Positions 1 to 64,000 of a DNA stretch of 64,000 nt are shown piece by piece. How positions within the stretch are numbered: the first letter of the stretch is position 1; each line of letters opens with the position of its first letter. Under the pieces are notes generated by a model. The model ran no database searches, had not been told where the DNA came from, and saw nothing but the letters and a program-made list of their open reading frames with translations. The stretch comes from Paenibacillus chungangensis. Its GTDB lineage: Bacteria > Bacillota > Bacilli > Paenibacillales > Paenibacillaceae. The stretch lies in contig NZ_JBHTJZ010000011.1 of assembly GCF_042675905.1 (NCBI RefSeq), positions 54,636-118,635 of the forward strand, read 5' to 3'. The position numbers were made by a program, and so were the translations under genes.

Positions 1-99
1 TTTTCCATTTTCATTCTTGCCTGTACAACCCACCAGCGTTGCGGCCACTGTAACCATTGCAAGCGCCAACAATAAGCTTCTGCGAGTAGTGCGCGTCAT
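1..99 (-). CDS. Lipoprotein N-terminus, partial (continues beyond the window start); possibly the solute-binding protein of the adjacent ABC system
   Basis: Reverse strand shows an SD GGAGGAAGGG then ATG at 99..97. The encoded peptide is MTRTTRRSLLLALAMVTVAATLVGC, a type II signal peptide with lipobox LVGC. Confidence 0.5.
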   Translation of the reverse strand, partial: MTRTTRRSLLLALAMVTVAATLVGCTGKNENGK

Positions 100-344
100 T
101 TCCCTTCCTCCAATCGACTGAGTATCATCCAACTTCACTATTAATCCTACCCGTGTTTTGTTCGGAGAGAAATAACAGATTATTAACTACGAAATACGCT
201 TTTATTAAGATTGACTTCACTTCTTCACAGGAACTTAACATGACATTACGGGGTTAATAAAACGGTATTCCATGTTAACGATGAGTTATATAGAGGAAAA
301 AACCAACCTGCTACAATGGAGAGGAAATCGATGAAAAGGATGGA

Positions 345-1277
345 TTGCCTATGGACCCGCATGTCAAATCAAGCATCAAACGAAGGTTGCCGCGAATCGC
401 CTGGCCGTTCCATGCCATGCTCTTGCCCGCAATCATTCTTGCTATTCTGTTCAATTATCTTCCCATGTTCGGCGTCGTCATGTCCTTCCAGCACTTCAAG
501 CCGTGGACGGGCTTCTTGCACTCCGAATGGGCCGGACTTGAACACTTTCAGGCGATCTTCGAACGGGATGACAGCAGGCAAGTCATCTGGAATACCTTCA
601 TTATCGCTTCCCTGAAAATAGTGTTCATTATTGTCGTGCCCGTCACGTTCGCACTACTTCTGAATGAAGTGCGCAAGCTGGCTTTCAAACGCACAGTGCA
701 GACACTCGTCTACTTGCCTCACTTCCTGTCTTGGGTTATTCTAGGCGGCATTCTAGTCGATCTGCTGTCCCCGCAGTCCGGACTCGTTAACCGCATATTG
801 CAGGGCTGGTTCGGGCTTGAACCCATCTTCTTCCTGGGGGACGGCGACTGGTTCCGATTCACGGCTGTAGTCAGTCATATATGGAAGGAATTCGGCTACG
901 GCACCATTATCTATCTTGCGGCTCTCGGCAGCATCAATCCCAATCTGTATGAGGCGGCTGAGGTTGACGGGGCAAGCCGCTGGCAGCAGACGCTCTTCGT
1001 AACCCTGCCTGCCCTGGTGCCGATCATTATGGTGTGCACGACGCTGGAGCTGAGCAACATACTAAGCGCCGGCTTTGATCAGATATTCAACCTGTACAAT
1101 CCCATGGTATACAGCAAGGGGGATATTATCGATACATTCGTCTATCGGGTCGGCATACTAGACCAGCAGATGAGCTTCTCTGCAGCTGTCGGACTGTTCA
1201 AGTCCGTGGTCAGTCTCATTCTCGTCGTAGCCGTCTATTCTATCGCTTACCGTGCCGCTAATTACCGAATTTTCTAG
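345..1277 (+). CDS. Carbohydrate ABC transporter permease, LplB/MalF-like inner-membrane component
   Basis: 310 aa and multi-TM. Motif LPHFLSWVILGGILVDLL and a high-identity paralogue at 7757..8659, typical of LplB-type polysaccharide/aldouronate permeases. Confidence 0.85.
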   Translation: MPMDPHVKSSIKRRLPRIAWPFHAMLLPAIILAILFNYLPMFGVVMSFQHFKPWTGFLHSEWAGLEHFQAIFERDDSRQVIWNTFIIASLKIVFIIVVPVTFALLLNEVRKLAFKRTVQTLVYLPHFLSWVILGGILVDLLSPQSGLVNRILQGWFGLEPIFFLGDGDWFRFTAVVSHIWKEFGYGTIIYLAALGSINPNLYEAAEVDGASRWQQTLFVTLPALVPIIMVCTTLELSNILSAGFDQIFNLYNPMVYSKGDIIDTFVYRVGILDQQMSFSAAVGLFKSVVSLILVVAVYSIAYRAANYRIF

Positions 1278-1287
1278 GAGGCAAGCT

Positions 1288-2166
1288 ATGTACTATAAAA
1301 CAAAGCCCTACCGCCTGTTCAGCGTATTGAACTACTTCATGCTTCTGTTCATTGCCGTCCTGTGCATGCTGCCGCTGTGGCACACGCTGGCCGTATCCTT
1401 AAGCGGAAGAGCGCCGGCCAACGCTAATCTCGTCACACTGCTGCCGATAGACATCACTTTGGACGCTTATCGGAAGACATTGGCCAATCCCGACTTTCTG
1501 CAGTCGCTCGGCATCGCGTTTCAACGAACGATCGTCGGTACGCTATTCGGCATGATCGTTATCTTCCTGGCCGCTTATCCGCTGTCGAAGACGAAAGGCG
1601 CATTCCGCACTAGATCGTTCTACTCCTGGTTTTTCATTATTATTCTGCTGTTCAACGGAGGACTGGTACCCACCTATATCGTCGTGCAGAAGCTGGGACT
1701 CATGAACTCCCTATGGGCGCTCATCCTGCCTTCCACAGTCAACGTCTGGCTACTCATTCTGATGATGAGCTTCTTTCGCGGCGTACCGCGGGAACTGGAA
1801 GAAGCCGCGCTCATCGACGGAGCGGGACAATTCCGAATTCTGCTGACCATATTCCTGCCGATCTCGATGCCGGCCGTTGCCACCTTGTCGCTCTTCACGA
1901 TGGTCTTCCATTGGAATTCCTGGTTCGACGGCCTCATCTACATGACGAGAGCGGAGAAATACCCGCTATCCACTTTTCTCCAGACTATTCTGGTCCAGAT
2001 TGACACCTCCCAGCTCGGCACTGCGAGCCGGGATCTGGAGAACATCTCGAACAAAACAGTGAAAGCTGCGCAAATTTTTATCGGAGCCTTGCCGATTCTG
2101 GCCGTCTACCCGTTCCTGCAAAAGTACTTTGTAAAAGGTATGGTGCTGGGGGCGATTAAGGAGTAA
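1288..2166 (+). CDS. Carbohydrate ABC transporter permease, LplC/MalG-like
   Basis: AGGAGG SD at 1277..1282 then ATG at 1288. Multi-TM protein paralogous to 8689..9567, with conserved EAALIDGA motif. Confidence 0.85.
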   Translation: MYYKTKPYRLFSVLNYFMLLFIAVLCMLPLWHTLAVSLSGRAPANANLVTLLPIDITLDAYRKTLANPDFLQSLGIAFQRTIVGTLFGMIVIFLAAYPLSKTKGAFRTRSFYSWFFIIILLFNGGLVPTYIVVQKLGLMNSLWALILPSTVNVWLLILMMSFFRGVPRELEEAALIDGAGQFRILLTIFLPISMPAVATLSLFTMVFHWNSWFDGLIYMTRAEKYPLSTFLQTILVQIDTSQLGTASRDLENISNKTVKAAQIFIGALPILAVYPFLQKYFVKGMVLGAIKE

Positions 2167-2175
2167 AACAAGAAA

Positions 2176-2237
2176 AACCGCTTCCGGCGGCTGCATTGAA
2201 GATTGCTCAACTTCATTGCATCGGAAGCGGTTTTTTT
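2176..2237. terminator. Bidirectional rho-independent terminator between convergent genes
   Basis: Stem ccgcttccg(2178..2186)/cggaagcgg(2222..2230) with an inner gcattgaag/cttcattgc stem, followed by TTTTTTT at 2231..2237. Confidence 0.6.
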
Positions 2238-2263
2238 CCTGTTTGTTAAATATTATTTGAACA

Positions 2264-5200
2264 TCATTCTTTTACAGACACCGCTTGTATGGCCCCATAA
2301 GCCCAATGATTGGAAGGTACATCATTCCATATCGGTGCCCCATCTGCATCAGGTTCAATACCCAGCAGCTCATTCATCATCTTGACGGCTTCGGCTCTTG
2401 TCAAGGACTGATCGGGACGGAATGTGCCGTCCATATAGCCGCTTATGACACCAAGAGCCTGCAGCTTCGCAACCGTCTCCTCCGACCAGTGACCATCCAT
2501 ATCAGAGAATGCCGCGGAAGAGCTATTCGCGCTTGACTCAAGTACACCGGCTACAGCAACTCCATTGATGGCTGCTCTGCTCTCTTGCTCCGCGCTTTCA
2601 ATCAGCTGCAGCAGCACGGTTGCCATTTCTGCGCGCGTTATCGCCCTGTCCGGCTTGAAGCCTCCATCGGGATATCCCTTCATCCATTGCAATTGAATCG
2701 TCTGCAGCACGGATGAATGCGCCCAGTGACTTCGTGGAACATCGTCGAAGAATACTCTGTCTTCAGATGGACTGCTTCCAGCATCTGTATCACTGCCGGC
2801 AATGCGCGAGAGCATGGCTGCGACTTCCGCACGCGTGACAGGGTTATTCGGTCGGAAGGTTCCGTCTTCATAGCCATGCATATACTTTGGAACAGCTGCA
2901 ACCTCTACCTCTTGCCAGCCTTGTACTTGAACCATTGTGAACACGCTGAATGAATCGACTTCAATTCGCAATCCCTTCTGGCCCGAGCGATTCATATCTA
3001 CGACTTCACCGCCTACAAGAGACCTGCTGCCGTCACTATGCTCAATATATACGCCTAGTTGTCCCCATTCCGCTTCATCGTACACATCCGGGTCAATAGG
3101 CAACGTTAACATAACAAGCTTGCCCTGCAGATTGGTCTCGATTCTGATGGGACGGCCAATTGCTTCAATCCCTTCATTCCGTTCAACCTCTGCAATTGCC
3201 TCATCAGTATTGGCTCTGCTCTCAATAGCCATTTTCTCGTCATCCGAGCGCAGCGGCGTAATTCGGAAGTAGATGCCCTCATTCAACTGCTGCAACGAAG
3301 CTGCCGGAATAACCACCTTCACATTGCCATTGGCAAGTACAAGCTCGACATCCGCTTCAGATAGCAGCTGCGCCGCTTCCTGATCGATGTTGAATAGCCA
3401 TTCGCCGACTTCATCTTCTTCGTCAGGCATCGGTATAACCGCGACTTTAGAACCACCTCCGGCACTGTCAAGTCGTTCGATTATTTCTTTTGTCTTCTGC
3501 TCATCCAGATGAAGCTCATCTTGTATTGTCCCGTTCGATTGCTTCGTCCGTATAATGCTCAGCTTCACGCCTGGACGTTCATCCTGTTCGCCATCGGCAC
3601 CAACGGTGACTTCAATCGTCTCCCCAAGCGTTCCTCCAGTCGAAGACGATCCGCCGCGCCCCCCTTCCTTAGTTGTAACCGTAAGCTGAATCGTATTCGA
3701 CTCCACCGACATGCCATTCAACTTCACGGTAGCGAAGAGTTCGGTTGAGCCCGCTTGCATGGCCGTAACGACGCCCTCACCGTCTATACTTGCCACTACC
3801 GGATTGCCGACTGTATAGCTAATCTCCGCGCCGGACAAGTCCTTCGTCGTGCGATCCTTCTCCAGCAGACCGAGCAATTCAATCTTGGTCGTCTCGCCTA
3901 CCTCAAGCTCAGCCGCTTCAATCGACAGCTCTGCGCCTGTCAGCTTCAAGATCAGCTCATCAATAGTGTACTTATATAAATTAGGAGACTCCGGATCGGT
4001 ATACATATAGAAGCTGCCGAAGTCATCTTGTGCAAGCTTGCGCACTCCGGAAGCCAATACGGTAACTTCCTTCGTCGCAGCATCTACCTTAAAGAACTTC
4101 CCGGCGACTGTGGCATATACATTGCCGTCCGTGCCCGTCTCCATCGAACCGTCGATCCAACGGCCGACCGCTCCCGGGAATGCGTTCTGGCTATGAATGA
4201 CTTGTCTCGTCACAGTATCGAAGATGAACAACTCACCGTTAGCCAGCCCCCATACATTGCCGTCCGGTCCGAGATGCAGAGCGGTAATTGCTTGTCTGCC
4301 CGGCGCAGGCACCGTCTCGAACACAATCTCCTTATTCAGCACATCCCATACGAACAGTCTCGCTTCAGTCGCTGTCGGCACACCGCCCTGTCCGCCATGA
4401 ATGGACGTGCCGCCATACAGAAGCCCATCCTTGTATACCAAGGAGAGAACGCTCTGGTTCGGTATTATATTCTCGTATACTTCAGGCTCGCCGCGCTCTT
4501 TCAGATCATAGACCGCCAACGCTCCGCCCAGCATGCCGTTCTTCGGCACTGTACCGACGAATAGCTTGTTGTAATCTTCCGCGCCCGCCATTCCGAATGG
4601 CCGATCCTGATTCAAGTCGCCAAGTGTGAAGAGGCGATTCGGATTCAGCTTGTCGGCGTTCGTGCGGTTCCATGGCTGCGCCAGATCGTATTCCATAATC
4701 GACGCGCCGGGATATACGCCAAGATAGAGCTTGTTATGAATAACGGTCATGCCTTCGCCCTGGCCGATGCCTTCATAATACATACTGTCGCCCGTGGAAG
4801 GGGTATATACGCCGAGATTGCCTTGCAAGTAACCGGCTGTATAGATTTTTCCATCCGGTCCTTTCACAATCTCATGGATGTTGACAGGTTCTGCCGGCAC
4901 TTGAATATCGGTCAGCCTGACCGCTCCCGTCTCCAGGTTGTACTTGAACATCTTCCCTGAATTGCCGGATAAGCCGACAAGACTATAACCCGGGAAGCCC
5001 GCTTCATTCAGCTCCACGAACGCATAGCCGATTGCCGCGCCTTCAATGGAAGCGCCTGTCGAACGATAGCTATTCGTATCCAGATCATATTCGAACAATT
5101 CACCGCCAGCCCCGGCGAAGTAAAGCTTGTTCGCAACCGGAGACACCGGCGACATGCCGCGCGAGAAATTAATGAACGTCGTCGACTTCTCGCCTGTATC

Positions 5201-7528
5201 GGCGTTCGTCACCTCGACCAGGTCGCCGCTCGCAATATCGACAACGAATGTTTCGTTGCCGTTGTTCGCTTCCTTGCGTGCGAACAATCGGCCATCGGCA
5301 AGATTAAGATCATAGACGGATACAATGTTTTCGAAGCCAGCGGGAAGCAGGTCGCGCTTGGCCCCTGTCGCCAAATCGTACTCCAGCAGCCGGGGTACAT
5401 TGCCTACACCGGCGTAGATCTTATGTGTCTCCTCATCGTACACGGTCACTCGCGTCCAGCGTTCACCGCTCGTAAGTGTCGACATCGTTCCGTAATCGGT
5501 ATAGGCATTCGTCGAAGGATCGTACGCATACAGATGCGCAGTCGGATACGTACTGCCGTACATGACGCCGTCCTTCCCTGCCGCCATCGGATAAAGCACG
5601 GAATCCTTCGTAGAGAGAGGATGTCCCAGATTAACCAGTTCGTCCGTTGACGGAATATAGCGATATAGCAAGCCCAGATTATAGGCGCCCATATATACCG
5701 AACCGTCACTTGACATCGTAACCGACCATGCGCCGGATGTATCAGGCATCGGAATGCTCTTGACAACTTGCTCGGTCTCAATATCGATCATAGTGAATAT
5801 GGACGGAGCCCCCGCCACAACGGAGTAGACCACATCTCTTCCCTCTCCATCCTTGCCGACAGCGCCGCGCATCATGGTCGCCTTGCGAATTTGCGGTCCC
5901 AGATTTTCTCCGAGGATCGTGATGGAATCTTCCGGAAGCGGCTCTTCTTTCATCTCGTGATTGCCGCGCATCAGCTGAATATTATCGATATAATAGGAAT
6001 ACGTTCTACGATCACTGCCGGCGAACAGAATCGCGGCATAATGCGCTCCCTCCGGCGCTTCAGCTACAATATACTGATCGAACCATTCGCCGAATGGCTC
6101 GCCTGCAATGTTCCAGCTTTGTTTATTCATATACGCACCGTTCTCATCGAAGAAGCGTAAGTACATATCCGCCGAGCGCGTCTCGACCAGGCTGCGCGAT
6201 ACTGCGGTGTAGGTCGCCCCGGCTTCGACGGGAATGAGATCACTGATTACATTGATGTATTGTCCCGGCGTATTCTTAATATGGAGACTGTATTCTCCTT
6301 CATCCTTGTACTCACTTGACAGTGTGAACGAGTCAGCATCAGCCGGCTTCGTCTTGCTCCAGCCAGGAATGACGCCATCTGATACCGGTTGTTCGAAATT
6401 ACCGTTGACCACTTGCTTCAGGACGCTCACTTCATCCACATAGAAGGTGAAGGAGCGTTTGGCTCCGGTTATAAGCGCAACCTTAAGCTTCGCACCGCCC
6501 GGCTGCACTGTGAACGCTTGCTGAATATATTTCCATTTGCCATCGGGTTTTGTCTCCGCTGCGTACATATGGAAGTCTTTGTTATCCGCGCTTTTCACCA
6601 GCTCACCGTTCTTGTCGTACACATACACGTAGAAACCTTGAATCCCGCCAAGCTCAAGCAACACTTGCGCCGAGAACACATAAGTCGCATTCTCCTCCAC
6701 ATCCATCAGATCAGATTCAATGTTGATCGCGCTTTGGCCCTGGTTCTCCACCAAGTGCAGCTTCAGACTGTTGTTACCGACAGCCGCCTGCTCGGAGCTG
6801 ACCGTCGGCGTTCCCGACTTGATTGTCCAATTGGGGATCATGCTGTCGGCGCCGCTTTCCTCAAAGCTTGCATTAGCAAGGAAGCGCACAGGATCGGAAG
6901 GCTCCGGTTCCGGTTCTTCAGGGACTGCTTGCTTCGTGACCACCATATTGTCCCAATAGCTCACGCCTCTTGAAGATTTCGCGTTAACCACAACAACGGA
7001 AGCGCTCACAGCTTCTGCCGGGGCGATATCGCTGACCGTTATCGTTTGCCATACGTTCGTCGGCGCATTTTGATAGTTGTCATTATGTGTTTTAATCGGT
7101 TGCAAGAGCACATCGTTTTCTCCATAATAACGGATTTGCAATTGAATATTAGAACCGCTGCCAATATAGACAGAAGAGGTTACGGTGTATAATTTTCCTT
7201 TTTCAACAGCGAACTTGTCGCTGTCCATGCCAAATAGTGACGTATTGTCGTTATCGGTTATTTTCAGACTCCAATTTCCTTCAAGTACATTCGTGGAATC
7301 GACGGTAACCGATCCATTTTTACCTACGCCAAAGTTTTGCGTCCAGCCCGGTATTGCTCCGTCTACCTCTCCCTCCTCAAACCCGAAATTAAACAGCTCC
7401 TCTTGTATAACCGGAGGTTGGGCCAATTCCGCCCGCACCGCAGCTTGCGGTGTTCCAGCCATAGAAAGCGCTACCATAACCATACATAAAAAGACAATAA
7501 ACGACTTCCCCCTACCTGTAAAGCGCAC
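2264..7528 (-). CDS. Giant S-layer-anchored surface protein: signal peptide, 3 CBM4/9-like modules, about 700-aa beta-propeller, Big_2 domain, Gly-rich linker, unknown domain, 3 C-terminal SLH domains
   Basis: Open frame of 1,760 aa. Signal peptide (M)RFTGRGKSFIVFLCMVMVALSMAGTPQAAVRA. SLH motifs FDDVPRSHWAHSSV, FSDMDGHWSEETV and WNDVPSNHWAYGAIQ. Big_2-like stretch ELSIEAAELEVGETTKIELLG. A probable GTG start at 7528 is preceded by GGGAGAGAGG, and the track ORF extends to a TTG at 7546. Confidence 0.8.
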   Translation of the reverse strand: MRFTGRGKSFIVFLCMVMVALSMAGTPQAAVRAELAQPPVIQEELFNFGFEEGEVDGAIPGWTQNFGVGKNGSVTVDSTNVLEGNWSLKITDNDNTSLFGMDSDKFAVEKGKLYTVTSSVYIGSGSNIQLQIRYYGENDVLLQPIKTHNDNYQNAPTNVWQTITVSDIAPAEAVSASVVVVNAKSSRGVSYWDNMVVTKQAVPEEPEPEPSDPVRFLANASFEESGADSMIPNWTIKSGTPTVSSEQAAVGNNSLKLHLVENQGQSAINIESDLMDVEENATYVFSAQVLLELGGIQGFYVYVYDKNGELVKSADNKDFHMYAAETKPDGKWKYIQQAFTVQPGGAKLKVALITGAKRSFTFYVDEVSVLKQVVNGNFEQPVSDGVIPGWSKTKPADADSFTLSSEYKDEGEYSLHIKNTPGQYINVISDLIPVEAGATYTAVSRSLVETRSADMYLRFFDENGAYMNKQSWNIAGEPFGEWFDQYIVAEAPEGAHYAAILFAGSDRRTYSYYIDNIQLMRGNHEMKEEPLPEDSITILGENLGPQIRKATMMRGAVGKDGEGRDVVYSVVAGAPSIFTMIDIETEQVVKSIPMPDTSGAWSVTMSSDGSVYMGAYNLGLLYRYIPSTDELVNLGHPLSTKDSVLYPMAAGKDGVMYGSTYPTAHLYAYDPSTNAYTDYGTMSTLTSGERWTRVTVYDEETHKIYAGVGNVPRLLEYDLATGAKRDLLPAGFENIVSVYDLNLADGRLFARKEANNGNETFVVDIASGDLVEVTNADTGEKSTTFINFSRGMSPVSPVANKLYFAGAGGELFEYDLDTNSYRSTGASIEGAAIGYAFVELNEAGFPGYSLVGLSGNSGKMFKYNLETGAVRLTDIQVPAEPVNIHEIVKGPDGKIYTAGYLQGNLGVYTPSTGDSMYYEGIGQGEGMTVIHNKLYLGVYPGASIMEYDLAQPWNRTNADKLNPNRLFTLGDLNQDRPFGMAGAEDYNKLFVGTVPKNGMLGGALAVYDLKERGEPEVYENIIPNQSVLSLVYKDGLLYGGTSIHGGQGGVPTATEARLFVWDVLNKEIVFETVPAPGRQAITALHLGPDGNVWGLANGELFIFDTVTRQVIHSQNAFPGAVGRWIDGSMETGTDGNVYATVAGKFFKVDAATKEVTVLASGVRKLAQDDFGSFYMYTDPESPNLYKYTIDELILKLTGAELSIEAAELEVGETTKIELLGLLEKDRTTKDLSGAEISYTVGNPVVASIDGEGVVTAMQAGSTELFATVKLNGMSVESNTIQLTVTTKEGGRGGSSSTGGTLGETIEVTVGADGEQDERPGVKLSIIRTKQSNGTIQDELHLDEQKTKEIIERLDSAGGGSKVAVIPMPDEEDEVGEWLFNIDQEAAQLLSEADVELVLANGNVKVVIPAASLQQLNEGIYFRITPLRSDDEKMAIESRANTDEAIAEVERNEGIEAIGRPIRIETNLQGKLVMLTLPIDPDVYDEAEWGQLGVYIEHSDGSRSLVGGEVVDMNRSGQKGLRIEVDSFSVFTMVQVQGWQEVEVAAVPKYMHGYEDGTFRPNNPVTRAEVAAMLSRIAGSDTDAGSSPSEDRVFFDDVPRSHWAHSSVLQTIQLQWMKGYPDGGFKPDRAITRAEMATVLLQLIESAEQESRAAINGVAVAGVLESSANSSSAAFSDMDGHWSEETVAKLQALGVISGYMDGTFRPDQSLTRAEAVKMMNELLGIEPDADGAPIWNDVPSNHWAYGAIQAVSVKE

Positions 7529-7588
7529 AATCCTCTCTCCCTTCAAAATAATGTTTGCCTTGAAAAAATAGTGAACATACCTTTACAG

Positions 7589-7605
7589 ACATGTATATTA
7601 CATGT
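7589..7605. promoter_or_regulatory. Perfect palindrome acatgta-tat-tacatgt in the divergent control region; candidate operator
   Basis: 7-bp arms, reverse-complementary, with a 3-nt centre, between the giant SLH gene start and the ABC operon. Confidence 0.2.
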
Positions 7606-7701
7606 ATGCGCAATTGGAAGTCAAGCTTTATTTTCTATCAACTTTCTCCCAAATAATTTTACCGAAAATATTGACAGTCCATGAAATATGGATTAACTTA
7701 T

Positions 7702-7721
7702 ATACAGGTAAAATACAGGTA
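7702..7721 (+). promoter_or_regulatory. Direct repeat ATACAGGTA x2 between a putative promoter (TTGACA at 7671) and the SD of permease 7757
   Basis: ATACAGGTA at 7702..7710 and again at 7713..7721. SD AAAGGGAGG at 7734..7742. Confidence 0.2.
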
Positions 7722-7756
7722 TTGAAGTTGGTAAAAGGGAGGCTTTCGCAGGCAAT

Positions 7757-8659
7757 ATGAGCAAACTACTAAACAGAATGAAACGCGAGCGATATATTTA
7801 CTTACTGCTTCTTCCGGGAGTTTTGTATTTTATTCTATATCGTTATGTGCCGATGGCCGGCTTAATTATCGCATTTCAGGATTATAATCCGTTCGCCGGC
7901 TTCAAAGGCAGTGAGTGGATTGGACTCAGTCACTTTACCCGAATGTTTGAGAGCAGCGAAGTCATTCAAGTATTGGTGAACACCATACAAATCTCATTGC
8001 TGCAAATCTTTGTCGCGTTTCCGGTATCCATCATACTGGCTCTCATGCTTAACGAAATGCGCAACGAATTGTACAAACGTTTTATTCAATCCATGATTTA
8101 CTTGCCTCACTTCTTGTCTTGGGTAGTCGTTGTTGGCATCTTCGTCGTTTTCTTGCGTGGCGAAGGGCTGGTCAACTCACTTCTTGCAAGCTTTGGATTG
8201 GAAGCGATTCCTTTTCTAACAGATCCGTCCTACTTTAAACCCATTATTATTATTCAGGTGATTTGGAAGGAAGCTGGATGGGGCACGATTATATTTTTGG
8301 CAGCGTTATCAGGCGTCAATCCTTCCTTGTACGAGGCTGCCGTCATCGACGGCGCCAATCGCTGGCGGCAGCTGTGGCATGTTACCTTGCCGGCCATTCG
8401 CAGCGTAATCGTTATTTTGTTCATCCTTCGTCTCGGTAACGTCATGGATACCGGATTTGAACAAATCTTCCTCATGCTCAATCCCTTCAATATGGATGCG
8501 GGCAATGTGCTTGATACTTATGTTTATTTTAAAGGCATACAGCAAGGCAATATCGGATTTGCAACTGCGGTCGGAATGTTCAAGGGGTTGGTCGGTCTTG
8601 TGCTCGTACTGGGAGCCAATAAATTGGCCAAACGGTTTGGAGAAGAGGGACTTTATTAA
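7757..8659 (+). CDS. Carbohydrate ABC transporter permease, LplB-like
   Basis: 300 aa and multi-TM. LPHFLSWVVVVGIFVVF motif, paralogue of 345..1277. Confidence 0.85.
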   Translation: MSKLLNRMKRERYIYLLLLPGVLYFILYRYVPMAGLIIAFQDYNPFAGFKGSEWIGLSHFTRMFESSEVIQVLVNTIQISLLQIFVAFPVSIILALMLNEMRNELYKRFIQSMIYLPHFLSWVVVVGIFVVFLRGEGLVNSLLASFGLEAIPFLTDPSYFKPIIIIQVIWKEAGWGTIIFLAALSGVNPSLYEAAVIDGANRWRQLWHVTLPAIRSVIVILFILRLGNVMDTGFEQIFLMLNPFNMDAGNVLDTYVYFKGIQQGNIGFATAVGMFKGLVGLVLVLGANKLAKRFGEEGLY

Positions 8660-8688
8660 CCTGGATCAGGAAGAAGGCGACAACTTTT

Positions 8689-9567
8689 ATGATAAAAAGA
8701 ACACCACTAGATCGGGCTGTCGATTGGATCAATATTATTCTTCTTACGATTGCAGCCGGATTCATGCTCTTGCCGTTCGTTCATATTTTTGCAGTTTCGT
8801 TCTCATCCTTGCAGGATGTGCTTCAGAAGGACTTTATTCTATGGCCTACGAACTGGGCTATTGAGTCATACCAAGCAATTTTCGCATCCAATTCCTTCAT
8901 CCGTTCTATACTAGTCACCATCTATATTACGGTTATCGGGACGGCAGTCAGCTTGTTCTTGACGTCCACGATGGCTTACGGGCTTACTCGCAATGTCATT
9001 GGACAGCGAGTGGTGTTGCTTCTAGTCATTTTCACGATTTTGTTCAATGCAGGCATGATTCCTGTCTATCTCATCGTAAAGGAAACTGGATTGATGAATA
9101 CGCTATGGGCGCTCATTATCCCCAGTGCGATCAGTTCCTTCAACCTCATCGTCATCAGACAGTTCTTCCTCAGTATTCCAAGCGAACTGACAGAAGCTGC
9201 CCTAATCGACGGCGCCAGTGAGATGAAGACGTTCTGGTCCATCATCCTGCCGTTGTCCAAACCGGCACTGGCCACATTCGGCTTGTTCTATGCCGTAGGT
9301 CATTGGAACAAATACTTTGAGGGCATTCTTTACTTGAACGATGCAGCCAAATGGCCCGTGCAAGTCGTATTGCGACAGATCGTCATTATGAACGAAGCAA
9401 CCTCGACCCTGGGCGCTGATGTCATGCTGCAGTTCGAGAACCAGCCCCCGCCGGCTACCATTCAGATGGCTGCCATATTAGTGGCGACCTTGCCGATTCT
9501 ACTTGTCTATCCATTCTTGCAGAAGCATTTCGCCAAGGGGGTGATGATTGGCTCCGTGAAAGGCTAG
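8689..9567 (+). CDS. Carbohydrate ABC transporter permease, LplC-like
   Basis: 292 aa and multi-TM. EAALIDGASEMKTFW motif, paralogue of 1288..2166. Confidence 0.85.
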   Translation: MIKRTPLDRAVDWINIILLTIAAGFMLLPFVHIFAVSFSSLQDVLQKDFILWPTNWAIESYQAIFASNSFIRSILVTIYITVIGTAVSLFLTSTMAYGLTRNVIGQRVVLLLVIFTILFNAGMIPVYLIVKETGLMNTLWALIIPSAISSFNLIVIRQFFLSIPSELTEAALIDGASEMKTFWSIILPLSKPALATFGLFYAVGHWNKYFEGILYLNDAAKWPVQVVLRQIVIMNEATSTLGADVMLQFENQPPPATIQMAAILVATLPILLVYPFLQKHFAKGVMIGSVKG

Positions 9568-9640
9568 AAGCTTCGGAATTCAAGTACATGTATCGCGTTT
9601 GAAGAGAACAACAAATCACGATTCGGAGGGGATCATTTCC

Positions 9641-11251
9641 ATGCACAGGTACGTTAAAAAGTCACTTGTCCTGTTAGCACTCACGATGGCAGTAACGGCA
9701 TGCTCCAACAATAACACGCCGCCGACTGGAACAGAAAAACCCGCGGGCGGAGCAACTGCAGAGCCGACCGCTGCGGCCACCGAAAAGCCGGAAGAAACGT
9801 ACAAAATTACAGGAGCGACTTATATATTCGGCAACCCGCCACCGAAAGACGGCCGCGGTCAACAAATGCTGAATGAGAAGTTCAATGTTGACTACTTCGC
9901 GGAGAAAATCCCGAATGACAATTTCGTCGAGAAAATAACGGCTATGGTTGCAGGCGGCAATATGCCGGATCAAATCAGCTTCCGCGCGGCCAATATCGAC
10001 CTGTTCAATCGCTGGGCCAAGCAGAACGCCTTCTTGCCGCTGAACGACTACATTGAGGAATTCGACTACTTGAAAGAAATTCCTGATGAGCTATGGCTTC
10101 CATTCACCGTGGACGGCAAAATCTATGGTATTCCAACCTGGTCTCCTGTCGAGTCGCAATCGTTCATGGTGCGCAAGGACTGGCTGGACAATCTCGGCCT
10201 TGAAGTCCCGACAAGCTATGAGGAATTGAAGGAAGTGGCGATCGCCTTCACCAATGGTGATCCCGACAAGAACGGTCAGAACGATACTTACGGTCTGGCT
10301 ATCGGACAGAACATTAACCCTACTTTCTCCATGGGGCCATATTGGCAGCATGATACCTGGTACCATCAGGATGCGGAAGGCAACTTTCTTCCAGGCTTGA
10401 TCTCCGATGGCAGAAAAGAACTCATTCAATTTTTTAGCGACCTTTACGCAGAGAAAGCGTTGACAAGCGATTTTGCCGTCGTCAACTGGGCCGACACCAA
10501 CAATGAATTCTACTCCGGCAAAGCGGGAGCGTTCCTGATCGCAGTCCGTGGAATGTCGCAAGATTATATGAAGACATTGCTTGAAATTAATCCGGGCGCA
10601 GAATTTGTCGTGCTGGAACCGTTCGCAGCGCCAGACGGCTCACAAGGCTTCTCCGCAGGACAGGGTTATGGAAGAATGCTTGCCCTTAATGCGAAGCTGG
10701 CCGACAATCCGGACAAAGTGCGCAAAATGCTGGAAATTCACGGCTTCTCGCGCAACTATTATCAAGCTTCCAAAAACTCTTCCGACAATGAAGATTTCGA
10801 CTGGTTCTACGGCAATGAAGGTACCGGCTATACGCTTGACAAGAACAACACACGCGTTCCATTGAACGAACCTGCTGCCGGGGTTGAGCCGTTCTTATAC
10901 TTCCTAGACAGTACAGCATGGATCTCCGCCGATGACGATGCGGAATACCCGCGTGCCTATTCGGAGCCTAAGCTAATTGAAGCTACTCAGCAGCTTGTTG
11001 ACATTAATAAAAAGTACAAACTATACTACCCGCCGCATGTCGGCATCATCTCGCCTGCCGAGATTGAGTTCGGTCCTGAATTGACGCAAATGTTAATGAA
11101 TGAGCAAACCAAAATGATTACAGGCAATCGTCCTATCTCGGATTGGGATGCGATGGTAACAGAATATATGGATCGCGGCGGCAAAAAAATCATTGAAGAG
11201 TACAACGCCGAGATCAAAGCAAGAGGTTATAGCGATCGAATTTGGAAATAG
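9641..11251 (+). CDS. Extracellular solute-binding lipoprotein (LplA/family-1 SBP-like)
   Basis: GGAGGGG SD then ATG at 9641. [25 protein letters not shown] lipobox. About 535 aa, typical of an oligosaccharide-binding protein. Confidence 0.8.
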
Positions 11252-11256
11252 GACCA

Positions 11257-11293
11257 ATATGTTGGGCTCTACAAAAGCCCAACATATTTTTTA
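11257..11293 (+). terminator. Rho-independent terminator after the SBP gene
   Basis: 12-bp perfect stem atatgttgggct/agcccaacatat, 7-nt loop, then TTTTTT. Confidence 0.7.
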
Positions 11294-11330
11294 TCCACTA
11301 TCTCCATTACTTCAACAAAAGGTTGTGACA

Positions 11331-13031
11331 ATGATGCCTGCAGCAGCTCGATTAGCCGTATGGATTGATAAGGAAACACAAAAGCATAGACACCGATATG
11401 GCGTCAACGTCTTTCAAAATAATATTCGAGAAATGCTCTCTCACTCCGGGTTCACCTATACCGTTCTGGAAAGTGCAGAACAAATCACTCGTCAGGAAGC
11501 GGATATTGTCATTGCCGCATTGGTTAGCGAGCGAGAAGAAGATATGACGCTTCTCAAGCAATTCATGCTGGAAGGAGGCACCGTAATATCTTACGCAGGA
11601 ATGACCCCGCTTGCCGCCGAATTATCTTGCACGCCGATGAGGCCGCTGCCTGTCGGCTACGCCGAGCTGCACACTGGCTGGTATGAGGACGTTCCTCTAC
11701 GTTGCTTTGATAGCCGACCTTGGGAACTGGCAGATGCCACTGATGCTTCGGTCTCACAGATCGGGACGCTTCGTCAGGATCATCCCGAAGGATTGCGCTG
11801 CGGTATGCTGCTGCAAAGCTTCCAAGTCGGCGAGGGTAGACTGGAGCGCTGGGCTGTTGATATTCCCGCAACTGTAGTAAGACTACAGCAGGGCAGCATG
11901 CCGATCGTATCAGATGGTCTTCCGGCGCCGGATGGAACAGGCGCTGTAAATGACTGGATTCTGAAAGCCGACGACGATGTGCAGCAGGACTGGGAATACG
12001 ATCGCCTGTCTACCGAGACGGGAATGGCGTACTTCGCTCATCCTTATGCCGACTTATGGAAGCAAGTCATCGCCGGACATTTGATCACAGTCGCTGCCGA
12101 ACAGGGTCTCATTCTGCCATTCGTCGATTACTGGCCAGACGGTGTCGATCGCATCGCTATGATCTCGCATGACAGCGACCTTAATATCGACGAGGCGGCG
12201 GAGATTACGCTGCAAGTGTTGAAGGAACACGATGTGCAGAGTACATGGTGCATGATCGAACCGGGGTTCTCCCCGCATCTCTATGATCAGATCAAAGCAG
12301 ACGGTCATGAGCTTGCTTTGCATTACAACGCGCTGGAGAAAGACAATGGCTTCTGGGACGAACAGGAATTCGTCAGGCAGTTGGAATGGTTCCTGTCTGC
12401 TGCAGATGTCCCGCAGTCCGAATCCAATAAAAATCATTATACACGCTTTGAAGGCTGGGGCGAGCTGTTCGACTGGTGCGAGAAACACGGCATTGCATCC
12501 GATCAATCAAGGGGGCCCAGCAAAAAAGGAAATATCGGTTTTACATTCGGAACATGCCATCCTTACTTCCCTATCGCCTGGTCCGATCAACAGAATCGCA
12601 TGTACGATGTATTGGAGATCGGCTTCCTCACCCAGGATCTGGACCATAGCACGTTGGCCGACAGCAGTGTCATTGCGCCATTCCTGGAAGGGGTCAGCAA
12701 GGTGAGCGGGGTCGCACATTTCTTGTTTCATCAAACGCATATTTTGGAGCAGCCCAAGGTTCGCGAAGCCATCATGAAAGTGATAACAGAATCGAAGCGT
12801 CGCGACTTCCAATTTTGGACTGGACGTCAAATCAATCATTGGGTCCGCGCAAGACGACAGCTTCGCTTCGAAGGCATAGATAAGTGCGGAAATATGCTGT
12901 ATGATAACCCCGCGAGCATCAGCGGCGCTGTTGTATGGACCCCGCTTCTTGCGGAAGATGCGGCACGGCTCGAGCCTGATCATGTTCAATTGAAATTCGG
13001 CTTGCCTTGCAGGAAATCGATAATCGAATAA
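11331..13031 (+). CDS. Two-domain protein: N-terminal class-I glutamine-amidotransferase-like fold plus C-terminal polysaccharide deacetylase (CE4/NodB-like)
   Basis: Probable start [13 protein letters not shown] after the terminator (the track ORF from 11193 runs back through it). Deacetylase-like stretch [38 protein letters not shown]...HELALHYN. Confidence 0.5.
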
Positions 13032-13053
13032 ACGCAGATGAGGTGAAGTCCAA

Positions 13054-14295
13054 GTGAAGCTTTCGCATAAACTCGCCATTCATGGTGGAGAAAAAACAAA
13101 GAAAAATCCTTTCGGCACCGGAAAACGATTCGGTGCTGAGGAAGCGCAGCAGTTATTAGAAGCTTTGGAGCAAAACACATTATTCTATCATTTCGGAAGC
13201 AAGGTAAAACAATTTTTGTCCGACTTCAATACCATGTACAGTGTTCCATATAGCGTTGCCACCTCGTCAGGGACAGCCGCTTTACACGTAGCGCTTGGCG
13301 CTGCCGGAGTGTCTGTAGGGGATGAGGTGATTACAAGTCCGATTACGGATCAAGGCACAGTTATTGGCATTTTGTATCAAAACGCCGTTCCTGTATTCGC
13401 TGATCTGGAGCCCTATTCATTTAACCTGGATCCCAAATCCATTGAGGCGTGCATCACTCCGCGAACGAAGGCGATCGTCGTTGTCCATCTGGCGGGCAAC
13501 CCATGCGATATGGACCCCATTATGGAAATTGCCAGAAAATATAATGTAAAAGTAATCGAAGACTGTGCGCAGGCATACTTGACCAAATATAAAGGCAGAC
13601 TCGTCGGTACGATCGGTGATTATGGCTGCTTCAGCACGAATGATTTCAAGCATATCTCGACAGGAGACGGCGGCATTGTAACCGTCAATTCGGGAGATGA
13701 GGCAGATTACCACCTTACGCATGCTTTCGCCGATAAAAACTATAAACGTCTGGGCAATGATCTGAACCGAATGCCTGAGAGCCTCGCGCCCAATTATCGG
13801 ATGACAGAACTGCAAGGCGCAGTTGGCATCGCGCAGCTAACAAAAATGGAATGGATATGTGAACAAAGAACCCGATTCGGCAATGCCATTAATGAAGGTC
13901 TGCAAGGCTTGAAAGGGTTGACCCCCATGCAGGTGGCAGCAGATAATACTTGTACTTATTGGTTCTACATGTTCCGGCTGAACGAAGAAAATCTAAACTG
14001 TACCCGCGAGCAATTCTGCGACGCCCTGCATGCGGAAGGCATTACGAATCGCATGGGCTATATCCCTGACGTCGTCTATATGCAGCCCATGTTTCAAAAC
14101 AAGCAAGCTTATTTGAACAGCCAGTTTCCTTTCGACTTGACTGACACGACTTATAAGAGAGGCGATTGCCCGGTTGCGGAAGCGATTTTGCAAACGGCAG
14201 TGCAAGTGCCGATTAGTGAATTTTACACGAAAGAAGATATTGCGGAAGTTATTGCGGCCATACGCAAAGTAACCTTATACTTTCAGAAACTGTGA
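13054..14295 (+). CDS. DegT/DnrJ/EryC1/StrS-family PLP-dependent sugar aminotransferase
   Basis: GTG start with GAGGTGAAG SD. Motifs GDEVITSPITDQGT and STNDFKHISTGDGG (PLP lysine). 413 aa. Confidence 0.8.
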   Translation: MKLSHKLAIHGGEKTKKNPFGTGKRFGAEEAQQLLEALEQNTLFYHFGSKVKQFLSDFNTMYSVPYSVATSSGTAALHVALGAAGVSVGDEVITSPITDQGTVIGILYQNAVPVFADLEPYSFNLDPKSIEACITPRTKAIVVVHLAGNPCDMDPIMEIARKYNVKVIEDCAQAYLTKYKGRLVGTIGDYGCFSTNDFKHISTGDGGIVTVNSGDEADYHLTHAFADKNYKRLGNDLNRMPESLAPNYRMTELQGAVGIAQLTKMEWICEQRTRFGNAINEGLQGLKGLTPMQVAADNTCTYWFYMFRLNEENLNCTREQFCDALHAEGITNRMGYIPDVVYMQPMFQNKQAYLNSQFPFDLTDTTYKRGDCPVAEAILQTAVQVPISEFYTKEDIAEVIAAIRKVTLYFQKL

Positions 14296-14314
14296 GAAAA
14301 GGGAGAGCGGTTCA

Positions 14315-16192
14315 ATGAGCTTTACTGATCTGGGCATTCCTGTAGATGCGGTGGAATCGAGAACCGGGGCCGTATGCGTGAACTCCGCAGGCGACAGCCG
14401 CATCGTCATAGCTGCAAAAGGCTTCTTGCTCGTAGCGGACCCCGTATCGGGGGATTGCCGGCAGTTGTTCTTCCCCGACCATCATTCCGAATATCCATAC
14501 GACACTTTCAGCAGCCGATGCGGCATGCTTTATGTGGGAGCCGGCAACAGATTTTACGTCTTCGATCCCTTCCGGCTCCACTATATAGACACGCTGTTCG
14601 CTGACGATGAGAACGAGCTCTGCGGCTTCAGCTACGCGGAGAATGAAGAAGGACATATCTACATGACTTCTTACCCGCAGAGCAAGCTTTACCGTTATCG
14701 ACCCATTGAACGGGACTTCGTCTGTATGGGCAGTATGGATCCAGAGCAAAAATACCCTTCGCACATGGCTGTTGATGCCTACGGCTGGGTTTATATAGGT
14801 ACGGGTACAACCAAAAAAAACATTGTCGCCTATCACCCTGCAGACAGCTCGACTCCTCGATCCCTGCTTCCAGATGAGCTCAGAACGATCGGCATCGGCG
14901 TCGTCAGACAAGCCGGTGCGCCTCAGGCGCCCTGCAATCGGGTATACGCTCAATTAGGCGAGCAATGGGTGCTGCTGGAGCAAGGGGGGATCGTCGGGCA
15001 TGTGCGCGATGAGGAGGTCCCCGCCTCCTCATACAACGGAGCCAGCTTCGCGAAGTTCCATCGCCAGCTTCCCGGAGACTGGGAGCTCATTAGCCACAGT
15101 CTATCGAATAGGGAACTGCTATTGCGTCACCGCCATACCGGGCAAGCAAGGCGGATAGAGCTCCGCTATTCATCGGAGGGAGCGGCGCTGTCGCCGATTG
15201 TCGCCGGAGCGGATGGCTGCTTGTACGGCACGTCTAACCATCCGCTGCATTTCTTCACCTATCAACTGGTTGACCCTACTGGAGAATCCTCACACGATTC
15301 CCAAGCCGGAGATTCTTCCAGACTGCACAATCTGGGGCCTAGAATCGTAAAGGGCGGCAATCTGGCCGCTTATGCCGTGCAGAGGAATATTCTCGCAGGC
15401 GCTGCGTACCCTGGCGGAGGGCTGTATCTCTTCGACACATCGAAGCCATTGCATTCGGCGAATGCCGAGCCGAACGGTACGCTTGATGGCTTGCACAACC
15501 CGCGACTCGTCACCGAGCATATCGAAATTCATCGTCCCAGATGCGCCATTGCGCTGCAGGACGGTGAACATATCGCTTATGGCGGATTTCCGGGCTACGG
15601 CATGGTCGGCGGAGCACTATGCGTCTACCATCTGCCTACTGGCAAGGATCATCTTCTGCTGCATACGGAGCTGGTTCCCAATCAGAGCACAGTCTCTCTT
15701 GTCGAGACAGCTCCCGGCATTCTAATTGGCGGCACGAGCGTTGAGACGCCGGGCGGAGCGGAGCCACTATCGCCGACAGCGCGCCTATATATGCTTAATT
15801 GGAAGGAACGTGACGTGATGCGGATCTGGAAGCTTCATGACCGGATTCGCGAATATTCCCATCTTCTGATGGATGCAAGAGGCAGGCTGCATATCCTGAC
15901 CTCTTGCTCCACTTATTATGTGTGGGACCCCGTGCATGAATCCATTGTGTGCGAGGAAGACCTGTCGGCATGGGGGACTGTTGTCAGACAAGGCTGGGAG
16001 ATGAGCGAAGAGGACGATTGCATATACGGGGCGCTCAGCCAGGCTCTATTCCGCATCCCGCTTAGCAGCATGAAGCCCGAACGAATAGCCATCCCTCCAG
16101 GCCATGTTACAGCGGGCTTCGTCAAGCATAACACGGAGTTGTATTTTGCAATCTCCACCCATTTATGGAGATACACATTGCCAAAGAGGTGA
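14315..16192 (+). CDS. Cytoplasmic beta-propeller protein, paralogous to the propeller module of the giant SLH protein
   Basis: No signal peptide. Shared blocks LYRYRP versus LYRYIP, and LVPNQSTVSLVETAPGILIGGTSVETPGGAEPLSPTARLYMLNW versus IIPNQSVLSLVYKDGLLYGGTSIHGGQGGVPTATEARLFVWDV. Confidence 0.6.
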   Translation: MSFTDLGIPVDAVESRTGAVCVNSAGDSRIVIAAKGFLLVADPVSGDCRQLFFPDHHSEYPYDTFSSRCGMLYVGAGNRFYVFDPFRLHYIDTLFADDENELCGFSYAENEEGHIYMTSYPQSKLYRYRPIERDFVCMGSMDPEQKYPSHMAVDAYGWVYIGTGTTKKNIVAYHPADSSTPRSLLPDELRTIGIGVVRQAGAPQAPCNRVYAQLGEQWVLLEQGGIVGHVRDEEVPASSYNGASFAKFHRQLPGDWELISHSLSNRELLLRHRHTGQARRIELRYSSEGAALSPIVAGADGCLYGTSNHPLHFFTYQLVDPTGESSHDSQAGDSSRLHNLGPRIVKGGNLAAYAVQRNILAGAAYPGGGLYLFDTSKPLHSANAEPNGTLDGLHNPRLVTEHIEIHRPRCAIALQDGEHIAYGGFPGYGMVGGALCVYHLPTGKDHLLLHTELVPNQSTVSLVETAPGILIGGTSVETPGGAEPLSPTARLYMLNWKERDVMRIWKLHDRIREYSHLLMDARGRLHILTSCSTYYVWDPVHESIVCEEDLSAWGTVVRQGWEMSEEDDCIYGALSQALFRIPLSSMKPERIAIPPGHVTAGFVKHNTELYFAISTHLWRYTLPKR

Positions 16193-16197
16193 CATAA

Positions 16198-17237
16198 TGA
16201 GCTATCAGCTATCACAGCTTTCCGAAGAGACCTTCCCACATCTTCTCAATGGTATTGCTGACCCGACCGCATGGGAAGCGAAGCGAGACCGCATTGCCGA
16301 AGTATGGCGCCAATACATCGGATGGATGCCTGATCGCGTGCCTTCCTCTTATACGGTTCATTCCGAGCATAGGGAAGGGGATCATATCCGCATTCATCTA
16401 TCCTATGAGACTGCTTATCGCGATCTCGTCTACGCCTATTTGCTAATTCCTATCAAGAACGCAGCAAGCGAGTCGACGGAATCACAGCGGTATCCGGCTG
16501 TATTGGCGCTTCATCCGACCGATAGCAGAGGCAAGGCCGATATCGCGTTAAGTACGGGGAGAGAGGGACGTCAGTATGCGCTTGAGCTTGTAACCCGGGG
16601 ATATGTCGTGCTGGCCCCTGACACCATCGCGGCGGGAGAGCGCATCTATCCGGGTACGGCAGCGTTTCAGACTGCACCGTTCTATGAACAATTTCCAGAA
16701 AGCACCGCAGTAGGTAAAATGATTCATGACCATAAACAAGGCATTGACCTGCTGCAGTCGCTCCCTTATGTGGACCCGGACCGGATCGGCGCCATCGGTC
16801 ACTCACTCGGAGCATATAACGCTTATTTCCTGGCGGCCATGGATGACAGAATAAAAGCTGTCGTATCCAGCTGTGGATTTTGCCCATTCCTGTATGATCC
16901 CGATCCGAATCGTTGGGGACAGCGCGACTGGTTCTCTCATTTCCCTAGGTTAACCAATGCTATTCAAGAAGACCGGATTCCGTTCGAATTCCATGAAATA
17001 ATGGCACTAATGGCGCCGACACCTATATTCAACTGGTTTGCTCAACAAGACAAAATATTTCCGAACTGGCACGCCGCCGCATTTGCTTCAATGGACATTC
17101 ACCGCTTATATCAATGGATGGGACGAGCAGACGCTTACATCTCTTTAATGGGCTGTGAAGGTCATGATTTCCCCAAGCATATTCGACCCGTAAGCTATCA
17201 ATTTCTTGATCACTGGTTAAGGAATTATGATGTATAA
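16198..17237 (+). CDS. Alpha/beta hydrolase (dienelactone hydrolase/esterase-like)
   Basis: AAAGAGGTG SD then ATG at 16198. Nucleophile elbow GHSLGA in IGAIGHSLGAYNAYFL. Confidence 0.65.
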
Positions 17238-17299
17238 TGTATATATCATTAGTCCATATAATGGATAAAAGCTGATTTAGATTTAGGAGCGGATGGATT

Positions 17300-18748
17300 G
17301 TGCTACGGAGAAAAGATGATTTTGCAAGGCGGTATGAAAAATTCAAAAATGATCTCCGAGGAGAGATAGTAAGCGGAACGATTAAACCAAACGAATTTAT
17401 ATTGCCGGAAAACACATTAAGCGAACGTTATCAGCTTAGTCGTGTCTCTGTCCGCAAAGTATTGGCGGAGCTCGTCGAAGAAGGGCTCATTGAGAAAATT
17501 TCCGGAAAAGGCAACCGAGTCACAGTTCCGGCTAAAGGATTGGAAAGCAAGGAAACGATAAAACTATCCTGGTTCTCTACCTCGTATGAAATAGATATTG
17601 TTCGTGAGATTATACAGCAATATGAGCGCTCTCAGCCATTCGCCAATATTGATTTGACGATCATTCCTGAATCAGGATATGTGGAAACGCTGACTCAGCT
17701 CATTGAGAATGATGATGGGCCAGACGTATTCATGATTTCCGACAGTCAATTTCGTGAATGGGTGGATATGGAGAAAACGCACCTTTTCCATCCCTACCTA
17801 TCAGCTGACATGCACCCGGAAACGGACAGCTATCCAAGTGTATTCAACCTGTTTGAACATGAAGGACAGGCCATCATCACACCGTTCCTGTTCTCTCCGG
17901 TTGTCATCTGCTACAACGAGAATTTAATTGATCCCGCAAGCGTTCATGAGAAGCAGGCATTTGCCAATTGGGATACATTGCTGGAAACAGCCAAGATGAG
18001 TACGATTTATTCAGAAGACGACGAGCGTATTAATCACTATGGCTTTTGCTTCTCTTCATCACCGCATAGATGGCCCGTCTTCATGCTGCAAAATGAAGGG
18101 ACTTTACTATCGGACAACGAGGAAAGCAATAGGGGCAATGCCAATACGATTGAATCATTGCAGTTCTGCCTTGATTTGATGTATAAGGAGCATGTGTCCC
18201 CGATTTATTCGCACGGCAGCGAGTTTTTGGCTGAATCGCTGTTCGCGAAAGAACGGGTAGCGATGATTCTGAGCACGTATTACTTTATGAACGAGTTCAG
18301 AGGTAGCTCGATTCCCTGGAACGTGAGGCTGCTGCCCAAGCAAAAAACGGAAGGCACACTCCTGCTTGGCGGCGGACTGGCGCTGAACAAGAAAAGTCCT
18401 CGGCGCAAGCTGGCCCAAAGCTTTATCGACTATATGGTCAGCGCGGAAGCACAAACGCTGTTGAAAAAGCGTGGTTGCACGATACCGGCCCGCAAGGAAA
18501 TTGCGGAAAACGATAAGCTGTTAAATCCGCAAATTCATCCCAGGGATTATAATATTTTCAAAGAAATGATGCCCTATGCGGTTCCGCTGCTAAAACTGGG
18601 ACTGTCCCATAGCGAGATCAATATGATGCGAAATGAACTCCAGTTAATGTGGATGAATATGGAGAGCCCTCGCGATGCTTGTCCCCGGATTGCAAGACTT
18701 ATCCATGAACAGCGTGCTGCCGGCCGATATGCGAAGACCAGAGGCTGA
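17300..18748 (+). CDS. GntR-family transcriptional regulator fused to a periplasmic-binding-protein-like sensor domain
   Basis: GTG start after AGGAGC. N-terminal winged HTH (SERYQLSRVSVRKVLAELVEEGLIEKISGKGNRV). About 400-aa C-terminal SBP-like domain. Confidence 0.7.
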   Translation: MLRRKDDFARRYEKFKNDLRGEIVSGTIKPNEFILPENTLSERYQLSRVSVRKVLAELVEEGLIEKISGKGNRVTVPAKGLESKETIKLSWFSTSYEIDIVREIIQQYERSQPFANIDLTIIPESGYVETLTQLIENDDGPDVFMISDSQFREWVDMEKTHLFHPYLSADMHPETDSYPSVFNLFEHEGQAIITPFLFSPVVICYNENLIDPASVHEKQAFANWDTLLETAKMSTIYSEDDERINHYGFCFSSSPHRWPVFMLQNEGTLLSDNEESNRGNANTIESLQFCLDLMYKEHVSPIYSHGSEFLAESLFAKERVAMILSTYYFMNEFRGSSIPWNVRLLPKQKTEGTLLLGGGLALNKKSPRRKLAQSFIDYMVSAEAQTLLKKRGCTIPARKEIAENDKLLNPQIHPRDYNIFKEMMPYAVPLLKLGLSHSEINMMRNELQLMWMNMESPRDACPRIARLIHEQRAAGRYAKTRG

Positions 18749-18772
18749 ACCTCTTATGAACGCTGCATCAAT

Positions 18773-18801
18773 TGACAACCCTCGGCCAACCGGTCATAAT
18801 G
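18773..18801 (+). promoter_or_regulatory. Sigma-A-type promoter for the downstream Uma2 gene
   Basis: TTGACA, 17 nt, CATAAT. About 100-nt leader with a gcaataattgc hairpin. SD GAGGGGGA precedes ATG 18901. Confidence 0.4.
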
Positions 18802-18900
18802 AAAGCAATAATTGCTTGAGGAAGCACCTCTGAAGATACGAGACACCTGTGTGTTTCTTCTTTAGGGGTGCTGTTCATATTGAGGGGGATGTTGATTGAT

Positions 18901-19509
18901 ATGAATCGCAACAAAAACGATGAAGATGCAAATCTCGCTAAAAATAAGGATAAGATCCGGGAACAGTCGATCACGTACGAGATGTATGCCGAGCTGCCGG
19001 ACGACGGGCAACGATATGAGATTTTCGACGGAATATTGGAGATGATGTCTCCAGGGCCTTCGCCAAGGCATCAAGATGTAAATAGAGAACTGGAATTTAT
19101 ATTGATGCAGAGCTGCAGGAACGACTATCTCATTTATGATGCGCCTATTGATGTCATTTTAAGCGACAGGAATGTCGTTCAGCCCGATGTGCTAATGATT
19201 CATCGCAGTCGCCTGCAGATCATCACGAAGCGAGGAATCGAGGGGGCTCCTGATCTTGTCGTGGAGATCGTCTCGCCCGGCTCACGCAGCAGGGATCGCA
19301 TCACGAAACTGAGGCTTTACGCCCGACATGACGTTCCCGAATATTGGGTTATTGATGCGGATTCACTCACGCTGGAGCAATACAGGCTGATCGATGGCGG
19401 GCAATATGAGCTGATTAACCTGTTCGAAGGAGACGATCGGGTTTATTCGGACAAGCTGCCGTGCGTCTCATTCTCCGTAAGCGAGATTTTCCGGGAAGTT
19501 CGCGGTTGA
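18901..19509 (+). CDS. Uma2-family (DUF820) putative restriction-endonuclease-like protein
   Basis: Motifs ERYEIFDGILEMMSPGPSPRH and PDLVVEIVSPGSRSRDRITKLRLYARHDVPEYWVID. Confidence 0.75.
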   Translation: MNRNKNDEDANLAKNKDKIREQSITYEMYAELPDDGQRYEIFDGILEMMSPGPSPRHQDVNRELEFILMQSCRNDYLIYDAPIDVILSDRNVVQPDVLMIHRSRLQIITKRGIEGAPDLVVEIVSPGSRSRDRITKLRLYARHDVPEYWVIDADSLTLEQYRLIDGGQYELINLFEGDDRVYSDKLPCVSFSVSEIFREVRG

Positions 19510-19596
19510 GACACTCATTAGATACGCCGTCAACGTCACGCGGTCATCTTCGCTTAGTTGAAACTGCAACTTATTCATAACATTTACCTCCTATGT

Positions 19597-19639
19597 TAAA
19601 AAAGCCACAAAACATAGGTATCCCTAGTATTTTGTGGCT
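19597..19639 (-). terminator. Rho-independent terminator of the sulfatase gene
   Basis: 10-bp perfect stem agccacaaaa/ttttgtggct with a 17-nt loop. The A-run at 19597..19602 on the plus strand is a T-run on the minus strand. Confidence 0.6.
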
Positions 19640-19695
19640 CTGCTATTATGTCTCGGCACGCATTAGCCGCAGGAGCAATTATGAGCTCGGCTTCT

Positions 19696-21117
19696 TCAGC
19701 TATACGCCTCATTAGGCTGAGGAATTTTCGCCTCGACTGAATGCCGCCATTCATCCAACTTCCGCTTCATCCGCTCCGCCAGCTCCGGCTCTGTCTCGAC
19801 CAGATTGCGACTCTCCTCGATATCCTCGCGCAGATGATAGAGCTCCAGACGTCCGTCCTCATAGAATTCGATCAGCTTGTAATCGCCCATCCGAACCGAT
19901 GAGCCCGGCGTTCCGCCTTGATTGCCGTAATGCGGATAATGCCAGAATATCGCTTCTCTCTCCAGCGGCCCTGCGCCGCTAAGCAACGGCATGAGGCTCG
20001 TTCCGTCGATCGCATGAGACGGCTTCGCCCCCAGACCCGCGGCTTCCATGAAGGTAGGATACAGATCCGGTGTCGTAATGGGCTCCTCCGACACCCGTCC
20101 GGATGCAATGACGCTGGGCCATCGCATGATGAAGGGCTCGCGCACGCCGCCCTCGTACATCCAGCCCTTGCCTTCGCTCAGCGGAGCATTGCAGGTCGGA
20201 GAGCCTTCCGCCGTAGACAGGCCGCCGTTGTCGGAAGTGAAGACGATAAGCGTATTGTCCGCTTCTCCCGCTTCCTCCAGCGCATCCAGTAGCCGGCCAA
20301 TGTTCCAGTCCAGATTATAGACCATCGCTGCATAGACGGGATCGGATTGCACCCGTCTGCGCGTCACCTGCAGATGCCGCTTCTGCTCCGTAGGGAAGGC
20401 TTCTCCCACTTCGAACGGCTGGATCTTATCCAGTCCCATCTCCCCCGCTTTCTTCCTGAAGCGCGCAATGTCCTCCTCCTTCGCTTGAATCGGCGTATGG
20501 ACGGCATAATGCCACAGATTCAGGAAGAATGGACGTTCATCCTTCTGCCGGATGAGCGCAATCGCCTCGTCTGTAATCCGGTCGGTCAAGTATTCTCCCT
20601 CCGGCCCGTCCTTCAGTGCCGCCAGGCCGTATGGGCTGAAGTAGCCCTTCTTCGGACAGCCCCAGCTGCTGCCGCCGATATTGACATCGAATCCGTGCCG
20701 CTCCGGCTCATAGCCTTCTCCGCCCAGATGCCACTTGCCGACATGCCAGGTCCGGTAGCCCGCCTCCTTCAGCTCCGTCGCAATCGTCCGCTCTTGCAGC
20801 GGAAGCTGCTTCACATAAGGCACGTCGACCAGCTTGCCTCGGCACGGATGATAATTGCCCGTATCGTCGATCCAATCCGTCACGCCTACCGTCGCAGGAT
20901 ACTTGCCCGTCAAGGCACTCGCCCGTGTAGGCGAGCAGACCGGGCATGCAGCATAGCCATCTGTGAAGCGGATGCCCTCCTGCGCCATCCGGTCCAGATT
21001 CGGCGTCTCATAATAGTCGCTTCCGTAGCATTGCAGGTCCTTCCAGCCCATATCATCAATCAGTATAAACAGGATATTCGGTGCCGTACGCATCATGAAC
21101 CTCTCCCTTTTCTCCAA
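19696..21117 (-). CDS. Formylglycine-dependent sulfatase (arylsulfatase family)
   Basis: Sulfatase signature CSPTRASALTGKYP (C-x-P-x-R). NILFILIDDMGWKDL N-terminal motif. 473 aa. Confidence 0.85.
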   Translation of the reverse strand: MEKRERFMMRTAPNILFILIDDMGWKDLQCYGSDYYETPNLDRMAQEGIRFTDGYAACPVCSPTRASALTGKYPATVGVTDWIDDTGNYHPCRGKLVDVPYVKQLPLQERTIATELKEAGYRTWHVGKWHLGGEGYEPERHGFDVNIGGSSWGCPKKGYFSPYGLAALKDGPEGEYLTDRITDEAIALIRQKDERPFFLNLWHYAVHTPIQAKEEDIARFRKKAGEMGLDKIQPFEVGEAFPTEQKRHLQVTRRRVQSDPVYAAMVYNLDWNIGRLLDALEEAGEADNTLIVFTSDNGGLSTAEGSPTCNAPLSEGKGWMYEGGVREPFIMRWPSVIASGRVSEEPITTPDLYPTFMEAAGLGAKPSHAIDGTSLMPLLSGAGPLEREAIFWHYPHYGNQGGTPGSSVRMGDYKLIEFYEDGRLELYHLREDIEESRNLVETEPELAERMKRKLDEWRHSVEAKIPQPNEAYS

Positions 21118-21161
21118 TGAATGTCTGCGTGCATAAGCACACCAATCCGTGTTCAGTTACT

Positions 21162-22373
21162 TCAATCGCTAATCCGTCTGGAGACGATCAGGTACCACCC
21201 CGTATATATCGCGCAGACGACGCCCAGAAATCCGAATCCCCCGAAGATGTCCAGAAGGGACGAAAAGTAGCCAAAGCCAAGCCCCGTCGCTGCCATTGCC
21301 GCATTCAACGCCAGCGATTGAAAGGAATCGATCGTCGCCCTCATGGAAGAGGAGCCGATCCGGTGATGCAAATACCCCGTCGCAAGCGGTTCGATCATGC
21401 CTGCGAACAGGCAGATGAGCACGATAGCGAAGATGCCGCTCTCATGACGGATCGCTCCCAGGAAGATGTAACCGGCAGCGGAGACGAGCAATGACACCGT
21501 TATCAACGTCCGATAGCTGAAGCGGTTCTTCAGCTTGTAAGCTAGCAAGCTGCCCGGCAACCGGATCAGAAAGATGATCGACGAGAATAGTCCGAACGCC
21601 AACAGCGGAATGCCTAACCGATCCAAGTAAAGCTGCCAGAACTCATCGATAAAATTGATAGCCGCTCCAATAAGCATGCCCGATAGCACGACAAGCGCAG
21701 CCCCGGGATGGGCACGGAAGAATTGGAGCGAAGCGGCTATATATTGCTTCATCGTTCCAGGTTCCGTCTGTGCGGCTTGACCGGCTTTCTCTCCTTCCGA
21801 ATCGATAGCGCTGCTATCGGACTCTGCGAGCATGAGCGTCACAGCAAGACATACCGCCATACTGGAGAACGACAGCCAGTAATTGAGCTCGAAGCCGAAT
21901 GAAGCCGCTAGCAGACTGCCGCATAGTGCGGCTACCATCGTGCCGGCAATATCAAGAGCGGCCAGCCGTCCCAGCACCTTCTCGAAGCTGGACTTCTTGC
22001 CTGCCAGCTGCAGCGATTCATAGAGCAGCGCATGCTCCGCTCCGCTGGCGGACGCTCTTCCTACCGCCGTCAGGGCGATGACGAGCGCGAAGTGCCAGAA
22101 TTCCGTCGCGAACACCAGCAGCAGGAACTCCAGACATCCGATGATCGCCGACAGAACAAGCATCGGCTTGCGTCCCCATTTGTCAGCGAGTATCCCGGTC
22201 GGAAGCTCCGCCAGCAGTACGATTACAGCGAAGATGATCTCCGTATAGACAACGAGCGGAATCGTCATGCCCCGCTCTTCCCAGAATAGCCGTTCAATTA
22301 CATATGCAGGAATCAAACTGTGAAAAAAACGTATGGCATAAAGCTTGTAAACGTTGGATGCCATGCTTCTCAC
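21162..22373 (-). CDS. MFS transporter
   Basis: 403 aa, 12 predicted TM segments, motif GILADKWGRKPML. Confidence 0.75.
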   Translation of the reverse strand: MRSMASNVYKLYAIRFFHSLIPAYVIERLFWEERGMTIPLVVYTEIIFAVIVLLAELPTGILADKWGRKPMLVLSAIIGCLEFLLLVFATEFWHFALVIALTAVGRASASGAEHALLYESLQLAGKKSSFEKVLGRLAALDIAGTMVAALCGSLLAASFGFELNYWLSFSSMAVCLAVTLMLAESDSSAIDSEGEKAGQAAQTEPGTMKQYIAASLQFFRAHPGAALVVLSGMLIGAAINFIDEFWQLYLDRLGIPLLAFGLFSSIIFLIRLPGSLLAYKLKNRFSYRTLITVSLLVSAAGYIFLGAIRHESGIFAIVLICLFAGMIEPLATGYLHHRIGSSSMRATIDSFQSLALNAAMAATGLGFGYFSSLLDIFGGFGFLGVVCAIYTGWYLIVSRRISD

Positions 22374-22523
22374 AATCCTCTCTCATTCATTCTAAGGTTG
22401 GACTACGCCAAGCTTTGAAGAACGGAGGATCGCGTGAAGCTGCATCATCGCCATATTAACAAGGAGGTCTTGCCGCTCTCATGGAATCGCTCCTTTCCAT
22501 TACGCTTTTCTTACATTATATGA

Positions 22524-23552
22524 CTACATCAGCAGCCCAAGCCACTGTTCCTTAGTAATAGGCCCGAAGTAATACGGCAAGTCCAGCTGGTCGCTCCACT
22601 TCTGCAGTTCATCCGCATCGTACCGCTTGCCAATAAGCCCCGCAGCCACCTCGCTGCTCTCGCCCCGTCCGAAGTAATCGCCGAATATAGCGGCACCCAC
22701 AATGATGCCGTCTTCTACCTGCAGACGTACATCGAACGTGCCGACGCCTTCAATCCGTTTGCGCTGCTGCATGTTGAACGCCGGGGAACGGCCATATGTC
22801 CACTCCCAGCTGCGATAGCGCTCATTCGCTAATTTTTGCACATTTTCCCAGTCTTGATCCATCAACTCATAGGTTGGAACTTCATCCAATCCTTCGAATA
22901 TAGAGGCCAGTAGCGCCTGCCGGAACTGTTCTATCGCCATCGGCTCCTGCAGAAATTCTGAAATATTGGCGACACGGCTTCGGATCGATTTTGTCGATTT
23001 CGACACATATTTCTCTGCATTCACCTTCAGCGCGGAGATAACATTCTCGATCTCGGAATCGAACAAGAGCGTGCCGTGGCTGAACATTCTGCCCTTGGAG
23101 TGGAACTGCGCGTTGCCGGATATTTTCCGTTCGCCGACTTGCAAGTCGTTACGCCCCGTCAGCTCGGCGTCGACACCCATGCCCTGCAGCGCCTTCACGA
23201 CCGGCTCCGTGAACTTCTTGAAGTTATGGAATGAGGCGCCGTCGTCGCGCATAATGAAGCTGAAGTTCAGATTGCCAAGGTCGTGGTAGACGGCTCCTCC
23301 GCCGGACAAGCGTCGTACAACGTGAATGTTGTTCTCCTTCACATACTCCGCATTGATTTCCTCGACCGTATTCTGATTTTTTCCGATAATAATGGACGGC
23401 TCATTGATGTAGAAGAGCAAGTAGTCGTCATCCGGCAACGACCGCAATATATATTCCTCCAGCGCCAGATTCAGCGCCGGGTCCGTATTCCCGTTGTTGC
23501 TTACGAATCGCATAGGTTGTTCCTCCAATAGCCACATATCTGAGTCGTTCAT
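22524..23552 (-). CDS. lplJ: Lipoate-protein ligase A
   Basis: Near-colinear with B. subtilis LplJ: YLLFYINEPSIIIGKNQNTVEEINAEYVKENNIHVVRRLSGGGAVYHDLGNLNFSFI. Confidence 0.85.
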   Translation of the reverse strand: MNDSDMWLLEEQPMRFVSNNGNTDPALNLALEEYILRSLPDDDYLLFYINEPSIIIGKNQNTVEEINAEYVKENNIHVVRRLSGGGAVYHDLGNLNFSFIMRDDGASFHNFKKFTEPVVKALQGMGVDAELTGRNDLQVGERKISGNAQFHSKGRMFSHGTLLFDSEIENVISALKVNAEKYVSKSTKSIRSRVANISEFLQEPMAIEQFRQALLASIFEGLDEVPTYELMDQDWENVQKLANERYRSWEWTYGRSPAFNMQQRKRIEGVGTFDVRLQVEDGIIVGAAIFGDYFGRGESSEVAAGLIGKRYDADELQKWSDQLDLPYYFGPITKEQWLGLLM

Positions 23553-23701
23553 GGCTAATTATTCATGTCATCTGCATTATAGCCCCTCTCGCAATCCGCT
23601 TCAACTTGTCCTATACTGGTGAACAAAGGAAGAACGCACAGGGATGGTACAGATAAGATTGATCAGTCATTTACAGGTATAGTTGAAAGGAGAGTTGCGA
23701 G

Positions 23702-24676
23702 ATGGAATACCGTCATCTGGGAAGCAGCGGCTTGAAGGTGTCCAAGCTCGGGCTTGGCACGAACGCATTCGGCAAGAGAGCCGACCGTCAGGCCTCAATC
23801 GACATGATCCGTTATGCAATCGATCAGGGAATAACGTTCATCGACACTGCCAACATCTATGCGGGTACGCAATCGGAGGAAATCATCGGTGAGGCGCTGC
23901 AGGGAGTGCGGCATGAAGTCATCTTGACGACGAAGGCGGGTCTGCCGACAGGTTCAGGACCATACGACAAGGGGTCTTCCAGGAGGCATCTTATGGGGGA
24001 GCTGGAGAAAAGCCTGAAGCGGCTTCGAACAGATTACCTGGATCTATATCAGATCCACACGTTTGATCCGGACACGCCGCTGGAGGAAACGTTAAGGACA
24101 CTGGAGGATATGGTCGCATCGGGCAAGGTCCGCTATATCGGAGCGTCCAATTACTACGCGTGGGAGCTTATGAAAGCTCTCGGCATTAGCGATCGGCTCG
24201 GTCTGAACCGCTACGCCTCCATCCAGACCTGCTACTCGCTCGCCGACCGAACTCCGGAGCGCGAGCTGGTGCCCCTCTGTCTGGATCAGGGGGTCGGCAT
24301 CATCCCGTACTTCCCGCTCGCGGGAGGCATCCTCACAGGGAAGTATCGTACCGAAGCCGAAGTTCCGGCAGGCTCACGGGCGGATACAGACCCGAACTTC
24401 CGGCGCTTCCTCAGCGAGGACGTAATGGCCCTGGGAGATGCGGTGGGACGGCTGGCGACAGCCGTCGGCACGACGCCCGGCGCATTATCGCTCGCCTGGC
24501 TGATGGCTCAGCCTGCCGTCTCCACAGTTATCGTCGGTGCGACGCGCACCAGCCAGTTGCAGGATAGCCTAGCCAGTGTATCGCTGAAGCTGAACGACGA
24601 TGTGCTGGCCGAGCTTGACCGTGTGAGCGCCACCTTCCGCAGCGGCGAGCCGTTCGCGGTCTACAGGCTGACGTAG
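23702..24676 (+). CDS. Aldo/keto reductase
   Basis: MEYRHLGSSGLKVSKLGLGTNAFG N-terminal signature. 324 aa. Confidence 0.85.
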   Translation: MEYRHLGSSGLKVSKLGLGTNAFGKRADRQASIDMIRYAIDQGITFIDTANIYAGTQSEEIIGEALQGVRHEVILTTKAGLPTGSGPYDKGSSRRHLMGELEKSLKRLRTDYLDLYQIHTFDPDTPLEETLRTLEDMVASGKVRYIGASNYYAWELMKALGISDRLGLNRYASIQTCYSLADRTPERELVPLCLDQGVGIIPYFPLAGGILTGKYRTEAEVPAGSRADTDPNFRRFLSEDVMALGDAVGRLATAVGTTPGALSLAWLMAQPAVSTVIVGATRTSQLQDSLASVSLKLNDDVLAELDRVSATFRSGEPFAVYRLT

Positions 24677-24705
24677 AGGAGGCACCGGCGGCAGGGCAAG
24701 TGCGT

Positions 24706-24978
24706 TGACAGTGCAGCTGATCGCGCTCCAGGCGGCGCGGCTTGTGCGCTGTCAGTGCTGCTGATCGCGCTCAGGCGGCGCGGCTTGTGCGCTGTCAGTG
24801 CTGCTGATCGCGCTACAGGCGGCGCGGCTTGTGCACTGTCAGTGCAGCTGATCGCGCTCCAGGCGGCGCGGCTTGTACGCTGTCAGTGCTGCTAATCGCG
24901 CTCAGGCGGCGCGGCTTGTGCACTGTCAGTGCTGCTGATTGCGCTCAGGCGGCGCGGCTTGTGCACTGTCAGTGCTGC
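24706..24978. repeat. Non-coding tandem direct repeat, about 44-bp unit x about 6.5, GC-rich
   Basis: Unit GTCAGTGCTGCTGATCGCGCTCAGGCGGCGCGGCTTGTGCGCT with point variants (gcag/gctg, cc insertion). No spacers. Stops in all frames. Confidence 0.8.
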
Positions 24979-25076
24979 TGCATACCCCATGGCATTTAAA
25001 TGGATTTCATGCAGTTATTGACGATCCAAAGTTCAGACATAAACGATTTAATGGAAAAAGTACAGCTAGTTTGGGC

Positions 25077-25110
25077 AATGAAGTCTTGAAGTGAACTTCA
25101 AGACTTCATT
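25077..25110. repeat. Perfect 15-bp-arm palindrome (hairpin) in an AT-rich core between the two repeat arrays
   Basis: aatgaagtcttgaag-tgaa-cttcaagacttcatt. The arms are exact reverse complements. Confidence 0.7.
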
Positions 25111-25191
25111 AATGACATGAAATCCAGTTAGTCAGACAGAATCACCTATAATTCGTCATATTAACTACTATAAATCCAGTTAGTCTAATAA

Positions 25192-25600
25192 CCGCATCCC
25201 CATATCATTCTGCTGGACACTTCAGTCCCTATTACCGCATCCCCATATCATTCTGCTGGACACTTCAGTCCCTATTACCGCATCCCCATACCATTCTGCC
25301 GGACATATCAGTCCCTATTACCGCATCCCGATACCATTCTAATGGACACTTCAGTCCCTATTACCGCTCACCTTACCGTTCTACTGGACATATCAGTCCC
25401 TCTTACCGCTCACCTTACCGTTCTACTGGACATATCAGTCCCTCTTACCGCATCCCCATACCATTCTGCTGGACACTTCAGTCCCTATTACCGCTCACCT
25501 TACCGTTCTACTGGACATATCAGTCCCTCTTACCGCTCACCTTACCGTTCTGCCGGACACATCAGTCCCTCTTACCTGTCTGCCGGATACACCAGTCCCA
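25192..25600. repeat. Non-coding tandem direct repeat, 43/42-bp units x about 9.5, two alternating subtypes
   Basis: Subtype A is ccgcatccccatatcattctgctggacacttcagtccctatta (43 bp). Subtype B is ccgctcaccttaccgttctactggacatatcagtccctctta (42 bp). Order is A A A A B B A B B then a degenerate copy overlapping the 3' end of CDS 25572..26579. Confidence 0.8.
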
Positions 25601-26579
25601 ATTGCCGTCTCGCTTCATCCATAATCTCCAAGGTGAGCATGGATACTTCATGTGTGTTCACCGCAGATTCCATGCGTCCTTCCTTGATCAGGGAGATGAA
25701 CTCCGCCACTTCGTAGTACATATTGTGCTCCACCGTCGGCTTCGACAGCTCCTCCGTGCGTCCATCGCGATAAGCGAGCGTAATCCCCGTCGGTTCGCTA
25801 ATCTTGTTAATGATGAGACTGGCGTCCTCCCCTTGAATTTCCGCTGGCAGCGACGAATGCGTGATCTTGGAATACATCAACACCGCATCCATATGCTCAT
25901 ATTCCAGCAAAATGCTGCCCTCGCCGTCGACGCCACTCTCCAGCATATACCCTGTCGCCTTCACCGCCTTCGGCTTGCCGAATAGCACCACGGCTGGATA
26001 GATACAGTAAATGCCGATGTCTACTAATGCACCGTTAGACAGCTCCGGCTTGAACGCATTCATCACATTGCCCGCCTTGTAGGCATCGTATCTGGAGGAA
26101 TATTGGCAGAAGCTTGCGAAATATCGGCGCACCTGGCCAATTCGCCCAAGATTCTCCCTCAGAGCTCCAAATCCCGGCATGAACGTAGACTTTACCGCCT
26201 CCATCAGCAGGACACCGTTCTCCTTCGCGACGGCGATCATCTCTGCGAACTCGCGCGCATTGGAGGCAACCGGCTTCTCGCACAGCACATGCAAGCCATG
26301 CTTCATGGCATCCATCGCTTGCGCCGCATGGAAGCTATTAGGACTGGCGATATAGAGCGCATCGATCTCCCCGCTGCCGAACATCTCCTCCATATTCGTG
26401 AAAACATGCGGAATGCCGTGCTTGTCCGCGAACGCTCTCCCCGTCTCCTCCTTGCGCGAATAGACCGCCTGCAGCCTGAACTCCTCATGCAGCCGAGCTC
26501 CCGCAATGAAGCGGTCCGTTATCCAATTGGTTCCGATTACGCCAAATCGTATCATTGCTGACATCTCCTTCTTTGACAA
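25572..26579 (-). CDS. Gfo/Idh/MocA-family NAD(P)-dependent oxidoreductase
   Basis: MIRFGVIGTNWITDRF Rossmann N-terminus. EKP motif in HVLCEKPVA. Confidence 0.8.
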   Translation of the reverse strand: MSKKEMSAMIRFGVIGTNWITDRFIAGARLHEEFRLQAVYSRKEETGRAFADKHGIPHVFTNMEEMFGSGEIDALYIASPNSFHAAQAMDAMKHGLHVLCEKPVASNAREFAEMIAVAKENGVLLMEAVKSTFMPGFGALRENLGRIGQVRRYFASFCQYSSRYDAYKAGNVMNAFKPELSNGALVDIGIYCIYPAVVLFGKPKAVKATGYMLESGVDGEGSILLEYEHMDAVLMYSKITHSSLPAEIQGEDASLIINKISEPTGITLAYRDGRTEELSKPTVEHNMYYEVAEFISLIKEGRMESAVNTHEVSMLTLEIMDEARRQLGLVYPADR

Positions 26580-26645
26580 GCATCAATCTTCTAGTATATA
26601 TTGGGAAGCTAGTACAACTATTGTTATCATCAGGGGGGACAACTC

Positions 26646-28055
26646 TTGGATTCTCTCATCTTATTTATTATCGGAATCCTGTTTCATATCGCGTTATGGA
26701 CCGTTCTTATCGGCTCCAGCAAGCCGAAGGACAATCTATGGTTCGGCGTTACTTGGCCGAAGAAGGCGCTGGCCGATGAACAGTTGTCACGATTGCAGCA
26801 AGAATACCGCAAATCTATTACCATGTACAGTATCACTGCATTCGTAACGCTGCTGCCGATTTTTCTGCTTGGCGGCTTCTTTTCGCTTGCCTTCATTTAC
26901 TTGCTGCTATGGACCGTCAGCCTTCTCTACACTTCCACATCCGCGTTCAAGCGCATTCACCACCGGGCTATTCTGCTCAAGCGCAACAACAAGTGGTTCG
27001 TAGGCAAATCCCGGACGATCAACATCGCCGGCGATATTCAACGCTATACAGCCATGACTCCGCTATCCTTCTATTGGTTCCTCATTCCGGCAGCGATGTC
27101 GATCCTATTGATTGTGTTGTCGCTCGGCAATGATAACTTCCTGCTCCGCATGACCGGAGTCGCTTCTCTGACCATGACCGGCGTTGTCTTCGCCATTAAC
27201 AGGGCGTTCACAGACAGCAGACCGCGCGCATACAGCCTTAATCCCACAGCCAATATCGCCATTCACCATGCCGCCAGACGTTACTGGTCCATACTGTGGC
27301 TGGGCATGGCCATCTTCGAAGCGGCGAACGCATTTATCGCCTATTATGTGCTGTCGCAAGGTAACTCGACAAGTCCCGAACTGTGGATGGGCGGGGTATT
27401 CGTCATCTCGCTCGTACCGATCATGGCTATCTACTACGTGCATAATCTCATTCGCAACCTGCAGTACCGCTATGCCAATACGGACGGAATCAGCTACCAG
27501 GCGGACAATGACGAGCATTGGCGCTACGGCATTCATTATTATAACAAGGCTGACAGCAAAGTGTGGACTAAGAAGCGGATAGGCACAGGCTATACCGTCA
27601 ATATGGCAACCGCTGGAGGCAGAATGACCTTCTACGGCGTACCGTTGCTCATGCTTGCCATTCTCATTCCCGTCACAGCCATGATTGTGCGAGCTGATAC
27701 ATCGGCTCCTGCGCTTGCAATAGACGCAAACGGAACGGTAACGATACAGGATACCAGCTATCCTTATACATTCCAGCTTGATGATGTGATAGAGATTCAT
27801 CTGGAAGACAAGATGCCAAGCGGCTTCAAATCCGACGGCATCGCTACTTCCGCCTACGCCAGAGGCAACTTCAAGCTGAGCGAGCTGGGCAAGGCCAAGC
27901 TGTACGTATTCAAGAAGGCTCCGCCATTCATCGTCATGAAGCTGGACGAGCTGCATATTGTATACAACGAAGAAGACCCCGAAGCGACGAATCAGCTCTA
28001 CGAAGAGCTTCGGGAGCGCATGCGGATGACGGATAGTTCAACAGAAATCGATTGA
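26646..28055 (+). CDS. Polytopic membrane protein with a C-terminal bacterial PH-like domain
   Basis: 469 aa. Several TM helices, then a soluble about-120-aa C-terminal domain (TVTIQDTSYPYTFQLDDVIEIHLEDK...LYVFKKAPPFIVMKLDELHIVY). Confidence 0.5.
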   Translation: MDSLILFIIGILFHIALWTVLIGSSKPKDNLWFGVTWPKKALADEQLSRLQQEYRKSITMYSITAFVTLLPIFLLGGFFSLAFIYLLLWTVSLLYTSTSAFKRIHHRAILLKRNNKWFVGKSRTINIAGDIQRYTAMTPLSFYWFLIPAAMSILLIVLSLGNDNFLLRMTGVASLTMTGVVFAINRAFTDSRPRAYSLNPTANIAIHHAARRYWSILWLGMAIFEAANAFIAYYVLSQGNSTSPELWMGGVFVISLVPIMAIYYVHNLIRNLQYRYANTDGISYQADNDEHWRYGIHYYNKADSKVWTKKRIGTGYTVNMATAGGRMTFYGVPLLMLAILIPVTAMIVRADTSAPALAIDANGTVTIQDTSYPYTFQLDDVIEIHLEDKMPSGFKSDGIATSAYARGNFKLSELGKAKLYVFKKAPPFIVMKLDELHIVYNEEDPEATNQLYEELRERMRMTDSSTEID

Positions 28056-28063
28056 ACTGCCGC

Positions 28064-28849
28064 TCACTCCTCGTCGCTGACCAGCAGATCGCGGAGCAGA
28101 CGTTGCGGATTGTTCATGAATTGTCTCGTGATCGCCACATGCTCCGTCTCCTCCCAGCTGACTTCGTCTATCGCATCCTCGTTCAGTTGATAGATAATTG
28201 CGTCGGGATACGCCATTAGAATCGGCGAGTGCGTAGCGATAATGAATTGAGAGTTGCCCTCCACAAGCTGATGCATGCGGGCGAGCATCGCCATCTGGCG
28301 GGAGGGGGATAACGCTGCCTCCGGCTCGTCCAGAATGTACAGGCCGTTCCCGCTGAACCGATGCAGGAATGTCGCGAAGAACGACTCCCCATGCGACTGC
28401 TCGTGCAGCGACTTGCCGCCGTACGATTCAATGATGGGCGGACCGAAGGAGTGTTCCCGGTCCATCTCATCGATACTGGTCGCCAGATTGTAATAGCTCT
28501 CCGCACGGAAGAAGAAGCCGTCTCTCGGTCTTCTTGGCCCTTTCACTGTACGTAAGTATTCATGCAGCGGGGAATGGGTCGCCGCTGTCTCGAAGGTGAA
28601 GTTCATCGTTCCCCCTTCCGCATTGAACCCCAGCGCCACGGCGATCGCTTCGATCAAGGTCGACTTGCCCGCTCCGTTCTCTCCGACGATGAACGTCACC
28701 TTGGGATGGAACGCAAGCTCGTCGAGATGCCGTACAGCATCCAGGCTGAACGGATACGACTCGAAGGAAGGAACCTGTTCCCGTAGCAGATAGACCTTCC
28801 GCAAGTAATGACCCAACTCATACAGAGACACCTCTACACCGACCTCCAT
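28064..28849 (-). CDS. Small stand-alone ABC-type ATPase (AAA_21/COG3910-like)
   Basis: Walker A GENGAGKST, Walker B LYILDEPEAALSP, H-loop ATHSP. 261 aa with no effector domain. Confidence 0.7.
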   Translation of the reverse strand: MEVGVEVSLYELGHYLRKVYLLREQVPSFESYPFSLDAVRHLDELAFHPKVTFIVGENGAGKSTLIEAIAVALGFNAEGGTMNFTFETAATHSPLHEYLRTVKGPRRPRDGFFFRAESYYNLATSIDEMDREHSFGPPIIESYGGKSLHEQSHGESFFATFLHRFSGNGLYILDEPEAALSPSRQMAMLARMHQLVEGNSQFIIATHSPILMAYPDAIIYQLNEDAIDEVSWEETEHVAITRQFMNNPQRLLRDLLVSDEE

Positions 28850-28956
28850 CTCGCTTTCACATCACTGTCATACAAACCAATCCAATCCAATACCCGCTAT
28901 CAAACCTGCTTTTATCCGGTTGTCTACCATTGCATATCTCTATTATTCGGAGTTCG

Positions 28957-29475
28957 CTAATTCCCGCTCCACTTCTCCCCTTGCAGCTGCTTCCACACGG
29001 TTTTGTTGCTGTATTGCTTCTGCGAACTGATATCCTCGCCGAACCATTCCGGCGCGACGAACGCCTCCGCCTCCTCTACAGAGTCGAATTCCACCTCCAG
29101 CACAGCCAGTTGAATCTGGTCGTACATATCCATTTCCACCGTTCTCCCGTTCCACTGCGCGGTTAGGCGGTTTTTCGTCAGAGGCGTATAGCCGAAGGCG
29201 TTCATCACCTGCTCATAGATGCCTTCCGATATGTCGTATTCCACTTCTTCACGTACAAGTCCGTTGCCACGCTTGAACGTATGGGTGTAGGTCACTTCTC
29301 CTGTACCCATATCCGTAATGCGGCGGACTCTCAGCTCCTGCTGCTCGTCTATCGCGATATAAGTTTGTTCAATCCGCTGCTCCGACACCAGCGCAAGCTC
29401 CCCGGAATCCAGCTTGTCCAGTGACTGCTGCGGCAGCAAGTACTTTTTCTCTATCTCCATTCCCATCTCATCCAC
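28957..29475 (-). CDS. CYTH-domain (triphosphate tunnel metalloenzyme) protein, YjbK-like
   Basis: EIEKKYLL (ExExK) N-terminal motif. About 170 aa. Confidence 0.7.
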   Translation of the reverse strand: MDEMGMEIEKKYLLPQQSLDKLDSGELALVSEQRIEQTYIAIDEQQELRVRRITDMGTGEVTYTHTFKRGNGLVREEVEYDISEGIYEQVMNAFGYTPLTKNRLTAQWNGRTVEMDMYDQIQLAVLEVEFDSVEEAEAFVAPEWFGEDISSQKQYSNKTVWKQLQGEKWSGN

Positions 29476-29808
29476 TCCTGCTCATAATGACTTATTACTC
29501 TCACTGCTAAGGTTTATGAATTGAATGTACCAAATGACAATCTGGGAAGCAACTTTTAGATAGACATAGTTGAATCCAAAAAAATTCCAAATAATCCACT
29601 TGTAAACTGCTACCTAGTCACTAATACGAGTGTTTTACTCAATAGAGGGGTTACTTACACCTCTATATTGTATCAAGCAGACTGAGTGTATTTCTTTCAC
29701 GCTATTGTAAAAAAGCGTGAATCTGCAGAGGAAGGAGTTGATTACATAAATTCATTTTACAGATGAGTAGGGTTCAAAGAAAAGTTGTGATTTTGGAGGA
29801 CATTTCTC

Positions 29809-30597
29809 GTTGTCGTTATCACCTTCTCCATGCTACTTACTTTTTCTTTGCCACCAGCTTCAGCAACAGAAACAACACCTGACCTCCCAGCCAATGCCGA
29901 TCTTATTGTCAAGGAAATTATGGAAGGGCTATTGGCGGATCAGGTTCAACCGTTATCTTTTTCCAGTGATGATGAACCTCAAATTGTGGAATTAGATCAG
30001 GGATATGGCGTTCAGATTGAAACTAAAAATTCCAATGACGAGACCTCTTTGACGACAATTATTCCCTACAAAGTTGATGAAAATGACAATTTGATAAACA
30101 GTTTTGAATACTTAGCTGAGCAGAATGACGTCATCCGACCAATGGCCGAATCAACCGTTCCGACAACGTTCGTTGATGTGACTCTCACTGTTAAGACATA
30201 TTACGCACATTATTTTTCTTTGACAAATGTTTCAAATTTTTATCGTCATGCAGGAATTGAAGCTTGGTGGTCTTCCAATAACTCGACAGTCAGCGTATCG
30301 AGTATGACCGTCAATTATGAAACCGCCGGAGAACTGTATCGTTATCCTGACTGCATCGATGGATCGCTCAGTTCGACGAAAGTGCAGGACTATTATTACA
30401 AGAAAAGCAGTATTGTAAAATCGAATCCGACAAAAGACAACGTATACATTGATGGCAATAACACCATGCCGTTTGACCGTGTTGTATTGTTAACTGACTA
30501 TTTCAATCATGGGGGCCTCATTTATCTGAGTCTTACTTATTCAGTTAACGGAAACACGCGCACCGATGACAGGAGTTATTATGTTTATTCAAAATAG
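29809..30597 (+). CDS. Secreted hypothetical protein encoded in a low-GC islet
   Basis: GGAGGA SD then TTG at 29809 or ATG at 29830. LPPASA-type signal cleavage site. No recognisable domain. GC markedly below flanking DNA. Confidence 0.5.
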   Translation, partial: VVVITFSMLLTFSLPPASATETTPDLPANADLIVKEIMEGLLADQVQPLSFSSDDEPQIVELDQGYGVQIETKNSNDETSLTTIIPYKVDENDNLINSFEYLAEQNDVIRPMAESTVPTTFVDVTLTVKTYYAHYFSLTNVSNFYRHAGIEAWWSSNNSTVSVSSMTVNYETAGELYRYPDCIDGSLSSTKVQDYYYKKSSIVKSNPTKDNVYIDGNNTMPFDRVVLLTDYFNHGGLIYLSLTYSVNGNTRTDDRSYYVYSK

Positions 30598-31234
30598 AAA
30601 AGAGCTGGTACGTATTAGAAAAAATAGATCATTATTTAGTGTTAGTCTACTTGCTTTACTAGTGGCGATACTAATTGCGGGGTGTGCTTCTAGTAACAAA
30701 CCTTCTAAGGAACAAACCTCTACCAATCAATTGGATCAAGTTGTTGTTAATATTCATAGCGATGGGAATTACGTATTTGAGGACCAAGCCTGGATGACAT
30801 CCAAAGAAGATGTTATGAAGGCAAAGGGCTTCAATCAAGCAGATGTTAACGGGAAAGATAGGTTAATAGCCAAAGGAGAATTTCCTTTGGATGAATCTTT
30901 CAATCAATTAGTGATATACAACTTTGAAGACGATCAGCTTGTATCCGGTGAGTATCTCTTTTCTGTAGCTGACAAAGAGCGGTTTACAGCCCTCTCTAAA
31001 GAGCTAAAGATCCTATTATCATCATCGTTGGAAGCGCCAATTTCAAATGACTTGAGCCTACTCGATGAAGCCGCTTCAGCTGCGCAGGAAGGAAAGCATG
31101 TGATGTGGGAAGGTAAAGACAAAAGCAATTTGCGCTTAAACGTGCTGACAACAACCAATGTTGGAAAAATGGAATACTTATTGCAGATTCAGAGCAATTC
31201 CCCACGTCCCGCAAAGAAAACACTTCATTCATAA
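30581..31234 (+). CDS. Lipoprotein, hypothetical (low-GC islet)
   Basis: GGAG SD then ATG at 30581, overlapping the upstream stop. Signal LLALLVAILIAGCASSN with lipobox. Confidence 0.55.
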   Translation: MFIQNRKELVRIRKNRSLFSVSLLALLVAILIAGCASSNKPSKEQTSTNQLDQVVVNIHSDGNYVFEDQAWMTSKEDVMKAKGFNQADVNGKDRLIAKGEFPLDESFNQLVIYNFEDDQLVSGEYLFSVADKERFTALSKELKILLSSSLEAPISNDLSLLDEAASAAQEGKHVMWEGKDKSNLRLNVLTTTNVGKMEYLLQIQSNSPRPAKKTLHS

Positions 31235-31248
31235 AGGCCATAAACATG

Positions 31249-31290
31249 GGCTGGCCCTGTCATTTACATGATAGGACCAGCCATTTTTGT
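31249..31290 (+). terminator. Rho-independent terminator after the lipoprotein gene
   Basis: ggctggccctgtcat/atgataggaccagcc stem (13 of 15 positions complementary) then ATTTTTGT. Confidence 0.6.
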
Positions 31291-31502
31291 TCAACTCAAT
31301 AGACAATAGCCAAAGAGCAGTCACAGACATCTTGACTGTTCTTTAGCTTTGCCCATAACGTCTTGCTCTGTCCATCACGCCCCTGTGCCTCTTGAAGTCT
31401 TGGCGCTCAGCAGCGAATTCAGCTGCTCCAGCAGGTTGCCGCCGCCAGTCAAGGAGATGTGGCCGATCTTGTCGCATATTTTCTCCAGGAACTCCAGCTC
31501 CT

Positions 31503-32498
31503 TCAGCCGGAACACAGCGTCTCGTTCTCGTCCATCAACTTCGCCGTATTCAGCAAGCTGCGGGTGGAAGCCGTCTCCTCCCTGCGAGTAATCAGATTCG
31601 CCTGCGCTCGCTTCTCCGCCAGCAGCACCGTGTTCAGAATATCCTTCACCTCGCCGGGCAATATGATATCCTTCAGCCCAGCCGACAGAAACTGGATGCC
31701 GTAATCGCCGCTCTTCTTCTCCAAGCGCTCCAGCACGAACGCGCCGATCTCCTGCTTCATCCGCAGCATATCGTCCAGCTTCATCGTCCCCACATACTCC
31801 CGCAGAATAAGCTGCAACAAGATGTACACCTGATCCTCTAGATGCTTCACTTCCAGTGCCTGGAGCGGATTGACGACCCGATATTGGCAGACAAAATTGA
31901 GCCTTAGCGTCACTTTGTCCTCCGTCATCAGTTCTTGTCCGGTCATGTCCAGCTGCTGAATACGCAGATCGGCGGTGCGGACGGCCACTTGCACAGGCCC
32001 CTTCCAGAAGCAGTATCTCCCCGGCGCCAGCTCCCGCTGCAGCACATTGTCGTAGAACAGCAGACCCGTCTCATGGCTTCCCACCTCGAACGATTGCACA
32101 TAACGGGTCAATCGGGGCAATATCGCCTTGTTCATATCGGCGCCTATTTCCGGCTTACGGGTGTCTACTGCAACGAAGTGATGCTTCTTCATCGTGTTCC
32201 AAAATGCATACACGCCCGGCGTCAACAGCCTGGCGAACCGCCCGTCCTCATCATGCAGCACATACTCATGATCCTGCACCTCGACTACCTCAAGCTCCTG
32301 CATCAGCTCGGTATCCTGGAGGAAGACATCCAGCTCCTTGCCAGGTACGAGGAACGGCTGCGCCATGTTCATGGCGAGCATAGACTGTTCCGACCATTTG
32401 GTGAACCGGTATGTGCCCGGCCCCACATGCTTCACATAACTCCCGTTTTTGAACAGCAGCCCTCTCTCATCTCGGCCGATCGTCACTTTTTTCAACAT
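31503..32498 (-). CDS. SPFH/Band-7 (stomatin/flotillin-like) domain protein; the 3' end appears frameshifted (see findings)
   Basis: AAAAGGGG SD then ATG at 32498 gives MLKKVTIGRDERGLLFKNG. SPFH-like core. A conserved-looking tail continues in another frame down to 31375. Confidence 0.6.
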   Translation of the reverse strand: MLKKVTIGRDERGLLFKNGSYVKHVGPGTYRFTKWSEQSMLAMNMAQPFLVPGKELDVFLQDTELMQELEVVEVQDHEYVLHDEDGRFARLLTPGVYAFWNTMKKHHFVAVDTRKPEIGADMNKAILPRLTRYVQSFEVGSHETGLLFYDNVLQRELAPGRYCFWKGPVQVAVRTADLRIQQLDMTGQELMTEDKVTLRLNFVCQYRVVNPLQALEVKHLEDQVYILLQLILREYVGTMKLDDMLRMKQEIGAFVLERLEKKSGDYGIQFLSAGLKDIILPGEVKDILNTVLLAEKRAQANLITRREETASTRSLLNTAKLMDENETLCSG

Positions 32499-33127
32499 AA
32501 TGCTTGCACCCCTTTTCAATTTCATTGATAGCAAAATATCATTTCAAGGCTGGAATAGCCCTATTCAGCAAAATCGTCATCTGGTCGACCGCGCTGCGGG
32601 AATGATCCTGCCTTGCAAGGCGGAATACGGTTTAAGGGGGAGAGCGGCATCCCATTGACTGCCCCGTAGACTGACGGCCCTCGAAGCCCGACTTCGGTTC
32701 TTAACCCATCTGTGTCCGTGACAGCTTGCCGGAAGACGCTTCTCTTCCCCGGTATCCACCGATTGCGAAGCCCGCTCGGCAGTGGACAGCGGCATGGCCG
32801 CTATCCTGATCATTTCCGCGCAAAGTCTCTTCATCATCCATTCATTGTTCTCGATTGAAAGTCGAGTACTCTACCATGAGTGTATCGCCCTGAATGCGAC
32901 CGGGAATCGAACCCGAGACCAATATCCCACATATTGGAGGTTAGCGCCCCGCAATCCATACAGCATACAAGCGCACAGAGTGCGCCTGCACTGCGGAACC
33001 TAGTGATGTTCCTGCCCGGGTATGCCGCTGACAGACTGCTAACCGAAATCTATCATGAAAATCTCTTCTGGAGATTGTTCATTCCTTCATAATCAAAACT
33101 CGCTTCGGAAATGGTTGGTTTTATCGC

Positions 33128-34553
33128 CTAAACACCCTTCACTACCGCTAACGGCTTACACTTCGCCACAACATCCGCGAGCATAGCGCCCGTGACGCTG
33201 TCAATGATCTGATCGACATCCTTGTAAGCCTGCGGACATTCATCCAGTATCGTCTCCAGCGTGCGGTGGTTGACCAGTACTTCTTCCTCGGTGCCCACCT
33301 TCATGGATTGACGGAATTCATCCACCGTGACTAGCTCCTTCGTCGCCCGGCGGGATCGGATACGGCCGGCGCCATGGCAGATGGAGTAAAAGTTCTTCGC
33401 GCCTTCCTCCCGGCCGACCATAATATACGAGGCGGTGCCCATGGAGCCCGGTATGAGAGCTGGATGGCCCGTCGTCTTGTAAGCCGGCGTGTTCAGGAAG
33501 TGTCCCGGCGGCAGTGCGCGCGTCGCTCCCTTGCGATGCACCAGCATAAGCTCCTTGCGGTGAAATTCCTGCAGTGCATAATTATGCATCAGATCGTACA
33601 GCACCGGCAGCTCCATCTTCGCATCCAGCACATCGCGGAACGCCTGCTGCACGCCGAAAGCGATCATATGCCGGTTGCTGACGGCGAAGTTCAGTGCGGA
33701 GTACATCAGATTCAGATACCGCTTGCCTTCCGCGCTTGCGACAGGGGCATAGATCAATTGCGGGTCAGGATTCGTAATGCCCCAAGCGTCCATAGCCGCC
33801 TTGATCTCTTTATTATGCTCGCGGCCCACCATCGCGCCCCATGCTCGAGAGCCGGAATGAATCATGACGACAACCTGCCCGTCGAACATGCCCCATTGCT
33901 CTGCAAGCTGCCGCATACCTTCCGGTATTTCCAACGCTTGCAGCTCGATGAAGTGATTGCCGCCCAAAATCCGCAAGCGAGCCCAGTTGCCCGTGGGCAT
34001 GCTTGCGGATTTTGGGCGGCAGCTGCTCCAGATACTGCTGATCGTATGCAAAGGCTGCATGCTCGACATGCGTCAGCCAGCGCTCGTTCGGCACATATTT
34101 CTCCGGCAGTCCCTTCAGCCCGTGGCGGACTACCTCCATAATGTCGATATCTGCGTAATTTGTATTTGTCCGCTCATTCGTCGGGACGTATTGCTCAATC
34201 GCGTTCATGATCGCTCTGCGCAAGCTCTTATCCATCAGATCCCGCTTATGCAGCGGGGTAAGGTGGACCCTCATGCCGCAGCCGATATCGGAGCCGACGA
34301 TCGATGGCGATACGCAGCCATCCTTCATTCGCCATACCGCCGTCGTGCCTATGCACGTTCCGACGCCCACATGAGCGTCCGGCGTATAGCTGATATATTG
34401 GTTGCGCGGAATGCGCAGGTTATTGTCCGCCATCTCGTACACTTTGCCCTCGAACGTACCGAACACTTCCTCGTTAGCGAAGACATGCAGCTTGCCATTG
34501 TTTAGTTCCCATTCGTAGTGATTATTGCCGTGGTATTTATATTGATGGTTCAT
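33128..34553 (-). pseudogene. rtcB: RNA-splicing ligase RtcB, disrupted by a frameshift (two overlapping ORFs in frames 2 and 1)
   Basis: N-terminal part MNHQYKYHGNNHYEWELNNGKLHVF...KIRKHAHGQLGSL runs in the frame ending 34748. The remainder ILGGNHFIELQ...KPLAVVKGV runs in the frame of 33128..34069. The GGNHF(I/L)E metal-site motif and the C-terminal VVKG are RtcB hallmarks. SD GGGAGGAA precedes ATG at about 34553. Confidence 0.6.
33957..34021. repeat. Perfect 21-bp inverted repeat inside rtcB at the frameshift point
   Basis: tgccgcccaaaatccgcaagc (33957..33977) and gcttgcggattttgggcggca (34001..34021) are exact reverse complements separated by 23 nt. Confidence 0.8.
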
Positions 34554-34803
34554 CGTGTTGATTCCTCCCGTTACACTCCCGCGGTCATCTGGGGTGGCGT
34601 ATGCATTACACAGCCAGCTTCTTATCTTTGCCAGCCGCCCGCCGCTCGCTCTTCCCCGCTTGCCGCTTCCTGTTGCCTCTATGATGCCTGAATTCTCCTC
34701 CTGCGAACATGGTGAAAGTATTACGACTTGGCAAATTTCTGCACGCATTTACTCCCTTCTTCTTCTCCTGCTACAATAGTCTGGAAAGGAGCGATGTAGG
34801 CGG

Positions 34804-36123
34804 ATGGCCAGAGAAAGCTTCGATAGAGAGATTCAATACTTGCGCATGCTGGCGCTCACTAGCGGCGCATACAACCGCCAGCAGTATGCGGAGCGCCTCG
34901 GCATCTCTGTGCATACATACGACAAGATGGCCCGGCGTCTGAAGGAGATCGCAAGCACCGTTCAGCAAGCGGGACCGGATAAGGCCGACAAGGACTTCGG
35001 CGATATGCTGCGCTACAGCTATCCCGATTCCGCGGATCCCATGCTGCTGTTCCTGTTCCGGGGGAAATCGTTGAAGGAATCCGAAAGCCAGCGCTTGTCT
35101 CTTCTGCTTACGGCCATGCAGGACAGCCCGCAGACTGCGCTCCAGCTGCTGGACATCTGCTGCGAGGGAATGGATGAAGTTCTTTCCTTACCGGACGAGA
35201 AGACGATTCGCGGCGACCTGAAGTATCTGGAGGGTGTCGGTGTTATTCAGAAGCTGGGAAGCTCGCGTCCGTATCGCTATCAGCTGCGCAACGACTGGAT
35301 CAGCGAGCTGACTGCGGACGAGCTGCTGGACCTGTACGATTTCGTCGACATTATGGCCAACACCCAGCTCCCCTCCGTGCAGGGCTATCTGCTTCGGGAC
35401 AGTCTGAAGAAGCAACTGCTTCGGGACGGCTTCAAGGATGATCACGACGGGCTTGAAGCCGCGTTGTACAAATACCATTTCTACTCCCGCATTCTGGACG
35501 AAGCTCATCTGTTCAGCCTGCTGCAAGCGATCGAGGAGCGGCGCCGCGTCTCTTTCCTGTACTTCACCCCGAAGCGCGAGACAAGCTACGCCTCCCGCAA
35601 TACGAATCCGCTCTACGAGCGGGATAACATGGGCAAGCAAGTGTCGCTTCTCCCGTTGAAGATTGTCTATGACCATCAGTACGGCAGATGGTATCTGCTA
35701 GGCTTCAGCCGCGGACTGAACGTGCAGAAGTTCCGGATGGAGGGCATCACGCAGCTGGCTGTCGCGGATGTCGTGCCGGAGGACGAATATTTGGAGAAGC
35801 TGGAGCTGCTGGAACGGCGCGTGAAGCATAGCTGGTTAATCGATACGGGCCGCAAGGTGCTCATTCGCCTGAAATTTTACAATCCGGGACCGTCTATCCC
35901 GAACTTCGTGAAGGACCGGGTGCGGCATCAAGGCCAGTGGGGAACGATTACCGAGGAGCAGGAAGAGGGATTCATCTACGAGATTGAAGTGAACGGAACG
36001 ACCGAGATCAAGCCATGGATCAGAAGCTTCGGCTCCAGTTGCGAGGTGTTGGAACCGGCTTGGCTGCGGCAGGAGCTGACCCAGGAGTGGAAGGAGATCG
36101 GAGCATACTATGAGCCTCTTTGA
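34804..36123 (+). CDS. WYL-domain transcriptional regulator (HTH-WYL-WCX architecture, PafB/PafC-like)
   Basis: N-terminal HTH (YAERLGISVHTYDKMARRLKE). Literal WYL motif GRWYLLGFS. C-terminal WCX-like extension. 439 aa. Confidence 0.75.
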   Translation: MARESFDREIQYLRMLALTSGAYNRQQYAERLGISVHTYDKMARRLKEIASTVQQAGPDKADKDFGDMLRYSYPDSADPMLLFLFRGKSLKESESQRLSLLLTAMQDSPQTALQLLDICCEGMDEVLSLPDEKTIRGDLKYLEGVGVIQKLGSSRPYRYQLRNDWISELTADELLDLYDFVDIMANTQLPSVQGYLLRDSLKKQLLRDGFKDDHDGLEAALYKYHFYSRILDEAHLFSLLQAIEERRRVSFLYFTPKRETSYASRNTNPLYERDNMGKQVSLLPLKIVYDHQYGRWYLLGFSRGLNVQKFRMEGITQLAVADVVPEDEYLEKLELLERRVKHSWLIDTGRKVLIRLKFYNPGPSIPNFVKDRVRHQGQWGTITEEQEEGFIYEIEVNGTTEIKPWIRSFGSSCEVLEPAWLRQELTQEWKEIGAYYEPL

Positions 36124-36919
36124 GAAAATATTCAACTATCAAATTCTGTCGCGGCTGCATGACAACGGCACCTTCATGACGACATCTCATGAGCGGAGCT
36201 GGCTGAAGGGGATGCTGGAGCACGAAGCGGCGGACGAAGCCTTGCTGCCGGATACACTGGACAAGCTGAAGCGGCACTTGGCGGAGGAGGCCATGCCGGA
36301 TTGGGATCGGCATCTGCTCATGAAAGCGGCAGGGCGGGAGACGCAAGTCTATCACCCGCTTATTCGCCCGCTGCGAAGAGCGATGCTGAAGGGATGCTTG
36401 CTGCAGCTGGACTACGGCGTGAAGGATGGGCGATGCCATGAGCATGTTGCCGCCCTCCCTTACAAGCTGGAATATTCCATGGTGAAGCGAGAATGGTACT
36501 TGCTCTGGCTTCACGTACGTCTGCGCATGATGATGAGCACCCGGCTTAGCAAAATAGTGGCGTTCCGCGAGACGGAATGCCCGCAAGAACAATATGCGGA
36601 GCTGCTTGCCACCGTCAAGAAGCGGTTGGCAGGCAAGCAGACATCGGCTGTTATCCGCATCGTGCCGGAATATAATGAGGAGCTGTCGCGCATTCTGTAC
36701 GCTTTTTCACCTTTTGAACGCGATATTGATTACGACGAGGAAGCCGGCGAATACCGGATTACGCTCTATTTCGCCAAAGATGAACTGGAATATGTGCTGT
36801 CGAAGCTGCGCTTCCTCGGCAAGCGGGTGCAGGTGATTCAGAATGATCGGCTCATTCAGCGGATGCGCCAGACGGTAGAGTGGGTCATGGAACGATATAG
36901 TGAGGAGAGGGAGTCATGA
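36110..36919 (+). CDS. WYL-domain regulator paralogue, translationally coupled to the upstream WYL gene
   Basis: ATG at 36110 overlaps the upstream stop at 36123. Motif REWYLLWLHV. 269 aa. Confidence 0.7.
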   Translation: MSLFEKIFNYQILSRLHDNGTFMTTSHERSWLKGMLEHEAADEALLPDTLDKLKRHLAEEAMPDWDRHLLMKAAGRETQVYHPLIRPLRRAMLKGCLLQLDYGVKDGRCHEHVAALPYKLEYSMVKREWYLLWLHVRLRMMMSTRLSKIVAFRETECPQEQYAELLATVKKRLAGKQTSAVIRIVPEYNEELSRILYAFSPFERDIDYDEEAGEYRITLYFAKDELEYVLSKLRFLGKRVQVIQNDRLIQRMRQTVEWVMERYSEERES

Positions 36920-37125
36920 GGGGTTCGTCGACAATATCCTATGCCGATGGTCCGCCCCCACAATGGTAAGTGTGGGCGGTCAGCGTACGTTTGGTGCGGC
37001 TATGTGACCATTTTGAGCGATAGAGAGCGACTTTGCGACGGACGAGGCACTCTTGGTGGGCGAAGCTATCTAGACGAGCACGAACGCCGCTACGCAACAC
37101 ACTTGCCGCGTCCCCTCAACCCACT

Positions 37126-38985
37126 CTACTCATATACCACGCCGGCATAATGCTCAAGCACATCTCTGATGAGCAGGAACGCTTCGCCATTCGTTAATGC
37201 AGATTGATTACTCAATGATGCCACTCGCTCGCGGCTGAGCCACCCCTTATCCTGCAGCACATCAAGCGCATGTTCCCGATCCGTCTTCACCCCTGCTGCC
37301 AAGCACATGACATAGGCTGCCTCCTGCAAGCTCAGCGCCTCCCCTGTGCCTATAGCCGATGCCTCCCGAATCCCCTCGCCCTTCACGCCATCAGACAGTC
37401 TTCGGAAATAGGGCGGATGTATGATCGCCAGCTTCCCTAACATCTCTTGAAAACGACGCGTACCGGCAGTCCCGTCCAAGTTCCAACGATCGTTCCCGTA
37501 ACCGCCCGTCGTCAGGTTCATGCTAACTGCGGCGAGCAAGCCGGGATATGCCGGATGCTGCCGGTACGCAGGCTCAGCCAACTTCTGCATGACAAGCTCC
37601 ATCCCTTGCGAGACAAGCCGCTCCTGCAGCGTACGGATGGCCTCCTTCGACCGTGACAGCTCGCGGACGGACATCCCCCGCTCCAGCGCCAGCTTCGCGG
37701 CGGCTCCCGCCGCTTGCCCCGTTGCCATGCCCAATGGAATGACACGTGCACTTCCATGCGGCAAGGAATCGAAGCTGGCAGAGCGGCCCACGACGAGCAG
37801 ATTATCGACCTTAAGCGGCACCAAAGTGCGGTACGGCACGCCATATTGTAGCGGCGCCATCATGACCGCGCCGTTATCGCCACGATCCAGCCGTTGAATG
37901 TCCACCGCATAAGAGCCATAAGCGATGGCATCCCAATGATCGCGATTCTCCATCACATCCGCCATTGTGAGCCGGTATTCTCCCTGTATGTGCCTCGACT
38001 CCCGAACGTATAGCTCGGGAGCGGTTCCCGCATAGTCAAGTTGCTTCAATTCTTTGAAGGTTCGCTTCAAATAGGCAGCGATTTTGGGTGCTTCCTCGCG
38101 CCCAATCCGCATCCCCTCTGCCCGCGATGAGACATCCAACGGGTCAATACCGAATAGATGCATCGCATTGATCAGGACAGTGCCATCATTTTGCCGTCCG
38201 ATGTTCAGCCCGCGCAGCGCTACCCGCTTCGGACGCGACGAGACATAACGGCTCGCCTCGGGGAATCCCCATGCGCTTCTGTCGTCTCGCCCCGTATCCT
38301 TGCGCCGGCCGATCGCCTTCCAGCCTTCGTCAGTGATGCCACGCATCTTGAAGACGAGAGTAACGGCCATTCTGGATGATGGGTCGCCCAGATCCTCGCG
38401 TCCCACCGTATAAGGCACGCCCGCCATCGCAGCAATATCCGCATCCTGTGTCGCATCAATGACCACGGAAGCATGGACCTGCTCCGCTCTCCCCGCCGCA
38501 TCCACTAGCTTCAGCCCCTCCAGCTTCCCCTTGCGCACAATCGGCTCCCAATCCTGCAACTTCAACTTGACTATAATATTCTCCTCTTGCTCCACCAACT
38601 GGCGGAATGCTCGTCCTGCGGAGACTACATCAATCGATGTACCCTCCAGACGATCATACCATTCCTGAAAGATCCCTCTGTTCAGAAAACGTTGCCCGTT
38701 TTGTCCTTGCTTCTTCGCTGGAGAATAGTTCAAATCCAGCGAGTTCAACCAGCCTAGCGTAATGAGCCCTCCTAGCTGTTCACGTCCCTTACCGTCCACC
38801 AACAGCACCTTCAGCCCATTCCTCGCCGCAGATACGGCCGCCGCTATCCCTTCCGGATCCGTTCCCGCCACGATAACGTCATAGCGTTTCTGATAGGACT
38901 GCGCATTAACGGGAGTCACTGGAGCAAGCAACATGAAGAGAAGCCCCGCTAACACACATCCAACTGTCACCTTTCTAAACTTCAT
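37126..38985 (-). CDS. Secreted FAD-dependent oxidoreductase (FAD_oxidored family)
   Basis: Signal peptide MKFRKVTVGCVLAGLLFMLLAPVTPVNAQS. Dinucleotide-binding motif YDVIVAGTDPEGIAAAVSAARNGLKVLLVDG. Confidence 0.7.
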   Translation of the reverse strand: MKFRKVTVGCVLAGLLFMLLAPVTPVNAQSYQKRYDVIVAGTDPEGIAAAVSAARNGLKVLLVDGKGREQLGGLITLGWLNSLDLNYSPAKKQGQNGQRFLNRGIFQEWYDRLEGTSIDVVSAGRAFRQLVEQEENIIVKLKLQDWEPIVRKGKLEGLKLVDAAGRAEQVHASVVIDATQDADIAAMAGVPYTVGREDLGDPSSRMAVTLVFKMRGITDEGWKAIGRRKDTGRDDRSAWGFPEASRYVSSRPKRVALRGLNIGRQNDGTVLINAMHLFGIDPLDVSSRAEGMRIGREEAPKIAAYLKRTFKELKQLDYAGTAPELYVRESRHIQGEYRLTMADVMENRDHWDAIAYGSYAVDIQRLDRGDNGAVMMAPLQYGVPYRTLVPLKVDNLLVVGRSASFDSLPHGSARVIPLGMATGQAAGAAAKLALERGMSVRELSRSKEAIRTLQERLVSQGMELVMQKLAEPAYRQHPAYPGLLAAVSMNLTTGGYGNDRWNLDGTAGTRRFQEMLGKLAIIHPPYFRRLSDGVKGEGIREASAIGTGEALSLQEAAYVMCLAAGVKTDREHALDVLQDKGWLSRERVASLSNQSALTNGEAFLLIRDVLEHYAGVVYE

Positions 38986-39218
38986 GCTTCCATCAACCTC
39001 CCAGCCCATGATCTTCCGACTCGCCACATCGCCTACAGCTCCACATCCATGCACTTACCTGCCTCCAACCGAGGCCGCATCGTCTGCGATTTTCCTTACA
39101 TCGGTATATTTCCCTGCCGAAATTCCATAAATTCAGAAAAGGCCAGAATAACTAGAAACAGCCTTCCAACAGGTATTTCTTACACAGTTTTTCCAGTATA
39201 ATGATAATACTGTGACAG

Positions 39219-39761
39219 TTGAATGGGATGAATACTGATCAGATGAATAAAAAAATCTGGAGCGGCATCATAATCGGATTAGCTTTAGTAGCCTGCATAT
39301 TAATCATCATTAACAACTCTGCTGAAGAGCCCAAGCTTAGCAGCAGCTCCTTCAATGGGATCACATTGAACAGCCTGAAAGACAGCAAGGCGGTGGATGT
39401 CAACTATGCCGACAAACCGACTGTCCTCTCCTTCTTCACCTCCTGGTGCACCTATTGCAATAGAGATGCTCCGAAGGTGGTAGAGCTTCATGAGAAATAT
39501 AAGAATAAAGTGAACGTATTTGGTGTGAATTTGATCGACAGGGATCAGCGTAAAGAAGTATCAAAATATGTGGAGCGCCATGAAATTCCTTATCCCGTCC
39601 TGCTGGACACGAATGGAGACGTGTTCAGGCAATATAACGGAAGAGGCTTTCCGACGCTTTACTTCATCGACCGGAAAGGCCAAGTGATCGATGTGATTAT
39701 TGGGAGCAGCGAGCTGGATACGATTGAGGAAGCTTTCAACAAGTTGGCGAAGAACGGATAG
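39219..39761 (+). CDS. Membrane-anchored TlpA/ResA-like thiol-disulfide oxidoreductase
   Basis: N-terminal TM anchor. Thioredoxin CxxC motif WCTYC in VLSFFTSWCTYCNRDAP. Confidence 0.75.
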   Translation: MNGMNTDQMNKKIWSGIIIGLALVACILIIINNSAEEPKLSSSSFNGITLNSLKDSKAVDVNYADKPTVLSFFTSWCTYCNRDAPKVVELHEKYKNKVNVFGVNLIDRDQRKEVSKYVERHEIPYPVLLDTNGDVFRQYNGRGFPTLYFIDRKGQVIDVIIGSSELDTIEEAFNKLAKNG

Positions 39762-39893
39762 CTTCATGTCTTCTTAGTACCGAAGAACCGATAGCATCAC
39801 ATATCTTCTCCCGACCATGGAAGCCTCGTAATCTCGTATTTTGTTATAATGTAGAGATATGGTTCTTACCTAGCTACAGGAGGGATTTCAGCC

Positions 39894-41099
39894 GTGAATA
39901 TTATACATATCGATATGAATCAAATCGACGAGGACAAGGATCAGCCCAGATATCAGTTCCAAGAAGATGCGCTGCAAGAGCTGATGAACAGCATACAGGA
40001 GATTGGGCTTCTGTCCCCGATCAAGGTAAGAAAACTGGAGAACGGGCGTTATAAGATCATTTACGGCAATCGCCGTTACAAAGCAAGCAAACTCCTGGGA
40101 CTAGCCGCTATCCCATGCATCGTCTCTAGCGCGACGGATGAGATGGAAATCTATCTGGAGCAAATTGCGGAGAACTTGACACGGGAGAACTTCTCCCCTA
40201 TCGAGGAAGCGGAAGCGTTCAACAAACTGCTCAATGATTCCAAGTTCCGCAGCTCGATCAAATTTCTGTCGGCTAAGCTCGGCAAGCCGGAGAACTATAT
40301 TAAAAACAAGTGCGATCTGCTTCAGTTCAGCAACGCCGTCAAAAAACTCATCGTCAGCGGTACAGAAATCCGTAAGGACAGACTGACGGAGGAACAGCTG
40401 ATGCCGCTGAAGAGCTTGCCAATGGAATATCGCGATACCCTCGCGCTTACAGCCGCCAGAGACGAGCTGCCTGTCAGCGATATTCGCAAAATCGCCAAGC
40501 TGTTCAAGGACAAGGCGATTTCCGAAGGCACGAAAGACAAGCTGCTGCTCAAGTCAGGCAGCGGTCTACTGGAGACTTGGTCCACCTATGAGCAGAATCG
40601 CAAAGAGAAAGCGAGGAAAGCGGAAGAGCAGGCGGAGCGAGTAAGGGATGCCGAGGAACAAGCGAAGCTCGCGGAGCAGCATTCCGCCGCTGCAGGGCAG
40701 CCCGCTGAAGCAGCGTCCCCTACAAGCGGCAACGCTCGCCGTATGCCAGACACGAGGACAGAAAGAAATGCAACCGTAATAAACAACCTCACGGAGCACA
40801 GTGTTCATGCGCACAGTGCTCATGCGCATAGTGCTGCTGACATGCGGCAGATTGCGGAGCCGTTCGATAGATCGCAGCTTAAGGGAGCAGCCACACTGCT
40901 AGGAGAGCTGCAGACTATGCGGACGACGATAGCCGCACATGGCGCTCTGTCGGATACATATGCCGCTATTCTGCAAGGTTCTGCGCCAACAGATCAAGGA
41001 GCGCTTAGCTTGGAAGCGGAGCAGTATGTGATGGAACTGGAGTTGTTGCTGGGCATATGGAAGAGAGCTTTGGCCAAGGCGACTAACGAACAAGACTAA
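39894..41099 (+). CDS. Orphan ParB/Spo0J-like N-terminal-domain protein with a low-complexity C-terminal half
   Basis: GTG start. ParB box IIYGNRRYKASKLLG. C-terminal Ala/Glu/His-rich region (HSVHAHSAHAHSAA). Confidence 0.6.
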   Translation: MNIIHIDMNQIDEDKDQPRYQFQEDALQELMNSIQEIGLLSPIKVRKLENGRYKIIYGNRRYKASKLLGLAAIPCIVSSATDEMEIYLEQIAENLTRENFSPIEEAEAFNKLLNDSKFRSSIKFLSAKLGKPENYIKNKCDLLQFSNAVKKLIVSGTEIRKDRLTEEQLMPLKSLPMEYRDTLALTAARDELPVSDIRKIAKLFKDKAISEGTKDKLLLKSGSGLLETWSTYEQNRKEKARKAEEQAERVRDAEEQAKLAEQHSAAAGQPAEAASPTSGNARRMPDTRTERNATVINNLTEHSVHAHSAHAHSAADMRQIAEPFDRSQLKGAATLLGELQTMRTTIAAHGALSDTYAAILQGSAPTDQGALSLEAEQYVMELELLLGIWKRALAKATNEQD

Positions 41100-41238
41100 G
41101 CAAGCAACCACTTCTGAGTCCAGTGCCTATGAACATAACAAGACGCAGCAAGGGCTGTCCTTAAGGTCGCAAGACCTGGGACAGCCCCTTTCCATTCATA
41201 TGGGCATATGCGGTATAAGCATAAGCCTTACACCGCCA

Positions 41239-42870
41239 TCACTCGTCGCGAAGCACGTATTGAGCAATGTTTTTGCTGTGGTCGCCCACACGCTCCAGAT
41301 TACTCAAGATGTCGAGGAATATCGCGCCTGAATTGCCTGTACACAGATTCTGATTCAGGCGAGCGATATGCGCTTTGCGGAATTCCAGCTCCATCCGGTC
41401 AAGCTCCGCCTCGCCCTTGAGCGTGTCGGAAGCCGCCTCCTTATCTTTATGCTCCAGAGCGTACAACGCTCTGGACAACGTATGATCGGCCGCTTCCAGC
41501 ATCATTTTCAGATCGCGCTCCGCTTCGTCGGAGAATTCTACTTTATTGTTGATGCTGAACTCCGTAAGCTCCACTATATTCTCGGCATGATCGCCGATTC
41601 GTTCAATATCGTTAATGGTATGCATTAAGCCTGATGCAATTTCGGACTCGCCCTCCGTCAGGCCGTTCTGATGAATCTTTACCATGTAATCCGTAATCTT
41701 GCGGTCAAGCTCGTTAACCAGTTGCTCCTTCTGAAGCGCCAGGTTAGCCGTCTTGCTGTCGCGCTTGAAGAAGAAGCTCGACGCATCGTTCAATGTCTCA
41801 CGCGCCAGATTGCCCATGCGAACAATCTCATGCTGCGCTTGTCCCAGCGCGATCGAAGGGTTAGCCAGCAATCTGATATCCAGATACTTTGGTCTGAACT
41901 CCAGCTCTTGCTCCTTCATCGGAACCAGCTTCGTCACAATCCAGGCAAGTACGGATACGAACGGCAGGAAGATCAACGTGTTCGTGACATTGAAGAAGCC
42001 GTGCGCGTAAGCGATCTGCATCCGTATATTGACGTCTTCGCCCATCCATAGAACGACTTGATACACAAGATCCAATGCAAGCAAGAACAGAATGGTACCC
42101 AGCACATTGAAAATAACGTGCACAAGCGCTGCTCGCTTGGCCGCGACACTTGCACCAATGGATGCCAGCACCGCTGTAATCGTCGTTCCGATGTTGTCGC
42201 CGAACAATACCGGCAATGCACCTCTCAGCTGAATCATGCCCTCATCGGCAATTGTCTGCAAGATGCCAATCGTTGCGCTGGAGCTCTGCACGATTACCGT
42301 GAATACTGTGCCAACGATGACTCCCAGTATAGGCGAATGCGACAGGTCGACGATAAAGTCGGTGAATTCAGGCAGCGATCGAAGCGGCTTCAGTCCTCCC
42401 CCCATCGTCGAAAGCCCCAGGAACAGCGTACCGAAGCCGAATATGACTTGGCCAATATACTGTATCCGCTTTTTGTTGATGAAGAACAGAAGGAACGCCC
42501 CTACCCCAATAATTGGAAGGGCATACTCCTCAATTTTAATGCCTACGATAAATGCGGTCATCGTCGTCCCGATATTGGCGCCCAAGATAACGCCGATCCC
42601 TTGCCTTAAGGTCATGAGTCCGGCATTAATCAATCCGATAGCCATAACCGTTGTGCCTGTAGAGGTCTGGATAAGAATTGTGACGACAATGCCGACCAAT
42701 ACGCCTAACAAAGGGTTAGAAGTATACTTGGCCAACAATCCTCTCATCTTATCGCCTGCTGTCTTCTGCAATCCGTCCGACATATACTTGATGCCGAACA
42801 GGAAGATGCCGAGTCCCCCGACAAATTTAAAGATAATCTCCTGCCAATCCACCTGAAATCCTCCCGCCAC
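41239..42870 (-). CDS. Na/Pi-cotransporter-family protein with C-terminal PhoU-like domains
   Basis: 543 aa. Duplicated Na_Pi_cotrans repeats (QTSTGTTVMAIGL.../QSSSATIGILQTI). C-terminal helical PhoU-like region. Confidence 0.8.
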   Translation of the reverse strand: MAGGFQVDWQEIIFKFVGGLGIFLFGIKYMSDGLQKTAGDKMRGLLAKYTSNPLLGVLVGIVVTILIQTSTGTTVMAIGLINAGLMTLRQGIGVILGANIGTTMTAFIVGIKIEEYALPIIGVGAFLLFFINKKRIQYIGQVIFGFGTLFLGLSTMGGGLKPLRSLPEFTDFIVDLSHSPILGVIVGTVFTVIVQSSSATIGILQTIADEGMIQLRGALPVLFGDNIGTTITAVLASIGASVAAKRAALVHVIFNVLGTILFLLALDLVYQVVLWMGEDVNIRMQIAYAHGFFNVTNTLIFLPFVSVLAWIVTKLVPMKEQELEFRPKYLDIRLLANPSIALGQAQHEIVRMGNLARETLNDASSFFFKRDSKTANLALQKEQLVNELDRKITDYMVKIHQNGLTEGESEIASGLMHTINDIERIGDHAENIVELTEFSINNKVEFSDEAERDLKMMLEAADHTLSRALYALEHKDKEAASDTLKGEAELDRMELEFRKAHIARLNQNLCTGNSGAIFLDILSNLERVGDHSKNIAQYVLRDE

Positions 42871-43031
42871 ACAAATCAGTTTTTCGCAATTCCTATACCA
42901 TTATATAAGATTGAGTCGAATTTACAAATGTTTAATATGATCTTATTCAGCATAATTTGCGTCCATTTTGCAAATTGTAAGGATGTAAAAACTGGATACC
43001 CGTTATTATCATGAGCCAATGGGGGAAAACT

Positions 43032-43748
43032 ATGCACTTCGTGAAAGATTCTCTGCTCGTTATTATTCGCATCTACACCATATTTCCGCTTATGTTGATC
43101 GTTGCGTTATTTATGGGAAGGCGTTCGATCGGACAGCTGCCTATCTTTGACTTTATTATCATCTTATCTCTCGGTTCCGTTATCGGGGCCGATATTGCCG
43201 ATCCTCGAATCGAACATATCCATACTGCAGTCGCTATCATCTTCATCGGCTTGCTGCAGAAGCTGATCTCTTATTTCATGCTGAAGTATCGCAAGTTCGG
43301 GAAGCTGATCACATTCGAGCCCGTCATCGTCATTTACCAGGGCAAGTTTATGCACCACAATCTAAAAAAAATACAATACACGGTTGACGATATTTTACAG
43401 CTGGTCAGGGAATATGAAATATTCGATCCTGCTACAGTGGAGCTCGCGATACTGGAGGGCAACGGAGGCATAAGCATATTGAAAAAAGCAGGCAGTCAGC
43501 CGGCTACCAAACAGGATCTCGGCCTGAGCGGCAAGCAAGTCGGAATCGCCTATCCCGTTGTCAAAGAAGGACTTCTTCAAATGATTACGCTAAAGGAATT
43601 GGGGTACAGCCAGGAGTGGTTATTGAAACAATTAGAGCTCCGAGAAAAGAAGCTCTCGGAGATTTTTTTCGCTTCGCTTGATGAAAATGGTCAACTGACC
43701 GTAACGGAATACGGCAACGTTCCTGATACGCCGCCCGTCTATCATTGA
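43032..43748 (+). CDS. DUF421/YetF-family membrane protein
   Basis: N-terminal TM helices plus C-terminal YetF-like domain (VIVIYQGKFMHHNLKKIQYTVDDILQLVREYEIFDPATVELAILEGNGGISILKK). Confidence 0.65.
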   Translation: MHFVKDSLLVIIRIYTIFPLMLIVALFMGRRSIGQLPIFDFIIILSLGSVIGADIADPRIEHIHTAVAIIFIGLLQKLISYFMLKYRKFGKLITFEPVIVIYQGKFMHHNLKKIQYTVDDILQLVREYEIFDPATVELAILEGNGGISILKKAGSQPATKQDLGLSGKQVGIAYPVVKEGLLQMITLKELGYSQEWLLKQLELREKKLSEIFFASLDENGQLTVTEYGNVPDTPPVYH

Positions 43749-43861
43749 ATGTGGACACAAATCCATCATTTGTAATGTGATTGAAATATTACGAACATCG
43801 TCCTTTAACATTCAGGGGCTATACTAGAACTCGACCCCCTTTTTAATAATATAAAAAATTT

Positions 43862-43895
43862 GACCCGCAGCCCGTTGCTGCGGGTCCCTTTTTTT
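43862..43895 (+). terminator. Rho-independent terminator
   Basis: gacccgcagc/gctgcgggtc 10-bp stem, loop ccgtt, then CCTTTTTTT. Confidence 0.7.
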
Positions 43896-43963
43896 AGACA
43901 AGGAAAATCCCTTACGGCATCAATTGGCCATACTCTTCCGGCCCGCATGACCTTTTCGGCGCC

Positions 43964-44318
43964 CCAGTGTTGGATGCATACACTGCTGACCCACCCGCAC
44001 GCGATTCCACCACTCCAGTGTTGGCTGCATACACTGCAGATCCGCCCTCACGGAATTCCGACACTCCAGTGTTGGATGCATACACTGCAGATCCGCCCTC
44101 ACGCGATTCCACCACTCCAGTGTTGGATGCATACACTGCAGATCCGCCCTCACGCGATTCCACCACTCCAGTGTTGGCTGCATACACTGCAGATCCGCCC
44201 TCACGGGATTCCGCCACTCCAGTGTTGGCTGCATACACTGCAGATCCGCCCTCACGGGATTCCGCCACTCCAGTGTTGGCTGCATACACTGCAGATCCGC
44301 CCTCACGGGATTCCGCCA
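43964..44318. repeat. Non-coding tandem direct repeat, 51-bp unit x about 7
   Basis: Period exactly 51 (catacactgcag recurs at 44028, 44079, 44130, 44181, 44232 and 44283). Point variants (ttggatgc/ttggctgc, cacgcgattccacc/cacgggattccgcc). Lies between the terminator and the 3' end of 44339..45196. Confidence 0.8.
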
Positions 44319-44338
44319 AAGGTGTCTCTAAGACTGCC

Positions 44339-45196
44339 CTAGAATGCCGGCGATGCCAGCTCTACAAGCACAATCTCCGGACGATTGAATAGGCGCTGGG
44401 GGAATACGCTGTTGCCTAATCCCCGATTAATGACAAGCGTCGAACCGTCCCTCTCGTGCAAGCCTTCCGACAGCTCCGGCCACATGCCTTGGCCCGGGGA
44501 GTAGACGCCGCCGATAAGCGGCAATCGGAATTGTCCTCCATGCGCATGACCGGCAAAGCTCAGATCAATACTGTGATCGGAATAGACATGGAACAGTTCT
44601 GGCCGATGGGACAGCAGAATGCTGTAATCTTCCGTTACCTCTCCCCCTATCGCTTCCCGAAGATGAGCCGTCATCTTGTCGACATCTCCGTCCTCCTGCC
44701 TGTTGAAGATAGGGTCATCCACCCCGATAAGGGAGATGTTCCCGTCGCCCGCCTTGATTCGCACTCGTTCATTGCGCAGCACATGTATGCCGAGGCCTGT
44801 CAGCTTCTTCTCCAGCTCCGGGAAGGTGCGAGACGCATATTCGTGATTACCTGCAGCAAAGTAGACAGGCGCGATCTCCGTAACCCCTCGCATCAGTACC
44901 ATCGTCGCCTCTTCGTCATAATGACCGGCATCCACCATATCACCCGTCATGACGATAATATCCGGCTTCAGCCGCTTCACTTTGGACACGACCGGGTATT
45001 GGTCATTGGGATACATCTTGCTCTGCAGATCCGAGAGATGAACGATTCGATAACCGTCCAGCCCTTGCGGCAGCTCACTTGAGCTGACCGTGTAAGTCGT
45101 AATGCCGATATGATTGTTCTCTTCGTACAAGAACAGGCATAGCAGAATTAGAAATCCAGGTATATAAACGAACAACCATCGTTTGCCTCTGCTCAT
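44339..45196 (-). CDS. Membrane-anchored calcineurin-like metallophosphoesterase (YkuE-like)
   Basis: Motifs GDMVD, AAGNHEY and GHAHGGQ. N-terminal TM helix. Confidence 0.75.
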   Translation of the reverse strand: MSRGKRWLFVYIPGFLILLCLFLYEENNHIGITTYTVSSSELPQGLDGYRIVHLSDLQSKMYPNDQYPVVSKVKRLKPDIIVMTGDMVDAGHYDEEATMVLMRGVTEIAPVYFAAGNHEYASRTFPELEKKLTGLGIHVLRNERVRIKAGDGNISLIGVDDPIFNRQEDGDVDKMTAHLREAIGGEVTEDYSILLSHRPELFHVYSDHSIDLSFAGHAHGGQFRLPLIGGVYSPGQGMWPELSEGLHERDGSTLVINRGLGNSVFPQRLFNRPEIVLVELASPAF

Positions 45197-45245
45197 AAGC
45201 GTCCCTCCTCTCTCTTTCTACTTCTATAAGACGACGGGAGCTCCT

Positions 45246-46736
45246 TCACGGTCTCAGTCGCTGCCAAGAATAATTCCAAGACGCCCAATGCGCCCTGTCA
45301 TCCGCATCTTCTGCGAGGTCCTCCAGCCACTCCTCTAGCTGTGCCAGATCAGGATGCTGCCGATGCAGCTCCATCATCGCTGGCGCCGCATCTGCAGACA
45401 AGGTGAGCAGATAGGACATATCAATCTCGCCGGACGCAGCATATCGCTCGGCATTGTTCTCCGCCACTCTGGCATCCAGATTCACATAGTTCATGATGAC
45501 ATAAGCGGCAATTGCGCCGCATAGATACGCTTTCGCCAGCGAGAAGCGATCCACCCATACCCGAATCAGGGCGGCGGCAAGCAGCAAGCCGAGGAAGATC
45601 ATGAAGCCGTGCGCAAGCAACCTGGCAATCGTATAGCCATAAGCTTGTTCATACAGCGACAACCGGATATAAGCGCTCGCCAGCATGACGAAGGTGGAGC
45701 AGAGGAGCAGACTGAGCAACACTCTCCTTGCCAGCTCGCCAAGCGCTCCGGCGGGCAGAATAAAGTGCAGTCCCATCAGCAGAAGTCCCTGATTCATCAG
45801 GCTGAGCAAGACCAATTCGGCGAATCCTTGCCTGGCATACTCCGCATACGCCACACCCTCTGGCAGAAGCCCTTCCGCCGCGCCGAATAAATAAGAGAAC
45901 TGGAGGAACGCGAACAGCGCGTATACGGCATTCACGCATATCAGCACCGTTCCTGCCGTCACTGCATTCATGCCGATCGCAGCCTTCTCCTCCTCTGGAG
46001 GTGCGGAAGGCGCTTGTCGCGGCTTGCCGGGGAAGAGTAAGCTCCACATGAAGCAGAAGAGGTAGACTGCAATCGCAAGAGCCGCCAGCATCCTTGCCAC
46101 GACCGCGTCCAGGCCCGCTTGCTCCAGCACCTGCGGTATAGCATTGATCCACGATTGGAAGATGCCGTCCGCGGATGACAACAGCGCCACTATAATCAGA
46201 AGCAATGGAGCGGCGATCAGCATCCCTGACAGCACTTTCAGAATGTGGCTGCGTTCCTTGCCCTCCTCATCGCCCGCACGCAGCCAGCCGCCTAGTATCA
46301 AGAACGGTTCACGTATGTGCAGAACGGGCTGGACGAACAGCTGACGGATCATCTCTCTGTAGAATTTCAGGCGATGCCAAGGGACGGAGCCACCTTTGGT
46401 CACCAGCATCATTTGAGCTGTTACAAGAATGATTAGCACGATAGCATTTAATCGGTGAAAGAAGGGATTGCTGTACAGGACATAGGTCATCGACAGCAAA
46501 AAGATCGGGATCAGCAATAGCAAGCCCGATCGCAGCTGTCCTCTCCATCGCTCGAACCCGCCCAGACGGCCTTTCGCCGCATAGAAGAACATGCCGTATA
46601 TACAGAGCAGATACAAGGGCACGGATACGCCCGTAGCTCTTCCTAGAAATAAGTATTGGCCGAACAGGCCAAGCAGAATAGCCAGCCACAACATCCCGTC
46701 ATAGCGTTGCCGCCACGGTGCCGGATTTCGCATCAT
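45246..46736 (-). CDS. Polytopic integral membrane protein of unknown function
   Basis: 496 aa. About 12 hydrophobic segments. No catalytic motif recognised. Confidence 0.5.
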   Translation of the reverse strand: MMRNPAPWRQRYDGMLWLAILLGLFGQYLFLGRATGVSVPLYLLCIYGMFFYAAKGRLGGFERWRGQLRSGLLLLIPIFLLSMTYVLYSNPFFHRLNAIVLIILVTAQMMLVTKGGSVPWHRLKFYREMIRQLFVQPVLHIREPFLILGGWLRAGDEEGKERSHILKVLSGMLIAAPLLLIIVALLSSADGIFQSWINAIPQVLEQAGLDAVVARMLAALAIAVYLFCFMWSLLFPGKPRQAPSAPPEEEKAAIGMNAVTAGTVLICVNAVYALFAFLQFSYLFGAAEGLLPEGVAYAEYARQGFAELVLLSLMNQGLLLMGLHFILPAGALGELARRVLLSLLLCSTFVMLASAYIRLSLYEQAYGYTIARLLAHGFMIFLGLLLAAALIRVWVDRFSLAKAYLCGAIAAYVIMNYVNLDARVAENNAERYAASGEIDMSYLLTLSADAAPAMMELHRQHPDLAQLEEWLEDLAEDADDRAHWASWNYSWQRLRP

Positions 46737-46846
46737 TCACACTCCTTGCCGCTTTATTCTTCTCTCTTTTTATTGTAACCTAGAAAACAAGAACAAAAAG
46801 TGCAAATTAAAAAATGGAAATTTCATATTTTAGAGGATGGTGAAAC

Positions 46847-48668
46847 GATGAAGCTTCGGAGGCATTATGCGGCGCTAAGGCGTGCCTTCCCGGATGTGAG
46901 GGAGCAAGAGCCGATAGACGCGACAACCGGGCAGCTTGCCTCCATCGTCGAATGCACCCAGCGCAATATGGTCATCTTACTGCGTCGGATGGAGGAAGAA
47001 GGTTGGCTGAGCTGGCAACCTAACAGAGGCAGAGGCAAGCGCTCGCAGCTCCTGTTCCTCGCATCGCTAGACACCATCCTGCTGCAGCAAGCGAAGGAGC
47101 ATGTGCAGAAGCAGGATCTCGCATCCGCACTTCGAATTGTCCAGGAGCTGGACGAGTCAGGAAGCCGGCAGCAGGAGCAATTCCGGGATTGGCTCTCCGG
47201 GCAATTCGGCTTCCGCTCCGAAGTGGAGGGCAAGAAGCGGCTGGACGTGCTGCGCTTCCCCTTGCCCCAGAGCATCGATACACTGGACCCCGCCGCCATT
47301 CACTATATCGGGGAATCCCATCTTGTCAATCAATTGTTCGATGGACTGGTCGCCATGGATGCCGCAGGAAGAAGCATTATGCCTCATCTGGCGCATGCAT
47401 GGGAATCCGACACGGAGCGAACCACATGGACATTCTATCTGCGCAAGGGGGTCTCCTTCCATCACGGCCGCGAGATGACGAGCGCCGACGTCGTCTACTC
47501 CCTGAAGCGACTGCAGAGACTTGCACCCGACGGACTGTACAGCTGGGTATATAACGATATTGCCGAAGCGGTGGCGCTGGATGAGACGACTGTGCGCATT
47601 TGTTTGAAGCGGAGGAACGAGACGTTCCTCTCCTTCCTGACGACCAATCGCGCCTCCATCGTTCCGGAGGATCTGTGTGAAGCGGAGGCCAGCGCATTCG
47701 GCTCGAAGCCGGTCGGCACCGGTCCGTTCCGGCTGCTGGGCAGCGAGCGGAGTGTATGGACGCTGGAAGCCTTTCTTCCCTACTTCCAGGGGAGGGCGTT
47801 CCTTGACCGGGTGGAGGTATGGACGATGCCGGATTCCGTCTCCGTCGAATGGGAATCCAGCGAGCCACAGCATGAGAGGACATTCCAAGTGATGCACAAT
47901 ACTCGGCTGCAGAAAGGCGATAGCGGGCAGTGGCGGCAGGTGAGGCAATCCGGAACGACCTGCAAGTTCATCACCGTGAACGAGCTTAAGCGCGGGCCGC
48001 TCGCTGCGCCTGATGTGCGCGCCATCTTGAACCGCGCCATCCATCGCCCTGTTCTGCTAGACATGCTCGCCGGCGATGTGATCGAAGCCTCGTCCAGCTT
48101 CTGGAGCGAGCACGACGGCGATAACCGGATGGAGGAGTCCGAGTCAGCCGCCCCTTTCGACATCGGGCAGTTGCGGCGCGAACTGGCGCAGAGCTCATAC
48201 GACGGCCAGCCTATCTCGATGATGACCATCTCGCAATATGCCGCCGATGCCAGCCTGATTGCCGGATTGCTGGAGAAGGCGGGGTTCAACGTGACGATCT
48301 CCATCGTGCATGTCGGCGCGTTCAAGGGAGCGGCGCGGATGGAGGCGGACTTGCTGCTGTTCGCCACCATGCTGGACGAGCATCGCGAGCTGCGGCTCAT
48401 CGATCTGTACAAGAGCATGCAGCAGCATATGCTGCCAACGGCCAAGAGCAGCGTGGAGCGGTCGCTGCAGCGCATCATGTCGGAGCCGGATGTCAGGGAG
48501 AGAAGGAAGCTGTTCATCGGGATCGAGCGGCAGCTTCAAGAGCGGCACAGCCTTCTTTTTCTTTATCGCAAGGCACTGAAGACCGCCTTCCATCCCGCCG
48601 TGCGCGGCATTGCCCTGGAATCGCTGAGCTGGGTACGCTTCCGCGACTTATGGTTCAAGCAGGAATAA
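46847..48668 (+). CDS. SgrR-family transcriptional regulator (SgrR_N winged helix plus SBP_bac_5 solute-binding domain)
   Basis: AGAGGA SD then ATG at 46847. N-terminus MKLRRHYAALRRAFPDVREQEPIDATTGQLASIVECTQRNMVILLRRMEEEGWLSWQP. Family-5 SBP-like C-terminal domain. Confidence 0.7.
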
Positions 48669-48679
48669 ACAGGAGGTTC

Positions 48680-48736
48680 ATGAAACAATTTGAACTGATG
48701 TGGCGTATAACTGTTTTTACACACTACCATGAATAA
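48680..48736 (+). CDS. Candidate 18-aa leader peptide (upstream ORF) MKQFELMWRITVFTHYHE
   Basis: AGGAGGTTCA occurs at 48671 and is duplicated at 48735. The uORF stop TAA overlaps the second SD, which serves ATG 48752. Confidence 0.25.
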   Translation: MKQFELMWRITVFTHYHE

Positions 48737-48751
48737 GGAGGTTCACACACT

Positions 48752-49180
48752 ATGGGATTCGGTCCATTCGGTGGGGGATTCGGCTCCGCATTCTCCCTCT
48801 TTCAGGTCATGTTTTTTCTCGTGTTCGGCGTCATTATTGTGATGTTCGTAATGAATGCGGTCAAATACTTTCGCAATGCCAGCGCGCCTCAGGAGTCCAC
48901 ATTCGCCCGCATCGTATCGAAGCGTACGGAGGTGAGAAGCTCCAGCAACCATCACCATCATCATGACCACGTTCATATGGGCTCATCGTCGAGAACGTAT
49001 TACTACATTACGCTGGAGTTCGATAACGGCTCGCGCAAGGAATACCTTGATGTGAAAGGATTGTACGGACTGGTCGTCGAAGGAGACTCCGGCTATGCGG
49101 CGGTGAAGGGCGACTGGATCATCGCATTTCAGCGGCAAGCAGGCGAACAGCCCGGCAGCGGGAATGGGAGCGGCTATTGA
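48752..49180 (+). CDS. DUF2500-family protein with an N-terminal TM segment and a His-rich tract
   Basis: FSLFQVMFFLVFGVIIVMFVM TM segment. SSNHHHHHDHVHMGSS. 142 aa. Confidence 0.55.
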   Translation: MGFGPFGGGFGSAFSLFQVMFFLVFGVIIVMFVMNAVKYFRNASAPQESTFARIVSKRTEVRSSSNHHHHHDHVHMGSSSRTYYYITLEFDNGSRKEYLDVKGLYGLVVEGDSGYAAVKGDWIIAFQRQAGEQPGSGNGSGY

Positions 49181-49469
49181 GTGCCGCTCTCCAACCGAGG
49201 TCACATCGCCTACAGCTCGCCATTCATCCATTTAAAAAAAGACTATGTTAAAGCTTAATGTTTATATTGAACAATTACGAACAAATGCTCTATAGTGAAG
49301 ATGACATTGCTGTTCGGAGATGATTTACAAACCGATTTTAAGGAACTGCAAAAGCTTGCTGGTACGTTAGATGATAACGGCAAGCGAGAGCTTATCTACT
49401 TTTTGTAGTCACGAACAAAGGGTGTGGCGATTCCTGTTCCAGCAATTGATGAAATTCAAGAGCAGAAGC

Positions 49470-49870
49470 ACAAAGATGGGCTTGTTTGTCCCCATTACAA
49501 AACCCATTCAGCAAAATGACTTACTCTGGTGTACTTGGACGTGGGCGTATTCGGACAACAAAATTGGATGAGGTGATTGTGGTCATCTATCTGACTCAAA
49601 CGTGCTATACACTGATTCCTGGAGGGCATTTAGTTCCTATGCGAATTCAAAAAGGTTTGCTAATTACCGTTTCAAGTCCGACGGAAAACAACGTGTTAAA
49701 GGCGTGTACCATATCCAAAACGTAAACAGCTATCACACCCGCTTGAAGAAATGGATGGACCGCTTCAATAGTGTTACAACCAGATATTTGTAACATTATT
49801 TGGCTAGGTTTCGTTATATAGACAGCAAAGAATATGAGAATACCTCATCGAATAAGAAAATATGTTGGTA
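49470..49870 (+). mobile_element. Decayed IS1595-family (ISXO2-like) transposase remnant, multiply frameshifted
   Basis: Fragments in three frames: zinc-ribbon-like LVCPHYKTHSAK, DDE-region TDSWRAFSSY, and C-terminal KGVYHIQNVNSYHTRLKKWMDRFNSVTTRYL / HYLARFRYIDSKEY. AT-rich. Confidence 0.45.
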
Positions 49871-50013
49871 AAATCGTGCCTGTTTTCTGTGACCGACACA
49901 AACACCAAACTTCGGCTTGCTGCTTGTTCTTGTTAAGCTAACTGGCAGTTATGTTCAATAACGCTGGTTGGATATCCGCGTAATAAAGTGTGAGAAAAGC
50001 ACAGGGGTGGAAT

Positions 50014-50172
50014 ATGGTTATAGAGGTCAAGTTAGGACTACTCTTGCTTATAGTCGCCTTAATTTGTACTGGTTGCGGTTTAAGCAAGACAGATGTGCTG
50101 GAACAGTTGGTTTCAAAAGAAGAAGGTAAATTCACAATGCAGATACTTTCGGCTTCACGAGATTGGGATTAA
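50014..50172 (+). CDS. Small lipoprotein (53 aa), hypothetical
   Basis: AGGGGTGG SD then ATG at 50014. MVIEVKLGLLLLIVALICTGCG lipobox. Low-GC context. Confidence 0.35.
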   Translation: MVIEVKLGLLLLIVALICTGCGLSKTDVLEQLVSKEEGKFTMQILSASRDWD

Positions 50173-50477
50173 AAGGTAAACGGGGTGCATAATTCTGAAC
50201 CAGCACTTCTTAAGTACATTTAAGAAGTGACAATACATTCGGAGAACGATAAATTGGGATGGTTTAAAGTATTAGGTCTTGAAGAAAAGCGTCCGATTAT
50301 CCTTATCTTTGATGCCGAAAAGATTGTGTTCCATACAAATAATCCCGAGGAACTTAGAGAATTTGCCAAAACACTTGAAAAATAATGTCCTCCACTAACG
50401 AGAAATGATAGCTCAATAAACCGTCTTTCAACCAAGGCGGTTTTCATTTGGCTAAAAATCAACATTAACATTGCCTT

Positions 50478-50517
50478 AAAAAAAGAGGCGACGAGCATGC
50501 TGCTGGCCGTCGCCTCT
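50478..50517 (-). terminator. Rho-independent terminator of the PHP phosphoesterase gene
   Basis: 10-bp perfect stem agaggcgacg/cgtcgcctct with a 14-nt loop. The T-run lies on the minus strand (A7 at 50478..50484). Confidence 0.6.
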
Positions 50518-50539
50518 TGCATTGGCGCTGTATACTGGA

Positions 50540-51367
50540 CTATTCCGCTTCAGCTTCCCCCATCTGCTCCGCATACCATTCCCATCCGACGCCTACATGC
50601 TCCGGCTTGTGGGAATCGGAGCCGTATACGCAAGAGATGCCCAGCTTACGGCACTCAGCGAGGAACCACTCCGGCACATAAGGCTTCCCGCATGTCGGCA
50701 CGCGTAGGCCTGCCGTATTCACATCAATTCCGACGCCCGACTTCGCAAGCAAGGGCAGAATGCGCTCCAGGCGCTGCCGAACGAGCGCTTCGTCAATCGG
50801 CGGCAGCTCGCGGCGGAATTTCTCGATCAAGTTGATATGGCCGAGCCGCTTCCTCATCGGTAATCCGGCGGCGAAGGCAATCGCCTCCTCCACATGGTCG
50901 TAGTACGCGTTCACCACATTGTCCATACTGCCATAATACGCAAGCAGATTGGTGCGGAAGTCCCCCGGTGTGAAGTCTATACATCGCATGCCGCCCACGC
51001 CGGGCAGGTAGTGAACCGAATAGACGACATCCTCCAGCTCAAGCTGCCACCGCTCGACGATCGCTTCCGTGTAATCAAGACCACCCTGCAAGTAGTCCAG
51101 CTCCAGGCCGACCGTAACCTCCAGCTTCCCTTCGTAGCGCTGCTTCATCGCCTTCGCATAGTTCATATAAAGGGGAAGCTCATCCTCCGGCATCGCCAGC
51201 TCCTTCCATAATGGCAGGTCTACGATCCAGCCCTCCGGCAGAGGAGGATGCTCACTGATCGTATAACGCTGGAATCCCAGCTCTATGGCGCGATCCAGAT
51301 ACAATTCTTGCTCCGCGTCGCTGCCATGATAACAAAATTTCGTATGCGTATGCCCATCCCATTTCAT
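50540..51367 (-). CDS. PHP-family phosphoesterase (HisJ-like histidinol-phosphatase family)
   Basis: MKWDGHTHTKFCYHGSDA HxH metal motif. 275 aa. Confidence 0.65.
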   Translation of the reverse strand: MKWDGHTHTKFCYHGSDAEQELYLDRAIELGFQRYTISEHPPLPEGWIVDLPLWKELAMPEDELPLYMNYAKAMKQRYEGKLEVTVGLELDYLQGGLDYTEAIVERWQLELEDVVYSVHYLPGVGGMRCIDFTPGDFRTNLLAYYGSMDNVVNAYYDHVEEAIAFAAGLPMRKRLGHINLIEKFRRELPPIDEALVRQRLERILPLLAKSGVGIDVNTAGLRVPTCGKPYVPEWFLAECRKLGISCVYGSDSHKPEHVGVGWEWYAEQMGEAEAE

Positions 51368-51545
51368 GCTCTGTCGCTTCCCTTCGATATATTACTATCG
51401 CTATAGCATAATTCCTACATCAAATGTACCATTAATCCGCTACTATTTCACCGATATGAAGGAAAATGCGGCTTATTGTCGAATAGATAAGAGCTGCAAA
51501 TTAAAAAGAAACTTGAATGAACCTCATTAATCAAGGAGGAAAAGT

Positions 51546-52562
51546 ATGAACTGGATGTCGAAACACTTCACATTCGTCATCATACCGGAAGGCAATCAAT
51601 CAGTCAGACGCTACCGGTTGAACCGCTTGGCACTGATCCTAACCATATCCTGCATCCTTCTACTTGCGATATGCTCCGCTCTATTCATCTACTTATTCTG
51701 GGATCGATCCGATCGCGTTCAGAAGCTGTCCCTACAGCTGACATCGACCGAAGCAGATTACGAGCAGCAGCTTCAGTCCAAGAGAGTCCACATTGCAGCC
51801 TTGCAAGGTGATGTCTTGCAATTGACGCAGCAAGCGCAAAGCATCGAGAGGCAAATGTTCGAAATCGAGCAGCTGGAATCTCAGCTTAAAGAAATCGCCG
51901 GCATTAAGGAACCTGCTGTGCGCATTTCTTCAAGCGCTTACAATTCCGAGGAAAGCGGGCAAGGCGGTGAAGAGGTGCCTGTTCCTGTGCCAATGTCCAC
52001 TGGTGGCGCCCTGACCGCCAGGACTATGGACAGCTACTCCCATATTCAGACCAATATCGAGGAGCTGGGCCCCAGTTTAAAATCCACCATCAACGCTCTG
52101 CTCAAGCACCAGCATACGATGAAGATTACGCCGACGATATGGCCCGCCGATTCACGCAAGATGACGTCGCAGTTCGGTTACCGCAGAGATCCCATCTCTG
52201 GCAGATCCTCACTGCATAACGGCCTGGACATCGGCGGCCGTCGAGGCGAACCCGTCTACGCCACTGCCGACGGAACGGTCACTTTGTCAGAGCGCACCTA
52301 TCCGCATGGCAACAACATTATGATCGATCACGGCAGAGATATCGAGACCCGTTATCTTCATCTGAACGCAAGATATGTCGAGATTGGCGACAAGGTCGTG
52401 AAGGGACAGCAGATCGGAGAGCTTGGCAATACGGGGCGAAGCACCGGACCCCATCTGCATTACGAAGTCATCGTGAATGGCAGCCATGTGAATCCACTGC
52501 CTTATATTCAGGACGCCAGGAAAGATGCGAGCGAAGGAGAAGATATACATGTTCAAGAATAA
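51546..52562 (+). CDS. M23-family metalloendopeptidase with an N-terminal TM helix and coiled coil
   Basis: HNGLDIGG...GEPVYATADGTV and GPHLHYEV (HxH) motifs. Confidence 0.8.
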   Translation: MNWMSKHFTFVIIPEGNQSVRRYRLNRLALILTISCILLLAICSALFIYLFWDRSDRVQKLSLQLTSTEADYEQQLQSKRVHIAALQGDVLQLTQQAQSIERQMFEIEQLESQLKEIAGIKEPAVRISSSAYNSEESGQGGEEVPVPVPMSTGGALTARTMDSYSHIQTNIEELGPSLKSTINALLKHQHTMKITPTIWPADSRKMTSQFGYRRDPISGRSSLHNGLDIGGRRGEPVYATADGTVTLSERTYPHGNNIMIDHGRDIETRYLHLNARYVEIGDKVVKGQQIGELGNTGRSTGPHLHYEVIVNGSHVNPLPYIQDARKDASEGEDIHVQE

Positions 52563-52947
52563 AAGCGGCAAAGTCAATCCGGATACGACCGACACCTTAA
52601 TCGGTGTGGGAACCGTGCTGGAGGGCACACTGAAGTCCCAGGCGGGAATCCGCATCGAGGGCACCGTCGTCGGCGACATCGTATCCAGCGGCGATGTCAT
52701 CATCGGAGAGAGTGGCCGCGCCCAGTCCAACATCGCCGCACGAAATCTGATGCTGGGGGGACAGCTGGACGGCAATGCAGAAGTGACGGGCAAGCTGACG
52801 ATATGTGCTACCGGGGTGCTGAACGGCAATATCTCCGTCGGTTCGCTTATTATTGAAGCAGGCGGCGCTTTCAACGGAAGCAGCAAGATGGCTGCCGCAA
52901 CGAAGCAGGAGACGTCGGCGGTTAAACAAGAGAAACCCGCTAGTTGA
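52549..52947 (+). CDS. Bactofilin (DUF583) cytoskeletal protein
   Basis: Start ATG at 52549 overlaps the M23 gene by 14 nt. Repetitive beta-helical pattern VLEGTLKSQAGIRIEGTVVGDIVSSGDVIIG. Confidence 0.75.
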   Translation: MFKNKSGKVNPDTTDTLIGVGTVLEGTLKSQAGIRIEGTVVGDIVSSGDVIIGESGRAQSNIAARNLMLGGQLDGNAEVTGKLTICATGVLNGNISVGSLIIEAGGAFNGSSKMAAATKQETSAVKQEKPAS

Positions 52948-53026
52948 TCAACTTTTAACATCGCGCTTACATTGCACATACAATCTTTGTCTATACTAGG
53001 TCTATATCCCTTAGGAGGTATAGACA

Positions 53027-53473
53027 ATGAATGGATGGCAGCGCAATATTGCGTTAATCATAATGGCAGCTCTCACCTTGACGGGCTCTCTCATAAGCCG
53101 ACCGATAGCGGATGCCGCATCCACTGACCTGACACTGGAGAGGCAATCGGCAGAAGCAGTCTCGAATCGTCAGACGGTCCAGCCACTGGAGCGTATCGTT
53201 CTGAAAGATACGAGCATGCACGACAATCAGGCCTATATCGCGCTTGATGCGCTTATGAAGCAGACGGACGGCTTCATCTCTTACAACAATGAGAACGACA
53301 CTGTCGATATCGTCATGAACGATATGCCGTTCTCCCTGCTGCTACGGGAGCAGGCGATCATGAGCAACGGTTATGAAATTCCCGGCGACTTCTATATCGC
53401 CGACAATGGCGACGTCTACTTGTCCGTGGAGCAAGCGGCGAAGCTAAGCAAGCTGAATTTGGCAGTTCGCTAA
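53027..53473 (+). CDS. Secreted hypothetical protein
   Basis: Signal peptide MNGWQRNIALIIMAALTLTGSLISRPIADAAS. 148 aa. Confidence 0.5.
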   Translation: MNGWQRNIALIIMAALTLTGSLISRPIADAASTDLTLERQSAEAVSNRQTVQPLERIVLKDTSMHDNQAYIALDALMKQTDGFISYNNENDTVDIVMNDMPFSLLLREQAIMSNGYEIPGDFYIADNGDVYLSVEQAAKLSKLNLAVR

Positions 53474-53628
53474 CGGGTGCCATGGATGCTATTGGAGCGA
53501 ATTTAGCCCCATTTTCTCCGGCCAATTAAGCTCGCTCACAACCGTTAGCGACTTGGCGGGAAGTCGGAACTGAAGCCGGATTTCAGCAACCGTTAGCGCG
53601 TTGAAGGGATGCCCGACGCATAGATAAC

Positions 53629-53691
53629 AAAAAAAACCATGACTGGCAAGTGAAGCAAAAATGCTCTCCTCGGTCATGGTTATTCGTATTA
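53629..53691 (-). terminator. Rho-independent terminator for the minus-strand small gene
   Basis: Stem aaccatgac/gtcatggtt with a structured loop. The plus-strand A8 at 53629..53636 is the minus-strand T-run. Confidence 0.5.
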
Positions 53692-53725
53692 CAGCAATGC
53701 TTCTATGTAGAGACGGCTTTCTTCG

Positions 53726-53905
53726 TTACAAGTCTTCCGCATTTTTCAACGCATGATCCCAGCTGGGAAAGTAGAACAGTGCGTTTCTCATTAGCTCAGG
53801 ATCGTGCTGCTTGACATATTTCTTGCTCAGCGAGCCTCCTGCCGTACGCATGTGCTTAATGCGCCGCAATACCTCATCCGGACCAAGAGTGTTTTCCATC
53901 GCCAT
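53726..53905 (-). CDS. Small hypothetical protein (59 aa), not in the ORF track
   Basis: SD AAAGGAG 3-4 nt upstream of ATG 53905. MAMENTLGPDEVLRRIKHMRTAGGSLSKKYVKQHDPELMRNALFYFPSWDHALKNAEDL. Followed by its own terminator. Confidence 0.45.
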   Translation of the reverse strand: MAMENTLGPDEVLRRIKHMRTAGGSLSKKYVKQHDPELMRNALFYFPSWDHALKNAEDL

Positions 53906-54082
53906 GACTCCTTTCCTTAGATGGTTTCCTCAACAGTCTGTCTTAATTCGGCGACAATATACCTTCATGTCAGATCATATACTGGCATTCCGCTATTATC
54001 ATCGCCCCGCAGAGAACTGCGTGCGCGAGTTGCCCGCCCCTTCAAGAGGACGAGCTGATTTCTTTTTTCTCTTATGGCATGG

Positions 54083-55312
54083 CTAGCCGATCAGCATGCC
54101 CCCCGCGGCTCCTGCCAGCACAACGAACCAAGGTGGCAGCTTCCAGTAGACCAACAGCAGGAATAGCGCAAGCGCCATCACGAAGTCCGCGGGTGTCGTC
54201 ACCGAGCTCGTCCAGATCGGGTCATAGAATGCCGCCAGCAAAATACCGACGACTGCAGCATTCACGCCCTTCAGCACGCCTTGCACCTTAGGCAAGCCTC
54301 GCAGCGCGTTCCAGAATGGCAACGTGCCGACGACGAGCAGGAACGCCGGAAGGAATATCGCAACTGTGGCAATAAGCACTCCCCACCATCCGCCGGCAAC
54401 AGCACCGATATAAGCCGCGAATGTAAATAATGGGCCGGGAACGGCCTGTGCGGCGCCATATCCGGCCAGGAACTGCTCCTCCGTCACCCATCCGGCAGGA
54501 ATCGCTTCCCGCTCCAGCAGCGGCAAGACGACATGACCGCCTCCGAATACAAGCGAGCCCGAGCGATAGAAGCTCTCGAACATCGCCAGCCAGCCGCCGT
54601 CCGGCGCCCATATTCTGGCCAAAGGAAGAACGATTAAAAGCAGAGCGAATGTCAGCAGCGCAATAACGGCAGTAGTTCGCGTTACCGGGACGGCAGTCCC
54701 ATGGGCAGCAGCAGACCCAGCTGCCTCAACAGCAGCAGCCTCTTCCACTCCCTTCTGTCCTCGGTAGAGCCATAATCCGATCAGTCCTGCCACAACAATG
54801 ATGACGATCTGGGTAACCGAAGTCGGCAACAGCAAGGCTGCGGATACCGCCATAACCGCTATCGTCATCCGGCTTCGATCGGGCGTCAGCTTCTGCCCCA
54901 TTCCCCATATCGCTTGCGCTACGATTGCGACTGCAACCAGCTTCAAGCCATGCAGCCAGCCTGCGTGCTGAAGATCCATTCCTTCCATGAGCAAGGCGAA
55001 CAGCGCCAATGCAACCACGGACGGGAGTGTGAAGCCGAGAAAGGCAAGAAGTCCGCCTAGCATGCCTCCGCGCATAAGTCCGATGCCAATGCCGACTTGG
55101 CTGCTAGCCGGGCCGGGCAAGAATTGACAGAGCGCCACCAGATCGGCATAACTCCGCTCGTCCAGCCACTTGCGGCGCTTCACATACTCCTCATGAAAAT
55201 AGCCCAGATGGGCAACAGGGCCTCCGAAGGAGGTCAACCCCAACCTTAACGAAACTCCGGCGATCTCCAACAACCGCCTGCCAACTGTATTACCCACGTC
55301 TCCATCCCCCAC
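54083..55312 (-). CDS. chrA: Chromate transporter (CHR family, fused two-domain)
   Basis: LGLTSFGGPVAHLGYFHEE and a duplicated CHR domain. 409 aa. Confidence 0.8.
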   Translation of the reverse strand: MGDGDVGNTVGRRLLEIAGVSLRLGLTSFGGPVAHLGYFHEEYVKRRKWLDERSYADLVALCQFLPGPASSQVGIGIGLMRGGMLGGLLAFLGFTLPSVVALALFALLMEGMDLQHAGWLHGLKLVAVAIVAQAIWGMGQKLTPDRSRMTIAVMAVSAALLLPTSVTQIVIIVVAGLIGLWLYRGQKGVEEAAAVEAAGSAAAHGTAVPVTRTTAVIALLTFALLLIVLPLARIWAPDGGWLAMFESFYRSGSLVFGGGHVVLPLLEREAIPAGWVTEEQFLAGYGAAQAVPGPLFTFAAYIGAVAGGWWGVLIATVAIFLPAFLLVVGTLPFWNALRGLPKVQGVLKGVNAAVVGILLAAFYDPIWTSSVTTPADFVMALALFLLLVYWKLPPWFVVLAGAAGGMLIG

Positions 55313-55597
55313 TTATCCCCGATACTTAAAGAGAATGGCCGCATCATGCGGTCACCCTCCTTGTCTCTTCGCATCTTATAAAAATATTGTAGCTTAAATC
55401 GTCTGATCATGAAAAGTATTGCTTATGTAAACGATCAAGCGTCTAATTATTCCCGTATACGATATTACCTGCTTAGGGTGAGCTGGAACAGAATGAGTGT
55501 GATACAATGAGCATAAAGTAGATTTGAAGACACAGCCTATTCGGCAGATGCCCGGCGTTCCAGCTCACTTTACTCTAATTGGAAGGGGAGATCGAGA

Positions 55598-56254
55598 TTG
55601 ACGAATAGCTTACATACAGACCGCACTCTTGAGAGAGATCGTTCATTCACCATTGAAGTTACGGGAGAAGGGATGGCCTCAGCAGCTCCGGATAGAGCTG
55701 TCATTGAACTAGGAACCGTCACAGAAGGCGAATCTCTCAAAGAGCTGCAGGAGAAAAATGATGCCGCCATCGCGACGATTCAGCAAGGATTGCAAGCACA
55801 GCAAATACCCCAAGATCAAATTCAGACGGTTACTTACTCCGTTCAGCCTCAATACGACTACTCGAATGGGCAACAAATATTCAAAGGCTATAAAGTGACG
55901 CACTTATTGCGCATTACGATCGATGATCTGGAGCAGATAGGACGTATCATTGATGAGGCCGTTACCAATGGAGCAAACTCTGTGTCCGGCATTACGTTCG
56001 TCAACCGCGATATCGAGCAAGTACAGCAAAACGCCCTTGCAGCTGCTATGAAAAATGCAGAAGCGAAAGCCATAACGATTGCGGAGTCGCAAGGTTTGTC
56101 ATTATCCTCTATCCCCTGCCAAATTCAAGAGCTAACGGACGCTGCTCCTCCCGCAGTCTTCAAAGCAAGCATGGCTATGGAAGGAGGCCCCTCCATTCAA
56201 CCTGGCCAACTGACCTACAATGCCGCTGTTCGTGTATGGTATGTATACGCATAA
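55598..56254 (+). CDS. SIMPL-domain (DUF541) protein
   Basis: TTG start after GGAAGGGGAG. IEVTGEGMASAAPDRAVIELGTVTEG is a SIMPL N-terminal signature. Confidence 0.7.
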   Translation: MTNSLHTDRTLERDRSFTIEVTGEGMASAAPDRAVIELGTVTEGESLKELQEKNDAAIATIQQGLQAQQIPQDQIQTVTYSVQPQYDYSNGQQIFKGYKVTHLLRITIDDLEQIGRIIDEAVTNGANSVSGITFVNRDIEQVQQNALAAAMKNAEAKAITIAESQGLSLSSIPCQIQELTDAAPPAVFKASMAMEGGPSIQPGQLTYNAAVRVWYVYA

Positions 56255-56356
56255 AACCCTGCCCGGTTGAAGAAACGAAACGTCTCTTTCACCCGGACAG
56301 GGTCTTACTGCAGCGAAGCTGCGGAGCTGCCAATGCAAACCTGAATTAGCTGGAAT

Positions 56357-56962
56357 TTACTTGAAGTACTTCACGCGATCTTCCAGCGGCTTGAACTCCT
56401 TCGCGCCAGCTGGCGCAACTGGCTTGCCGAACGGCATCTGTGCGAGCAGCTTCCAGCTGGCGGGTATGCTCCACTCCGCTTTCACCGCATCATCAATGAG
56501 CGGATTATAGTGCTGCAGCGTAGCGCCGTAGCCCTCCAGCTCCAGAGATGTCCACACCACGAATTGGTGCATGCCGCTAGATTGCTGCGACCATACCGGG
56601 AAGTTGTCTGCGTACAGTGCGAATTGCTCCTGCAATCCCTTGATAACGTCCTCGTCCTCGAAGAACAGCACTGTGCCATATCCCGCTCCGAACATATCCA
56701 TCTTCTGCTGTGTCGATTCGAAATCCCCCGCCGGAACAATCGCCTTCAGCGCATCCGTCGTCATGCTCCACAGCTTTTTATGATGATCTCCCAACAGTAC
56801 CACGACGCGGGCGCTCTGAGAGTTGAATGCAGATGGCGTATGTTTTACAGCGTGATTGATAATTTCATGAAGCTTCTCGTCAGAGATGACCTGCTCATTG
56901 CTGATCGCATACAAGGAACGTCTTCCTTCTACTGCTGCATAAAAACCCCTTTGTTTTTCCAT
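56357..56962 (-). CDS. Nitroreductase-family protein
   Basis: 201 aa. RRSLYAISNE / HTPSAFNSQSARVVVL motifs. Confidence 0.7.
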   Translation of the reverse strand: MEKQRGFYAAVEGRRSLYAISNEQVISDEKLHEIINHAVKHTPSAFNSQSARVVVLLGDHHKKLWSMTTDALKAIVPAGDFESTQQKMDMFGAGYGTVLFFEDEDVIKGLQEQFALYADNFPVWSQQSSGMHQFVVWTSLELEGYGATLQHYNPLIDDAVKAEWSIPASWKLLAQMPFGKPVAPAGAKEFKPLEDRVKYFK

Positions 56963-56988
56963 TACAAAATCCCTCCACTAAGTTGTTA

Positions 56989-57852
56989 TTATTGTACAGA
57001 TAGTTTGATCGCGAATCCCCATGGACTACTGGCCACCCAGCCATTACTTGACTGCCTCACTCCGACATCTGAACGCTGCAACCGCTCGACGGTGTCCATC
57101 AGCGCCGCATGATCCGGGAAAGTAATCGTAAAAGATGACATGCCCGTTGCATGATCGGGAATAGAGGGAGCGTGCAGTCCGGCCCATATATTCAACCCGA
57201 TATGGTGATGATAACCTCCTGCAGCAAGGAACATGGCGCCCATACTTCTCATCATGTCCGCTTCTACGGAGAAACCGAGCGCATCACAGAAGTAGCGCTT
57301 CGCTTCAGTCATATCGCCAACATGGAAATGGACATGACCGATTGTCGTGCCGGAAGGAAGTCCTTCCCACTCATAACCGTCCGCTTCTTCCAGTAAGCTT
57401 TCCCATTCAATCGGATCCGTACCCATCTTCAGGCCGCCTTGGGCGTCATATTTCCATTCGGATCTTGGCCTATCGCGATAAATTTCAATGCCGTTGTGAT
57501 CCGGATCGGACAAATACAGCGCTTCGCTAACGGCATGATCGGCCTGACCAATGGCTACGTCTCGTTCCATCAGATGCCGAGCCATCAATCCGAGATGCTT
57601 CCTCTCTGGCAACAATATGGCGAAGTGATACAAGCCGCTGAACGATCTAGGAGGCGTCACTGTTGCGCCTGGAACGGCTCGCAGTACGACTAACGTTGTT
57701 TGACCGTCTGCCGTCAGACTGGCGCTGTCCTCCCTTTCTTCCATCACCTGAAGACCGATAATGTCCTTATAAAATTGGATAGAACGCTTCAGATTACTCA
57801 CCCGCAGTTCAACCTCGCCCAGAGCAATCCCGGGATGCAGCGTAGCCGACAC
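56989..57852 (-). CDS. Two-domain VOC-family (glyoxalase/extradiol dioxygenase-like) protein
   Basis: Duplicated VOC modules (LGEVELRVSNLKRSIQFYKDIIGL... and GTTIGHVHFHVGDMTEAKRYFCDALGF). Confidence 0.7.
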   Translation of the reverse strand: MSATLHPGIALGEVELRVSNLKRSIQFYKDIIGLQVMEEREDSASLTADGQTTLVVLRAVPGATVTPPRSFSGLYHFAILLPERKHLGLMARHLMERDVAIGQADHAVSEALYLSDPDHNGIEIYRDRPRSEWKYDAQGGLKMGTDPIEWESLLEEADGYEWEGLPSGTTIGHVHFHVGDMTEAKRYFCDALGFSVEADMMRSMGAMFLAAGGYHHHIGLNIWAGLHAPSIPDHATGMSSFTITFPDHAALMDTVERLQRSDVGVRQSSNGWVASSPWGFAIKLSVQ

Positions 57853-58081
57853 GAATCATCACCTCAATCCACTTTTTAATGTTACTTACTATTTGTTATT
57901 AAGTATATATTCAAAAACTACTATCGTCAAGTTTGTTAGCGAACTTTCTCGTTAACAAGTGTTCCCTAATTGCCCGAACATATTAAAAAGCGCCTCATCG
58001 CATCATGCGATCAGACACTTAACGTTATTATGCTTATTTCGTCTCCAATGACGCTTAAATAGTTGATACTAGCCCGTTCTT

Positions 58082-59572
58082 TCAGGCAACGACTACATTC
58101 TCCGCCATATTCCCTTCTTGCACCTCATACACATGATCGGCGTTACGAATCGTTGACAAACGATGCGCAATAATGATCGTCGTCTTCCCTGCCCGGAGCT
58201 CATCCAGATTTCGCTGAATGACGCGCTCCGTCTCCAGATCAAGGGCAGATGTCGCTTCATCCAGCAGCAAAATTTCCGGCTCCCGAAGAAGCGCTCTTAC
58301 GATAGCCAGCCGTTGTCTCTGTCCCCCTGACAAAGTGACGCCCCGCTCCCCCAGAACGGTATCGTATCCATCCGGCAACGCCGCCACCGTATCATGAATA
58401 AGCATTTTCTGACAATAAGCGATCATCTCCTCTTCAGAGATGTCCTCATTGCCCATCATCAAGTTCATCCGTATCGTATCCGGGAAGAAATAAGGCTCCT
58501 GAGACACCAGCGCGACCTTGCGCAGCCAATCCTCCCGCTTCCACGCAGACAGCGGCTTCCCATTAACCAGAATCGCTCCTTGCTCCGGCTCATAGAATCG
58601 AACCAACAATGTAGATAAAGTGGACTTGCCTCCTCCGCTCGTTCCGATCACGGCCAGCTTCCGGCCAATAGGCAGATCTACAATGAGGCGGGTCATTTGC
58701 TGCATCGACACGAAGTATAGCAGTAGAAAGCCGATGAATTCTCCTGCCGTCAGCATATTCTTCTGGAGAAGCCAGCTGCCAATGACGAACAGCCCCAATG
58801 CGCCTGCGTAATAACTGAACATCCGCCCGCTTCCGCGCAAGTAAGAGAGGAAAAACGCCTTTACCACCTGAGCATTCCATGCGTCCACCTTATTCAGATA
58901 ACGCTTCAGATCCCACTTCTCCGCCGTGAATAAACGCAGTTCCCGAATCGCGGATACACTTTCATGCGCTTTCTGATTCGCTTCAATTCTGGCCCCGGCC
59001 AGCGCTTTGCCTGCAACCGCCGCCCTTCGTTCAATCGCGGGACCATACAAATAATATAGCGCGAAGAACGGAACGGCGACGAGCGTAAGCTGCCAGCTGG
59101 ATGACACCATGGCGCCCAGAGCGATCATCGAGAATAGGAGGCTGAAAATCATGGAAGGGAACAATTCCCGGTACAGCTTCTGAATCGACGCCACTTCGGT
59201 ATTGAGAAAAGCCAGCGTCTCTCCTACAGGATGCTGCTCATAGTAAGCAAAACCAAGTGTTCGAAGATGACGAAAAATGGACAACTGCATATCGCGGGAA
59301 GCCTTCTCTTGCACATGACGCTGAAGCCAGTTCCTAGCCATGGAAAGACTGATCAAAATCACAATCAGCAAAACGAGCAGGATGACTAACCACAGGAATG
59401 AGCTTCTGTCCTTCGCCGGCACAATGTCATCAATGAAATATTGAATCAGCTTCGGAATAACCAGTTCCACGCAAGCTGCAGCACCCATTACTGCTACCAA
59501 TCCCGATACAAGCAGCTTATAGGGCTGCAAGAACGAAATAATCCAACGATACACCGAATAAATAGATGTCAT
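58082..59572 (-). CDS. ABC exporter, fused transmembrane domain plus ATPase
   Basis: Walker A GTSGGGKST, signature LSGGQRQRLAIVRA, Walker B ILLLDEATSALD. Confidence 0.8.
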   Translation of the reverse strand: MTSIYSVYRWIISFLQPYKLLVSGLVAVMGAAACVELVIPKLIQYFIDDIVPAKDRSSFLWLVILLVLLIVILISLSMARNWLQRHVQEKASRDMQLSIFRHLRTLGFAYYEQHPVGETLAFLNTEVASIQKLYRELFPSMIFSLLFSMIALGAMVSSSWQLTLVAVPFFALYYLYGPAIERRAAVAGKALAGARIEANQKAHESVSAIRELRLFTAEKWDLKRYLNKVDAWNAQVVKAFFLSYLRGSGRMFSYYAGALGLFVIGSWLLQKNMLTAGEFIGFLLLYFVSMQQMTRLIVDLPIGRKLAVIGTSGGGKSTLSTLLVRFYEPEQGAILVNGKPLSAWKREDWLRKVALVSQEPYFFPDTIRMNLMMGNEDISEEEMIAYCQKMLIHDTVAALPDGYDTVLGERGVTLSGGQRQRLAIVRALLREPEILLLDEATSALDLETERVIQRNLDELRAGKTTIIIAHRLSTIRNADHVYEVQEGNMAENVVVA

Positions 59573-59721
59573 AAGCCATCACCTTCCCCTCGTGTACATG
59601 CGTGTTTCAACATCATACCGAATGGATTGGAAAAATGTAACATACCTATTTTAAGATTGGCTAATCGTATTTAAGCAGAGGCATTCGTCATACCTGGGCA
59701 AACAGCACAAGGAACGGCAGG

Positions 59722-59767
59722 AAGCCGCCCTTCGATCATCGTTATGACGAAGATCAAAGGGCGGCTT
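59722..59767 (-). terminator. Strong hairpin downstream of the PKS operon (putative terminator, weak U-tract)
   Basis: 11-bp perfect stem aagccgccctt/aagggcggctt with a structured 24-nt loop. Confidence 0.4.
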
Positions 59768-59798
59768 AAAGGATATAACGGTGTATGCGGCGCATCAG

Positions 59799-61001
59799 CT
59801 AACCGGGACGCAGCCGGGTAGCTTCTACGAACTTGCATGCAAGCCGGGGACTTAGTCGGGCCAATCCCGGAAGGAGGCGTGAAGCGGCCGGATGGCGCAG
59901 CATTCCTTCAACGACCTTCCCCCACCTCAACGGGCCGCTGAATTGCGAATAGATCGCCTGGGTATAAGCGATGCGCCATTGTTCATACGTCCATTCTCCC
60001 GCCAGGTAGCGATGAGCATCTGCAGCGCATAACTGCGCCGAGCGCAACCCCATCGACATGCCATCCCCGCATAGCGGAGGAATGCGGCCGATGGCGTCTC
60101 CAATATGGGGAATGACGCTCCAAGGCACGGGATGCTTGCTAATATGGACCGGAGCGACAGCAGATTCTGTTCCATGTACAGGCTGGGCGTCGACCATTCG
60201 GCTATGCAGAGCGGGATTCCGGCTGACAGCTTCCATCAGCATCCCCTCCACAGTGGAATGGCTTCGGGGAATATCCTCGCTATCCAGCAGAGCCGCCATA
60301 TTGTAGTGTCCACACTCGATTCCGTTAATGCCCAGGTAGCCGCCCGGGAAGAAATACAGCTCCACCGCATCACTTGGAGAGCTCGCGCCGGCGCTCCATG
60401 CGAAATGCGACTTCACCCCGATCGCACCGCGTTCATGCGCCGATCCTGAGCGCCGCTTGCGCCAGCTACCGTCATCGACGCGATGGTCATGTCTCCCAAG
60501 GATACGCCCTTGTCCGCCAGCGCCCCAGGCAGCCACTACGGCACGGGCTGTGATCTCCGTCGACTCTCGTCCTTGTCTGACATGAAGGATATAGCCGTGC
60601 TCATAGGGCACGACGGCCGTGACGGTCCCCCCTTGCAGAAGGAATGCCCCTTCCGCAACGGCATGTCGATGCAGCGCCGCATCCAATCTATAGCGGCTAA
60701 CCCCGAGAGCGGTCCCGGGAAGCGGCAGCTCAACCTGTCCGCCACCGGCCAAGTATAACGCAATTCGGGAGATGCGATGAGGCTCAAGTGACTGCACCGT
60801 CTCCCTAAGTCCCATAGCCGATAATATATGCTGCGACTCCGGCGACAGAAATTCGCCGCACACCTTATGCTTCGGGAAGCGCTGCCTGTCCATTAACGCC
60901 GTTACCCAGCCGCGTGCCGCCAGCATCGCCGCCAGACTGCTGCCTGCCACGCCTGCGCCAAGCACCGCAGCGTCATAATCCGTCCGCATAGCCTCCACCA
61001 T
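59799..61001 (-). CDS. FAD-dependent oxidoreductase (geranylgeranyl-reductase/flavin hydroxylase-like), SrsC-like
   Basis: YDAAVLGAGVAGSSLAAMLAARGW GxGxxG fold. 400 aa. Start overlaps the methyltransferase gene end. Confidence 0.7.
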   Translation of the reverse strand: MVEAMRTDYDAAVLGAGVAGSSLAAMLAARGWVTALMDRQRFPKHKVCGEFLSPESQHILSAMGLRETVQSLEPHRISRIALYLAGGGQVELPLPGTALGVSRYRLDAALHRHAVAEGAFLLQGGTVTAVVPYEHGYILHVRQGRESTEITARAVVAAWGAGGQGRILGRHDHRVDDGSWRKRRSGSAHERGAIGVKSHFAWSAGASSPSDAVELYFFPGGYLGINGIECGHYNMAALLDSEDIPRSHSTVEGMLMEAVSRNPALHSRMVDAQPVHGTESAVAPVHISKHPVPWSVIPHIGDAIGRIPPLCGDGMSMGLRSAQLCAADAHRYLAGEWTYEQWRIAYTQAIYSQFSGPLRWGKVVEGMLRHPAASRLLPGLARLSPRLACKFVEATRLRPG

Positions 61002-61710
61002 CCTTCCGAATCATGACCGCATAACGGAATAGGGGGCGCCAGCGATAGAGGAGCTCACCGCTCCCAGCCGCTGCTTCGAGCGAGCGCCAGTCTGACGGGC
61101 GGAATCCCTTGGCCACCGACAATGGGCCGTCATGCCGAATGTAACGGTTGCGCGACACCAGCCGCGCGGCCAGCCATACAGCGATCCAAGCCAGCCAATG
61201 GCGGTGTATATCGTTAATAACCACGCCGTAACGCGATGCCCGCACCATGCTGCCGACCACCTCATGAAGCCGTTCGCCCTGGAAGTGATGAAGGAACTGC
61301 GTACCCGTTACAATATCGGCACAGCCGCTAGGAAGCTTCAGCACATCGTCCCTCCTTACTTCCACACGAGGCTCGTCTCTGTAATACAGAGCGGCTTCCT
61401 CGCAGGCCTCTTCCGTTACATCCAATAGCGTAATTCTCATTCGCACCCCATGCTTGGCGCTCCAGTCCAGCAATCGCCGATTCACATCACCCGATCCGGC
61501 GCCTACATCCAGTATGGACAGCTCCTCCGGACAGCCGGCTTGCCGCCATAGCCGGTTCACGCCATACAGCGTAGGCGCAGATGCGGCGAACAGCTTGTTC
61601 AATCTGCGGAGATGGACATGCGCCTCCCGCAGCTCCTCCCCTCCACTCGCGAGATCGTCCATCAGCTCATCAGCCTCCGCTCGATGGCGAAGCCATGGCC
61701 CCTCAAGCAT
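60973..61710 (-). CDS. Class I SAM-dependent methyltransferase, SrsB-like
   Basis: ILDVGAGSGDVNRRL SAM-binding motif. Probable start MLEGPWLRH next to the PKS stop. Confidence 0.7.
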   Translation of the reverse strand: MLEGPWLRHRAEADELMDDLASGGEELREAHVHLRRLNKLFAASAPTLYGVNRLWRQAGCPEELSILDVGAGSGDVNRRLLDWSAKHGVRMRITLLDVTEEACEEAALYYRDEPRVEVRRDDVLKLPSGCADIVTGTQFLHHFQGERLHEVVGSMVRASRYGVVINDIHRHWLAWIAVWLAARLVSRNRYIRHDGPLSVAKGFRPSDWRSLEAAAGSGELLYRWRPLFRYAVMIRKDGGGYADGL

Positions 61711-62920
61711 AGCTGCCCTCCCGGCAATCGGCGGAGGCTGCAGCATTGGTCTGGGTGGAAGCCGGTACATAAGCAATCTCCAACAGCTCGGCCGTAATGC
61801 CTGGCCCGAATGCGAGCGCCAGGCCGCTTCGTTGCCGCAGCGCGTCGTGCGAACGAAGCTGCCGTCTCAGCTCGGCAAGCACGAACAGGATTGTGGCCGA
61901 GGACATATTGCCGTAATGACGCAGAATAGAGCGACTGGCGGAGGTCTGCTCATCACTCAGTTGGAAGACGTCCTGTAGATTGTCCACAATCCCCTTTCCT
62001 CCCGGGTGAATCGCCCACAGCTCGGGAAGGCCCCCCTCTTCAGCTTGCGCCCCAATCAGCCGCTCCACTTCATCTGGAATAACGCGCCCGATCAGCCCCG
62101 GGATGGAGGGAGACAAGTAGAGATCGAAGCCGCGATCGCCTACCTCCCACACCATCTCGTCTCGGCAATCCGGCAGCAGCACGGTATGCTCCTTGCCCAG
62201 CAGGAAGCAATCCCTGCTCTCTGCTTCCGCTTCGCCTACTACGCATGAGGAGGCGCCATCGCCGAAGAAGGAAGCGCCGTACAGCTCTTCCTTGCCGCCC
62301 GAAGGCTGGATATGAAGCGTGCACAATTCCACACAGACGATTAAGGCATGTGCGTCCGGACGCCCTTCCACGAGTTGTCTGGCCACGCACACTGCCTTCA
62401 GCCCCGCTGCGCAGCCAAGGAACGTCAACGGAATCCTCATTACATTCGTACTTAGCCCCAGCTCCCAGACGAGCGACGCATCAAGACCGGGCAGGAACTG
62501 TCCCGTGCAGCTGACTGTAATCAGATGCGTAATATCGCCAGGCGTCAGTCCGCTGTCCTGCAGAGCGGCACGCGCAGCTTCCACGCCAAGCGGCACAGAA
62601 GCCTCCTTGTATAGCGACATCCGCTCCGCTGTCGTCGGAGCGGCTCCTTGCGAGTCCTTGCCGGGGAAGAAGCGACAGCTCTCTGCCGGCTCCAGCAGAT
62701 TCGGCTCGCAAGTATAACGCGTCTGAACCCCGCATTGCTTGAATATGCGCTTCGCCCAACGCGCGGAATGTTGCTCTCCGGCGCGAGACAAGGCTTCCGT
62801 CAATCTGGCGGAAGTATCCTCCTGATCCATCCTTGCGGACGGCACAGCGGTGCCGATCCCTTTTATAGCCGATCTCTTTATTCGTCCGTCCGTTAGCTCC
62901 CTCACTTTCATATCCAGCAT
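61703..62920 (-). CDS. Type III polyketide synthase (chalcone/stilbene-synthase family)
   Basis: Active-site Cys in IPLTFLGCAAGLKAV. AIHPGGKGIVD near the C-terminus. 405 aa. Confidence 0.85.
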   Translation of the reverse strand: MLDMKVRELTDGRIKRSAIKGIGTAVPSARMDQEDTSARLTEALSRAGEQHSARWAKRIFKQCGVQTRYTCEPNLLEPAESCRFFPGKDSQGAAPTTAERMSLYKEASVPLGVEAARAALQDSGLTPGDITHLITVSCTGQFLPGLDASLVWELGLSTNVMRIPLTFLGCAAGLKAVCVARQLVEGRPDAHALIVCVELCTLHIQPSGGKEELYGASFFGDGASSCVVGEAEAESRDCFLLGKEHTVLLPDCRDEMVWEVGDRGFDLYLSPSIPGLIGRVIPDEVERLIGAQAEEGGLPELWAIHPGGKGIVDNLQDVFQLSDEQTSASRSILRHYGNMSSATILFVLAELRRQLRSHDALRQRSGLALAFGPGITAELLEIAYVPASTQTNAAASADCREGSYA

Positions 62921-62928
62921 CCCTCTTT

Positions 62929-62996
62929 CTGCGAATAGTCATCTCGCGCAAGGCAAGGTCGAGACAAGCCTCTTGCTACCAACAGTCTATTCGCAG
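62929..62996 (-). promoter_or_regulatory. Inverted repeat/stem-loop in the 5' leader of the PKS operon
   Basis: ctgcgaatagtc (62929..62940) pairs with gtctattcgcag (62985..62996), with a nested gcaag/cttgc hairpin. On the minus strand it lies immediately 5' of SD AAAGAGGGA. Confidence 0.25.
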
Positions 62997-63076
62997 GAAG
63001 CTGGAATTATGAGCGCTGGCTACAACAGAAAGCCGTTCTGCCTCGCTATCGCGACAATGACAGAGCGGCTTCTTCA

Positions 63077-63769
63077 TTACATATCCACGTCATCCACCTT
63101 GCGGAAGGACAGATAAGTTAGCAATATGCCCAGTATGCCCAGTGACAACGGTACCGCGATAATGTGGCTCAGGCTGAAGCCGTTGCTGTTGGACACGACA
63201 ATCGCGACGATTAAAATGGACGAAACAACGGTTGTGGCTACCGATTTGGAGCGCATGCCGAAGGCGAGCGGCATCAAGCTCATTCCCGCGGCTCCGAACG
63301 ATTGCATCAGCACGTTCAGCCCCTGCTTCTGCAGCAGCTCCGTCGTCACCGCATCGTCGACATAACCGACATATGTGTTCACGGCGACAACCAGCGCTCC
63401 CAGCACCACATTGAGAATAATGAGATTCACGAACGTCCAGCTGAACACCATCGCCAGCTTGGCGAATATGATTTTCTTGCGGCTAATGGGATAAGCGAAC
63501 ATCAACGTCATCGTCTTGTCCCGAAATTCAGAGATAATCAGCTTGGACAGCATGACGGAAGCGTATACGATGAATGTTGCTCGTCCTATCGTATCGATCA
63601 GACTGAACATGTCCCCATAACCGGTGAAGACTGGCTCATCCTCGCTGGGCGCCTCCACAAAGTACATTAAGAAGAAGAAAGCTGCAATAGACGCATAAGC
63701 GATGAGCGATCCCCACACGTAACTGATCATCTTGCCTTTCTTAAGCTCCAGCTTGATGAGATGCAGCAT
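63077..63769 (-). CDS. ABC-2-type transporter permease
   Basis: 230 aa. 6 hydrophobic segments. Typical ABC-2 fold without an ATPase domain. Confidence 0.65.
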   Translation of the reverse strand: MLHLIKLELKKGKMISYVWGSLIAYASIAAFFFLMYFVEAPSEDEPVFTGYGDMFSLIDTIGRATFIVYASVMLSKLIISEFRDKTMTLMFAYPISRKKIIFAKLAMVFSWTFVNLIILNVVLGALVVAVNTYVGYVDDAVTTELLQKQGLNVLMQSFGAAGMSLMPLAFGMRSKSVATTVVSSILIVAIVVSNSNGFSLSHIIAVPLSLGILGILLTYLSFRKVDDVDM

Positions 63770-64000
63770 GCTGATCGCCCCCTTTAATCAGAGAGATGAA
63801 GTATTCTTCCAAGGTGTGGGCCTTCCGATCGATGGAAGTAATCGGTACATCATTCATGATGAGCGCCTTGGACAGTTCCTCTTGTGTCCCCTTCCAGTCA
63901 TAAATGCGCAGCATACGCTCACCCATCACCTTGAAGTTGCGGATGTCGAGCGTCTCCTCCAATACATATGCAGCCTTCCGCACGTCCGGCGTCGTCAGCT
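63741..64000 (-). CDS. ABC transporter ATP-binding protein, C-terminal part (partial; continues beyond the window end)
   Basis: C-terminal ABC-ATPase-like tail ...HTLEEYFISL. Overlaps the permease start by 29 nt. Confidence 0.55.
   Translation of the reverse strand, partial: LTTPDVRKAAYVLEETLDIRNFKVMGERMLRIYDWKGTQEELSKALIMNDVPITSIDRKAHTLEEYFISLIKGGDQHAASHQAGA

Follow-up and report, generated by a model that had tools for sequence, protein, structure and literature searches.

Two proteins encoded in the window (the whole stretch of Paenibacillus chungangensis DNA that was analysed, 64,000 nucleotides), a 1,760-aa S-layer-anchored surface protein and a 625-aa cytoplasmic protein, both belong to one large uncharacterised family of tandem (double) beta-propellers. 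Judged by sequence comparison, the propeller region of the giant protein and the smaller protein are true paralogues, with a similarity far beyond chance. The conserved sugar-uptake cassette to which the pair belongs was recovered from 58 related loci, and the paired propellers are the strongest candidates for a glycan-cleaving enzyme family not described so far. The interpretation adopted here, for which the chances seem to us slightly short of even, is that this is a Bacillales locus for an acidic, N-acetylated glycan in which the propellers act as the bond-cleaving enzymes, probably lyases.

Gene content of the locus

The host is a soil/sediment Paenibacillus. The ORF list placed both propeller genes exactly where the sequence-only reading had put them, and the following features were recognised in and around them:

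345..2166: ABC permease pair, located beyond the giant gene and not between the propeller genes
2264..7546 (-): giant S-layer-anchored protein, 1,760 aa (ORF list, translation, Pfam scan, SLH matches to solved structures)
2279..2749 (-): three SLH domains, cell-wall anchor, giant aa about 1600-1756 (Pfam E 2.3e-37, 3 stretches)
3719..3919 (-): Big_2-like Ig domain, aa 1210-1276 (Pfam E 0.0096; 16.3 bits, below the Pfam cut-off of 22.8 bits)
3932..5932 (-): extracellular tandem double beta-propeller, giant aa about 539-1205, paralogous to the whole 625-aa protein
5957..7414 (-): three CBM_4_9-type modules, giant aa about 45-530 (Pfam E 5.7e-18, 3 stretches)
7757..8659 (+): ABC permease A (BPD_transp_1, Pfam E 8.8e-19)
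8689..9567 (+): ABC permease B (BPD_transp_1, Pfam E 1.2e-12)
9599..11251 (+): large extracellular solute-binding protein, 550 aa (Pfam SBP_bac_1, E 2.4e-13)
11256..11288 (+): strong hairpin with a T-run behind it, immediately downstream of the binding-protein gene (stem of 13-15 bp in a scan for terminator-like sites)
11334..13031 (+): CE4-fold protein, cytoplasmic, two-domain, 565 aa as annotated
13054..14295 (+): DegT/DnrJ/EryC1-family PLP sugar aminotransferase (Pfam E 5.4e-88)
14315..16192 (+): cytoplasmic tandem double beta-propeller, 625 aa, without a signal peptide
16197..17237 (+): alpha/beta serine hydrolase, 346 aa, start ATG at 16197 with a ribosome-binding site
17300..18748 (+): fusion of a GntR winged-helix domain and a solute-binding-protein-like domain (Pfam GntR E 3.3e-10, SBP_bac_8 E 1.1e-18)

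The giant protein consists, in order, of a signal peptide, three CBM_4_9 modules, the tandem double propeller, the Big_2-like domain, about 300 unassigned residues and three SLH domains. Its N-terminus (...FIVFLCMVMVALSMAGTPQAAVRA) reads in translation as a Sec signal peptide, with a hydrophobic leader and an AxA site, and its SLH region matched the Sap SLH structure in the PDB (E 2.5e-8); the signal peptide and the three SLH domains are those of an SLH-anchored surface protein. The CBM region also showed similarity to NCBIfam NTTRR-F1 and to the Mep72 C-terminal family. The CBM and SLH modules proposed from the sequence alone were thus recovered in full, while the Big_2 assignment is weak. 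As had also been proposed, the 625-aa protein has no signal peptide: propeller sequence begins at its first residues, with no hydrophobic leader.

Instead of the two ABC importers previously placed between the propeller genes, only one was found there (two permeases and the 550-aa binding protein, 7757..11251). Between this importer and the cytoplasmic propeller lie a deacetylase and an aminotransferase that the sequence-only reading had missed. The deacetylase combines an N-terminal ThuA/GATase1-like domain with a C-terminal CE4/NodB-fold domain, in which the Asp-Asp, His-His, Arg-Pro and Leu-x-His motifs are all present. The DegT protein scored under every NCBIfam equivalog cut-off, and its top PDB matches were a sugar aminotransferase (7b0m) and perosamine synthetase. 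The alpha/beta-hydrolase carries a GHSLG nucleophile motif, matches Pfam DLH, Peptidase_S9 and GCE_fung, and weakly resembles CE15 glucuronoyl esterases (PDB OtCE15A, E about 4e-7). The GntR fusion, whose position is conserved across related loci, is the probable regulator of the locus. The hairpin at 11256..11288 is possibly an intra-operon terminator or an mRNA stabiliser, the total number of terminator-like sites in the region being not above the shuffled expectation.

Across the genes of 345..18748, profile searches brought up neither a GH nor a PL family. Altogether, 2264..18748 holds the components of a Gram-positive polysaccharide utilisation locus, namely a secreted glycan-directed protein, an importer with its binding protein, processing enzymes and a regulator.

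Paralogy, fold and conserved residues

In BLASTP the two propellers were 26% identical across 263 aa (E 2e-16), and hhalign of the two families gave a probability of 100% and an E value of 1e-99; its 596 aligned columns span residues 1-625 of the cytoplasmic protein and about 539-1205 of the giant. The motifs that had first suggested the relationship were found in both proteins (LYRYIP/LYRYRP, IPNQSVLSLV/VPNQSTVSLV, GGTSI/GGTSV and ARLF/ARLY). The region is, nevertheless, not the single propeller of about 700 aa that had been supposed: an AF2 model of the 625-aa protein (pLDDT 93.4, pTM 0.91) and fold searches revealed a tandem double propeller with about 13 blades.

By sequence, the 625-aa protein had no Pfam, NCBIfam or PDB match. 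It has 92 close homologues, and 859 cluster representatives of the cytoplasmic form were collected at E<=1e-30; the extracellular form has more than 168 homologues. Among the closest known counterparts are the Pfam DUF6923/DUF5074 propeller repeats. Many members of both subfamilies lie near or over the DUF6923 (PF21959) gathering score of 27 bits, with 27-38 bits (27.5-38 for P0067, P0068 and P0190), and neither window protein matches it at E<=0.1. DUF6923 is itself uncharacterised, and a literature search returned no paper on it and no published characterisation of the double-propeller family.

The propellers matched no catalytic family by sequence or fold in Pfam, NCBIfam, PDB and fold searches. 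Nothing but generic 7-bladed propellers, tandem WD40 proteins and the glycan-sensor domains of Bacteroides hybrid two-component systems (HTCS) came back from the fold searches. The only significant solved relatives by sequence were HTCS sensor propellers (3ott/3va6, E 6e-9; 3v9f, E 1.3e-5; both with the extracellular profile), and the cytoplasmic family profile reached 4a2l at E 0.0014. This similarity concerns the blade repeat and lacks collinearity, with residues 292-398 of the query pairing with 81-176 of the chain. Pfam matches to Reg_prop occur in several homologues, and the window proteins reach no Reg_prop threshold.

Residues Q929, E931, Y945, Q980 and R982 are invariant in the extracellular propeller. 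Y365/Y945 is conserved at 100% in both the cytoplasmic and the extracellular subfamily, and conservation of at least 80% in both was found for Y365/Y945, R407/R982, N349~Q929, Q457-S458, T474, D300 and D374. Other invariants are specific to a subfamily, E931 and Q980 outside as against H309, H406 and R409 inside. On the strand map of the AF2 model, the conserved polar residues map to the D-to-A and B-to-C loops of blades 7-10, and this loop side is the usual active-site face of propellers. The conserved set of Tyr, Arg and Gln/Asn (and His) presumably resembles lyase active sites.

The cassette in related loci and candidate functions

The survey covered 58 related genome loci from Paenibacillus, Psychrobacillus, Bacillus, Neobacillus and others, in which the cytoplasmic propeller always belongs to one conserved cassette of extracellular propeller, CE4-like protein, DegT, cytoplasmic propeller, hydrolase, GntR-SBP fusion, (heparinase II/III-like lyase), DUF624 protein and permeases. 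The weakly CE15-like hydrolase adjoins the cytoplasmic propeller in 49 loci; the permease A cluster is present in 49, permease B in 46, the CE4-fold deacetylase in 39 and the DegT aminotransferase in 38. The secreted paralogue, which alone among the cassette's conserved proteins is secreted, lies within 10 kb in 26 of the 58. The polysaccharide-utilisation reading is strongly supported well beyond one genome, by a pair found in 26 loci and a cassette found in 58. A cytoplasmic heparinase II/III-like (PL15/PL35-like) lyase gene, absent from the window, occurs in 27/58; the earlier statement that no GH or PL can be recognised thus holds within the window and fails for the locus family as a whole. 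Two family members have M20 peptidase and MR/MLE genes in their vicinity.

Since no other cassette gene able to cleave glycosidic bonds was found in the window or in 31 of the 58 loci, the propeller is the only candidate for this step there. In multi-modular relatives it is the sole non-accessory module, an architecture of the surface-enzyme type, and its partner domains are CBM_4_9, Big_2, FIMAH, Laminin_G_3, HL_N-beta and SLH; a few relatives combine it with cohesin and dockerin. Natural fusions with the alpha/beta-hydrolase (P0345) and with a heparinase II/III C-terminal domain (P0474), the PL15/PL35-like lyase of the 27 loci and the weakly CE15-like hydrolase suggest a link to uronate chemistry.

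Homology, fold, module order, conservation of the cassette and the gene fusions are established by the comparisons above. In the scheme that we propose, in which we infer catalysis, substrate class and reaction type, the surface copy would be held to the wall by its three SLH domains and to the substrate by its three CBM_4_9 modules, and would cut an extracellular polymer into oligomers. These would be taken up by the ABC system and cut further by the cytoplasmic propeller, after which the alpha/beta-hydrolase would take off ester substituents, the CE4-fold enzyme N-acyl groups, and the DegT enzyme would turn the liberated amino sugar into a keto sugar by transamination. The substrate would be an acidic (uronic-acid-containing), N-acetylated amino-sugar glycan, such as a bacterial wall or capsule polymer, and the chemistry beta-elimination (lyase) rather than hydrolysis. 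The lack of a match to any catalytic family, the non-catalytic HTCS sensors as the only significant solved relatives, the presence of a nearby secreted copy in only 26 of the 58 loci and the several invariants that differ between the subfamilies count against this scheme. A more far-reaching proposal is more doubtful, namely that the tandem propellers form a new CAZyme family, most likely a Reg_prop-like double-propeller PL with surface endo-acting and cytoplasmic oligomer-cleaving forms, and serve a route of catabolism not described before. There, an N-acetylated amino sugar or aminuronic acid that is barred from the NagA/NagB pathway would undergo CE4-fold de-N-acetylation and then DegT deamination. 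If true, this route would let Bacillales consume acidic bacterial wall or capsule glycans.

The serious rival is a non-catalytic role in glycan binding or gating, which we regard as doubtful but well worth weighing. The propellers would then be Reg_prop/HTCS-type recognition modules. The surface copy would capture polymer at the S-layer in the manner of a surface glycan-binding protein, and the cytoplasmic copy would gate the neighbouring hydrolase or confer specificity on it, as the propeller does in prolyl-oligopeptidase (S9) enzymes. The HTCS periplasmic sensors as best solved sequence relatives, the Foldseek matches to BT4663, BT4673 and PorZ, the Reg_prop matches of homologues, the adjacency to the hydrolase in 49 loci with the P0345 fusion, and the Peptidase_S9 and DLH similarity of that hydrolase all agree with this. 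However, it would leave 31 of the 58 loci, the window included, without an enzyme for the glycosidic bond, and the HTCS similarity is confined to non-collinear blade repeats. The cytoplasmic propeller is also kept without the hydrolase in L025, L029 and L056, and so is not an obligate hydrolase subunit. Moreover, polar residues strictly invariant at about 30% identity would be unusual for binding sites of varying specificity, and three CBMs would be redundant on a module that only binds.

It is unlikely that the propellers are enzymes for bonds other than glycosidic ones, acting as a lactonase, an esterase or by elimination on ester, lactone or amide substituents (Vgb-, SGL- or glutaminyl-cyclase-like) or on the keto-sugar intermediate of the CE4-like/DegT pair. 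Some homologues carry faint SGL, Glu_cyclase_2 or "streptogramin lyase" labels, but resemblances of this kind are shared by 6-7-bladed propellers at large, and at the sequence level none of them reaches significance. Keto-sugar chemistry is indicated by other places in which the CE4-like/DegT/GntR-SBP module is accompanied by GFO/IDH/MocA oxidoreductases and an AP_endonuc_2 TIM barrel; yet a secreted copy bearing CBM and SLH modules cannot depend on cytoplasmic PLP chemistry, and a dedicated hydrolase of esterase-like type is already present in the cassette. Very improbable is a locus for a peptide-like or other polymer, with the propeller as a structural or protein-interaction scaffold. Eukaryotic tandem WD40 scaffolds were the top Foldseek matches overall, although with a TM of only about 0.38 and 9-13% identity, and the M20 peptidase and MR/MLE genes would fit such a locus; the CBM_4_9 modules, the CUT1-type sugar ABC importer, the CE4-fold and DegT enzymes and the heparinase II/III-like partner of related loci all point instead to a carbohydrate.

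Comparison with known systems

The Bacteroides HTCS sensors (BT4663, BT4673; 4a2l/4a2m, 3ott/3va6, 3v9f) likewise contain a tandem propeller pair, are non-catalytic, belong to polysaccharide-utilisation systems and recognise oligosaccharides (heparin/heparan sulphate for BT4663, according to its entry title). Full HTCS identity was rejected, as the Pfam scan of the window proteins gave no Y_Y_Y, membrane span, histidine kinase, receiver or HTH_AraC. Unlike in HTCS, one window copy is cytoplasmic among enzymes and consists of the propeller alone, and the other bears CBMs and SLH anchors.

CAZy families PL11, PL22, PL24, PL25, PL42, GH74 and GH145 also use beta-propellers as catalytic scaffolds, on acidic or complex glycans, and pairs of outside and inside enzymes are typical of such lyase and hydrolase pathways. 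Solved structures exist for PL11, PL24, PL25 and PL42. The sequence-only reading had called for a search of both propellers against such families, and no significant match emerged. When all PDB chain sequences were searched with phmmer and with the family profiles (hmmsearch), the cytoplasmic family had no PL match at E<=10 and the extracellular family a single one (PL22, 3pe7, E 0.17), so that no significant similarity to solved chains supports membership of PL11, PL22, PL24, PL25 or PL42, and GH145 chains gave no significant match either; neither these nor GH74 and GH145 were among the best 50-60 fold matches. The propeller PLs are single 7- or 8-bladed proteins with family-specific catalytic residues or a metal site. 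GH74 enzymes consist of two 7-bladed propellers, with two catalytic Asp in the cleft between them, and share only this gross architecture with the window proteins; no GH74 chain appeared at E<=10 among the PDB sequence matches. The suggestion of an undescribed depolymerase or lyase is accordingly kept as a suggestion, for propellers that match no catalytic family and whose only significant solved relatives are non-catalytic.

PQQ-dependent dehydrogenases have an 8-bladed PQQ propeller with W-docking motifs; the window proteins gave no PQQ match, and some homologues a faint one to PQQ_2 (BamB-type, E 0.004-0.09). The Vgb and SMP-30/gluconolactonase type (single, 6-7-bladed, with a metal site) was likewise rejected, no lactonase family being matched by sequence. 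The paralogy and the separation from PQQ dehydrogenases and lactonases, on which the sequence-only reading had staked itself, both held.

ArnD and ArnB, a CE4-type deformylase and a DegT aminotransferase, act in 4-amino-arabinose biosynthesis. The window pair lies in an importer/regulator cassette and thus presumably works in the catabolic direction; its CE4-like protein has the extra ThuA/GATase1-like N-terminal domain, and its locus lacks nucleotide-sugar or undecaprenyl machinery.

Besides ChiW, CBM-GH10-CBM-SLH xylanases are SLH-anchored surface glycanases of Paenibacillus. Such enzymes have in common with the giant protein a signal peptide, CBMs, a large central module, Ig-like domain(s) and three SLH domains, their central module being a known GH domain and that of the giant an uncharacterised tandem propeller. 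ChiW of Paenibacillus strain FPU-7, a multimodular surface glycanase, has its SLH domains at the N-terminus (PMC5132251), whereas those of the giant are at the C-terminal end. The overall plan, a surface-displayed enzyme feeding an importer, would be the same in both.

Organization of the locus and domains of the two propeller proteins

The giant S-layer-anchored protein (1,760 aa) and its 625-aa cytoplasmic paralogue were encoded in the following arrangement, compiled from the ORF list and Pfam searches.

Genes of the propeller locus (position, strand, product)
345..2166 (+): two ABC permease genes (ORF list, Pfam)
2264..7546 (-): giant gene (ORF list)
7757 start (+): permease, first gene of the run
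8689 start (+): permease, second gene of the run
9599 start (+): 550-aa binding protein (Pfam)
ORF from 11193, annotated start 11334 (+): CE4-like protein, unannotated
13054 start (+): DegT aminotransferase (Pfam)
14315 start (+): 625-aa protein (no Pfam match)
ORF from 16104, likely start 16197 (+): alpha/beta-hydrolase (Pfam)
17300 start (+): fusion regulator of a GntR and a binding-protein part, GntR+SBP (Pfam)

The run from 7757 onward was transcribed divergently from the giant gene, whose stop lay 98 nt away from the end of the permease pair at 345..2166. The sequence-only reading had placed two ABC importers between the propeller genes; only one was found there, since the other permease pair sits beyond the giant gene. 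A hairpin with a 13-15-bp stem followed by a T-run was located at 11256..11288, ahead of the CE4-like gene and 5 nt past the stop codon for the binding protein. It resembles an intra-operon terminator or mRNA stabilizer and could lift the expression of the binding protein relative to the enzymes.

The modules proposed for the giant protein were recovered with Pfam as three CBM_4_9 stretches and three SLH domains, the Big_2 match being sub-threshold, and its N-terminus, read from the translation, looked like a Sec leader. The ~300 residues from the Big_2-like domain to the SLH domains (aa about 1290-1590; 2777..3679) gave no Pfam match. The translation of the 625-aa protein carried no leader, in agreement with the sequence-only reading, and this product was 100% identical to a P. 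chungangensis database entry named "hypothetical protein".

Homology, fold and relatives of the propellers

All of the shared motifs quoted in the sequence-only reading were found in both translations, and BLASTP aligned residues 840-1075 of the giant with 242-502 of the small protein (26% identity, E 2e-16). The alignment of 53 homologues of the 625-aa protein (A1) was also compared by hhalign with that of 117 propeller regions from the homologues of the giant, with a probability of 100% and an E-value of 1e-99 over 596 columns. Since the entire 625 aa matched giant residues ~539-1205, the paralogy was real and full-length.

AlphaFold2 on A1 yielded a confident all-beta model (pLDDT 93.4, pTM 0.91) with about 51 strands, which may be read as about 13 blades, an N-terminal strand closing the last one. 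When the model was compared with the PDB using Foldseek, tandem double propellers were returned (Aip1, EML-type and Utp proteins, PorZ and the BT4663/BT4673 sensor domains of Bacteroides hybrid two-component systems, HTCS), at a TM of only about 0.38. Hence, the fold corresponded to a tandem double propeller instead of the single propeller of ~700 aa first proposed, and such a fold alone assigns no function. The profile-profile alignment transfers it to the propeller of the giant.

Pfam, NCBIfam and PDB-sequence searches of both propellers, as single sequences and as two family profiles, gave no significant family assignment; the 625-aa protein had zero matches in the three collections. Its subfamily comprised 92 close homologues, nearly all from Bacillales and none of them named, and when the A1 profile was run with HMMER against all 1.84 billion representatives, 3,206 proteins passed E<=1e-3, of which 859 passed E<=1e-30. 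The extracellular subfamily had more than 168 homologues, mostly secreted and of 650-1150 aa, from Bacillales, actinomycetes and one Pontibacter. In these the propeller was paired with CBM_4_9, Big_2, FIMAH, HL_N-beta or PKD domains, and the domain scan detected no known catalytic domain in them. Laminin_G_3 lectin-like modules were present on other long members of the superfamily. A few secreted relatives carried cohesin domains (proteins P0190, P0191 and P0211), together with dockerin in P0190 and P0191, and may therefore be parts of cellulosome-like assemblies. The neighborhoods of distant secreted members (Pontibacter, Nonomuraea, P. lautus) had no consistent partner gene, and no published characterization of any family member was found in the literature searched.

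A conserved cassette in related genomes

For 58 genome loci with a gene related to that of the cytoplasmic propeller, the flanking ORFs were clustered and mapped. The gene order of the cassette was nearly invariant across them, and individual homologue look-ups agreed.

Cassette genes in the 58 loci
Alpha/beta-hydrolase, directly downstream of the cytoplasmic propeller: 49/58
ABC permease A: 49/58
ABC permease B: 46/58
GntR-SBP regulator / binding-protein cluster: 49/58
CE4-like protein: 39/58
DegT aminotransferase: 38/58
Heparinase II/III-like protein, about 757 aa, leaderless: 27/58
Secreted propeller paralogue, within 10 kb: 26/58
DUF624: 18/58

The heparinase II/III-like protein had distant similarity to PL35 and PL15 entries, and its gene was absent from the window by tblastn. 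The alpha/beta-hydrolase showed a GHSLG nucleophile motif, numerous conserved arginines and a weak resemblance to CE15 glucuronoyl esterases, and the DegT enzyme was a sugar aminotransferase that scored below every equivalog cut-off. The trio of CE4-like, DegT and GntR-SBP genes was also present without propellers in other Paenibacillus loci and thus behaves as a separable amino-sugar module. In locus L067 (9064..14501) it stood alongside two GFO/IDH/MocA oxidoreductases, an isomerase-like AP_endonuc_2 TIM barrel, a second aminotransferase and an alkaline ceramidase, and in locus L066 (7102..11701) it was close to a GH78 rhamnosidase and another ABC system.

A glutamate dehydrogenase gene adjoined the cassette in three Paenibacillus-type loci: L001 (1781..3160) and, on the upstream side of the permeases, L010 and L011. 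Such a neighbor would fit a transaminase that works in catabolism and needs its 2-oxoglutarate recycled. Two or three neighboring cytoplasmic-type propeller ORFs were called in loci L048, L060 and L061 (around 10001), which could reflect either tandem duplication or frameshifts within a single gene. Just downstream of the cassette in the window, beyond a Uma2-family gene (18868..19509), lay a sulfatase (19696..21117, -), whose C-terminal domain is of the N-sulphoglucosamine-sulphohydrolase type, and an MFS transporter (21162..22373, -). Neither was conserved beside the cassette in related loci. For this reason, and for its position on the opposite strand past the Uma2 gene, the sulfatase was rejected as a sign of a sulfated substrate.

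Catalysis or recognition by the propellers

The observation of the sequence-only reading was confirmed, with corrections to the importer count and the propeller architecture. In its logic the cassette corresponds to a polysaccharide-utilization locus of Gram-positive type, and this earlier reading was supported and extended beyond the present genome. The proposal of a new depolymerase or lyase remained plausible but unproven, and the sequence searches gave no significant match to a carbohydrate-active family. Within this cassette a catalytic role for the propellers would be the best single explanation, because by gene content nothing else able to cleave glycosidic bonds was found in the window or in 31 of the 58 loci, the secreted propeller is the sole conserved secreted protein, its modular architecture is enzyme-like, polar residues are invariant, and the cytoplasmic copy persists in loci without the hydrolase.

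The main rival explanation is that the propellers are non-catalytic recognition modules. It is favored by the relationship to HTCS sensors: against all PDB sequences, the profile of the extracellular subfamily (A3) matched the sensor domain of BT4673 (E 6e-9) and a further HTCS sensor (E 1.3e-5), whereas the PL22 lyase 3pe7 reached only E 0.17, and the cytoplasmic profile had no carbohydrate-active match. These scores point to non-catalytic glycan sensors as the nearest solved relatives, with a likeness at the level of the blade repeat. Recognition would also suit the tight pairing of the propeller with the alpha/beta-hydrolase and their fusion in protein P0345, where a cytoplasmic-type propeller was attached to a hydrolase orthologous to that of the window (32% identity, E 9e-48). 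In another fusion, P0474, the propeller was joined to a heparinase II/III C-terminal domain.

The invariant polar residues were identified by aligning the 53 cytoplasmic sequences together with the 117 extracellular ones. Conservation of >=80% in both subfamilies was found for Y73, D154, Y160, D300, D374, N395-P396, Q457-S458 and T474, and also for N349 (Q929 outside); Y365 (Y945 outside) reached 100% in both and R407 (R982 outside) 98%/100%. E931 and Q980 were additionally invariant in the extracellular set, and H309, H406, R409, E513 and R558 were conserved in the cytoplasmic one. According to the DSSP strand map of the model, most of these residues would fall within blades 7-10, in the D-to-A and B-to-C loops. 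Such loops lie on the "top" face, where the active or binding site of a propeller is usually located.

Several features suggest that the putative substrate is an acidic, N-acetylated amino-sugar glycan: heparinase II/III as a partner and in a fusion, a CE15-like esterase, conserved sites rich in arginine, and the pairing of CE4 with DegT. Deacetylation followed by transamination would be a suitable route for amino sugars in which C6 phosphorylation is impossible, for example aminuronic acids or 6-deoxy amino sugars.

Because this gene set is constant and widespread among Bacillales of soil and sediment, induction studies, activity screens and the specificity of its binding protein offer a direct experimental way to find a glycan of so far unassigned turnover. 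Should the propellers be enzymes, they would form a large unclassified CAZyme family, with 859 or 3,206 cluster representatives at the stricter and looser thresholds, respectively, built on a scaffold whose only known role to date is glycan sensing, and the cassette would establish a new use of CE4 and DegT enzymes in catabolism. If they are binders, propellers of the HTCS sensor type would have been recruited in Gram-positive bacteria as surface capture proteins and as partners of cytoplasmic enzymes.

Follow-up and report, generated by a model that had tools for sequence, protein, structure and literature searches.

Among the ABC-type operons for glycan utilisation in Gram-positive bacteria, the LplABC- and Yes-type operons of Bacillus and Paenibacillus combine a CUT1 importer with its cognate regulator and intracellular enzymes. 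For amino sugars, NagA and NagB provide a deacetylase-then-deaminase route of catabolism, and Gfo/Idh/MocA together with xylose-isomerase-like enzymes act in the 'keto-sugar' routes of glycoside breakdown; we know of no described keto-sugar pathway that includes a transaminase. In the Ong pathway for oxidised chitin, OngB deacetylates GlcNAc1A and OngC deaminates GlcN1A to KDG (PMC9537276).

Within a 64-kb window (the whole stretch of DNA analysed) of Paenibacillus chungangensis, we detected an eight-gene plus-strand operon (7757-18748) that can be set against each of these systems. As in LplABC- and Yes-type operons, two BPD_transp_1 permeases and a large lipoprotein binding protein are encoded with no in-locus ATPase, alongside a sugar-responsive regulator, a CBM-bearing surface-anchored protein and predicted cytoplasmic oligomer processing. 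Unlike in those operons, no recognised GH family is represented among the cytoplasmic enzymes, which comprise a CE4-fold protein, a DegT aminotransferase, a tandem propeller outside any known class and a serine hydrolase, and the place of a LacI, AraC or two-component regulator is taken by a GntR-SBP fusion.

The pathway proposed here follows the same logic as NagA/NagB and the Ong pathway, in which the acetyl group is removed first and the nitrogen second, giving a keto or 2-keto-3-deoxy product. Those routes, however, employ other enzyme families and release ammonia through isomerising or eliminating deaminases acting on monosaccharides, whereas in the present scheme the nitrogen would go to a 2-oxo acid through a PLP transaminase, possibly with the sugar still unphosphorylated or glycosidically bound. 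While a NagA/NagB-type route requires a phosphorylated free monosaccharide, the proposed CE4-like/DegT1 route would work on imported oligosaccharides. Sister (type B) clusters of the CE4-like/DegT core likewise carry Gfo/Idh/MocA and AP_endonuc_2 TIM barrel genes, suggesting keto-sugar intermediates; unlike the keto-sugar routes, the operon in the window has neither. No paper describing the module was found in the literature.

Operon organization and uptake genes

The operon encodes two ABC permeases, a lipoprotein binding protein, a CE4-fold deacetylase-like protein, a DegT aminotransferase, a tandem beta-propeller protein, a Ser-Asp-His alpha/beta hydrolase and a GntR regulator with a binding-protein-like sensor domain. 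The features of the region are as follows:

2264..7546, minus strand: secreted surface protein, 1760 aa, divergent (Pfam, BLASTP)
7588..7606, no strand: operator-like site 1, GACATGTATATTACATGTA, adjoining the surface-protein gene (motif match)
7671..7699, plus strand: candidate sigma-A promoter of the operon (TTGACA, 17-nt spacer, TAACTT), read from the sequence
7703..7721, no strand: operator-like site 2, TACAGGTAAAATACAGGTA (exact motif match)
7757..8659, plus strand: ABC permease 1 (BPD_transp_1; Pfam E = 8.8e-19)
8689..9567, plus strand: ABC permease 2 (BPD_transp_1; Pfam E = 1.2e-12)
9599..11251, plus strand: extracellular solute-binding lipoprotein (SBP_bac_1; Pfam E = 2.4e-13)
11256..11295, plus strand: stem-loop and U-run between transporter and enzyme genes (folding energy against shuffles)
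11331..13031, plus strand: cytoplasmic CE4-fold (NodB-homology) protein, 566 aa (AF2 model, Foldseek)
13054..14295, plus strand: DegT/DnrJ/EryC1/StrS PLP aminotransferase, 'DegT1' clade (PF01041, E = 5.4e-88)
14315..16192, plus strand: cytoplasmic all-beta protein, 625 aa, read as two tandem 7-bladed beta-propellers
16194..17237, plus strand: alpha/beta-hydrolase, DLH/Abhydrolase_7-like (Pfam DLH E = 1.8e-9)
17300..18748, plus strand: GntR winged helix fused to a type-II periplasmic-binding-protein-like (SBP_bac_1/8) sensor (Pfam)
19696-21117, opposite strand to the operon: sulfatase, outside the unit, beyond a Uma2 gene

Every gene named in an earlier note on this DNA is present, full-length and correctly placed, but the operon extends further than that note claimed, and its account passed over the 625-aa gene lying inside its own coordinates, the surface-anchored propeller homologue and the operator sites. 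The note also drew the sulfatase into the pathway. We found no operator motif at this gene, which lies on the opposite strand past the Uma2 gene, and no homologue of it among 87 related loci; with the sulfatase link unsupported, the suggestion of a sulfated substrate is unsupported as well.

Permease 1 shares 64-90% identity across type A loci. Translation of the binding protein probably starts at the ATG at 9641, which is followed by a lipobox-like VTAC, and its orthologues span 527-536 aa. The operon thus supplies two permeases and a binding protein of an ABC importer and no ATPase gene; in Firmicutes, the ATPases for such importers are often shared and encoded elsewhere.

Directly after the binding-protein gene, where the earlier note had placed a strong terminator, a real hairpin is present (11256-11288, followed by UUUUUUAU), with a 13-bp stem, a folding energy of -19.9 kcal/mol and z = -5.3 against shuffles. 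It has the form of an intrinsic terminator, a GC-containing stem-loop with a U-run after it. Among the 22 related loci in which the SBP gene borders the CE4-like gene, most have a stem-loop at this position too, with a stem of different sequence. No Rfam family matched the hairpin. Partial termination and stabilisation of the mRNA are both conceivable functions, and the predicted attenuation is plausible.

The CE4-like protein

By sequence, the CE4-like protein scored 17.6 bits against Pfam Polysacc_deac_1 (PF01522), below the cut-off of 23.1 and with only residues 288-331 matched, and 15.9 against NodB (cut-off 240). Its AlphaFold (AF2) model (pLDDT 90.3) runs from an alpha/beta domain at the N-terminus through a CE4-like barrel to a beta-sandwich at the C-terminus, and has the distorted (beta/alpha) barrel of CE4, or NodB-homology, deacetylases. 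Foldseek matched the model to PelA (9cgy, E = 6e-11) and the NDST1 N-deacetylase (9f6z, E = 1.8e-8), with further matches to a chitin deacetylase (2vyo, TM(target) 0.71), ArnD and peptidoglycan deacetylases. D281, D283, H326 and H331 are invariant in 42 homologues, both histidines lying inside the Pfam-matched stretch, and alignment and fold make an Asp-His-His metal triad and a catalytic Asp candidate features of what we regard as a putative N-deacetylase.

PelA shares this layout apart from its hydrolase domain, and the histidines are spaced as HxxxxH, a spacing that PgaB has as well. PelA-, PgaB- and NDST-type deacetylases act on polymers during synthesis, whereas the CE4-like protein is cytoplasmic, lacks a signal peptide and belongs to a catabolic setting; a further difference is its sub-threshold PF01522 match. 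PelA and NDST1 are both N-deacetylases of alpha-1,4-HexNAc polymers.

The DegT aminotransferase

The adjoining gene product matched PF01041 with 296.1 bits (cut-off 19.8) over residues 29-404 of 413. Its Schiff-base lysine in NDFKHISTGDGG aligns with the K in FFGNKIITTGEGG of perosamine synthetase, and the PLP-pyridine aspartate in IEDCAQA aligns with IEDAAEA of that enzyme. All NCBIfam equivalogs compared (PseC, LegC, WecE, ArnB, RfbH and DesI) scored below their cut-offs, the best being PseC (199 bits against 423.5) and the others also falling far short. DegT1 forms its own clade, with at least 64% identity within it and about 36% to the nearest solved structure, and lies well apart from every biosynthetic enzyme that is solved or named, which fits the catabolic reading of the earlier note.

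Solved relatives, namely GDP-perosamine synthase (3bn1), Kdo8N transaminase (5k8b), BtrR (2c7t) and NtdA (4k2b), scored 94-193 bits and have the fold family, PLP lysine and aspartate in common with DegT; the last three show that the family has members acting on free or phosphorylated substrates, besides those that use nucleotide-linked keto-sugars. Known DegT-family genes lie beside nucleotide-sugar dehydratases, glycosyltransferases or antibiotic genes, whereas this one belongs to an uptake operon and adjoins a deacetylase gene. The proposed direction, amine removal, also differs from that of known sugar aminotransferases. Sequence alone cannot give the direction of a transaminase; we infer amine removal, and the amine-bearing carbon is likewise a prediction.

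Propeller proteins and hydrolase

The 625-aa propeller protein belongs to no Pfam or NCBIfam family, and neither sequence nor fold tied it specifically to any characterised propeller family of glycoside hydrolases or polysaccharide lyases, the fold matches being generic only; it could be a binding protein instead of an enzyme. The 1760-aa surface protein comprises a signal-peptide-like N-terminus, two CBM_4_9 modules (E = 5.7e-18), a central propeller-homologous region and three SLH anchors (E = 2.3e-37). BLASTP aligned it to the 625-aa propeller with 26% identity over 263 residues (E = 1e-16), and its homologues flank the module in 13 related loci. It is likely the extracellular component for binding or depolymerisation.

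The hydrolase, found in 27 related loci, matched PF01738 (DLH) with 38 bits (cut-off 21). Its candidate Ser-Asp-His triad is intact, comprising a GHSLG nucleophile elbow, the Asp in AQQDKIF and the His in GCEGHDF, all placed by position only; the de-O-acylation that the earlier note ascribed to it is a putative role. The best PDB match, weak and partial, was the CE15 glucuronoyl esterase OtCE15A (E = 4e-7); assignment to CE15 was rejected, the elbow being GHSLG and not GCSRxG and the GCE_fung score 26.5 against a cut-off of 27.

Regulator and operator-like sites

The regulator, present in 44 of 82 related loci, combines a GntR domain (PF00392, E = 3.3e-10, 39.9 bits against 27, residues 12-74) with SBP_bac_8 (E = 1.1e-18). 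We rejected the classical GntR subfamilies (FadR, HutC, MocR, YtrA and AraR), as the C-terminus is SBP_bac_1/SBP_bac_8, with no UTRA, FCD or aminotransferase domain. The 64 kb contain only two copies of the repeat TACA(G/T)GTA-N3-TACA(G/T)GTA (TACAKGTA-N3-TACAKGTA), giving four matches when each strand is counted, where 0.01 would be expected; both fall within the divergent promoter region. Site 1 lies 42 nt upstream of the surface-protein start. Site 2 begins 4 nt past the candidate -10 and therefore overlaps the likely transcription start; it is kept 15-21 nt before the permease start in most close orthologous loci. Eight orthologous upstream regions share the -35 TTGACA and its placement with respect to the operator; the candidate has a weak -10 and was missed by a promoter scan. 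In related loci, the motif lies upstream of BigProp, permease, CE4-like, HepII/III-like and regulator genes, and the repeat precedes equivalent genes in other genera too. GntR-SBP is predicted to repress through these sites.

Conservation across Bacillales

The earlier note considered the arrangement unusual; it is not rare. The CE4-like and DegT pair forms the conserved core of 322 loci in species genomes (CE4-like profile, one genome per species), which carry uptake, regulator and amino-sugar catabolic genes and are mainly confined to Bacillales. All eight genes occur in identical order in Paenibacillus, Cytobacillus and Priestia with differing flanking genes, a recurrence that places the arrangement far beyond chance, and Psychrobacillus and a Bacillus species retain the order of the five genes for enzymes and regulator, with those for the transporter placed downstream. 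By crude ORF calling, the CE4-like and DegT genes are immediate same-strand neighbours in 49 of 82 loci, a co-occurrence count biased by retrieval with the CE4-like profile and only partly corrected by DegT-first look-ups; all five of these led to ABC/regulator clusters in which a gene or gap of CE4-like size lies beside DegT. Genomic context thus supports a tight coupling of the two proteins.

Variant clusters have neighbours of catabolic kinds, namely GH123, GH20, NagA-like, NagB-like, SIS, ROK, tagatose-bisphosphate-aldolase-like, Gfo/Idh/MocA and xylose-isomerase-like TIM barrel genes. In four Paenibacillus loci, a glutamate dehydrogenase gene with an upstream operator motif is divergent to the operon, and its product could regenerate 2-oxoglutarate. 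The GH123, GH20, NagA-like, NagB-like, SIS, ROK and glutamate dehydrogenase genes fit deacetylation followed by deaminating transamination. No glycosyltransferase or nucleotide-sugar enzyme appeared among the annotated neighbour families, a set outside which most low-frequency neighbours fall. The genomic context supports the earlier reading of a regulated uptake and catabolic operon rather than an envelope-biosynthesis cluster.

Heparinase II/III-like (lyase-fold) genes adjoin the module in nine loci of other species, with none in the 64-kb window, and hint at a uronic-acid substrate, which would count against an amino-sugar target.

Proposed function and alternatives

On balance, and with modest confidence, we favour a substrate-inducible glycan-utilisation locus whose target would be a poly- or oligosaccharide with N-acetylated amino sugars. 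The SLH-anchored 1760-aa protein would bind the polymer through its CBM_4_9 modules and probably cut it with its propeller region, and the two-permease ABC system, served by an ATPase encoded elsewhere, would import the fragments with the lipoprotein binding protein. In the cytoplasm, the CE4-fold protein would remove N-acetyl groups and DegT would pass the freed amine to a 2-oxo acid, yielding glutamate or another amino acid and a keto-sugar; further processing of the oligomer would fall to the serine hydrolase and to the 625-aa propeller, which is cytoplasmic and homologous to the core of the surface protein. GntR-SBP would occupy both operator-like sites, one over the operon transcription start and one facing the surface-protein gene, until imported sugar bound its sensor domain and released it, and the conserved hairpin would keep transporter mRNA above enzyme mRNA. 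Genomic context supports this deacetylate-then-transaminate reading, of which the chemistry, direction and substrate are predicted; it is weakened by the type A operon, which lacks both an obvious reductase or other enzyme for the keto-sugar and any glycoside hydrolase from the known families.

The same machinery might instead salvage or remodel the cell's own envelope polymers, candidates being the secondary cell-wall polymer, teichuronic acid, or a spore or biofilm polysaccharide such as Pel-like GalNAc polymers. SLH anchoring of the surface protein, the likeness of the CE4-like fold to PelA, a modifier of biofilm polymer, the concentration of the module in Bacillales, whose wall polymers are amino-sugar-rich, and legacy 'spore coat protein' names on some homologues agree with such a role. 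We nevertheless consider it unlikely, as nutrient foraging is what typically goes with CBM_4_9 modules, an importer dedicated to the system, a repressor that senses sugar and paralogous clusters numbering up to four in one genome (e.g. P. eucommiae), and the annotated neighbours include no linked synthesis genes.

It is rather improbable that the CE4-like protein, DegT or both have diverged to other chemistry (for example O-deacetylation, hydrolysis of a non-sugar amide, or PLP-dependent dehydration or elimination), the module breaking down an acidic glycan of uronate type without any transamination. Some members of the DegT family, ColD and E1 among them, are dehydratases, but ColD-type enzymes carry a histidine in place of the Schiff-base lysine, which is retained here. 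Likewise, the sub-threshold CE4 score is set against invariant Asp and His at the metal-site positions, and the recurrent heparinase II/III-like genes and the weak CE15 likeness of the hydrolase against amino-sugar catabolic genes in sister clusters.

It is very doubtful that DegT aminates, in a scheme where oxidation of an imported sugar or glycoside would give a keto-sugar for conversion to an amino sugar or amino-glycoside-like product while the CE4-like protein acts on something else. In favour of it, to our knowledge all characterised DegT-family enzymes are biosynthetic, its solved relatives bear biosynthetic names, a short Gfo/Idh/MocA-like oxidoreductase gene directly precedes the CE4-like gene in 20 variant loci and GNAT is also present in Thermoactinomycetaceae-type variants; against it, the partner has a deacetylase and not an acetyltransferase fold, the operon in the window has no oxidoreductase, no export or glycosyltransfer genes were seen, and glutamate dehydrogenase, NagA/NagB-like genes and glycosidases in the regulon indicate breakdown.

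Returning to glycan utilisation, this uncharacterised gene set, which recurs in the genomes of hundreds of soil Bacillales, may be the sign of a way of digesting amino sugars that has yet to be described. Tentatively, the CE4-like/DegT1 pair would then represent a widespread form of Bacillales catabolism in which imported oligosaccharides have their acetamido sugars N-deacetylated and then turned into keto-sugars by transamination, the nitrogen being caught as glutamate. The keto group may render the glycosidic chain cleavable, e.g. by elimination, a cleavage that could be performed by the unclassified tandem-propeller family, also the core of the surface-anchored protein. If so, this family would constitute a new class of glycan-cleaving enzymes, and the GntR-SBP fusion with its TACA(G/T)GTA-repeat operator a new regulator subfamily. 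In one distant locus, a ceramidase-like amidase replaces the CE4-like gene, with the DegT, propeller, hydrolase, ABC and GntR genes kept.

Organization of the operon and its flanks

The eight genes of the operon (7757-18748) run in one direction and are closely packed, with 1-80 nt between genes in the ORF listing. The CE4-like protein (a putative N-deacetylase), the DegT aminotransferase and the alpha/beta hydrolase, which the earlier note had placed between 11331 and 17237, were all found there in the ORF listing and Pfam/NCBIfam scans.

Features of the operon and its flanks. Operon genes are from the ORF listing and Pfam/NCBIfam scans, the 1760-aa ORF from a domain scan and reading of its N-terminus, and the sulfatase from Pfam.
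2264-7546, minus: 1760-aa ORF (surface protein), divergent, upstream of the operon
7757-8659, plus: ABC permease
8689-9567, plus: ABC permease
9599-11251, plus: lipoprotein binding protein
11331-13031, plus: 566-aa CE4-like protein
13054-14295, plus: DegT aminotransferase
14315-16192, plus: 625-aa protein without family (propeller protein)
16194-17237, plus: alpha/beta hydrolase
17300-18748, plus: GntR regulator with a C-terminal SBP_bac_1/8 domain
18868-19509, plus: Uma2-family putative endonuclease gene, between the operon and the sulfatase/MFS pair
19696-21117, minus: sulfatase, with an MFS transporter next to it

Several further features adjoin or overlap these genes. A further two ABC permease genes (345-2166; 44% and 37% identity to the operon permeases) stop directly short of the surface-protein gene's 3' end and are probably part of a different sugar-uptake operon beginning outside the window. 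The sulfatase of the sulfatase/MFS pair (19696-22373, minus strand) has an SGSH_C C-terminal domain, like that of N-sulfoglucosamine sulfohydrolase. An antisense ORF of 213 aa (14312-14953, minus strand), wholly within the propeller gene, is most likely spurious. An Rfam scan of 2000-22000 returned no riboswitch, leader or further family.

Distribution of related loci

All eight genes recur in identical order, between unrelated flanks, in Paenibacillus sp. GXUN7292, P. aceti, Cytobacillus firmus and Priestia, and Psychrobacillus and one Bacillus species carry the five enzyme and regulator genes in order with the transporter genes downstream; this synteny excludes chance adjacency. A CE4-like profile scan of one genome per species confirmed 322 loci, mainly from Paenibacillaceae, Bacillaceae and Thermoactinomycetaceae and with up to four per species, 80 of which were compared. 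The arrangement, described as unusual in the earlier note, is therefore widespread, and the word applies to the state of knowledge rather than to frequency. Neighbours were counted in 82 loci by clustering script-called ORFs. In 49 of the 82, the gene immediately next to the CE4-like gene, in the same orientation, encoded DegT1, the clade of the operon's aminotransferase (56 sequences; minimum identity 64%, median 71%), and ABC permeases were present in 57.

Two layouts recur among these loci. Type A, that of the window (~23 loci), adds the propeller protein and the hydrolase to the core, and is often accompanied by a cytoplasmic heparinase II/III-like protein (nine loci) and/or a surface propeller protein close by (13 loci). 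In type B, a short Gfo/Idh/MocA-like gene precedes the CE4-like gene, and the additions are a second, unrelated DegT (29-42% identity) with a ceramidase-like amidase, Gfo/Idh/MocA oxidoreductases and a xylose-isomerase-like TIM barrel, alongside GH123 or GH20 glycosidases and ROK kinase, SIS, NagB-like and NagA-like genes. At one distant locus, a ceramidase-like amidase replaces the CE4-like gene, with propeller, hydrolase, DegT, ABC and GntR genes kept. By tblastn, the window contains no heparinase II/III-like, glutamate dehydrogenase, short Gfo-like or ceramidase-like gene.

Two type B clusters from Laceyella and Thermoactinomyces (L030, L088) encode CE4-like and ceramidase-like amidases with two different DegT proteins, as well as GH123, an Eis-like GNAT and a complete GalNAc/GlcNAc-6-P-type lower pathway; their substrate may be a di-amino sugar or a doubly N-acylated one. 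P. chungangensis itself has at least one further DegT1 (70% identity) and two further CE4-like proteins (52%) (homologues P0083, P0253 and P0261), probably on one other contig, so that its genome contains paralogous modules.

Regulation

When the regions upstream of orthologous operons were aligned, a repeat emerged, TACA(G/T)GTA-N3-TACA(G/T)GTA, with exactly two sites in the window against 0.01 expected, both within the 210-bp divergent region.

Operator-like sites, from motif matches.
7588-7606: 42 nt upstream of the surface-protein start
7703-7721: directly after the candidate promoter TTGACA-17-TAACTT

The candidate promoter is conserved. Across related loci the repeat precedes permease genes in 23 cases, CE4-like genes in 21 and surface-propeller genes in 13, and also precedes regulator, heparinase II/III-like and glutamate dehydrogenase genes. 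Such a distribution favours inducible over constitutive expression, and the repeat defines a predicted regulon that takes in the surface protein. Constitutive expression with envelope genes, named in the earlier note as the contrary case, is not what the gene context points to: DegT1 always lies in uptake clusters that appear to be regulated. A Glu/Leu/Phe/Val-type dehydrogenase gene, presumably for glutamate dehydrogenase, is divergent to the operon in four Paenibacillus loci (L003:3043-4422, L011, L012 and L019), in which the repeat stands upstream of it; in L016 and L026, a gene of this type adjoins the CE4-like gene without the motif in front.

The regulator at 17300-18748 is a GntR winged helix fused to a MalE-type (SBP_bac_1/8) binding-protein domain, an architecture that lies outside the classical FadR, HutC, MocR, YtrA and AraR subfamilies. 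Such GntR-SBP regulators were detected in 44 of the 82 related loci, and co-occurrence suggests that the repeat is their operator. A recent origin of the sensor domain by copying of the transporter's binding protein was rejected, since the two have no detectable similarity.

The hairpin reported earlier after the binding-protein gene is real (11256-11288; 13-bp stem, U-run, dG -19.9 kcal/mol, z = -5.3), and a stem-loop occupies the equivalent position in most of the 22 related loci in which the binding-protein and CE4-like genes are adjacent. Stem sequences differ between those loci, and conservation of position despite this argues for a function, possibly partial termination or 3'-end protection of the transporter mRNA.

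Aminotransferase, CE4-like protein and hydrolase

The DegT protein has 100% identity to a P. chungangensis database entry. Its family assignment is unambiguous (PF01041, 296 bits), and alignment with perosamine synthetase showed that the Schiff-base lysine and PLP aspartate are kept. The earlier note had opposed its catabolic reading to a DegT of envelope or antibiotic biosynthesis. Placed against characterised enzymes by identity and score comparisons, DegT1 did not group with such enzymes, falling below every biosynthetic equivalog cut-off among the NCBIfam profiles and sharing only 36% identity with its closest solved structure.

The CE4-like protein returned no matches in a PDB sequence search. 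Despite a weak sequence score (17.6 bits against a Pfam cut-off of 23.1 bits), its assignment is supported by an AlphaFold model (42 homologues as input, pLDDT 90.3) that matches PelA across PelA's non-hydrolase domains (E = 6e-11), as well as the NDST1 N-deacetylase and many CE4 enzymes. Residues D281, D283, H326 and H331 are invariant across the family (42 homologues). By Pfam and sequence reading the hydrolase is DLH-like: its elbow motif is GHSLG, and there are candidates for the Asp and the His; its likeness to CE15 glucuronoyl esterases in a PDB search was marginal, and motif and score rule out membership of CE15.

Proposed pathway

An aminotransferase can act only on an amine that is free, and in nature most amino sugars carry an N-acetyl group. 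We infer from gene content that the CE4-like protein would remove the acetyl group and DegT1 then the nitrogen, because an amidase-fold enzyme is near-obligately paired with DegT1, because the core sits in uptake operons beside amino-sugar catabolic genes, and because glutamate dehydrogenase, which could recycle 2-oxoglutarate, occasionally shares the regulon. Genomic context thus backs the central idea of the earlier note, whose chemistry stays a prediction. Against this reading, no gene of the type A operon is an obvious candidate for processing a keto-sugar. The sulfatase was rejected as a part of the system, as its gene is on the opposite strand, lacks the motif and has no homologue in 87 related loci, and the note's sulfated substrate loses its support with it; the sulfatase/MFS pair, missing from related loci, forms a unit of its own.

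Amino sugars, as constituents of chitin, bacterial walls, capsules and biofilm polymers, are a major soil carbon and nitrogen pool. It is conceivable, though unlikely, that the same machinery salvages the cell's own wall or biofilm polymers. The heparinase II/III-like protein of type A loci has a distant likeness to PL15, PL17, PL35 and PL39 lyases. Diverged chemistry within a uronate-glycan pathway seems quite improbable. No glycosyltransferase or nucleotide-sugar enzyme was seen among annotated neighbour families, most low-frequency neighbours being unannotated. That DegT instead aminates an oxidised sugar is very unlikely.

Comparison with known systems and significance

In its working the system resembles the ABC-type glycan utilisation operons of Gram-positive bacteria, and its proposed deacetylate-then-deaminate logic parallels that of NagA/NagB and of the Ong pathway, where OngB takes the acetyl group off GlcNAc1A before OngC deaminates the product (PMC9537276). 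What sets it apart from these systems is that the deaminating position is held by a DegT-family transaminase, that the partner is a cytoplasmic CE4-fold protein resembling PelA and NDST, that an unclassified family of tandem propellers is represented both outside and inside the cell, and that the GntR regulator carries a type-II binding-protein domain as its sensor. Full-text literature searches turned up no description of the module, of PDB entry 7b0m or of GntR-SBP fusions, and prior art in subscription journals is possible. The gene set itself is a solid and widespread observation, and the proposed chemistry, if right, would be new for catabolism.

To our knowledge, known catabolic routes take amino-sugar nitrogen only after monosaccharide release and phosphorylation. 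If true, glycan and nitrogen turnover would gain a branch that relies on a transaminase, is shared by hundreds of Bacillales species and is frequently encoded more than once in a genome. DegT enzymes would then have their first assigned role in catabolism, and a function would follow for three unannotated families (the 566-aa CE4-like proteins, the 625-aa propeller proteins and the GntR-SBP regulators). The enzymes could serve in making keto- and amino-sugars, and the predicted operator and sensor domain make the system directly testable.

The tandem-propeller family

PDB sequence searches returned no matches for the 625-aa propeller protein and only SLH-domain matches for the 1760-aa surface protein. 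The latter combines an N-terminus resembling a signal peptide with two CBM_4_9 modules and three SLH repeats, and its central part is homologous to the operon's propeller protein. The tandem beta-propeller family to which they belong is large (877 cluster representatives at E <= 1e-30), has no Pfam model and reaches Candidatus Hydrogenedentota, with N-terminal extensions or additional domains in many of its members.

Follow-up and report, generated by a model that had tools for sequence, protein, structure and literature searches.

A pair of WYL-domain proteins as a candidate regulator of RNA-repair operons in Paenibacillaceae and Brevibacillus

The stretch of Paenibacillus chungangensis DNA analysed here (the window, 64,000 nt) carries two adjacent genes for WYL-domain proteins, divergent from a group of RNA-repair genes. 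WYL-A, the regulator with HTH regions, is encoded on the plus strand at 34804..36123 as an ORF of 439 aa, and its partner WYL-B on the same strand at 36110..36919 as an ORF of 269 aa, the start of which lies inside the 3' end of WYL-A. The ATG of WYL-B (36110) precedes the TGA of WYL-A (36121-36123), which gives an overlap of 14 nt, and a putative ribosome-binding site of WYL-B, GGAG, can be read on the plus strand at 36100..36103, which places it 6 nt 5' of the ATG, inside the terminal part of WYL-A. On the minus strand, 250 nt apart from WYL-A, lies rtcB for an RNA 3'-phosphate ligase of the 472-aa subfamily (33128..34553), and beyond it a conserved structured non-coding RNA that spans about 480 nt (32596..33074) and an SPFH/Band-7 gene (31375..32498, Pfam Band_7), which comes second among the protein genes of the repair operon.

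In WYL-A, two HTH regions (residues ~10-50 and ~105-165) are followed by a helical linker and then by the WYL (235-319) and WCX (354-432) domains. The last two were recognized by Pfam (WYL PF13280, 28.2 bits with the cut-off of 21.8; WCX PF25583, 53.8 bits), and the PADLOC WYL model matches the protein with E=1.9e-28. The HTH regions of the window's own WYL-A are sub-threshold in Pfam; in the homologues P0031 and P0036 they are detected as HTH_11 (residues 10-50, 26-27 bits with the cut-off of 25) and HTH_DeoR (residues 132-154, 22-23 bits with the cut-off of 21), and HTH_11 matches 21 of the 23 family members. All the parts of a YafY-like WYL-domain transcription factor (wHTH-WYL-WCX) are, hence, present in WYL-A, the HTH by way of its homologues. 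The homologues from Paenibacillus and Brevibacillus are 61-69% identical to WYL-A across 100% of its length. With a structure model of poor quality (mean pLDDT 61.7), Foldseek retrieved the PafB chain 9fnd_X (E=1e-11) and also DriD, while BrxR and CapW were absent from the significant matches.

The partner protein, WYL-B, consists of a helical N-terminus of 83 aa, a WYL-like beta-barrel (residues ~97-155) and a WCX-like alpha/beta domain (~159-268). Pfam reported nothing above threshold for it, with WYL at 14.4 bits only (E=0.038) and without any HTH match, and in the structure model (pLDDT 78.5) the N-terminus is helical, of low confidence and devoid of a wing, and the C-terminal domain is alpha/beta (ferredoxin-like). 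The WYL-WCX nature of WYL-B has been established by the PADLOC, hhalign and Foldseek results. Thus, the PADLOC WYL model matches residues 78-258 (E=2.3e-13); hhalign aligns residues 84-256 with residues 233-427 of WYL-A (E=5e-4), where the segment 176-256 pairs with the WCX domain; and Foldseek finds DriD and PafBC at E ~1e-8 (the PafBC chain 9fnd_Y at 2.4e-8), WYL1 (PDB 6oaw) at E=1.9e-5 and, more weakly, BrxR and CapW at E from 1e-4 to 1e-3, with DriD as the best fold match of the WYL-WCX half (7tzv and 9cu3, TM-score on target 0.51-0.55). Of the parts of a WYL-domain transcription factor, WYL and WCX were found in WYL-B by these non-Pfam methods, and the HTH was not found. BLASTP aligns the two proteins with 27% identity over 64 aa and, by sequence comparison, they are very distant paralogues. 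The PADLOC scan of both returned the generic WYL, Cas3c and HORMA models only, with no model specific for BrxR or CapW. The original prediction had described two adjacent paralogous HTH-WYL-WCX proteins, with overlapping stop and start, in the same architecture as PafB/PafC. The overlap was confirmed, and so were the adjacency, the paralogy and the domain set of WYL-A; however, WYL-B is without an HTH, and the architecture is not that of PafB/PafC, as both HTHs reside on WYL-A. Orthology with PafBC was likewise not found by sequence, the profile of WYL-A against the PDB giving 7p5x_AY and 9fnd_X at E=0.59-0.6 and that of WYL-B no match at E up to 1.

The head-to-head position of rtcB and the WYL pair, another claim of that prediction, stands with respect to the divergent orientation, but rtcB is not a single ORF in the window. 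A 7-nt insertion at ~33965-33973 splits it into the frames 34553..33813 and 34069..33128; relative to the intact orthologue in L001 (94% nucleotide identity), this insertion falls within the codons for GSLGGGNHFIE (the GGGNHF motif). An intact 472-aa rtcB is found in two close relatives, L001 and L002, and in comparison with L002 the insertion is the sole coding indel across 33096..36927. The Pfam RtcB match (PF01139) falls in the window into two fragments (model positions 13-150 and 152-426), being complete only with the frames joined, and no full-length match in one intact frame was found there; by its sequence, the window rtcB is probably a pseudogene. The Band-7 gene is also frameshifted, by a 2-nt (TG) insertion near 31515-31520, which leaves its last ~45 codons in the other frame and splits the tblastn match over two frames. 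Because both rtcB and the Band-7 gene are frameshifted, the repair cargo appears to be decaying in this genome, with the regulator pair intact, and the circuit may be vestigial in this window. For the non-coding RNA between these genes, the RNAalifold fold of 22 aligned loci has 105 predicted pairs, of which 64 show changes in both partners, and 91.7% of the alignment cells are paired versus ~40% after sliding the 3' partner columns. The RNA shows a tRNA-like T-arm and D-arm, and Rfam gave for it only a sub-threshold YrlA match (24.4 bits, cut-off 69). It probably belongs to the regulated operon.

The comparison of genomes covered the best 80 of the 413 matching ones, with one species each and nearly all of them Paenibacillus; the 80 loci originate from Paenibacillaceae, Brevibacillus or related Bacilli. 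Among these best 80 of 413, WYL-B follows directly 3' of WYL-A at every locus (80/80), the 14-nt overlap is kept in 73 of 82 loci, and the pairwise distances of WYL-A and WYL-B are correlated (r=0.90). At 78 of the 80 loci, one or more marker genes of RNA repair lie within 7 kb on the divergent strand, namely RtcB at 56, RlaP at 51, Band-7 at 29, TROVE at 21, KptA at 10 and Pnkp/Hen1 at 6, and the divergent RtcB proteins fall into three subfamilies. The WYL pair is the constant part of the locus, and the repair genes are exchanged from one locus to another. Apart from the pair, the 80 neighbourhoods share no recurring regulator gene; the recurrent neighbours that were inspected did not include RtcA, and no CARF-AAA+ sigma54 activator was present among the scanned neighbourhood ORFs. 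A DNA_alkylation repair gene is added to the operon in one sub-clade (L014). The synteny of the pair with rtcB, suggested earlier as a check, is upheld at the level of the RNA-repair operon, but orthologous rtcB is directly adjacent in only 29 of these 80 loci. On a wider basis than anticipated, the synteny strongly favours the earlier proposal that the WYL pair takes the place of RtcR/sigma54 on RNA repair, and the shared box described below links the pair to these operons, although the adjacent partner is often not the orthologous rtcB.

This box, Box 1 (CGAACATGGTGAAAGTATTACGAC, plus strand, 34704..34727), is a conserved 24-mer in the shared intergenic region and a presumed operator. It is non-palindromic, with CGAA/CGAA/CGAC at ~10-bp phasing, and occurs once in the window, with a chance expectation of 0. 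Within 1.5 kb upstream of WYL-A, Box 1 was found with up to 2 mismatches at 59 and with up to 4 at 73 of the 80 loci (best 80 of 413 genomes), and these 73 copies have a fixed distance and orientation, with the end at a median of 81 nt before the WYL-A ATG. Four more loci contain it farther upstream (L032, L040, L071 and L081, the latter with a near-exact copy), and 73-77 of the 80 loci have it in the shared intergenic region. L047 and L070, the two loci that lack Box 1, are also the two that lack repair genes. The promoter of the repair operon, P_rep, is predicted on the minus strand at 34681..34709, with the -35 element TGTTCG (34709..34704) lying within Box 1 and separated by 17 nt from the -10 element CATCAT (34686..34681); its location is drawn from the family consensus TGTTCG-N17-GAnGAT, anchored on Box 1 in 78 loci and in unlinked 'orphan' repair operons. 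Box 1 overlaps the predicted -35, its centre being ~41 bp 5' of the predicted start site, and both the -35 and the -10 are weak, which suggests the layout of a classical activator-dependent promoter. A consensus scan also predicted the WYL-A promoter on the plus strand at 34748..34777 (TTTACT, 18-nt spacer, TACAAT with the extended -10 TG), whose TGnTACAAT element is kept across loci and seen as the conserved block CCTGTTACAAT. In agreement with the original prediction, a search of 34554..34803 that allowed up to 2 mismatches found no sigma54 -24/-12-like site; the whole window contains 29 such sites versus 34 expected by chance. In metagenome contigs, Box 1 stands upstream of units of RtcB, of Band-7 plus the ncRNA, of TROVE or of RlaP with no WYL pair nearby, is always oriented toward the repair genes and is often preceded by a T-rich terminator-like tract, and it does not head the gene on its other side, because that gene is co-directional with the repair genes. 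The presence of Box 1 before unlinked repair operons points to a small RNA-repair regulon, and its asymmetry would fit an asymmetric complex rather than a homodimer.

Several known systems share some of these traits. [quoted passage not shown] However, PafB and PafC contain one wHTH each, whereas WYL-A has two HTH regions and WYL-B none; the host belongs to Firmicutes and not to Actinobacteria, there is no Pup-proteasome context, and the regulon concerns RNA repair instead of DNA repair. The conserved box CGAACATGGCGAAAGTATTACGAC also differs from what we take to be the RecA-NDp motif of PafBC. The domain order of WYL-A matches that of DriD, the homodimeric ssDNA-gated wHTH-WYL-WCX activator of Caulobacter, but DriD is a single-gene regulator with a palindromic site, in contrast to the two genes and the non-palindromic box here. 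According to PMC9186387, the site of the DriD homodimer is a 20-bp palindrome, and the promoters concerned have normal -35 and -10 elements; palindromes are bound by BrxR homodimers as well. The defence-island repressors BrxR and CapW are of the same wHTH-WYL-WCX superfamily and are encoded beside the system that they regulate; unlike the present pair, BrxR and CapW act as homodimers that repress BREX or CBASS through palindromic operators, and the scanned neighbours of the pair are RNA-repair genes, with no BREX, CBASS or other defence neighbour and no palindromic operator found. WYL1 (PDB 6oaw) resembles WYL-B as a WYL protein without a canonical wHTH and is the partner of a nucleic-acid enzyme, but it possesses an RHH domain and a CRISPR association and has no known pairing with a second WYL protein. 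A functional parallel would be RtcR, the CARF-AAA+ sigma54 activator of rtcBA or rsr-yrlBA-rtcBA in proteobacteria, which is also a divergent ligand-sensing regulator of an RtcB-/Ro-containing repair operon including a tRNA-like non-coding RNA. The families are unrelated (HTH-WYL-WCX versus CARF-AAA+-HTH), and the present system is a two-protein module with no sigma54 promoter; its physiological role is probably equivalent to that of RtcR. Because of the gene overlap, the head-to-head repair operon, the shared Box 1 and the conservation in about 80 species, the WYL pair is likely the Gram-positive counterpart of the RtcR switch.

In the reading that we consider probable, a hetero-complex of WYL-A and WYL-B controls the RNA-repair promoters via Box 1 in answer to damaged single-stranded nucleic acid, with the complex formation, the ligand and the sign of regulation as we infer them. 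WYL-A and WYL-B would constitute a two-gene regulatory module conserved in Paenibacillaceae and Brevibacillus, presumably co-transcribed from the extended -10 promoter and translationally coupled via the 14-nt overlap, so that both proteins would be made together. They would associate probably through their WCX/WYL halves, for which their strict co-occurrence, the 14-nt overlap and their correlated divergence speak indirectly, the DNA-binding domains being provided by WYL-A only, as two tandem HTHs, and the complex would bind the asymmetric Box 1 over the -35 of the weak promoter facing away from the pair, in the window that of the operon with rtcB, the tRNA-like structured RNA, SPFH/Band-7 and possibly further genes. 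The Box 1 regulon of RNA-repair operons, including the unlinked ones, would stand under the WYL pair as a functional analogue of RtcR/sigma54. Activation upon ligand binding, as with DriD and PafBC, is slightly favoured over repression; these activators are the best structural matches of both proteins. The ligand may be a damage-derived single-stranded nucleic acid, with broken RNA preferred over ssDNA.

The same circuit may, however, respond to DNA damage, its WYL domains binding ssDNA as in PafBC, DriD and CapW, and RNA repair being one arm of a genotoxic-stress response, which we hold possible though clearly less probable. The best folds for WYL-A and WYL-B, DriD and PafBC, are in line with such a signal, as is the DNA_alkylation gene that joins the operon in a single sub-clade. 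Induction by DNA-damaging agents is known for the Salmonella rsr-rtcBA operon and for Deinococcus Rsr. Besides, the structurally characterised WYL transcription factors all bind ssDNA according to PMC11804915. On the other hand, the linked genes are overwhelmingly RNA-end-specific (RtcB, Pnkp/Hen1, RlaP, Ro/TROVE, KptA), with no recA-/lexA-type genes among them, and WYL domains have an Sm-like fold. A precedent for RNA recognition by WYL is WYL1, the accessory protein of Cas13d, which binds ssRNA. The sensing of RNAs with 2',3'-cyclic ends by the WYL and CARF factors of RNA-repair systems was also predicted by the Aravind laboratory (PMC9503650).

A different factor, for instance an alternative sigma or an unlinked regulator, could also read Box 1, with the WYL pair merely co-regulated or serving as a post-transcriptional accessory of the repair machinery, like WYL1 for Cas13d. 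The occurrence of Box 1 at operons without a nearby WYL pair, where its binder would act in trans, the lack of a DNA-binding domain in WYL-B and the conservation of AAATAAGCGAnGATAG downstream of Box 1 beyond the needs of an ordinary -10 are compatible with it, but we judge it improbable, given the two HTH domains of WYL-A typical of YafY-type transcription factors, the lack of a second recurring regulator gene and the common conserved box of a divergent regulator and operon, which is the standard layout of a local transcription factor; moreover, were Box 1 an ECF-type promoter (GAAC-N15-CGAC), it would be misoriented at the orphan operons, which have no gene ahead of it on that strand. That the WYL pair and rtcB are neighbours by mere chance, with no functional link, deserves hardly any credence. 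The orthologous rtcB adjoins only the 29 loci mentioned and is a probable pseudogene beside an intact pair in the window; yet an RNA-repair operon occupies the same position at 78 of the 80 loci (best 80 of 413 genomes) despite its differing genes, the common box is kept in 73-77 of the 80, and L047 and L070 have lost both the box and the repair genes, so that the comparative sequence data make a chance neighbourhood very unlikely.

Control of RNA repair by the WYL pair via Box 1 thus being the preferred reading, a link between WYL factors and RNA repair in general was already predicted earlier. According to PMC11804915, the ligands of the WYL transcription factors characterised to date are ssDNA (PafBC, DriD, CapW) or c-di-GMP, not RNA, and PafBC is the only heterodimeric WYL protein reported. 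It is a tentative and rather unlikely extension that the module is both the first heteromeric WYL sensor with the HTH of one subunit lost and the first WYL transcription factor with a damaged-RNA ligand, acting via Box 1 as an activator of interchangeable RNA-repair modules and representing an independent Gram-positive answer to the task of RtcR; the candidate ligands would then be tRNA halves, fragments ending in 2',3'-cyclic phosphate, or the cleaved tRNA-like 'sentinel' RNA of the operon itself. To our knowledge, there is no known mechanism of RNA-damage sensing and RNA-repair induction in bacteria other than proteobacteria. The WYL module is a concrete and widely conserved candidate for it, with a regulator pair, a defined presumed 24-nt operator and a set of target operons, and the regulon also holds a large conserved structured RNA without an Rfam family. 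If true, it would follow PafBC as the second kind of heteromeric WYL regulator, with an unusual split of labour in which one subunit would bind DNA and both might sense the ligand, and it could help to explain how ligand binding is tied to asymmetric promoter recognition in WYL sensors.

The two WYL regulator genes and rtcB were found where the original prediction had placed them and in divergent orientation, with WYL-A (439 aa) at 34804..36123 and WYL-B (269 aa) at 36110..36919 on the plus strand and RtcB coded on the minus strand (33128..34553); the intergenic region between the divergent rtcB and WYL-A measures 250 nt. The proposed stop/start overlap of the WYL genes was also found, the ATG of WYL-B lying 14 nt ahead of the WYL-A TGA, with a GGAG 6 nt 5' of that ATG. 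The products had been described as two HTH-WYL-WCX paralogues, which holds for the WYL-WCX part of both proteins but not for their HTH content. In Pfam, WYL-A scores 28.2 bits for WYL and 53.8 bits for WCX, both over the cut-offs. Its homologues carry two HTH regions that likewise exceed their Pfam cut-offs, HTH_11 (residues 10-50) and a winged HTH of DeoR type (about 105-165), whereas WYL-B has no HTH hit in Pfam and only a WYL match that stays below threshold (E=0.038). WYL-B is regarded as a WYL-WCX protein because of its match to the PADLOC WYL model (residues 78-258, E=2.3e-13), the hhalign pairing of its residues 84-256 with 233-427 of WYL-A (E=5e-4), and the Foldseek matches of its reasonably confident structure model (pLDDT 78.5) to DriD, PafBC, WYL1, BrxR and CapW (E 1e-8 to 1e-4); the N-terminal 83 residues of this model are helical, of low confidence and without a wing. 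By BLASTP the two proteins are 27% identical across 64 residues. Together they hold HTH, WYL and WCX domains, two of each, both HTHs being on chain A. The conserved WYL residues include R295, K309 and R311 in A and K126, R145 and K148 in B. No NCBIfam family matches either protein, and fold comparison was used because the PDB searches with profiles of A and B returned no significant match; the WYL-A model, with a mean pLDDT of 61.7 and the N-terminal HTH unresolved, served for fold-level matches only, owing to its low quality. A phage or mobile origin was rejected, since no relatives of A were found in viral contigs.

Close homologues in Paenibacillus and its relatives number hundreds for each protein, with identities of 61-69% for A and 47-60% for B. 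With one genome scanned per species, relatives of A turned up in 413 genomes, from which the 80 best loci were taken. B lies 3' of A in all 80 of them, the 14-nt overlap is kept in 73 of 82 loci, and the pairwise divergences of A and B are correlated (r=0.90). Conservation of the WYL-WYL-rtcB synteny was borne out for the pair and for RNA repair in general, 78 of the 80 loci having, within 7 kb, at least one RNA-repair marker gene on the divergent strand, but not for rtcB in particular, whose orthologue immediately adjoins the pair in only 29. Clustering of the divergent neighbours, followed by a Pfam scan, distinguished three RtcB subfamilies (of 472 aa, of 473 aa with 57% identity, and an E. 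coli-like one of 408 aa with 28% identity), along with the RlaP nucleotidyltransferase (51 of 80 loci), SPFH/Band-7 (29) and Ro/TROVE with a vWA domain (21). The other interchangeable cassettes are Pnkp with Hen1, KptA/Tpt1 and TatD, and further ones comprise AAA+ and ABC-type ATPases, CYTH and a SEC-C-motif protein. The WYL pair is thus the constant element, and the RNA-end-healing and RNA-sealing functions are the variable one, which backs a functional link more strongly than a single conserved gene pair would. In three loci (L032, L071, L081) a MoxR AAA+ ATPase gene and a vWA/metallopeptidase gene are inserted between the conserved upstream element Box 1 and WYL-A; they share the strand of WYL-A and would therefore be co-transcribed with the regulator pair, with a TROVE-RlaP operon divergent from them. 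A Paenibacillus-type locus with the same operon and a WYL-A 66% identical to that of the window was also met in a contig labelled 'Candidatus Udaeobacter' (Verrucomicrobiota MAG; L005, DATJKM010000018.1), which is probably a binning contaminant.

Box 1, the presumed operator, is a 24-mer, CGAACATGGCGAAAGTATTACGAC, found by counting k-mers across the 260 nt that precede WYL-A. It is present without mismatch in 30 of the 80 loci, with up to two mismatches in 59 and with up to four in 73, the last set having a constant orientation and a median distance of 81 nt from the box end to the WYL-A start, and it lies further upstream in four more (L032, L040, L071, and L081, the last with a near-exact copy). 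The two loci without Box 1 (L047, L070) are also the two without repair genes. In the window, Box 1 occupies 34704..34727 on the plus strand with one mismatch and is unique, 0 matches being expected by chance. It is non-palindromic, with CGAA, CGAA and CGAC at a phasing of about 10 bp. In the orientation of the repair genes the consensus runs GAAAAnTTTTC-N4-GTCGTAATACTTTCGCCATGTTCG-C-N8-AAATAAGC-GAnGAT-AG, in which we infer a weak sigma-A-type promoter whose -35, TGTTCG, falls within Box 1 and is spaced by 17 nt from the -10, GAnGAT; the corresponding predicted minus-strand promoter of the window would have its -35 at 34709..34704 and its -10, CATCAT, at 34686..34681, which would set the Box 1 centre about 41 bp upstream of the repair-operon start site. 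For WYL-A, an extended -10 promoter is predicted on the plus strand at 34748..34777 (TTTACT-N18-TACAAT, with TG ahead of TACAAT), and its TGnTACAAT block is conserved across loci. As had been stated originally, no sigma54 -24/-12 element is present upstream of rtcB: the scan for TGGCAC-N5-TTGCW found nothing in the intergenic region and stayed at chance level over the whole window, and a sigma54 promoter was rejected. A second conserved element, Box 2 (GAAAAnTTTTC; window 34730..34745, plus strand), is set 4 nt away from Box 1, toward WYL-A. It forms a perfect palindrome, AAGGAAAATTTTCCTT, in the rtcB-Band-7 clade (L003-L018 equivalents), is degenerate in the window (GCAAATTTCTG), and might serve as a further operator or in autoregulation.

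The spacer that separates rtcB from SPFH/Band-7 encodes, on the minus strand, a conserved structured non-coding RNA of about 480 nt (32596..33074); its T-arm (GGGTTCGATTCCC) is tRNA-like, and it also has a D-arm-like element. RNAalifold over 18 loci predicted 105 pairs, of which 64 show changes in both partners, and 91.7% of the cells were paired versus about 40% when the partner columns were slid. Rfam at gathering thresholds and ARAGORN found nothing in the whole window, the only sub-threshold Rfam match in the rtcB-Band-7 spacer being YrlA (24.4 bits versus a threshold of 69). In metagenome contigs the same RNA occurs directly 3' of Box 1, before Band-7. The abstract of Burroughs and Aravind of 2016 reportedly linked a 'tRNA-like RNA' to Band-7, and the RNA of the window is presumably the same one.

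In this genome rtcB is not intact. It is split over two frames (34553..33813 and 34069..33128), whose products match the Pfam RtcB model at positions 13-150 and 152-426 and fall under the equivalog cut-offs in NCBIfam. In the contig of a close relative (L001), whose WYL-A is 97% identical to that of the window, rtcB is intact at 472 aa, and alignment to it reveals an insertion of 7 nt in the window (about 33965-33973) that falls exactly within the codons for the conserved GSLGGGNHFIE motif. The second broken gene of the repair operon is SPFH/Band-7 (31375..32498, minus strand), frameshifted near 31515-31520 by a 2-nt TG insertion (cTGTGtt versus ctgtt/ctgta in relatives), so that its last ~45 codons (RLKELEFLEKIC...) are in another frame. 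Sequencing error is disfavoured as the cause in this single sequence, because the 7-nt and 2-nt (TG duplication) insertions are not of the homopolymer type, and because the former is the sole coding indel in 33096..36927 against Paenibacillus sp. J5C2022 (L002, 95.9% nt identity). Both genes are frameshifted, whereas the regulator pair is intact, as are Box 1 and the two predicted promoters; the cargo thus appears to be decaying in this genome, unless the indels are assembly errors. The operon is intact in, for example, Paenibacillus sp. J5C2022 and P. polymyxa. Further downstream, two plus-strand ORFs of low GC (~45%; 29830..31234, 255 and 222 aa, the second with a lipoprotein-type signal, LLALLVAILIAGCASS) lie between Band-7 and CYTH, and look like an insertion or replacement, since relatives have minus-strand operon genes (a SEC-C protein or the c92 cluster) at that position. 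They cut off the minus-strand CYTH-domain (28957..29475) and ABC/SMC-like ATPase (28064..28849) genes, which are 66-69% identical to distal rtcB-Band-7 operon genes in relatives, where they belong to the same minus-strand operon. On the other side of the locus, the close relative J5C2022 carries about 1.7 kb of extra DNA with a 315-aa ORF between WYL-B and an FAD-dependent oxidoreductase gene (L002 3954..5698), which is absent from the window at 36927..37125.

Like RtcR, the WYL module would sense a ligand and regulate a divergent RtcB/Ro operon with a tRNA-like RNA, but it is unrelated to RtcR in sequence and sigma54 is not used. With PafBC it shares two co-expressed WYL-WCX paralogues, an asymmetric promoter element and the domain total of PafB plus PafC; the PafB/PafC architecture claimed for it has nevertheless to be withdrawn, both HTHs being on A and none on B, and the pair also falls outside PafBC by sequence similarity (E=0.59), taxon, gene context and motif. 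According to PMC11804915 (2025), PafBC dimerises through WCX, and no heterodimeric WYL protein other than PafBC and its orthologues has been reported. DriD and BrxR are homodimers acting on palindromes (PMC9186387), in contrast to the non-palindromic Box 1. A and B would form a hetero-complex through their WCX/WYL halves, a heteromer being reasonably likely, and the tandem HTHs of A would read the asymmetric box. Bound at the -35 of the weak promoter, the complex would activate the repair operon upon ligand binding in the WYL domain(s). Activation is given a modest preference over repression, owing to the weak promoter elements, the position of the box, the activators PafBC and DriD as best fold matches, and the absence of BrxR and CapW among the significant fold matches of A.

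As to the ligand, the regulon is purely RNA-directed, and WYL and CARF factors of RNA-repair systems are said, in passages from the Aravind laboratory (PMC9503650, PMC7824862), to sense RNAs with 2',3'-cyclic ends, which together suggest broken RNA; an RNA ligand is proposed tentatively, at somewhat less than even weight. Single-stranded DNA is kept as a serious rival, since the WYL transcription factors characterised so far all bind ssDNA or c-di-GMP. That WYL factors regulate RNA-repair pathways is an idea already present in the comparative-genomics literature, including later works that cite Burroughs and Aravind (2016, NAR 44:8525), the key comparative study of RNA-repair systems, and full-text searches returned no paper on this WYL pair or on Box 1.

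Metagenome contigs scanned for Box 1 yielded 30 loci, many of them repeating the order WYL pair, box, repair operon. In several longer contigs, Box 1 stands before repair units and its other side has no WYL pair. Such orphan boxes lie 38 nt ahead of the ATG of the 408-aa RtcB (L089), ahead of the structured RNA and Band-7 (L090, L092, L093, L096), before TROVE (L100) and before RlaP (L108); they point at the repair genes in each case and are usually located 3' of a T-rich terminator-like tract. They do not head the gene on the other side, because that gene is co-oriented with the repair genes. An interpretation of Box 1 as an ECF-type promoter on the plus strand (GAAC-N15-CGAC) was rejected because orphan boxes have no downstream gene on that strand. 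Hence Box 1 cannot be just part of the WYL-A promoter, and whatever recognises it acts in trans. As the only regulator recurring beside the box, the WYL pair is the obvious candidate for the factor that would bind there. The core of the original prediction, control of divergent RNA repair by the WYL pair, is supported by the synteny and by Box 1, though several of its details were wrong; the pair probably regulates RNA-repair operons through Box 1, and the orphan boxes imply a trans-acting Box 1 regulon that would extend beyond the local pair.

What the first reader, a model, noticed from the sequence alone, without database searches (positions are those of the whole stretch)
33957..34021. rtcB frameshift coincides exactly with a perfect 21-bp inverted repeat, a quasi-palindrome template-switch signature
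The two rtcB ORFs overlap in different frames between 33813 and 34069, and the frame switch maps onto the arm at 33957..33977. The upstream arm encodes the conserved PPKIRKH. The expected junction reads ...GQLGSL-GGNHFIE. About 10 nt (CGGATTTTGG) in the second arm are not accounted for by that expected sequence. This is what happens when an imperfect palindrome is made perfect by intramolecular template switching. Either the gene is recently inactivated or the hairpin caused an assembly or sequencing error. In both cases the hairpin is the mechanistic cause.
Basis: seen in the sequence. Interest (0 to 1): 0.6.

Follow-up and report, generated by a model that had tools for sequence, protein, structure and literature searches.

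The report
rtcB broken by hairpin-templated mutation
An RNA-repair ligase gene (rtcB) in this Paenibacillus genome was knocked out recently by a small mutation that copied one arm of an imperfect DNA hairpin onto the other; this is a clean natural example of a well-known replication error, not a new kind of element.

Summary
It is the longest perfect inverted repeat in the 64-kb window.

Two close relatives with intact genes (96% and 94% nucleotide identity) give the ancestral state. It was a weak quasi-palindrome, TGCCGCC-CAAAATCCG-CAAGC ... GCTTG-GC-GGCGGCA, encoding LPPKIRK ... GSLGGGNHF.

In the window the 2-nt 'GC' has become 'CGGATTTTG'. That is the exact reverse complement of the 9 nt in the other arm.

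This is the classic signature of quasi-palindrome correction by replication template switching (Ripley 1982). All 81 relatives keep the active-site motif intact.

The rest of the gene shows strong purifying selection (dN/dS 0.05) and no other lesion, so the inactivation is recent.

I found no independent copy of the mutant allele, and no reads are available. An in-vitro artefact is therefore unlikely but not excluded. The mechanism is already known, so interest is modest.

The parts
33128..34553 (-). rtcB (RNA 3'-phosphate/5'-OH ligase) pseudogene. It is 1426 nt, that is 1419 nt plus 7. ATG at 34553, original stop at 33128-33130.
   Evidence: Pfam PF01139 matches both halves. tblastn of the repaired protein places aa 1-193 at 34553-33975 and aa 195-472 at 33964-33131 in another frame. 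The intact 472-aa orthologues are L001 and L081.
34001..34021 (-). Donor arm, upstream in the gene. In gene sense it reads TGCCGCCCAAAATCCGCAAGC and encodes (L)PPKIRK. It is unchanged from the ancestor.
   Evidence: Identical in L081. L001 has one lineage-specific A (Arg to His). Inverted-repeat arm.
33958..33978 (-). Recipient arm, downstream in the gene. In gene sense it reads GCTTG-CGGATTTTG-GGCGGCA. The ancestral form was GCTTG-GC-GGCGGCA, encoding (S)L-G-G-G.
   Evidence: Alignments to L001 and L081.
33965..33973 (-). The mutation itself. Nine templated nt (CAAAATCCG on the + strand, CGGATTTTG in gene sense) replace the ancestral 2 nt (GC). Net +7 nt, which shifts the frame two codons before the Asn-His of the GxGNHF motif.
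   Evidence: Exact reverse complement of 34006-34014, and each 9-mer occurs only once within 33001-35000. A pure insertion cannot explain it: shared prefix 7 plus shared suffix 5 is less than 14.
33981..33998 (-). Inner 5-bp stem (33981-33985 / 33994-33998, GCCCA/TGGGC) and 8-nt loop. This stem stabilises the fold-back of the nascent 3' end.
   Evidence: The minimum-energy fold of the 49-nt nascent strand ending in ...GCTTG-3' pairs CAAGC/GCTTG stacked on this stem, at -8.5 kcal/mol.
33813..33815 (-). Premature stop codon reached by the shifted N-terminal frame. It follows 53 out-of-frame codons.
   Evidence: ORF 33813..34748; translation.

Best explanation
rtcB in this Paenibacillus genome is a recently made pseudogene.

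Its ancestor carried a weak quasi-palindrome inside the coding sequence. The codons for LPPKIRK (TGCCGCC-CAAAATCCG-CAAGC) lay 22 nt upstream of the codons for (S)LGGG (GCTTG-GC-GGCGGCA). The two stretches shared a 7-bp outer and a 5-bp inner complementary block.

During DNA synthesis of the gene-sense strand, the nascent 3' end (...GCTTG) detached from its template. It then folded back onto CAAGC of the arm that had just been made. An adjacent GCCCA/TGGGC stem helped this fold-back. The end was extended using that arm as template, which added CGGATTTTG followed by GGCGGCA. It then returned to the proper template through the GGCGGCA block.

One event therefore replaced GC with CGGATTTTG. That made the repeat a perfect 21-bp palindrome, added 7 nt, and shifted the frame two codons before the Asn-His of the conserved GxGNHF motif, so no full-length ligase can be made.

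Shown: the ancestral state, the templated nature of the change, the broken frame and the recency. Inferred: that it happened in vivo during replication, that the fold-back was within one nascent strand, and that this strand was the leading strand.
For: 1. Polarity. L001 (96.3% nt identity) and L081 (94%) both have the intact 1419-nt gene with GCTTGGCGGCGGCA. L081 also has the window's exact donor arm.
2. All 81 relatives, and the P. horikoshii RtcB structure sequence, keep G[ST]LG[GSN]GNHF with constant spacing.
3. The 9 new nt are the exact reverse complement of 34006-34014, with no direct copy nearby. The chance of a random 9-mer doing this is 4^-9, about 4e-6.
4. The change is complex (7-nt gap plus 2 mismatches). 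It needs at least 2 independent events unless it was templated.
5. Hairpin energy went from -16.0 kcal/mol (reconstructed ancestor, z -1.8) to -34.5 (z -9.3). The required fold-back primer is the minimum-energy fold of the nascent strand.
6. This is the longest perfect inverted repeat in the window and lies beyond every shuffle.
7. Recency. dN/dS is 0.048. The window's branch has 18 synonymous and 4 conservative nonsynonymous codon changes, against 23 and 3 on the intact sister branch. There is no other stop or frameshift.
8. Assembly quality. There are 0 gaps in 1918 nt against L081, and only 3 gap openings in 3835 nt against L001, one of them the hairpin.
9. GC3 skew is +0.169 for minus-strand genes and -0.019 for plus-strand genes, and the plus-strand GC skew is negative in 13 of 15 sliding intervals (overall -0.068). 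The minus strand is therefore probably the leading strand, so the recipient arm is the second arm made on the leading strand. E. coli work reports a strand bias for such events, with the stronger effects on a leading-strand reporter (PMC7202029).
10. The mechanism as described in the literature matches point for point (PMC7202029, citing Ripley 1982, Viswanathan 2000, Dutra & Lovett 2006).
Against: - No raw reads and no second assembly of this strain are available.
- The mutant allele was not found anywhere else: not as a called protein and not as DNA in metagenomes. Its reality in the living strain rests on this one assembly.
- The replication direction is inferred from skew over only 64 kb, and gene orientation in the window is not biased (26 plus, 22 minus).
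- Sequence alone cannot separate an intramolecular switch from a cross-fork switch.
- Loss of function is inferred, not measured.
Confidence: 0.8

Rival explanations
1. The templated change is real chemistry but arose in vitro. A polymerase switched templates at the quasi-palindrome during amplification (MDA or PCR) or library preparation, or a consensus error was made. On this reading the strain's rtcB is intact.
For: Hairpin-forming sequences are known trouble spots for polymerases. The allele is seen in no other assembly or metagenome. The gene is otherwise flawless and under strong constraint, which is also what an artefact in a functional gene would look like.
Against: An artefact must be present in most reads to reach the consensus. 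Random in-vitro switches are rare per molecule unless the input was a single cell or very few molecules. The ancestral complementary blocks are 7 and 5 bp, far below any assembler k-mer, so an assembler cannot invent the 9 nt. It is not a homopolymer miscall. The flanks show no indel noise.
Confidence: 0.12
2. The interruption is functional. The options are a programmed ribosomal frameshift stimulated by the hairpin, a two-piece RtcB, or a reversible on/off (phase-variation) switch of RNA repair.
For: A very stable hairpin sits at the frame change. The C-terminal frame still encodes the full catalytic half from GGNHF onward.
Against: A +1 or -2 shift would be needed. There is no slippery heptamer, and the hairpin contains the shift site rather than following it. 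None of 81 relatives has this arrangement, so it is not conserved. The break removes one Gly from the GxGNHF active-site motif and separates the N-terminal domain from it. No templated route back to the 14-nt arm exists once the palindrome is perfect.
Confidence: 0.03
3. The insert is an untemplated indel plus substitutions that perfected the palindrome by coincidence, or the footprint of an intron or mobile element.
For: In other contigs rtcB is interrupted at exactly this codon by intron-like inserts.
Against: Nine of 9 new bases match the reverse complement of the other arm, a probability of about 4e-6. The insert is only 7 nt net, with no ORF, no terminal repeats, no target duplication and no Rfam hit. 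The intron-like inserts elsewhere are 268 and 1095 nt and unrelated in sequence.
Confidence: 0.01

Closest known systems
Quasi-palindrome-associated template-switch mutations (Ripley 1982 model). Examples are the E. coli thyA hotspot, the lacZ QP5/QP6 reporters, yeast CYC1 and phage T4 rIIB.
   Same: An imperfect inverted repeat becomes perfect. The new bases are an inverted copy of the other arm. The result is a complex frameshift from one event. The likely leading-strand polarity agrees with the strand bias described for E. coli (PMC7202029).
   Different: This is a spontaneous event caught in a natural Paenibacillus genome, not in a reporter. The asymmetry corrected is large (9 nt against 2 nt). 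No genetic dependence (exonucleases, chain terminators, fluoroquinolones) can be tested here.
Short-range template-switch mutation clusters found by comparative genomics. These come from the four-point model in human and great-ape genomes, and from inverted-repeat homogenisation in yeast coding genes and promoters (PMC7954356, PMC8604942, PMC13100816).
   Same: The inference logic is the same. A cluster of differences against close relatives is explained by one inverted copy of adjacent sequence, and the donor is present in the outgroup.
   Different: Those surveys mostly concern eukaryotes and mostly non-disruptive changes. Here the event inactivates a conserved bacterial enzyme at its active-site motif.
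RtcB RNA ligase (PF01139; P. horikoshii structures 1UC2, 4DWQ, 4DWR)
   Same: Both halves match the family strongly, and the repaired protein aligns end to end with the solved structures (E 1e-76).
   Different: The reading frame is broken inside the GxGNHF motif, so this copy is a pseudogene rather than a working member.

Membership tests
Quasi-palindrome template-switch mutation (Ripley model) | An imperfect inverted repeat already exists in the ancestral sequence. | tested here: met
   L001 and L081 have 7-bp (TGCCGCC/GGCGGCA) and 5-bp (CAAGC/GCTTG) complementary blocks separated by 9 nt against 2 nt. The reconstructed ancestor folds at -16 kcal/mol with these pairs.
Quasi-palindrome template-switch mutation (Ripley model) | The mutation increases complementarity between the arms, to perfect or nearly perfect. 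| tested here: met
   The result is a perfect 21-bp stem. Energy goes from -16.0 to -34.5 kcal/mol.
Quasi-palindrome template-switch mutation (Ripley model) | The new bases are an exact inverted copy of the other arm, and that arm is unchanged from the ancestor. | tested here: met
   33965-33973 is the reverse complement of 34006-34014. The donor arm is identical in outgroup L081.
Quasi-palindrome template-switch mutation (Ripley model) | A multi-nucleotide complex change is explained by one event and cannot be reduced to a simple indel. | tested here: met
   The change is 2 nt to 9 nt. Shared prefix 7 plus shared suffix 5 is less than the 14-nt ancestral arm. MAFFT shows a 7-nt gap plus 2 mismatches.
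Quasi-palindrome template-switch mutation (Ripley model) | The event arises during replication, with a strand bias and dependence on 3' exonucleases or replication stalling. | tested here: inconclusive
   GC and GC3 skew make the gene-sense strand the probable leading strand, and the recipient arm is the second one synthesised. Genetic dependence cannot be tested with these tools.
Functional RtcB ligase (PF01139) | Sequence match to the family above Pfam's gathering score. | tested here: met
   65.3 and 307.3 bits for the two halves, against a cutoff of 27.
Functional RtcB ligase (PF01139) | A single uninterrupted reading frame through the GxGNHF active-site motif. | tested here: not met
   The frame shifts at 33965-33973, and the N-terminal frame stops at 33813.
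Programmed ribosomal frameshift | A slippery site, a stimulatory structure downstream of it, and conservation of the arrangement in relatives. | tested here: not met
   There is no X XXY YYZ heptamer, the hairpin spans the shift site, and 0 of 81 relatives share the arrangement.
Intron-split gene (group I or II intron) | An insert of hundreds of nt with intron structure or splice-site rules between two in-frame exons. | tested here: not met
   The insert is 7 nt net, and the window has no Rfam hit.

The most novel reading that the evidence does not exclude
The quasi-palindrome that overlaps the RtcB active-site codons in this Paenibacillus clade could be a recurrent hotspot, in effect a contingency locus. 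It would switch RNA-repair ligase activity off at an appreciable rate, and the null allele would be favoured under some condition, such as escape from a toxic ligation activity or from the WYL-regulated response next door. The present allele would then be one sampled instance and not a one-off accident.
Probability: 0.04. Interest if true: 0.6.

Novelty: new member of a known kind. Interest (0 to 1): 0.3.

Why it matters
The case is useful for three reasons.

- **A clean natural example.** Template switching at quasi-palindromes is mostly studied with engineered reporters. Here both the ancestral state and the donor are preserved in sister genomes, and a single event explains a 9-for-2 nucleotide replacement.
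- **Annotation.** Such complex frameshifts should not be 'corrected' as sequencing errors or read as two mutations.
- **Biology of the strain.** It probably lacks this RtcB.

It does not reveal a new mechanism or system.

Tried and rejected
**Searches for an independent copy of the mutant allele, all empty**
- Exact-product look-ups of the C-terminal ORF and of the N-terminal product.
- A protein search with the N-terminal product including its out-of-frame tail. The best hits were only 74-79% identical and covered the in-frame part only.
- The exact mutant junction in metagenome contigs: 0 hits.
- A gapped pattern allowing any length between the two conserved flanks: 4 hits. Three are chance matches in unrelated genes and one is a distant RtcB (32% identity) with the normal motif.

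**Other checks**
- Rfam over the whole window found nothing, and there are no tRNAs.
- There is no second rtcB copy in the window.

**Readings rejected**
- Programmed frameshifting, an intron or mobile-element footprint, tandem duplication (no direct copy of the 9-mer), and an assembler artefact (the ancestral arms are too short).

**Not possible**

Full report
**Observation**

The window carries an rtcB gene on the minus strand, from the ATG at 34553 to the stop at 33128. It is split into two overlapping ORFs in different frames, 33813..34748 and 33128..34069. Pfam RtcB (PF01139) matches the first ORF over profile positions 13-150 and the second over 152-426. The break therefore falls at one point of the family profile.

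A perfect 21-bp inverted repeat lies at that point. Its arms are 33958-33978 and 34001-34021, separated by 22 nt, and the repeat extends to 28 nt at 93% complementarity. As single-stranded DNA it folds at -34.6 kcal/mol, with z = -8.1 and 0 of 200 shuffles as stable. It is the longest perfect inverted repeat in the 64-kb window. The next longest is 15 bp, and the longest in 20 dinucleotide shuffles is 13 bp.

tblastn of a repaired protein places residues 1-193 at 34553-33975 and residues 195-472 at 33964-33131 in another frame. The frame change therefore lies inside the arm at 33958-33978.

**What relatives show**

A scan of one genome per species found 351 rtcB loci, of which the best 80 were kept. 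The closest is Paenibacillus sp. J5C2022 (L001). Its gene is intact at 1419 nt and differs from the window by 52 substitutions and one 7-column gap. A second close relative, L081, came from a Logan assembly of SRR23324584 through protein P0001. It is intact and differs by 86 substitutions and the same gap.

In gene sense the three sequences read:
- L081: TGCCGCCCAAAATCCGCAAGC-(22 nt)-GCTTG GC GGCGGCA
- L001: the same, with one A for G in the upstream arm (Arg to His)
- window: TGCCGCCCAAAATCCGCAAGC-(22 nt)-GCTTG CGGATTTTG GGCGGCA

With L081 as outgroup, the A in L001 belongs to L001's own lineage. The only change at the hairpin on the window's lineage is GC to CGGATTTTG.

The ancestral and derived arms share a 7-nt prefix and a 5-nt suffix, 12 of the 14 ancestral bases. 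No simple insertion can therefore produce the change. It is a 2-for-9 replacement, net +7.

The nine new bases (33965-33973, CAAAATCCG on the plus strand) are the exact reverse complement of 34006-34014 in the other arm. Neither 9-mer occurs again within 33001-35000.

All 81 relatives from Paenibacillus, Brevibacillus, Thermoactinomycetaceae and others keep G[ST]LG[GSN]GNHF at constant distance from the LPxK... segment. The P. horikoshii RtcB structure sequence does too. The window's state is therefore derived and disruptive.

**Mechanism**

The pattern meets each sequence-level criterion of quasi-palindrome correction by template switching:
- a pre-existing imperfect inverted repeat
- a mutation that makes it perfect
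- new bases that are an inverted copy of the other arm, which is itself unchanged
- a complex change explained by a single event

The model, as summarised in PMC7202029 (citing Ripley 1982, Viswanathan et al. 2000, and Dutra & Lovett 2006), runs as follows. The polymerase stalls. The nascent strand uses itself as template. It then returns to the correct template, leaving a more perfect palindrome.

Here the nascent gene-sense strand ending in ...GCTTG-3' can pair with CAAGC of the arm just made. It stacks on an adjacent GCCCA/TGGGC stem. That fold-back is the minimum-energy structure of the 49-nt nascent strand, at -8.5 kcal/mol. Extension along the donor arm gives CGGATTTTG followed by GGCGGCA, and GGCGGCA allows return to the original template. 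The reconstructed ancestor folds at only -16.0 kcal/mol (z -1.8), against -34.5 for the mutant.

The intramolecular model requires the recipient arm to be the one synthesised second, which fixes the nascent strand as gene-sense. Two observations make the minus strand the probable leading strand:
- Plus-strand GC skew is negative overall (-0.068) and in 13 of the 15 sliding intervals.
- Third-codon-position skew is +0.169 in minus-strand genes and -0.019 in plus-strand genes.

This agrees with the strand bias described for these events in E. coli, where the stronger effects were on a leading-strand reporter (PMC7202029). It remains an inference from 64 kb in which gene orientation is not biased.

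**Age and consequence**

After the 9-nt tract is replaced by GC, the gene has no other stop or frameshift. Its dN/dS is 0.048 against L001 and 0.050 against L081. The window's own branch has 18 synonymous and 4 conservative nonsynonymous codon changes (I>V, A>T, D>E, M>L). The intact sister branch has 23 and 3. There is no sign of relaxed constraint, so the inactivation is recent.

The shifted N-terminal frame runs 53 codons and stops at 33813. The lesion sits two codons before the Asn-His of GxGNHF. From my own knowledge of the P. horikoshii RtcB structures, that His is a metal ligand and the Asn contacts the nucleotide. I did not verify those residue roles here.

No second rtcB lies in the window. 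Some relatives do carry a paralogue next to the gene.

**Real or artefact**

I could not find the mutant allele elsewhere. It is absent as a called protein, as an exact junction in metagenomes, and under a length-tolerant pattern, which gave only chance hits and one distant normal RtcB. Without reads the question stays open. Several points favour a true mutation:
- The ancestral complementary blocks are 7 and 5 bp, much shorter than any assembly k-mer.
- The change is not a homopolymer error.
- The flanks align to L081 with no gap over 1918 nt, and to L001 with 3 gap openings over 3835 nt, the hairpin among them.
- A polymerase switch in vitro would have to dominate the library to reach the consensus.

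I put about 0.8 on a genuine in-vivo event and about 0.12 on an in-vitro or consensus artefact.

**Other readings rejected**

- Programmed frameshifting: there is no slippery site, the hairpin spans the shift site, and the arrangement is not conserved.
- An intron or mobile-element footprint: the insert is 7 nt and has no Rfam hit.
- Coincidence: probability about 4e-6.

**Comparison and novelty**

The mechanism is long established in reporters and natural hotspots. It has been traced by comparative genomics in yeast and primates (PMC7202029, PMC8604942, PMC7954356, PMC13100816). This case is a new, cleanly polarised natural instance in a Paenibacillus gene. It is not a new kind of thing, and interest is modest.

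**Side observations**

In other, phage-like contigs rtcB is interrupted at the very same codon boundary (GGG|NHF). The inserts are 268 nt (L083) and 1095 nt (L082). The L082 insert contains a LAGLIDADG endonuclease ORF. In L083 such an ORF lies downstream of rtcB, outside the insert. Both inserts follow the group I splice-site rule: the exon ends in T and the insert ends in G. Rfam recognises neither, even at E <= 1.

Upstream of rtcB, and divergent from it, lies a pair of genes: a 439-aa WYL+WCX protein and a 269-aa protein with only faint WYL-like similarity. The pair is conserved in 53 of 81 loci.

Noticed in passing
L082:2536-3630 and L083:5592-5859 (related loci, not the window): In two phage-like Logan contigs, rtcB is interrupted exactly after the GGG codons of the GGGNHF motif. 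This is the same codon boundary as the window's lesion. The inserts are 1095 nt (containing a LAGLIDADG endonuclease ORF) and 268 nt (a LAGLIDADG ORF lies downstream of rtcB, outside the insert). In both, the 5' exon ends in T and the insert ends in G, as in group I introns. Rfam gives no hit at gathering thresholds or at E <= 1. A third fragment (P0128) has a tail like that of P0124.
   Followed up: partly
window 34804-36919 (+): Two overlapping genes lie divergent from rtcB. One is a 439-aa protein with WYL and WCX domains. The other is a 269-aa protein with no Pfam or NCBIfam hit and only faint similarity to the first protein's WYL region (E 0.006). Homologues of both sit immediately upstream of and divergent from rtcB in 53 of 81 related loci. 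This suggests a conserved WYL-type regulator pair for rtcB in Paenibacillaceae, in place of the proteobacterial RtcR.
   Followed up: partly
window 32535-33127: About 590 nt between the rtcB stop and the SPFH/Band-7 gene (31503-32534, minus strand) hold no long ORF, no tRNA and no Rfam family. The stretch is conserved at about 94% with L081 at least as far as 32848.
   Followed up: no
L036, L041, L042, L045, L046, L050, L056, L058, L068: Several Paenibacillus loci carry a second, divergent rtcB paralogue (motif ...WHRSHRQLGTLGNGNHFAEI) within 3 kb of the main copy. The window has no second copy within its 64 kb.
   Followed up: no
window 25077-25110 and 2173-2235: These are the next-longest perfect inverted repeats in the window, at 15 bp with a 4-nt loop and 14 bp with a 35-nt loop. 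The first has the shape of an intrinsic terminator stem. Neither was examined.
   Followed up: no
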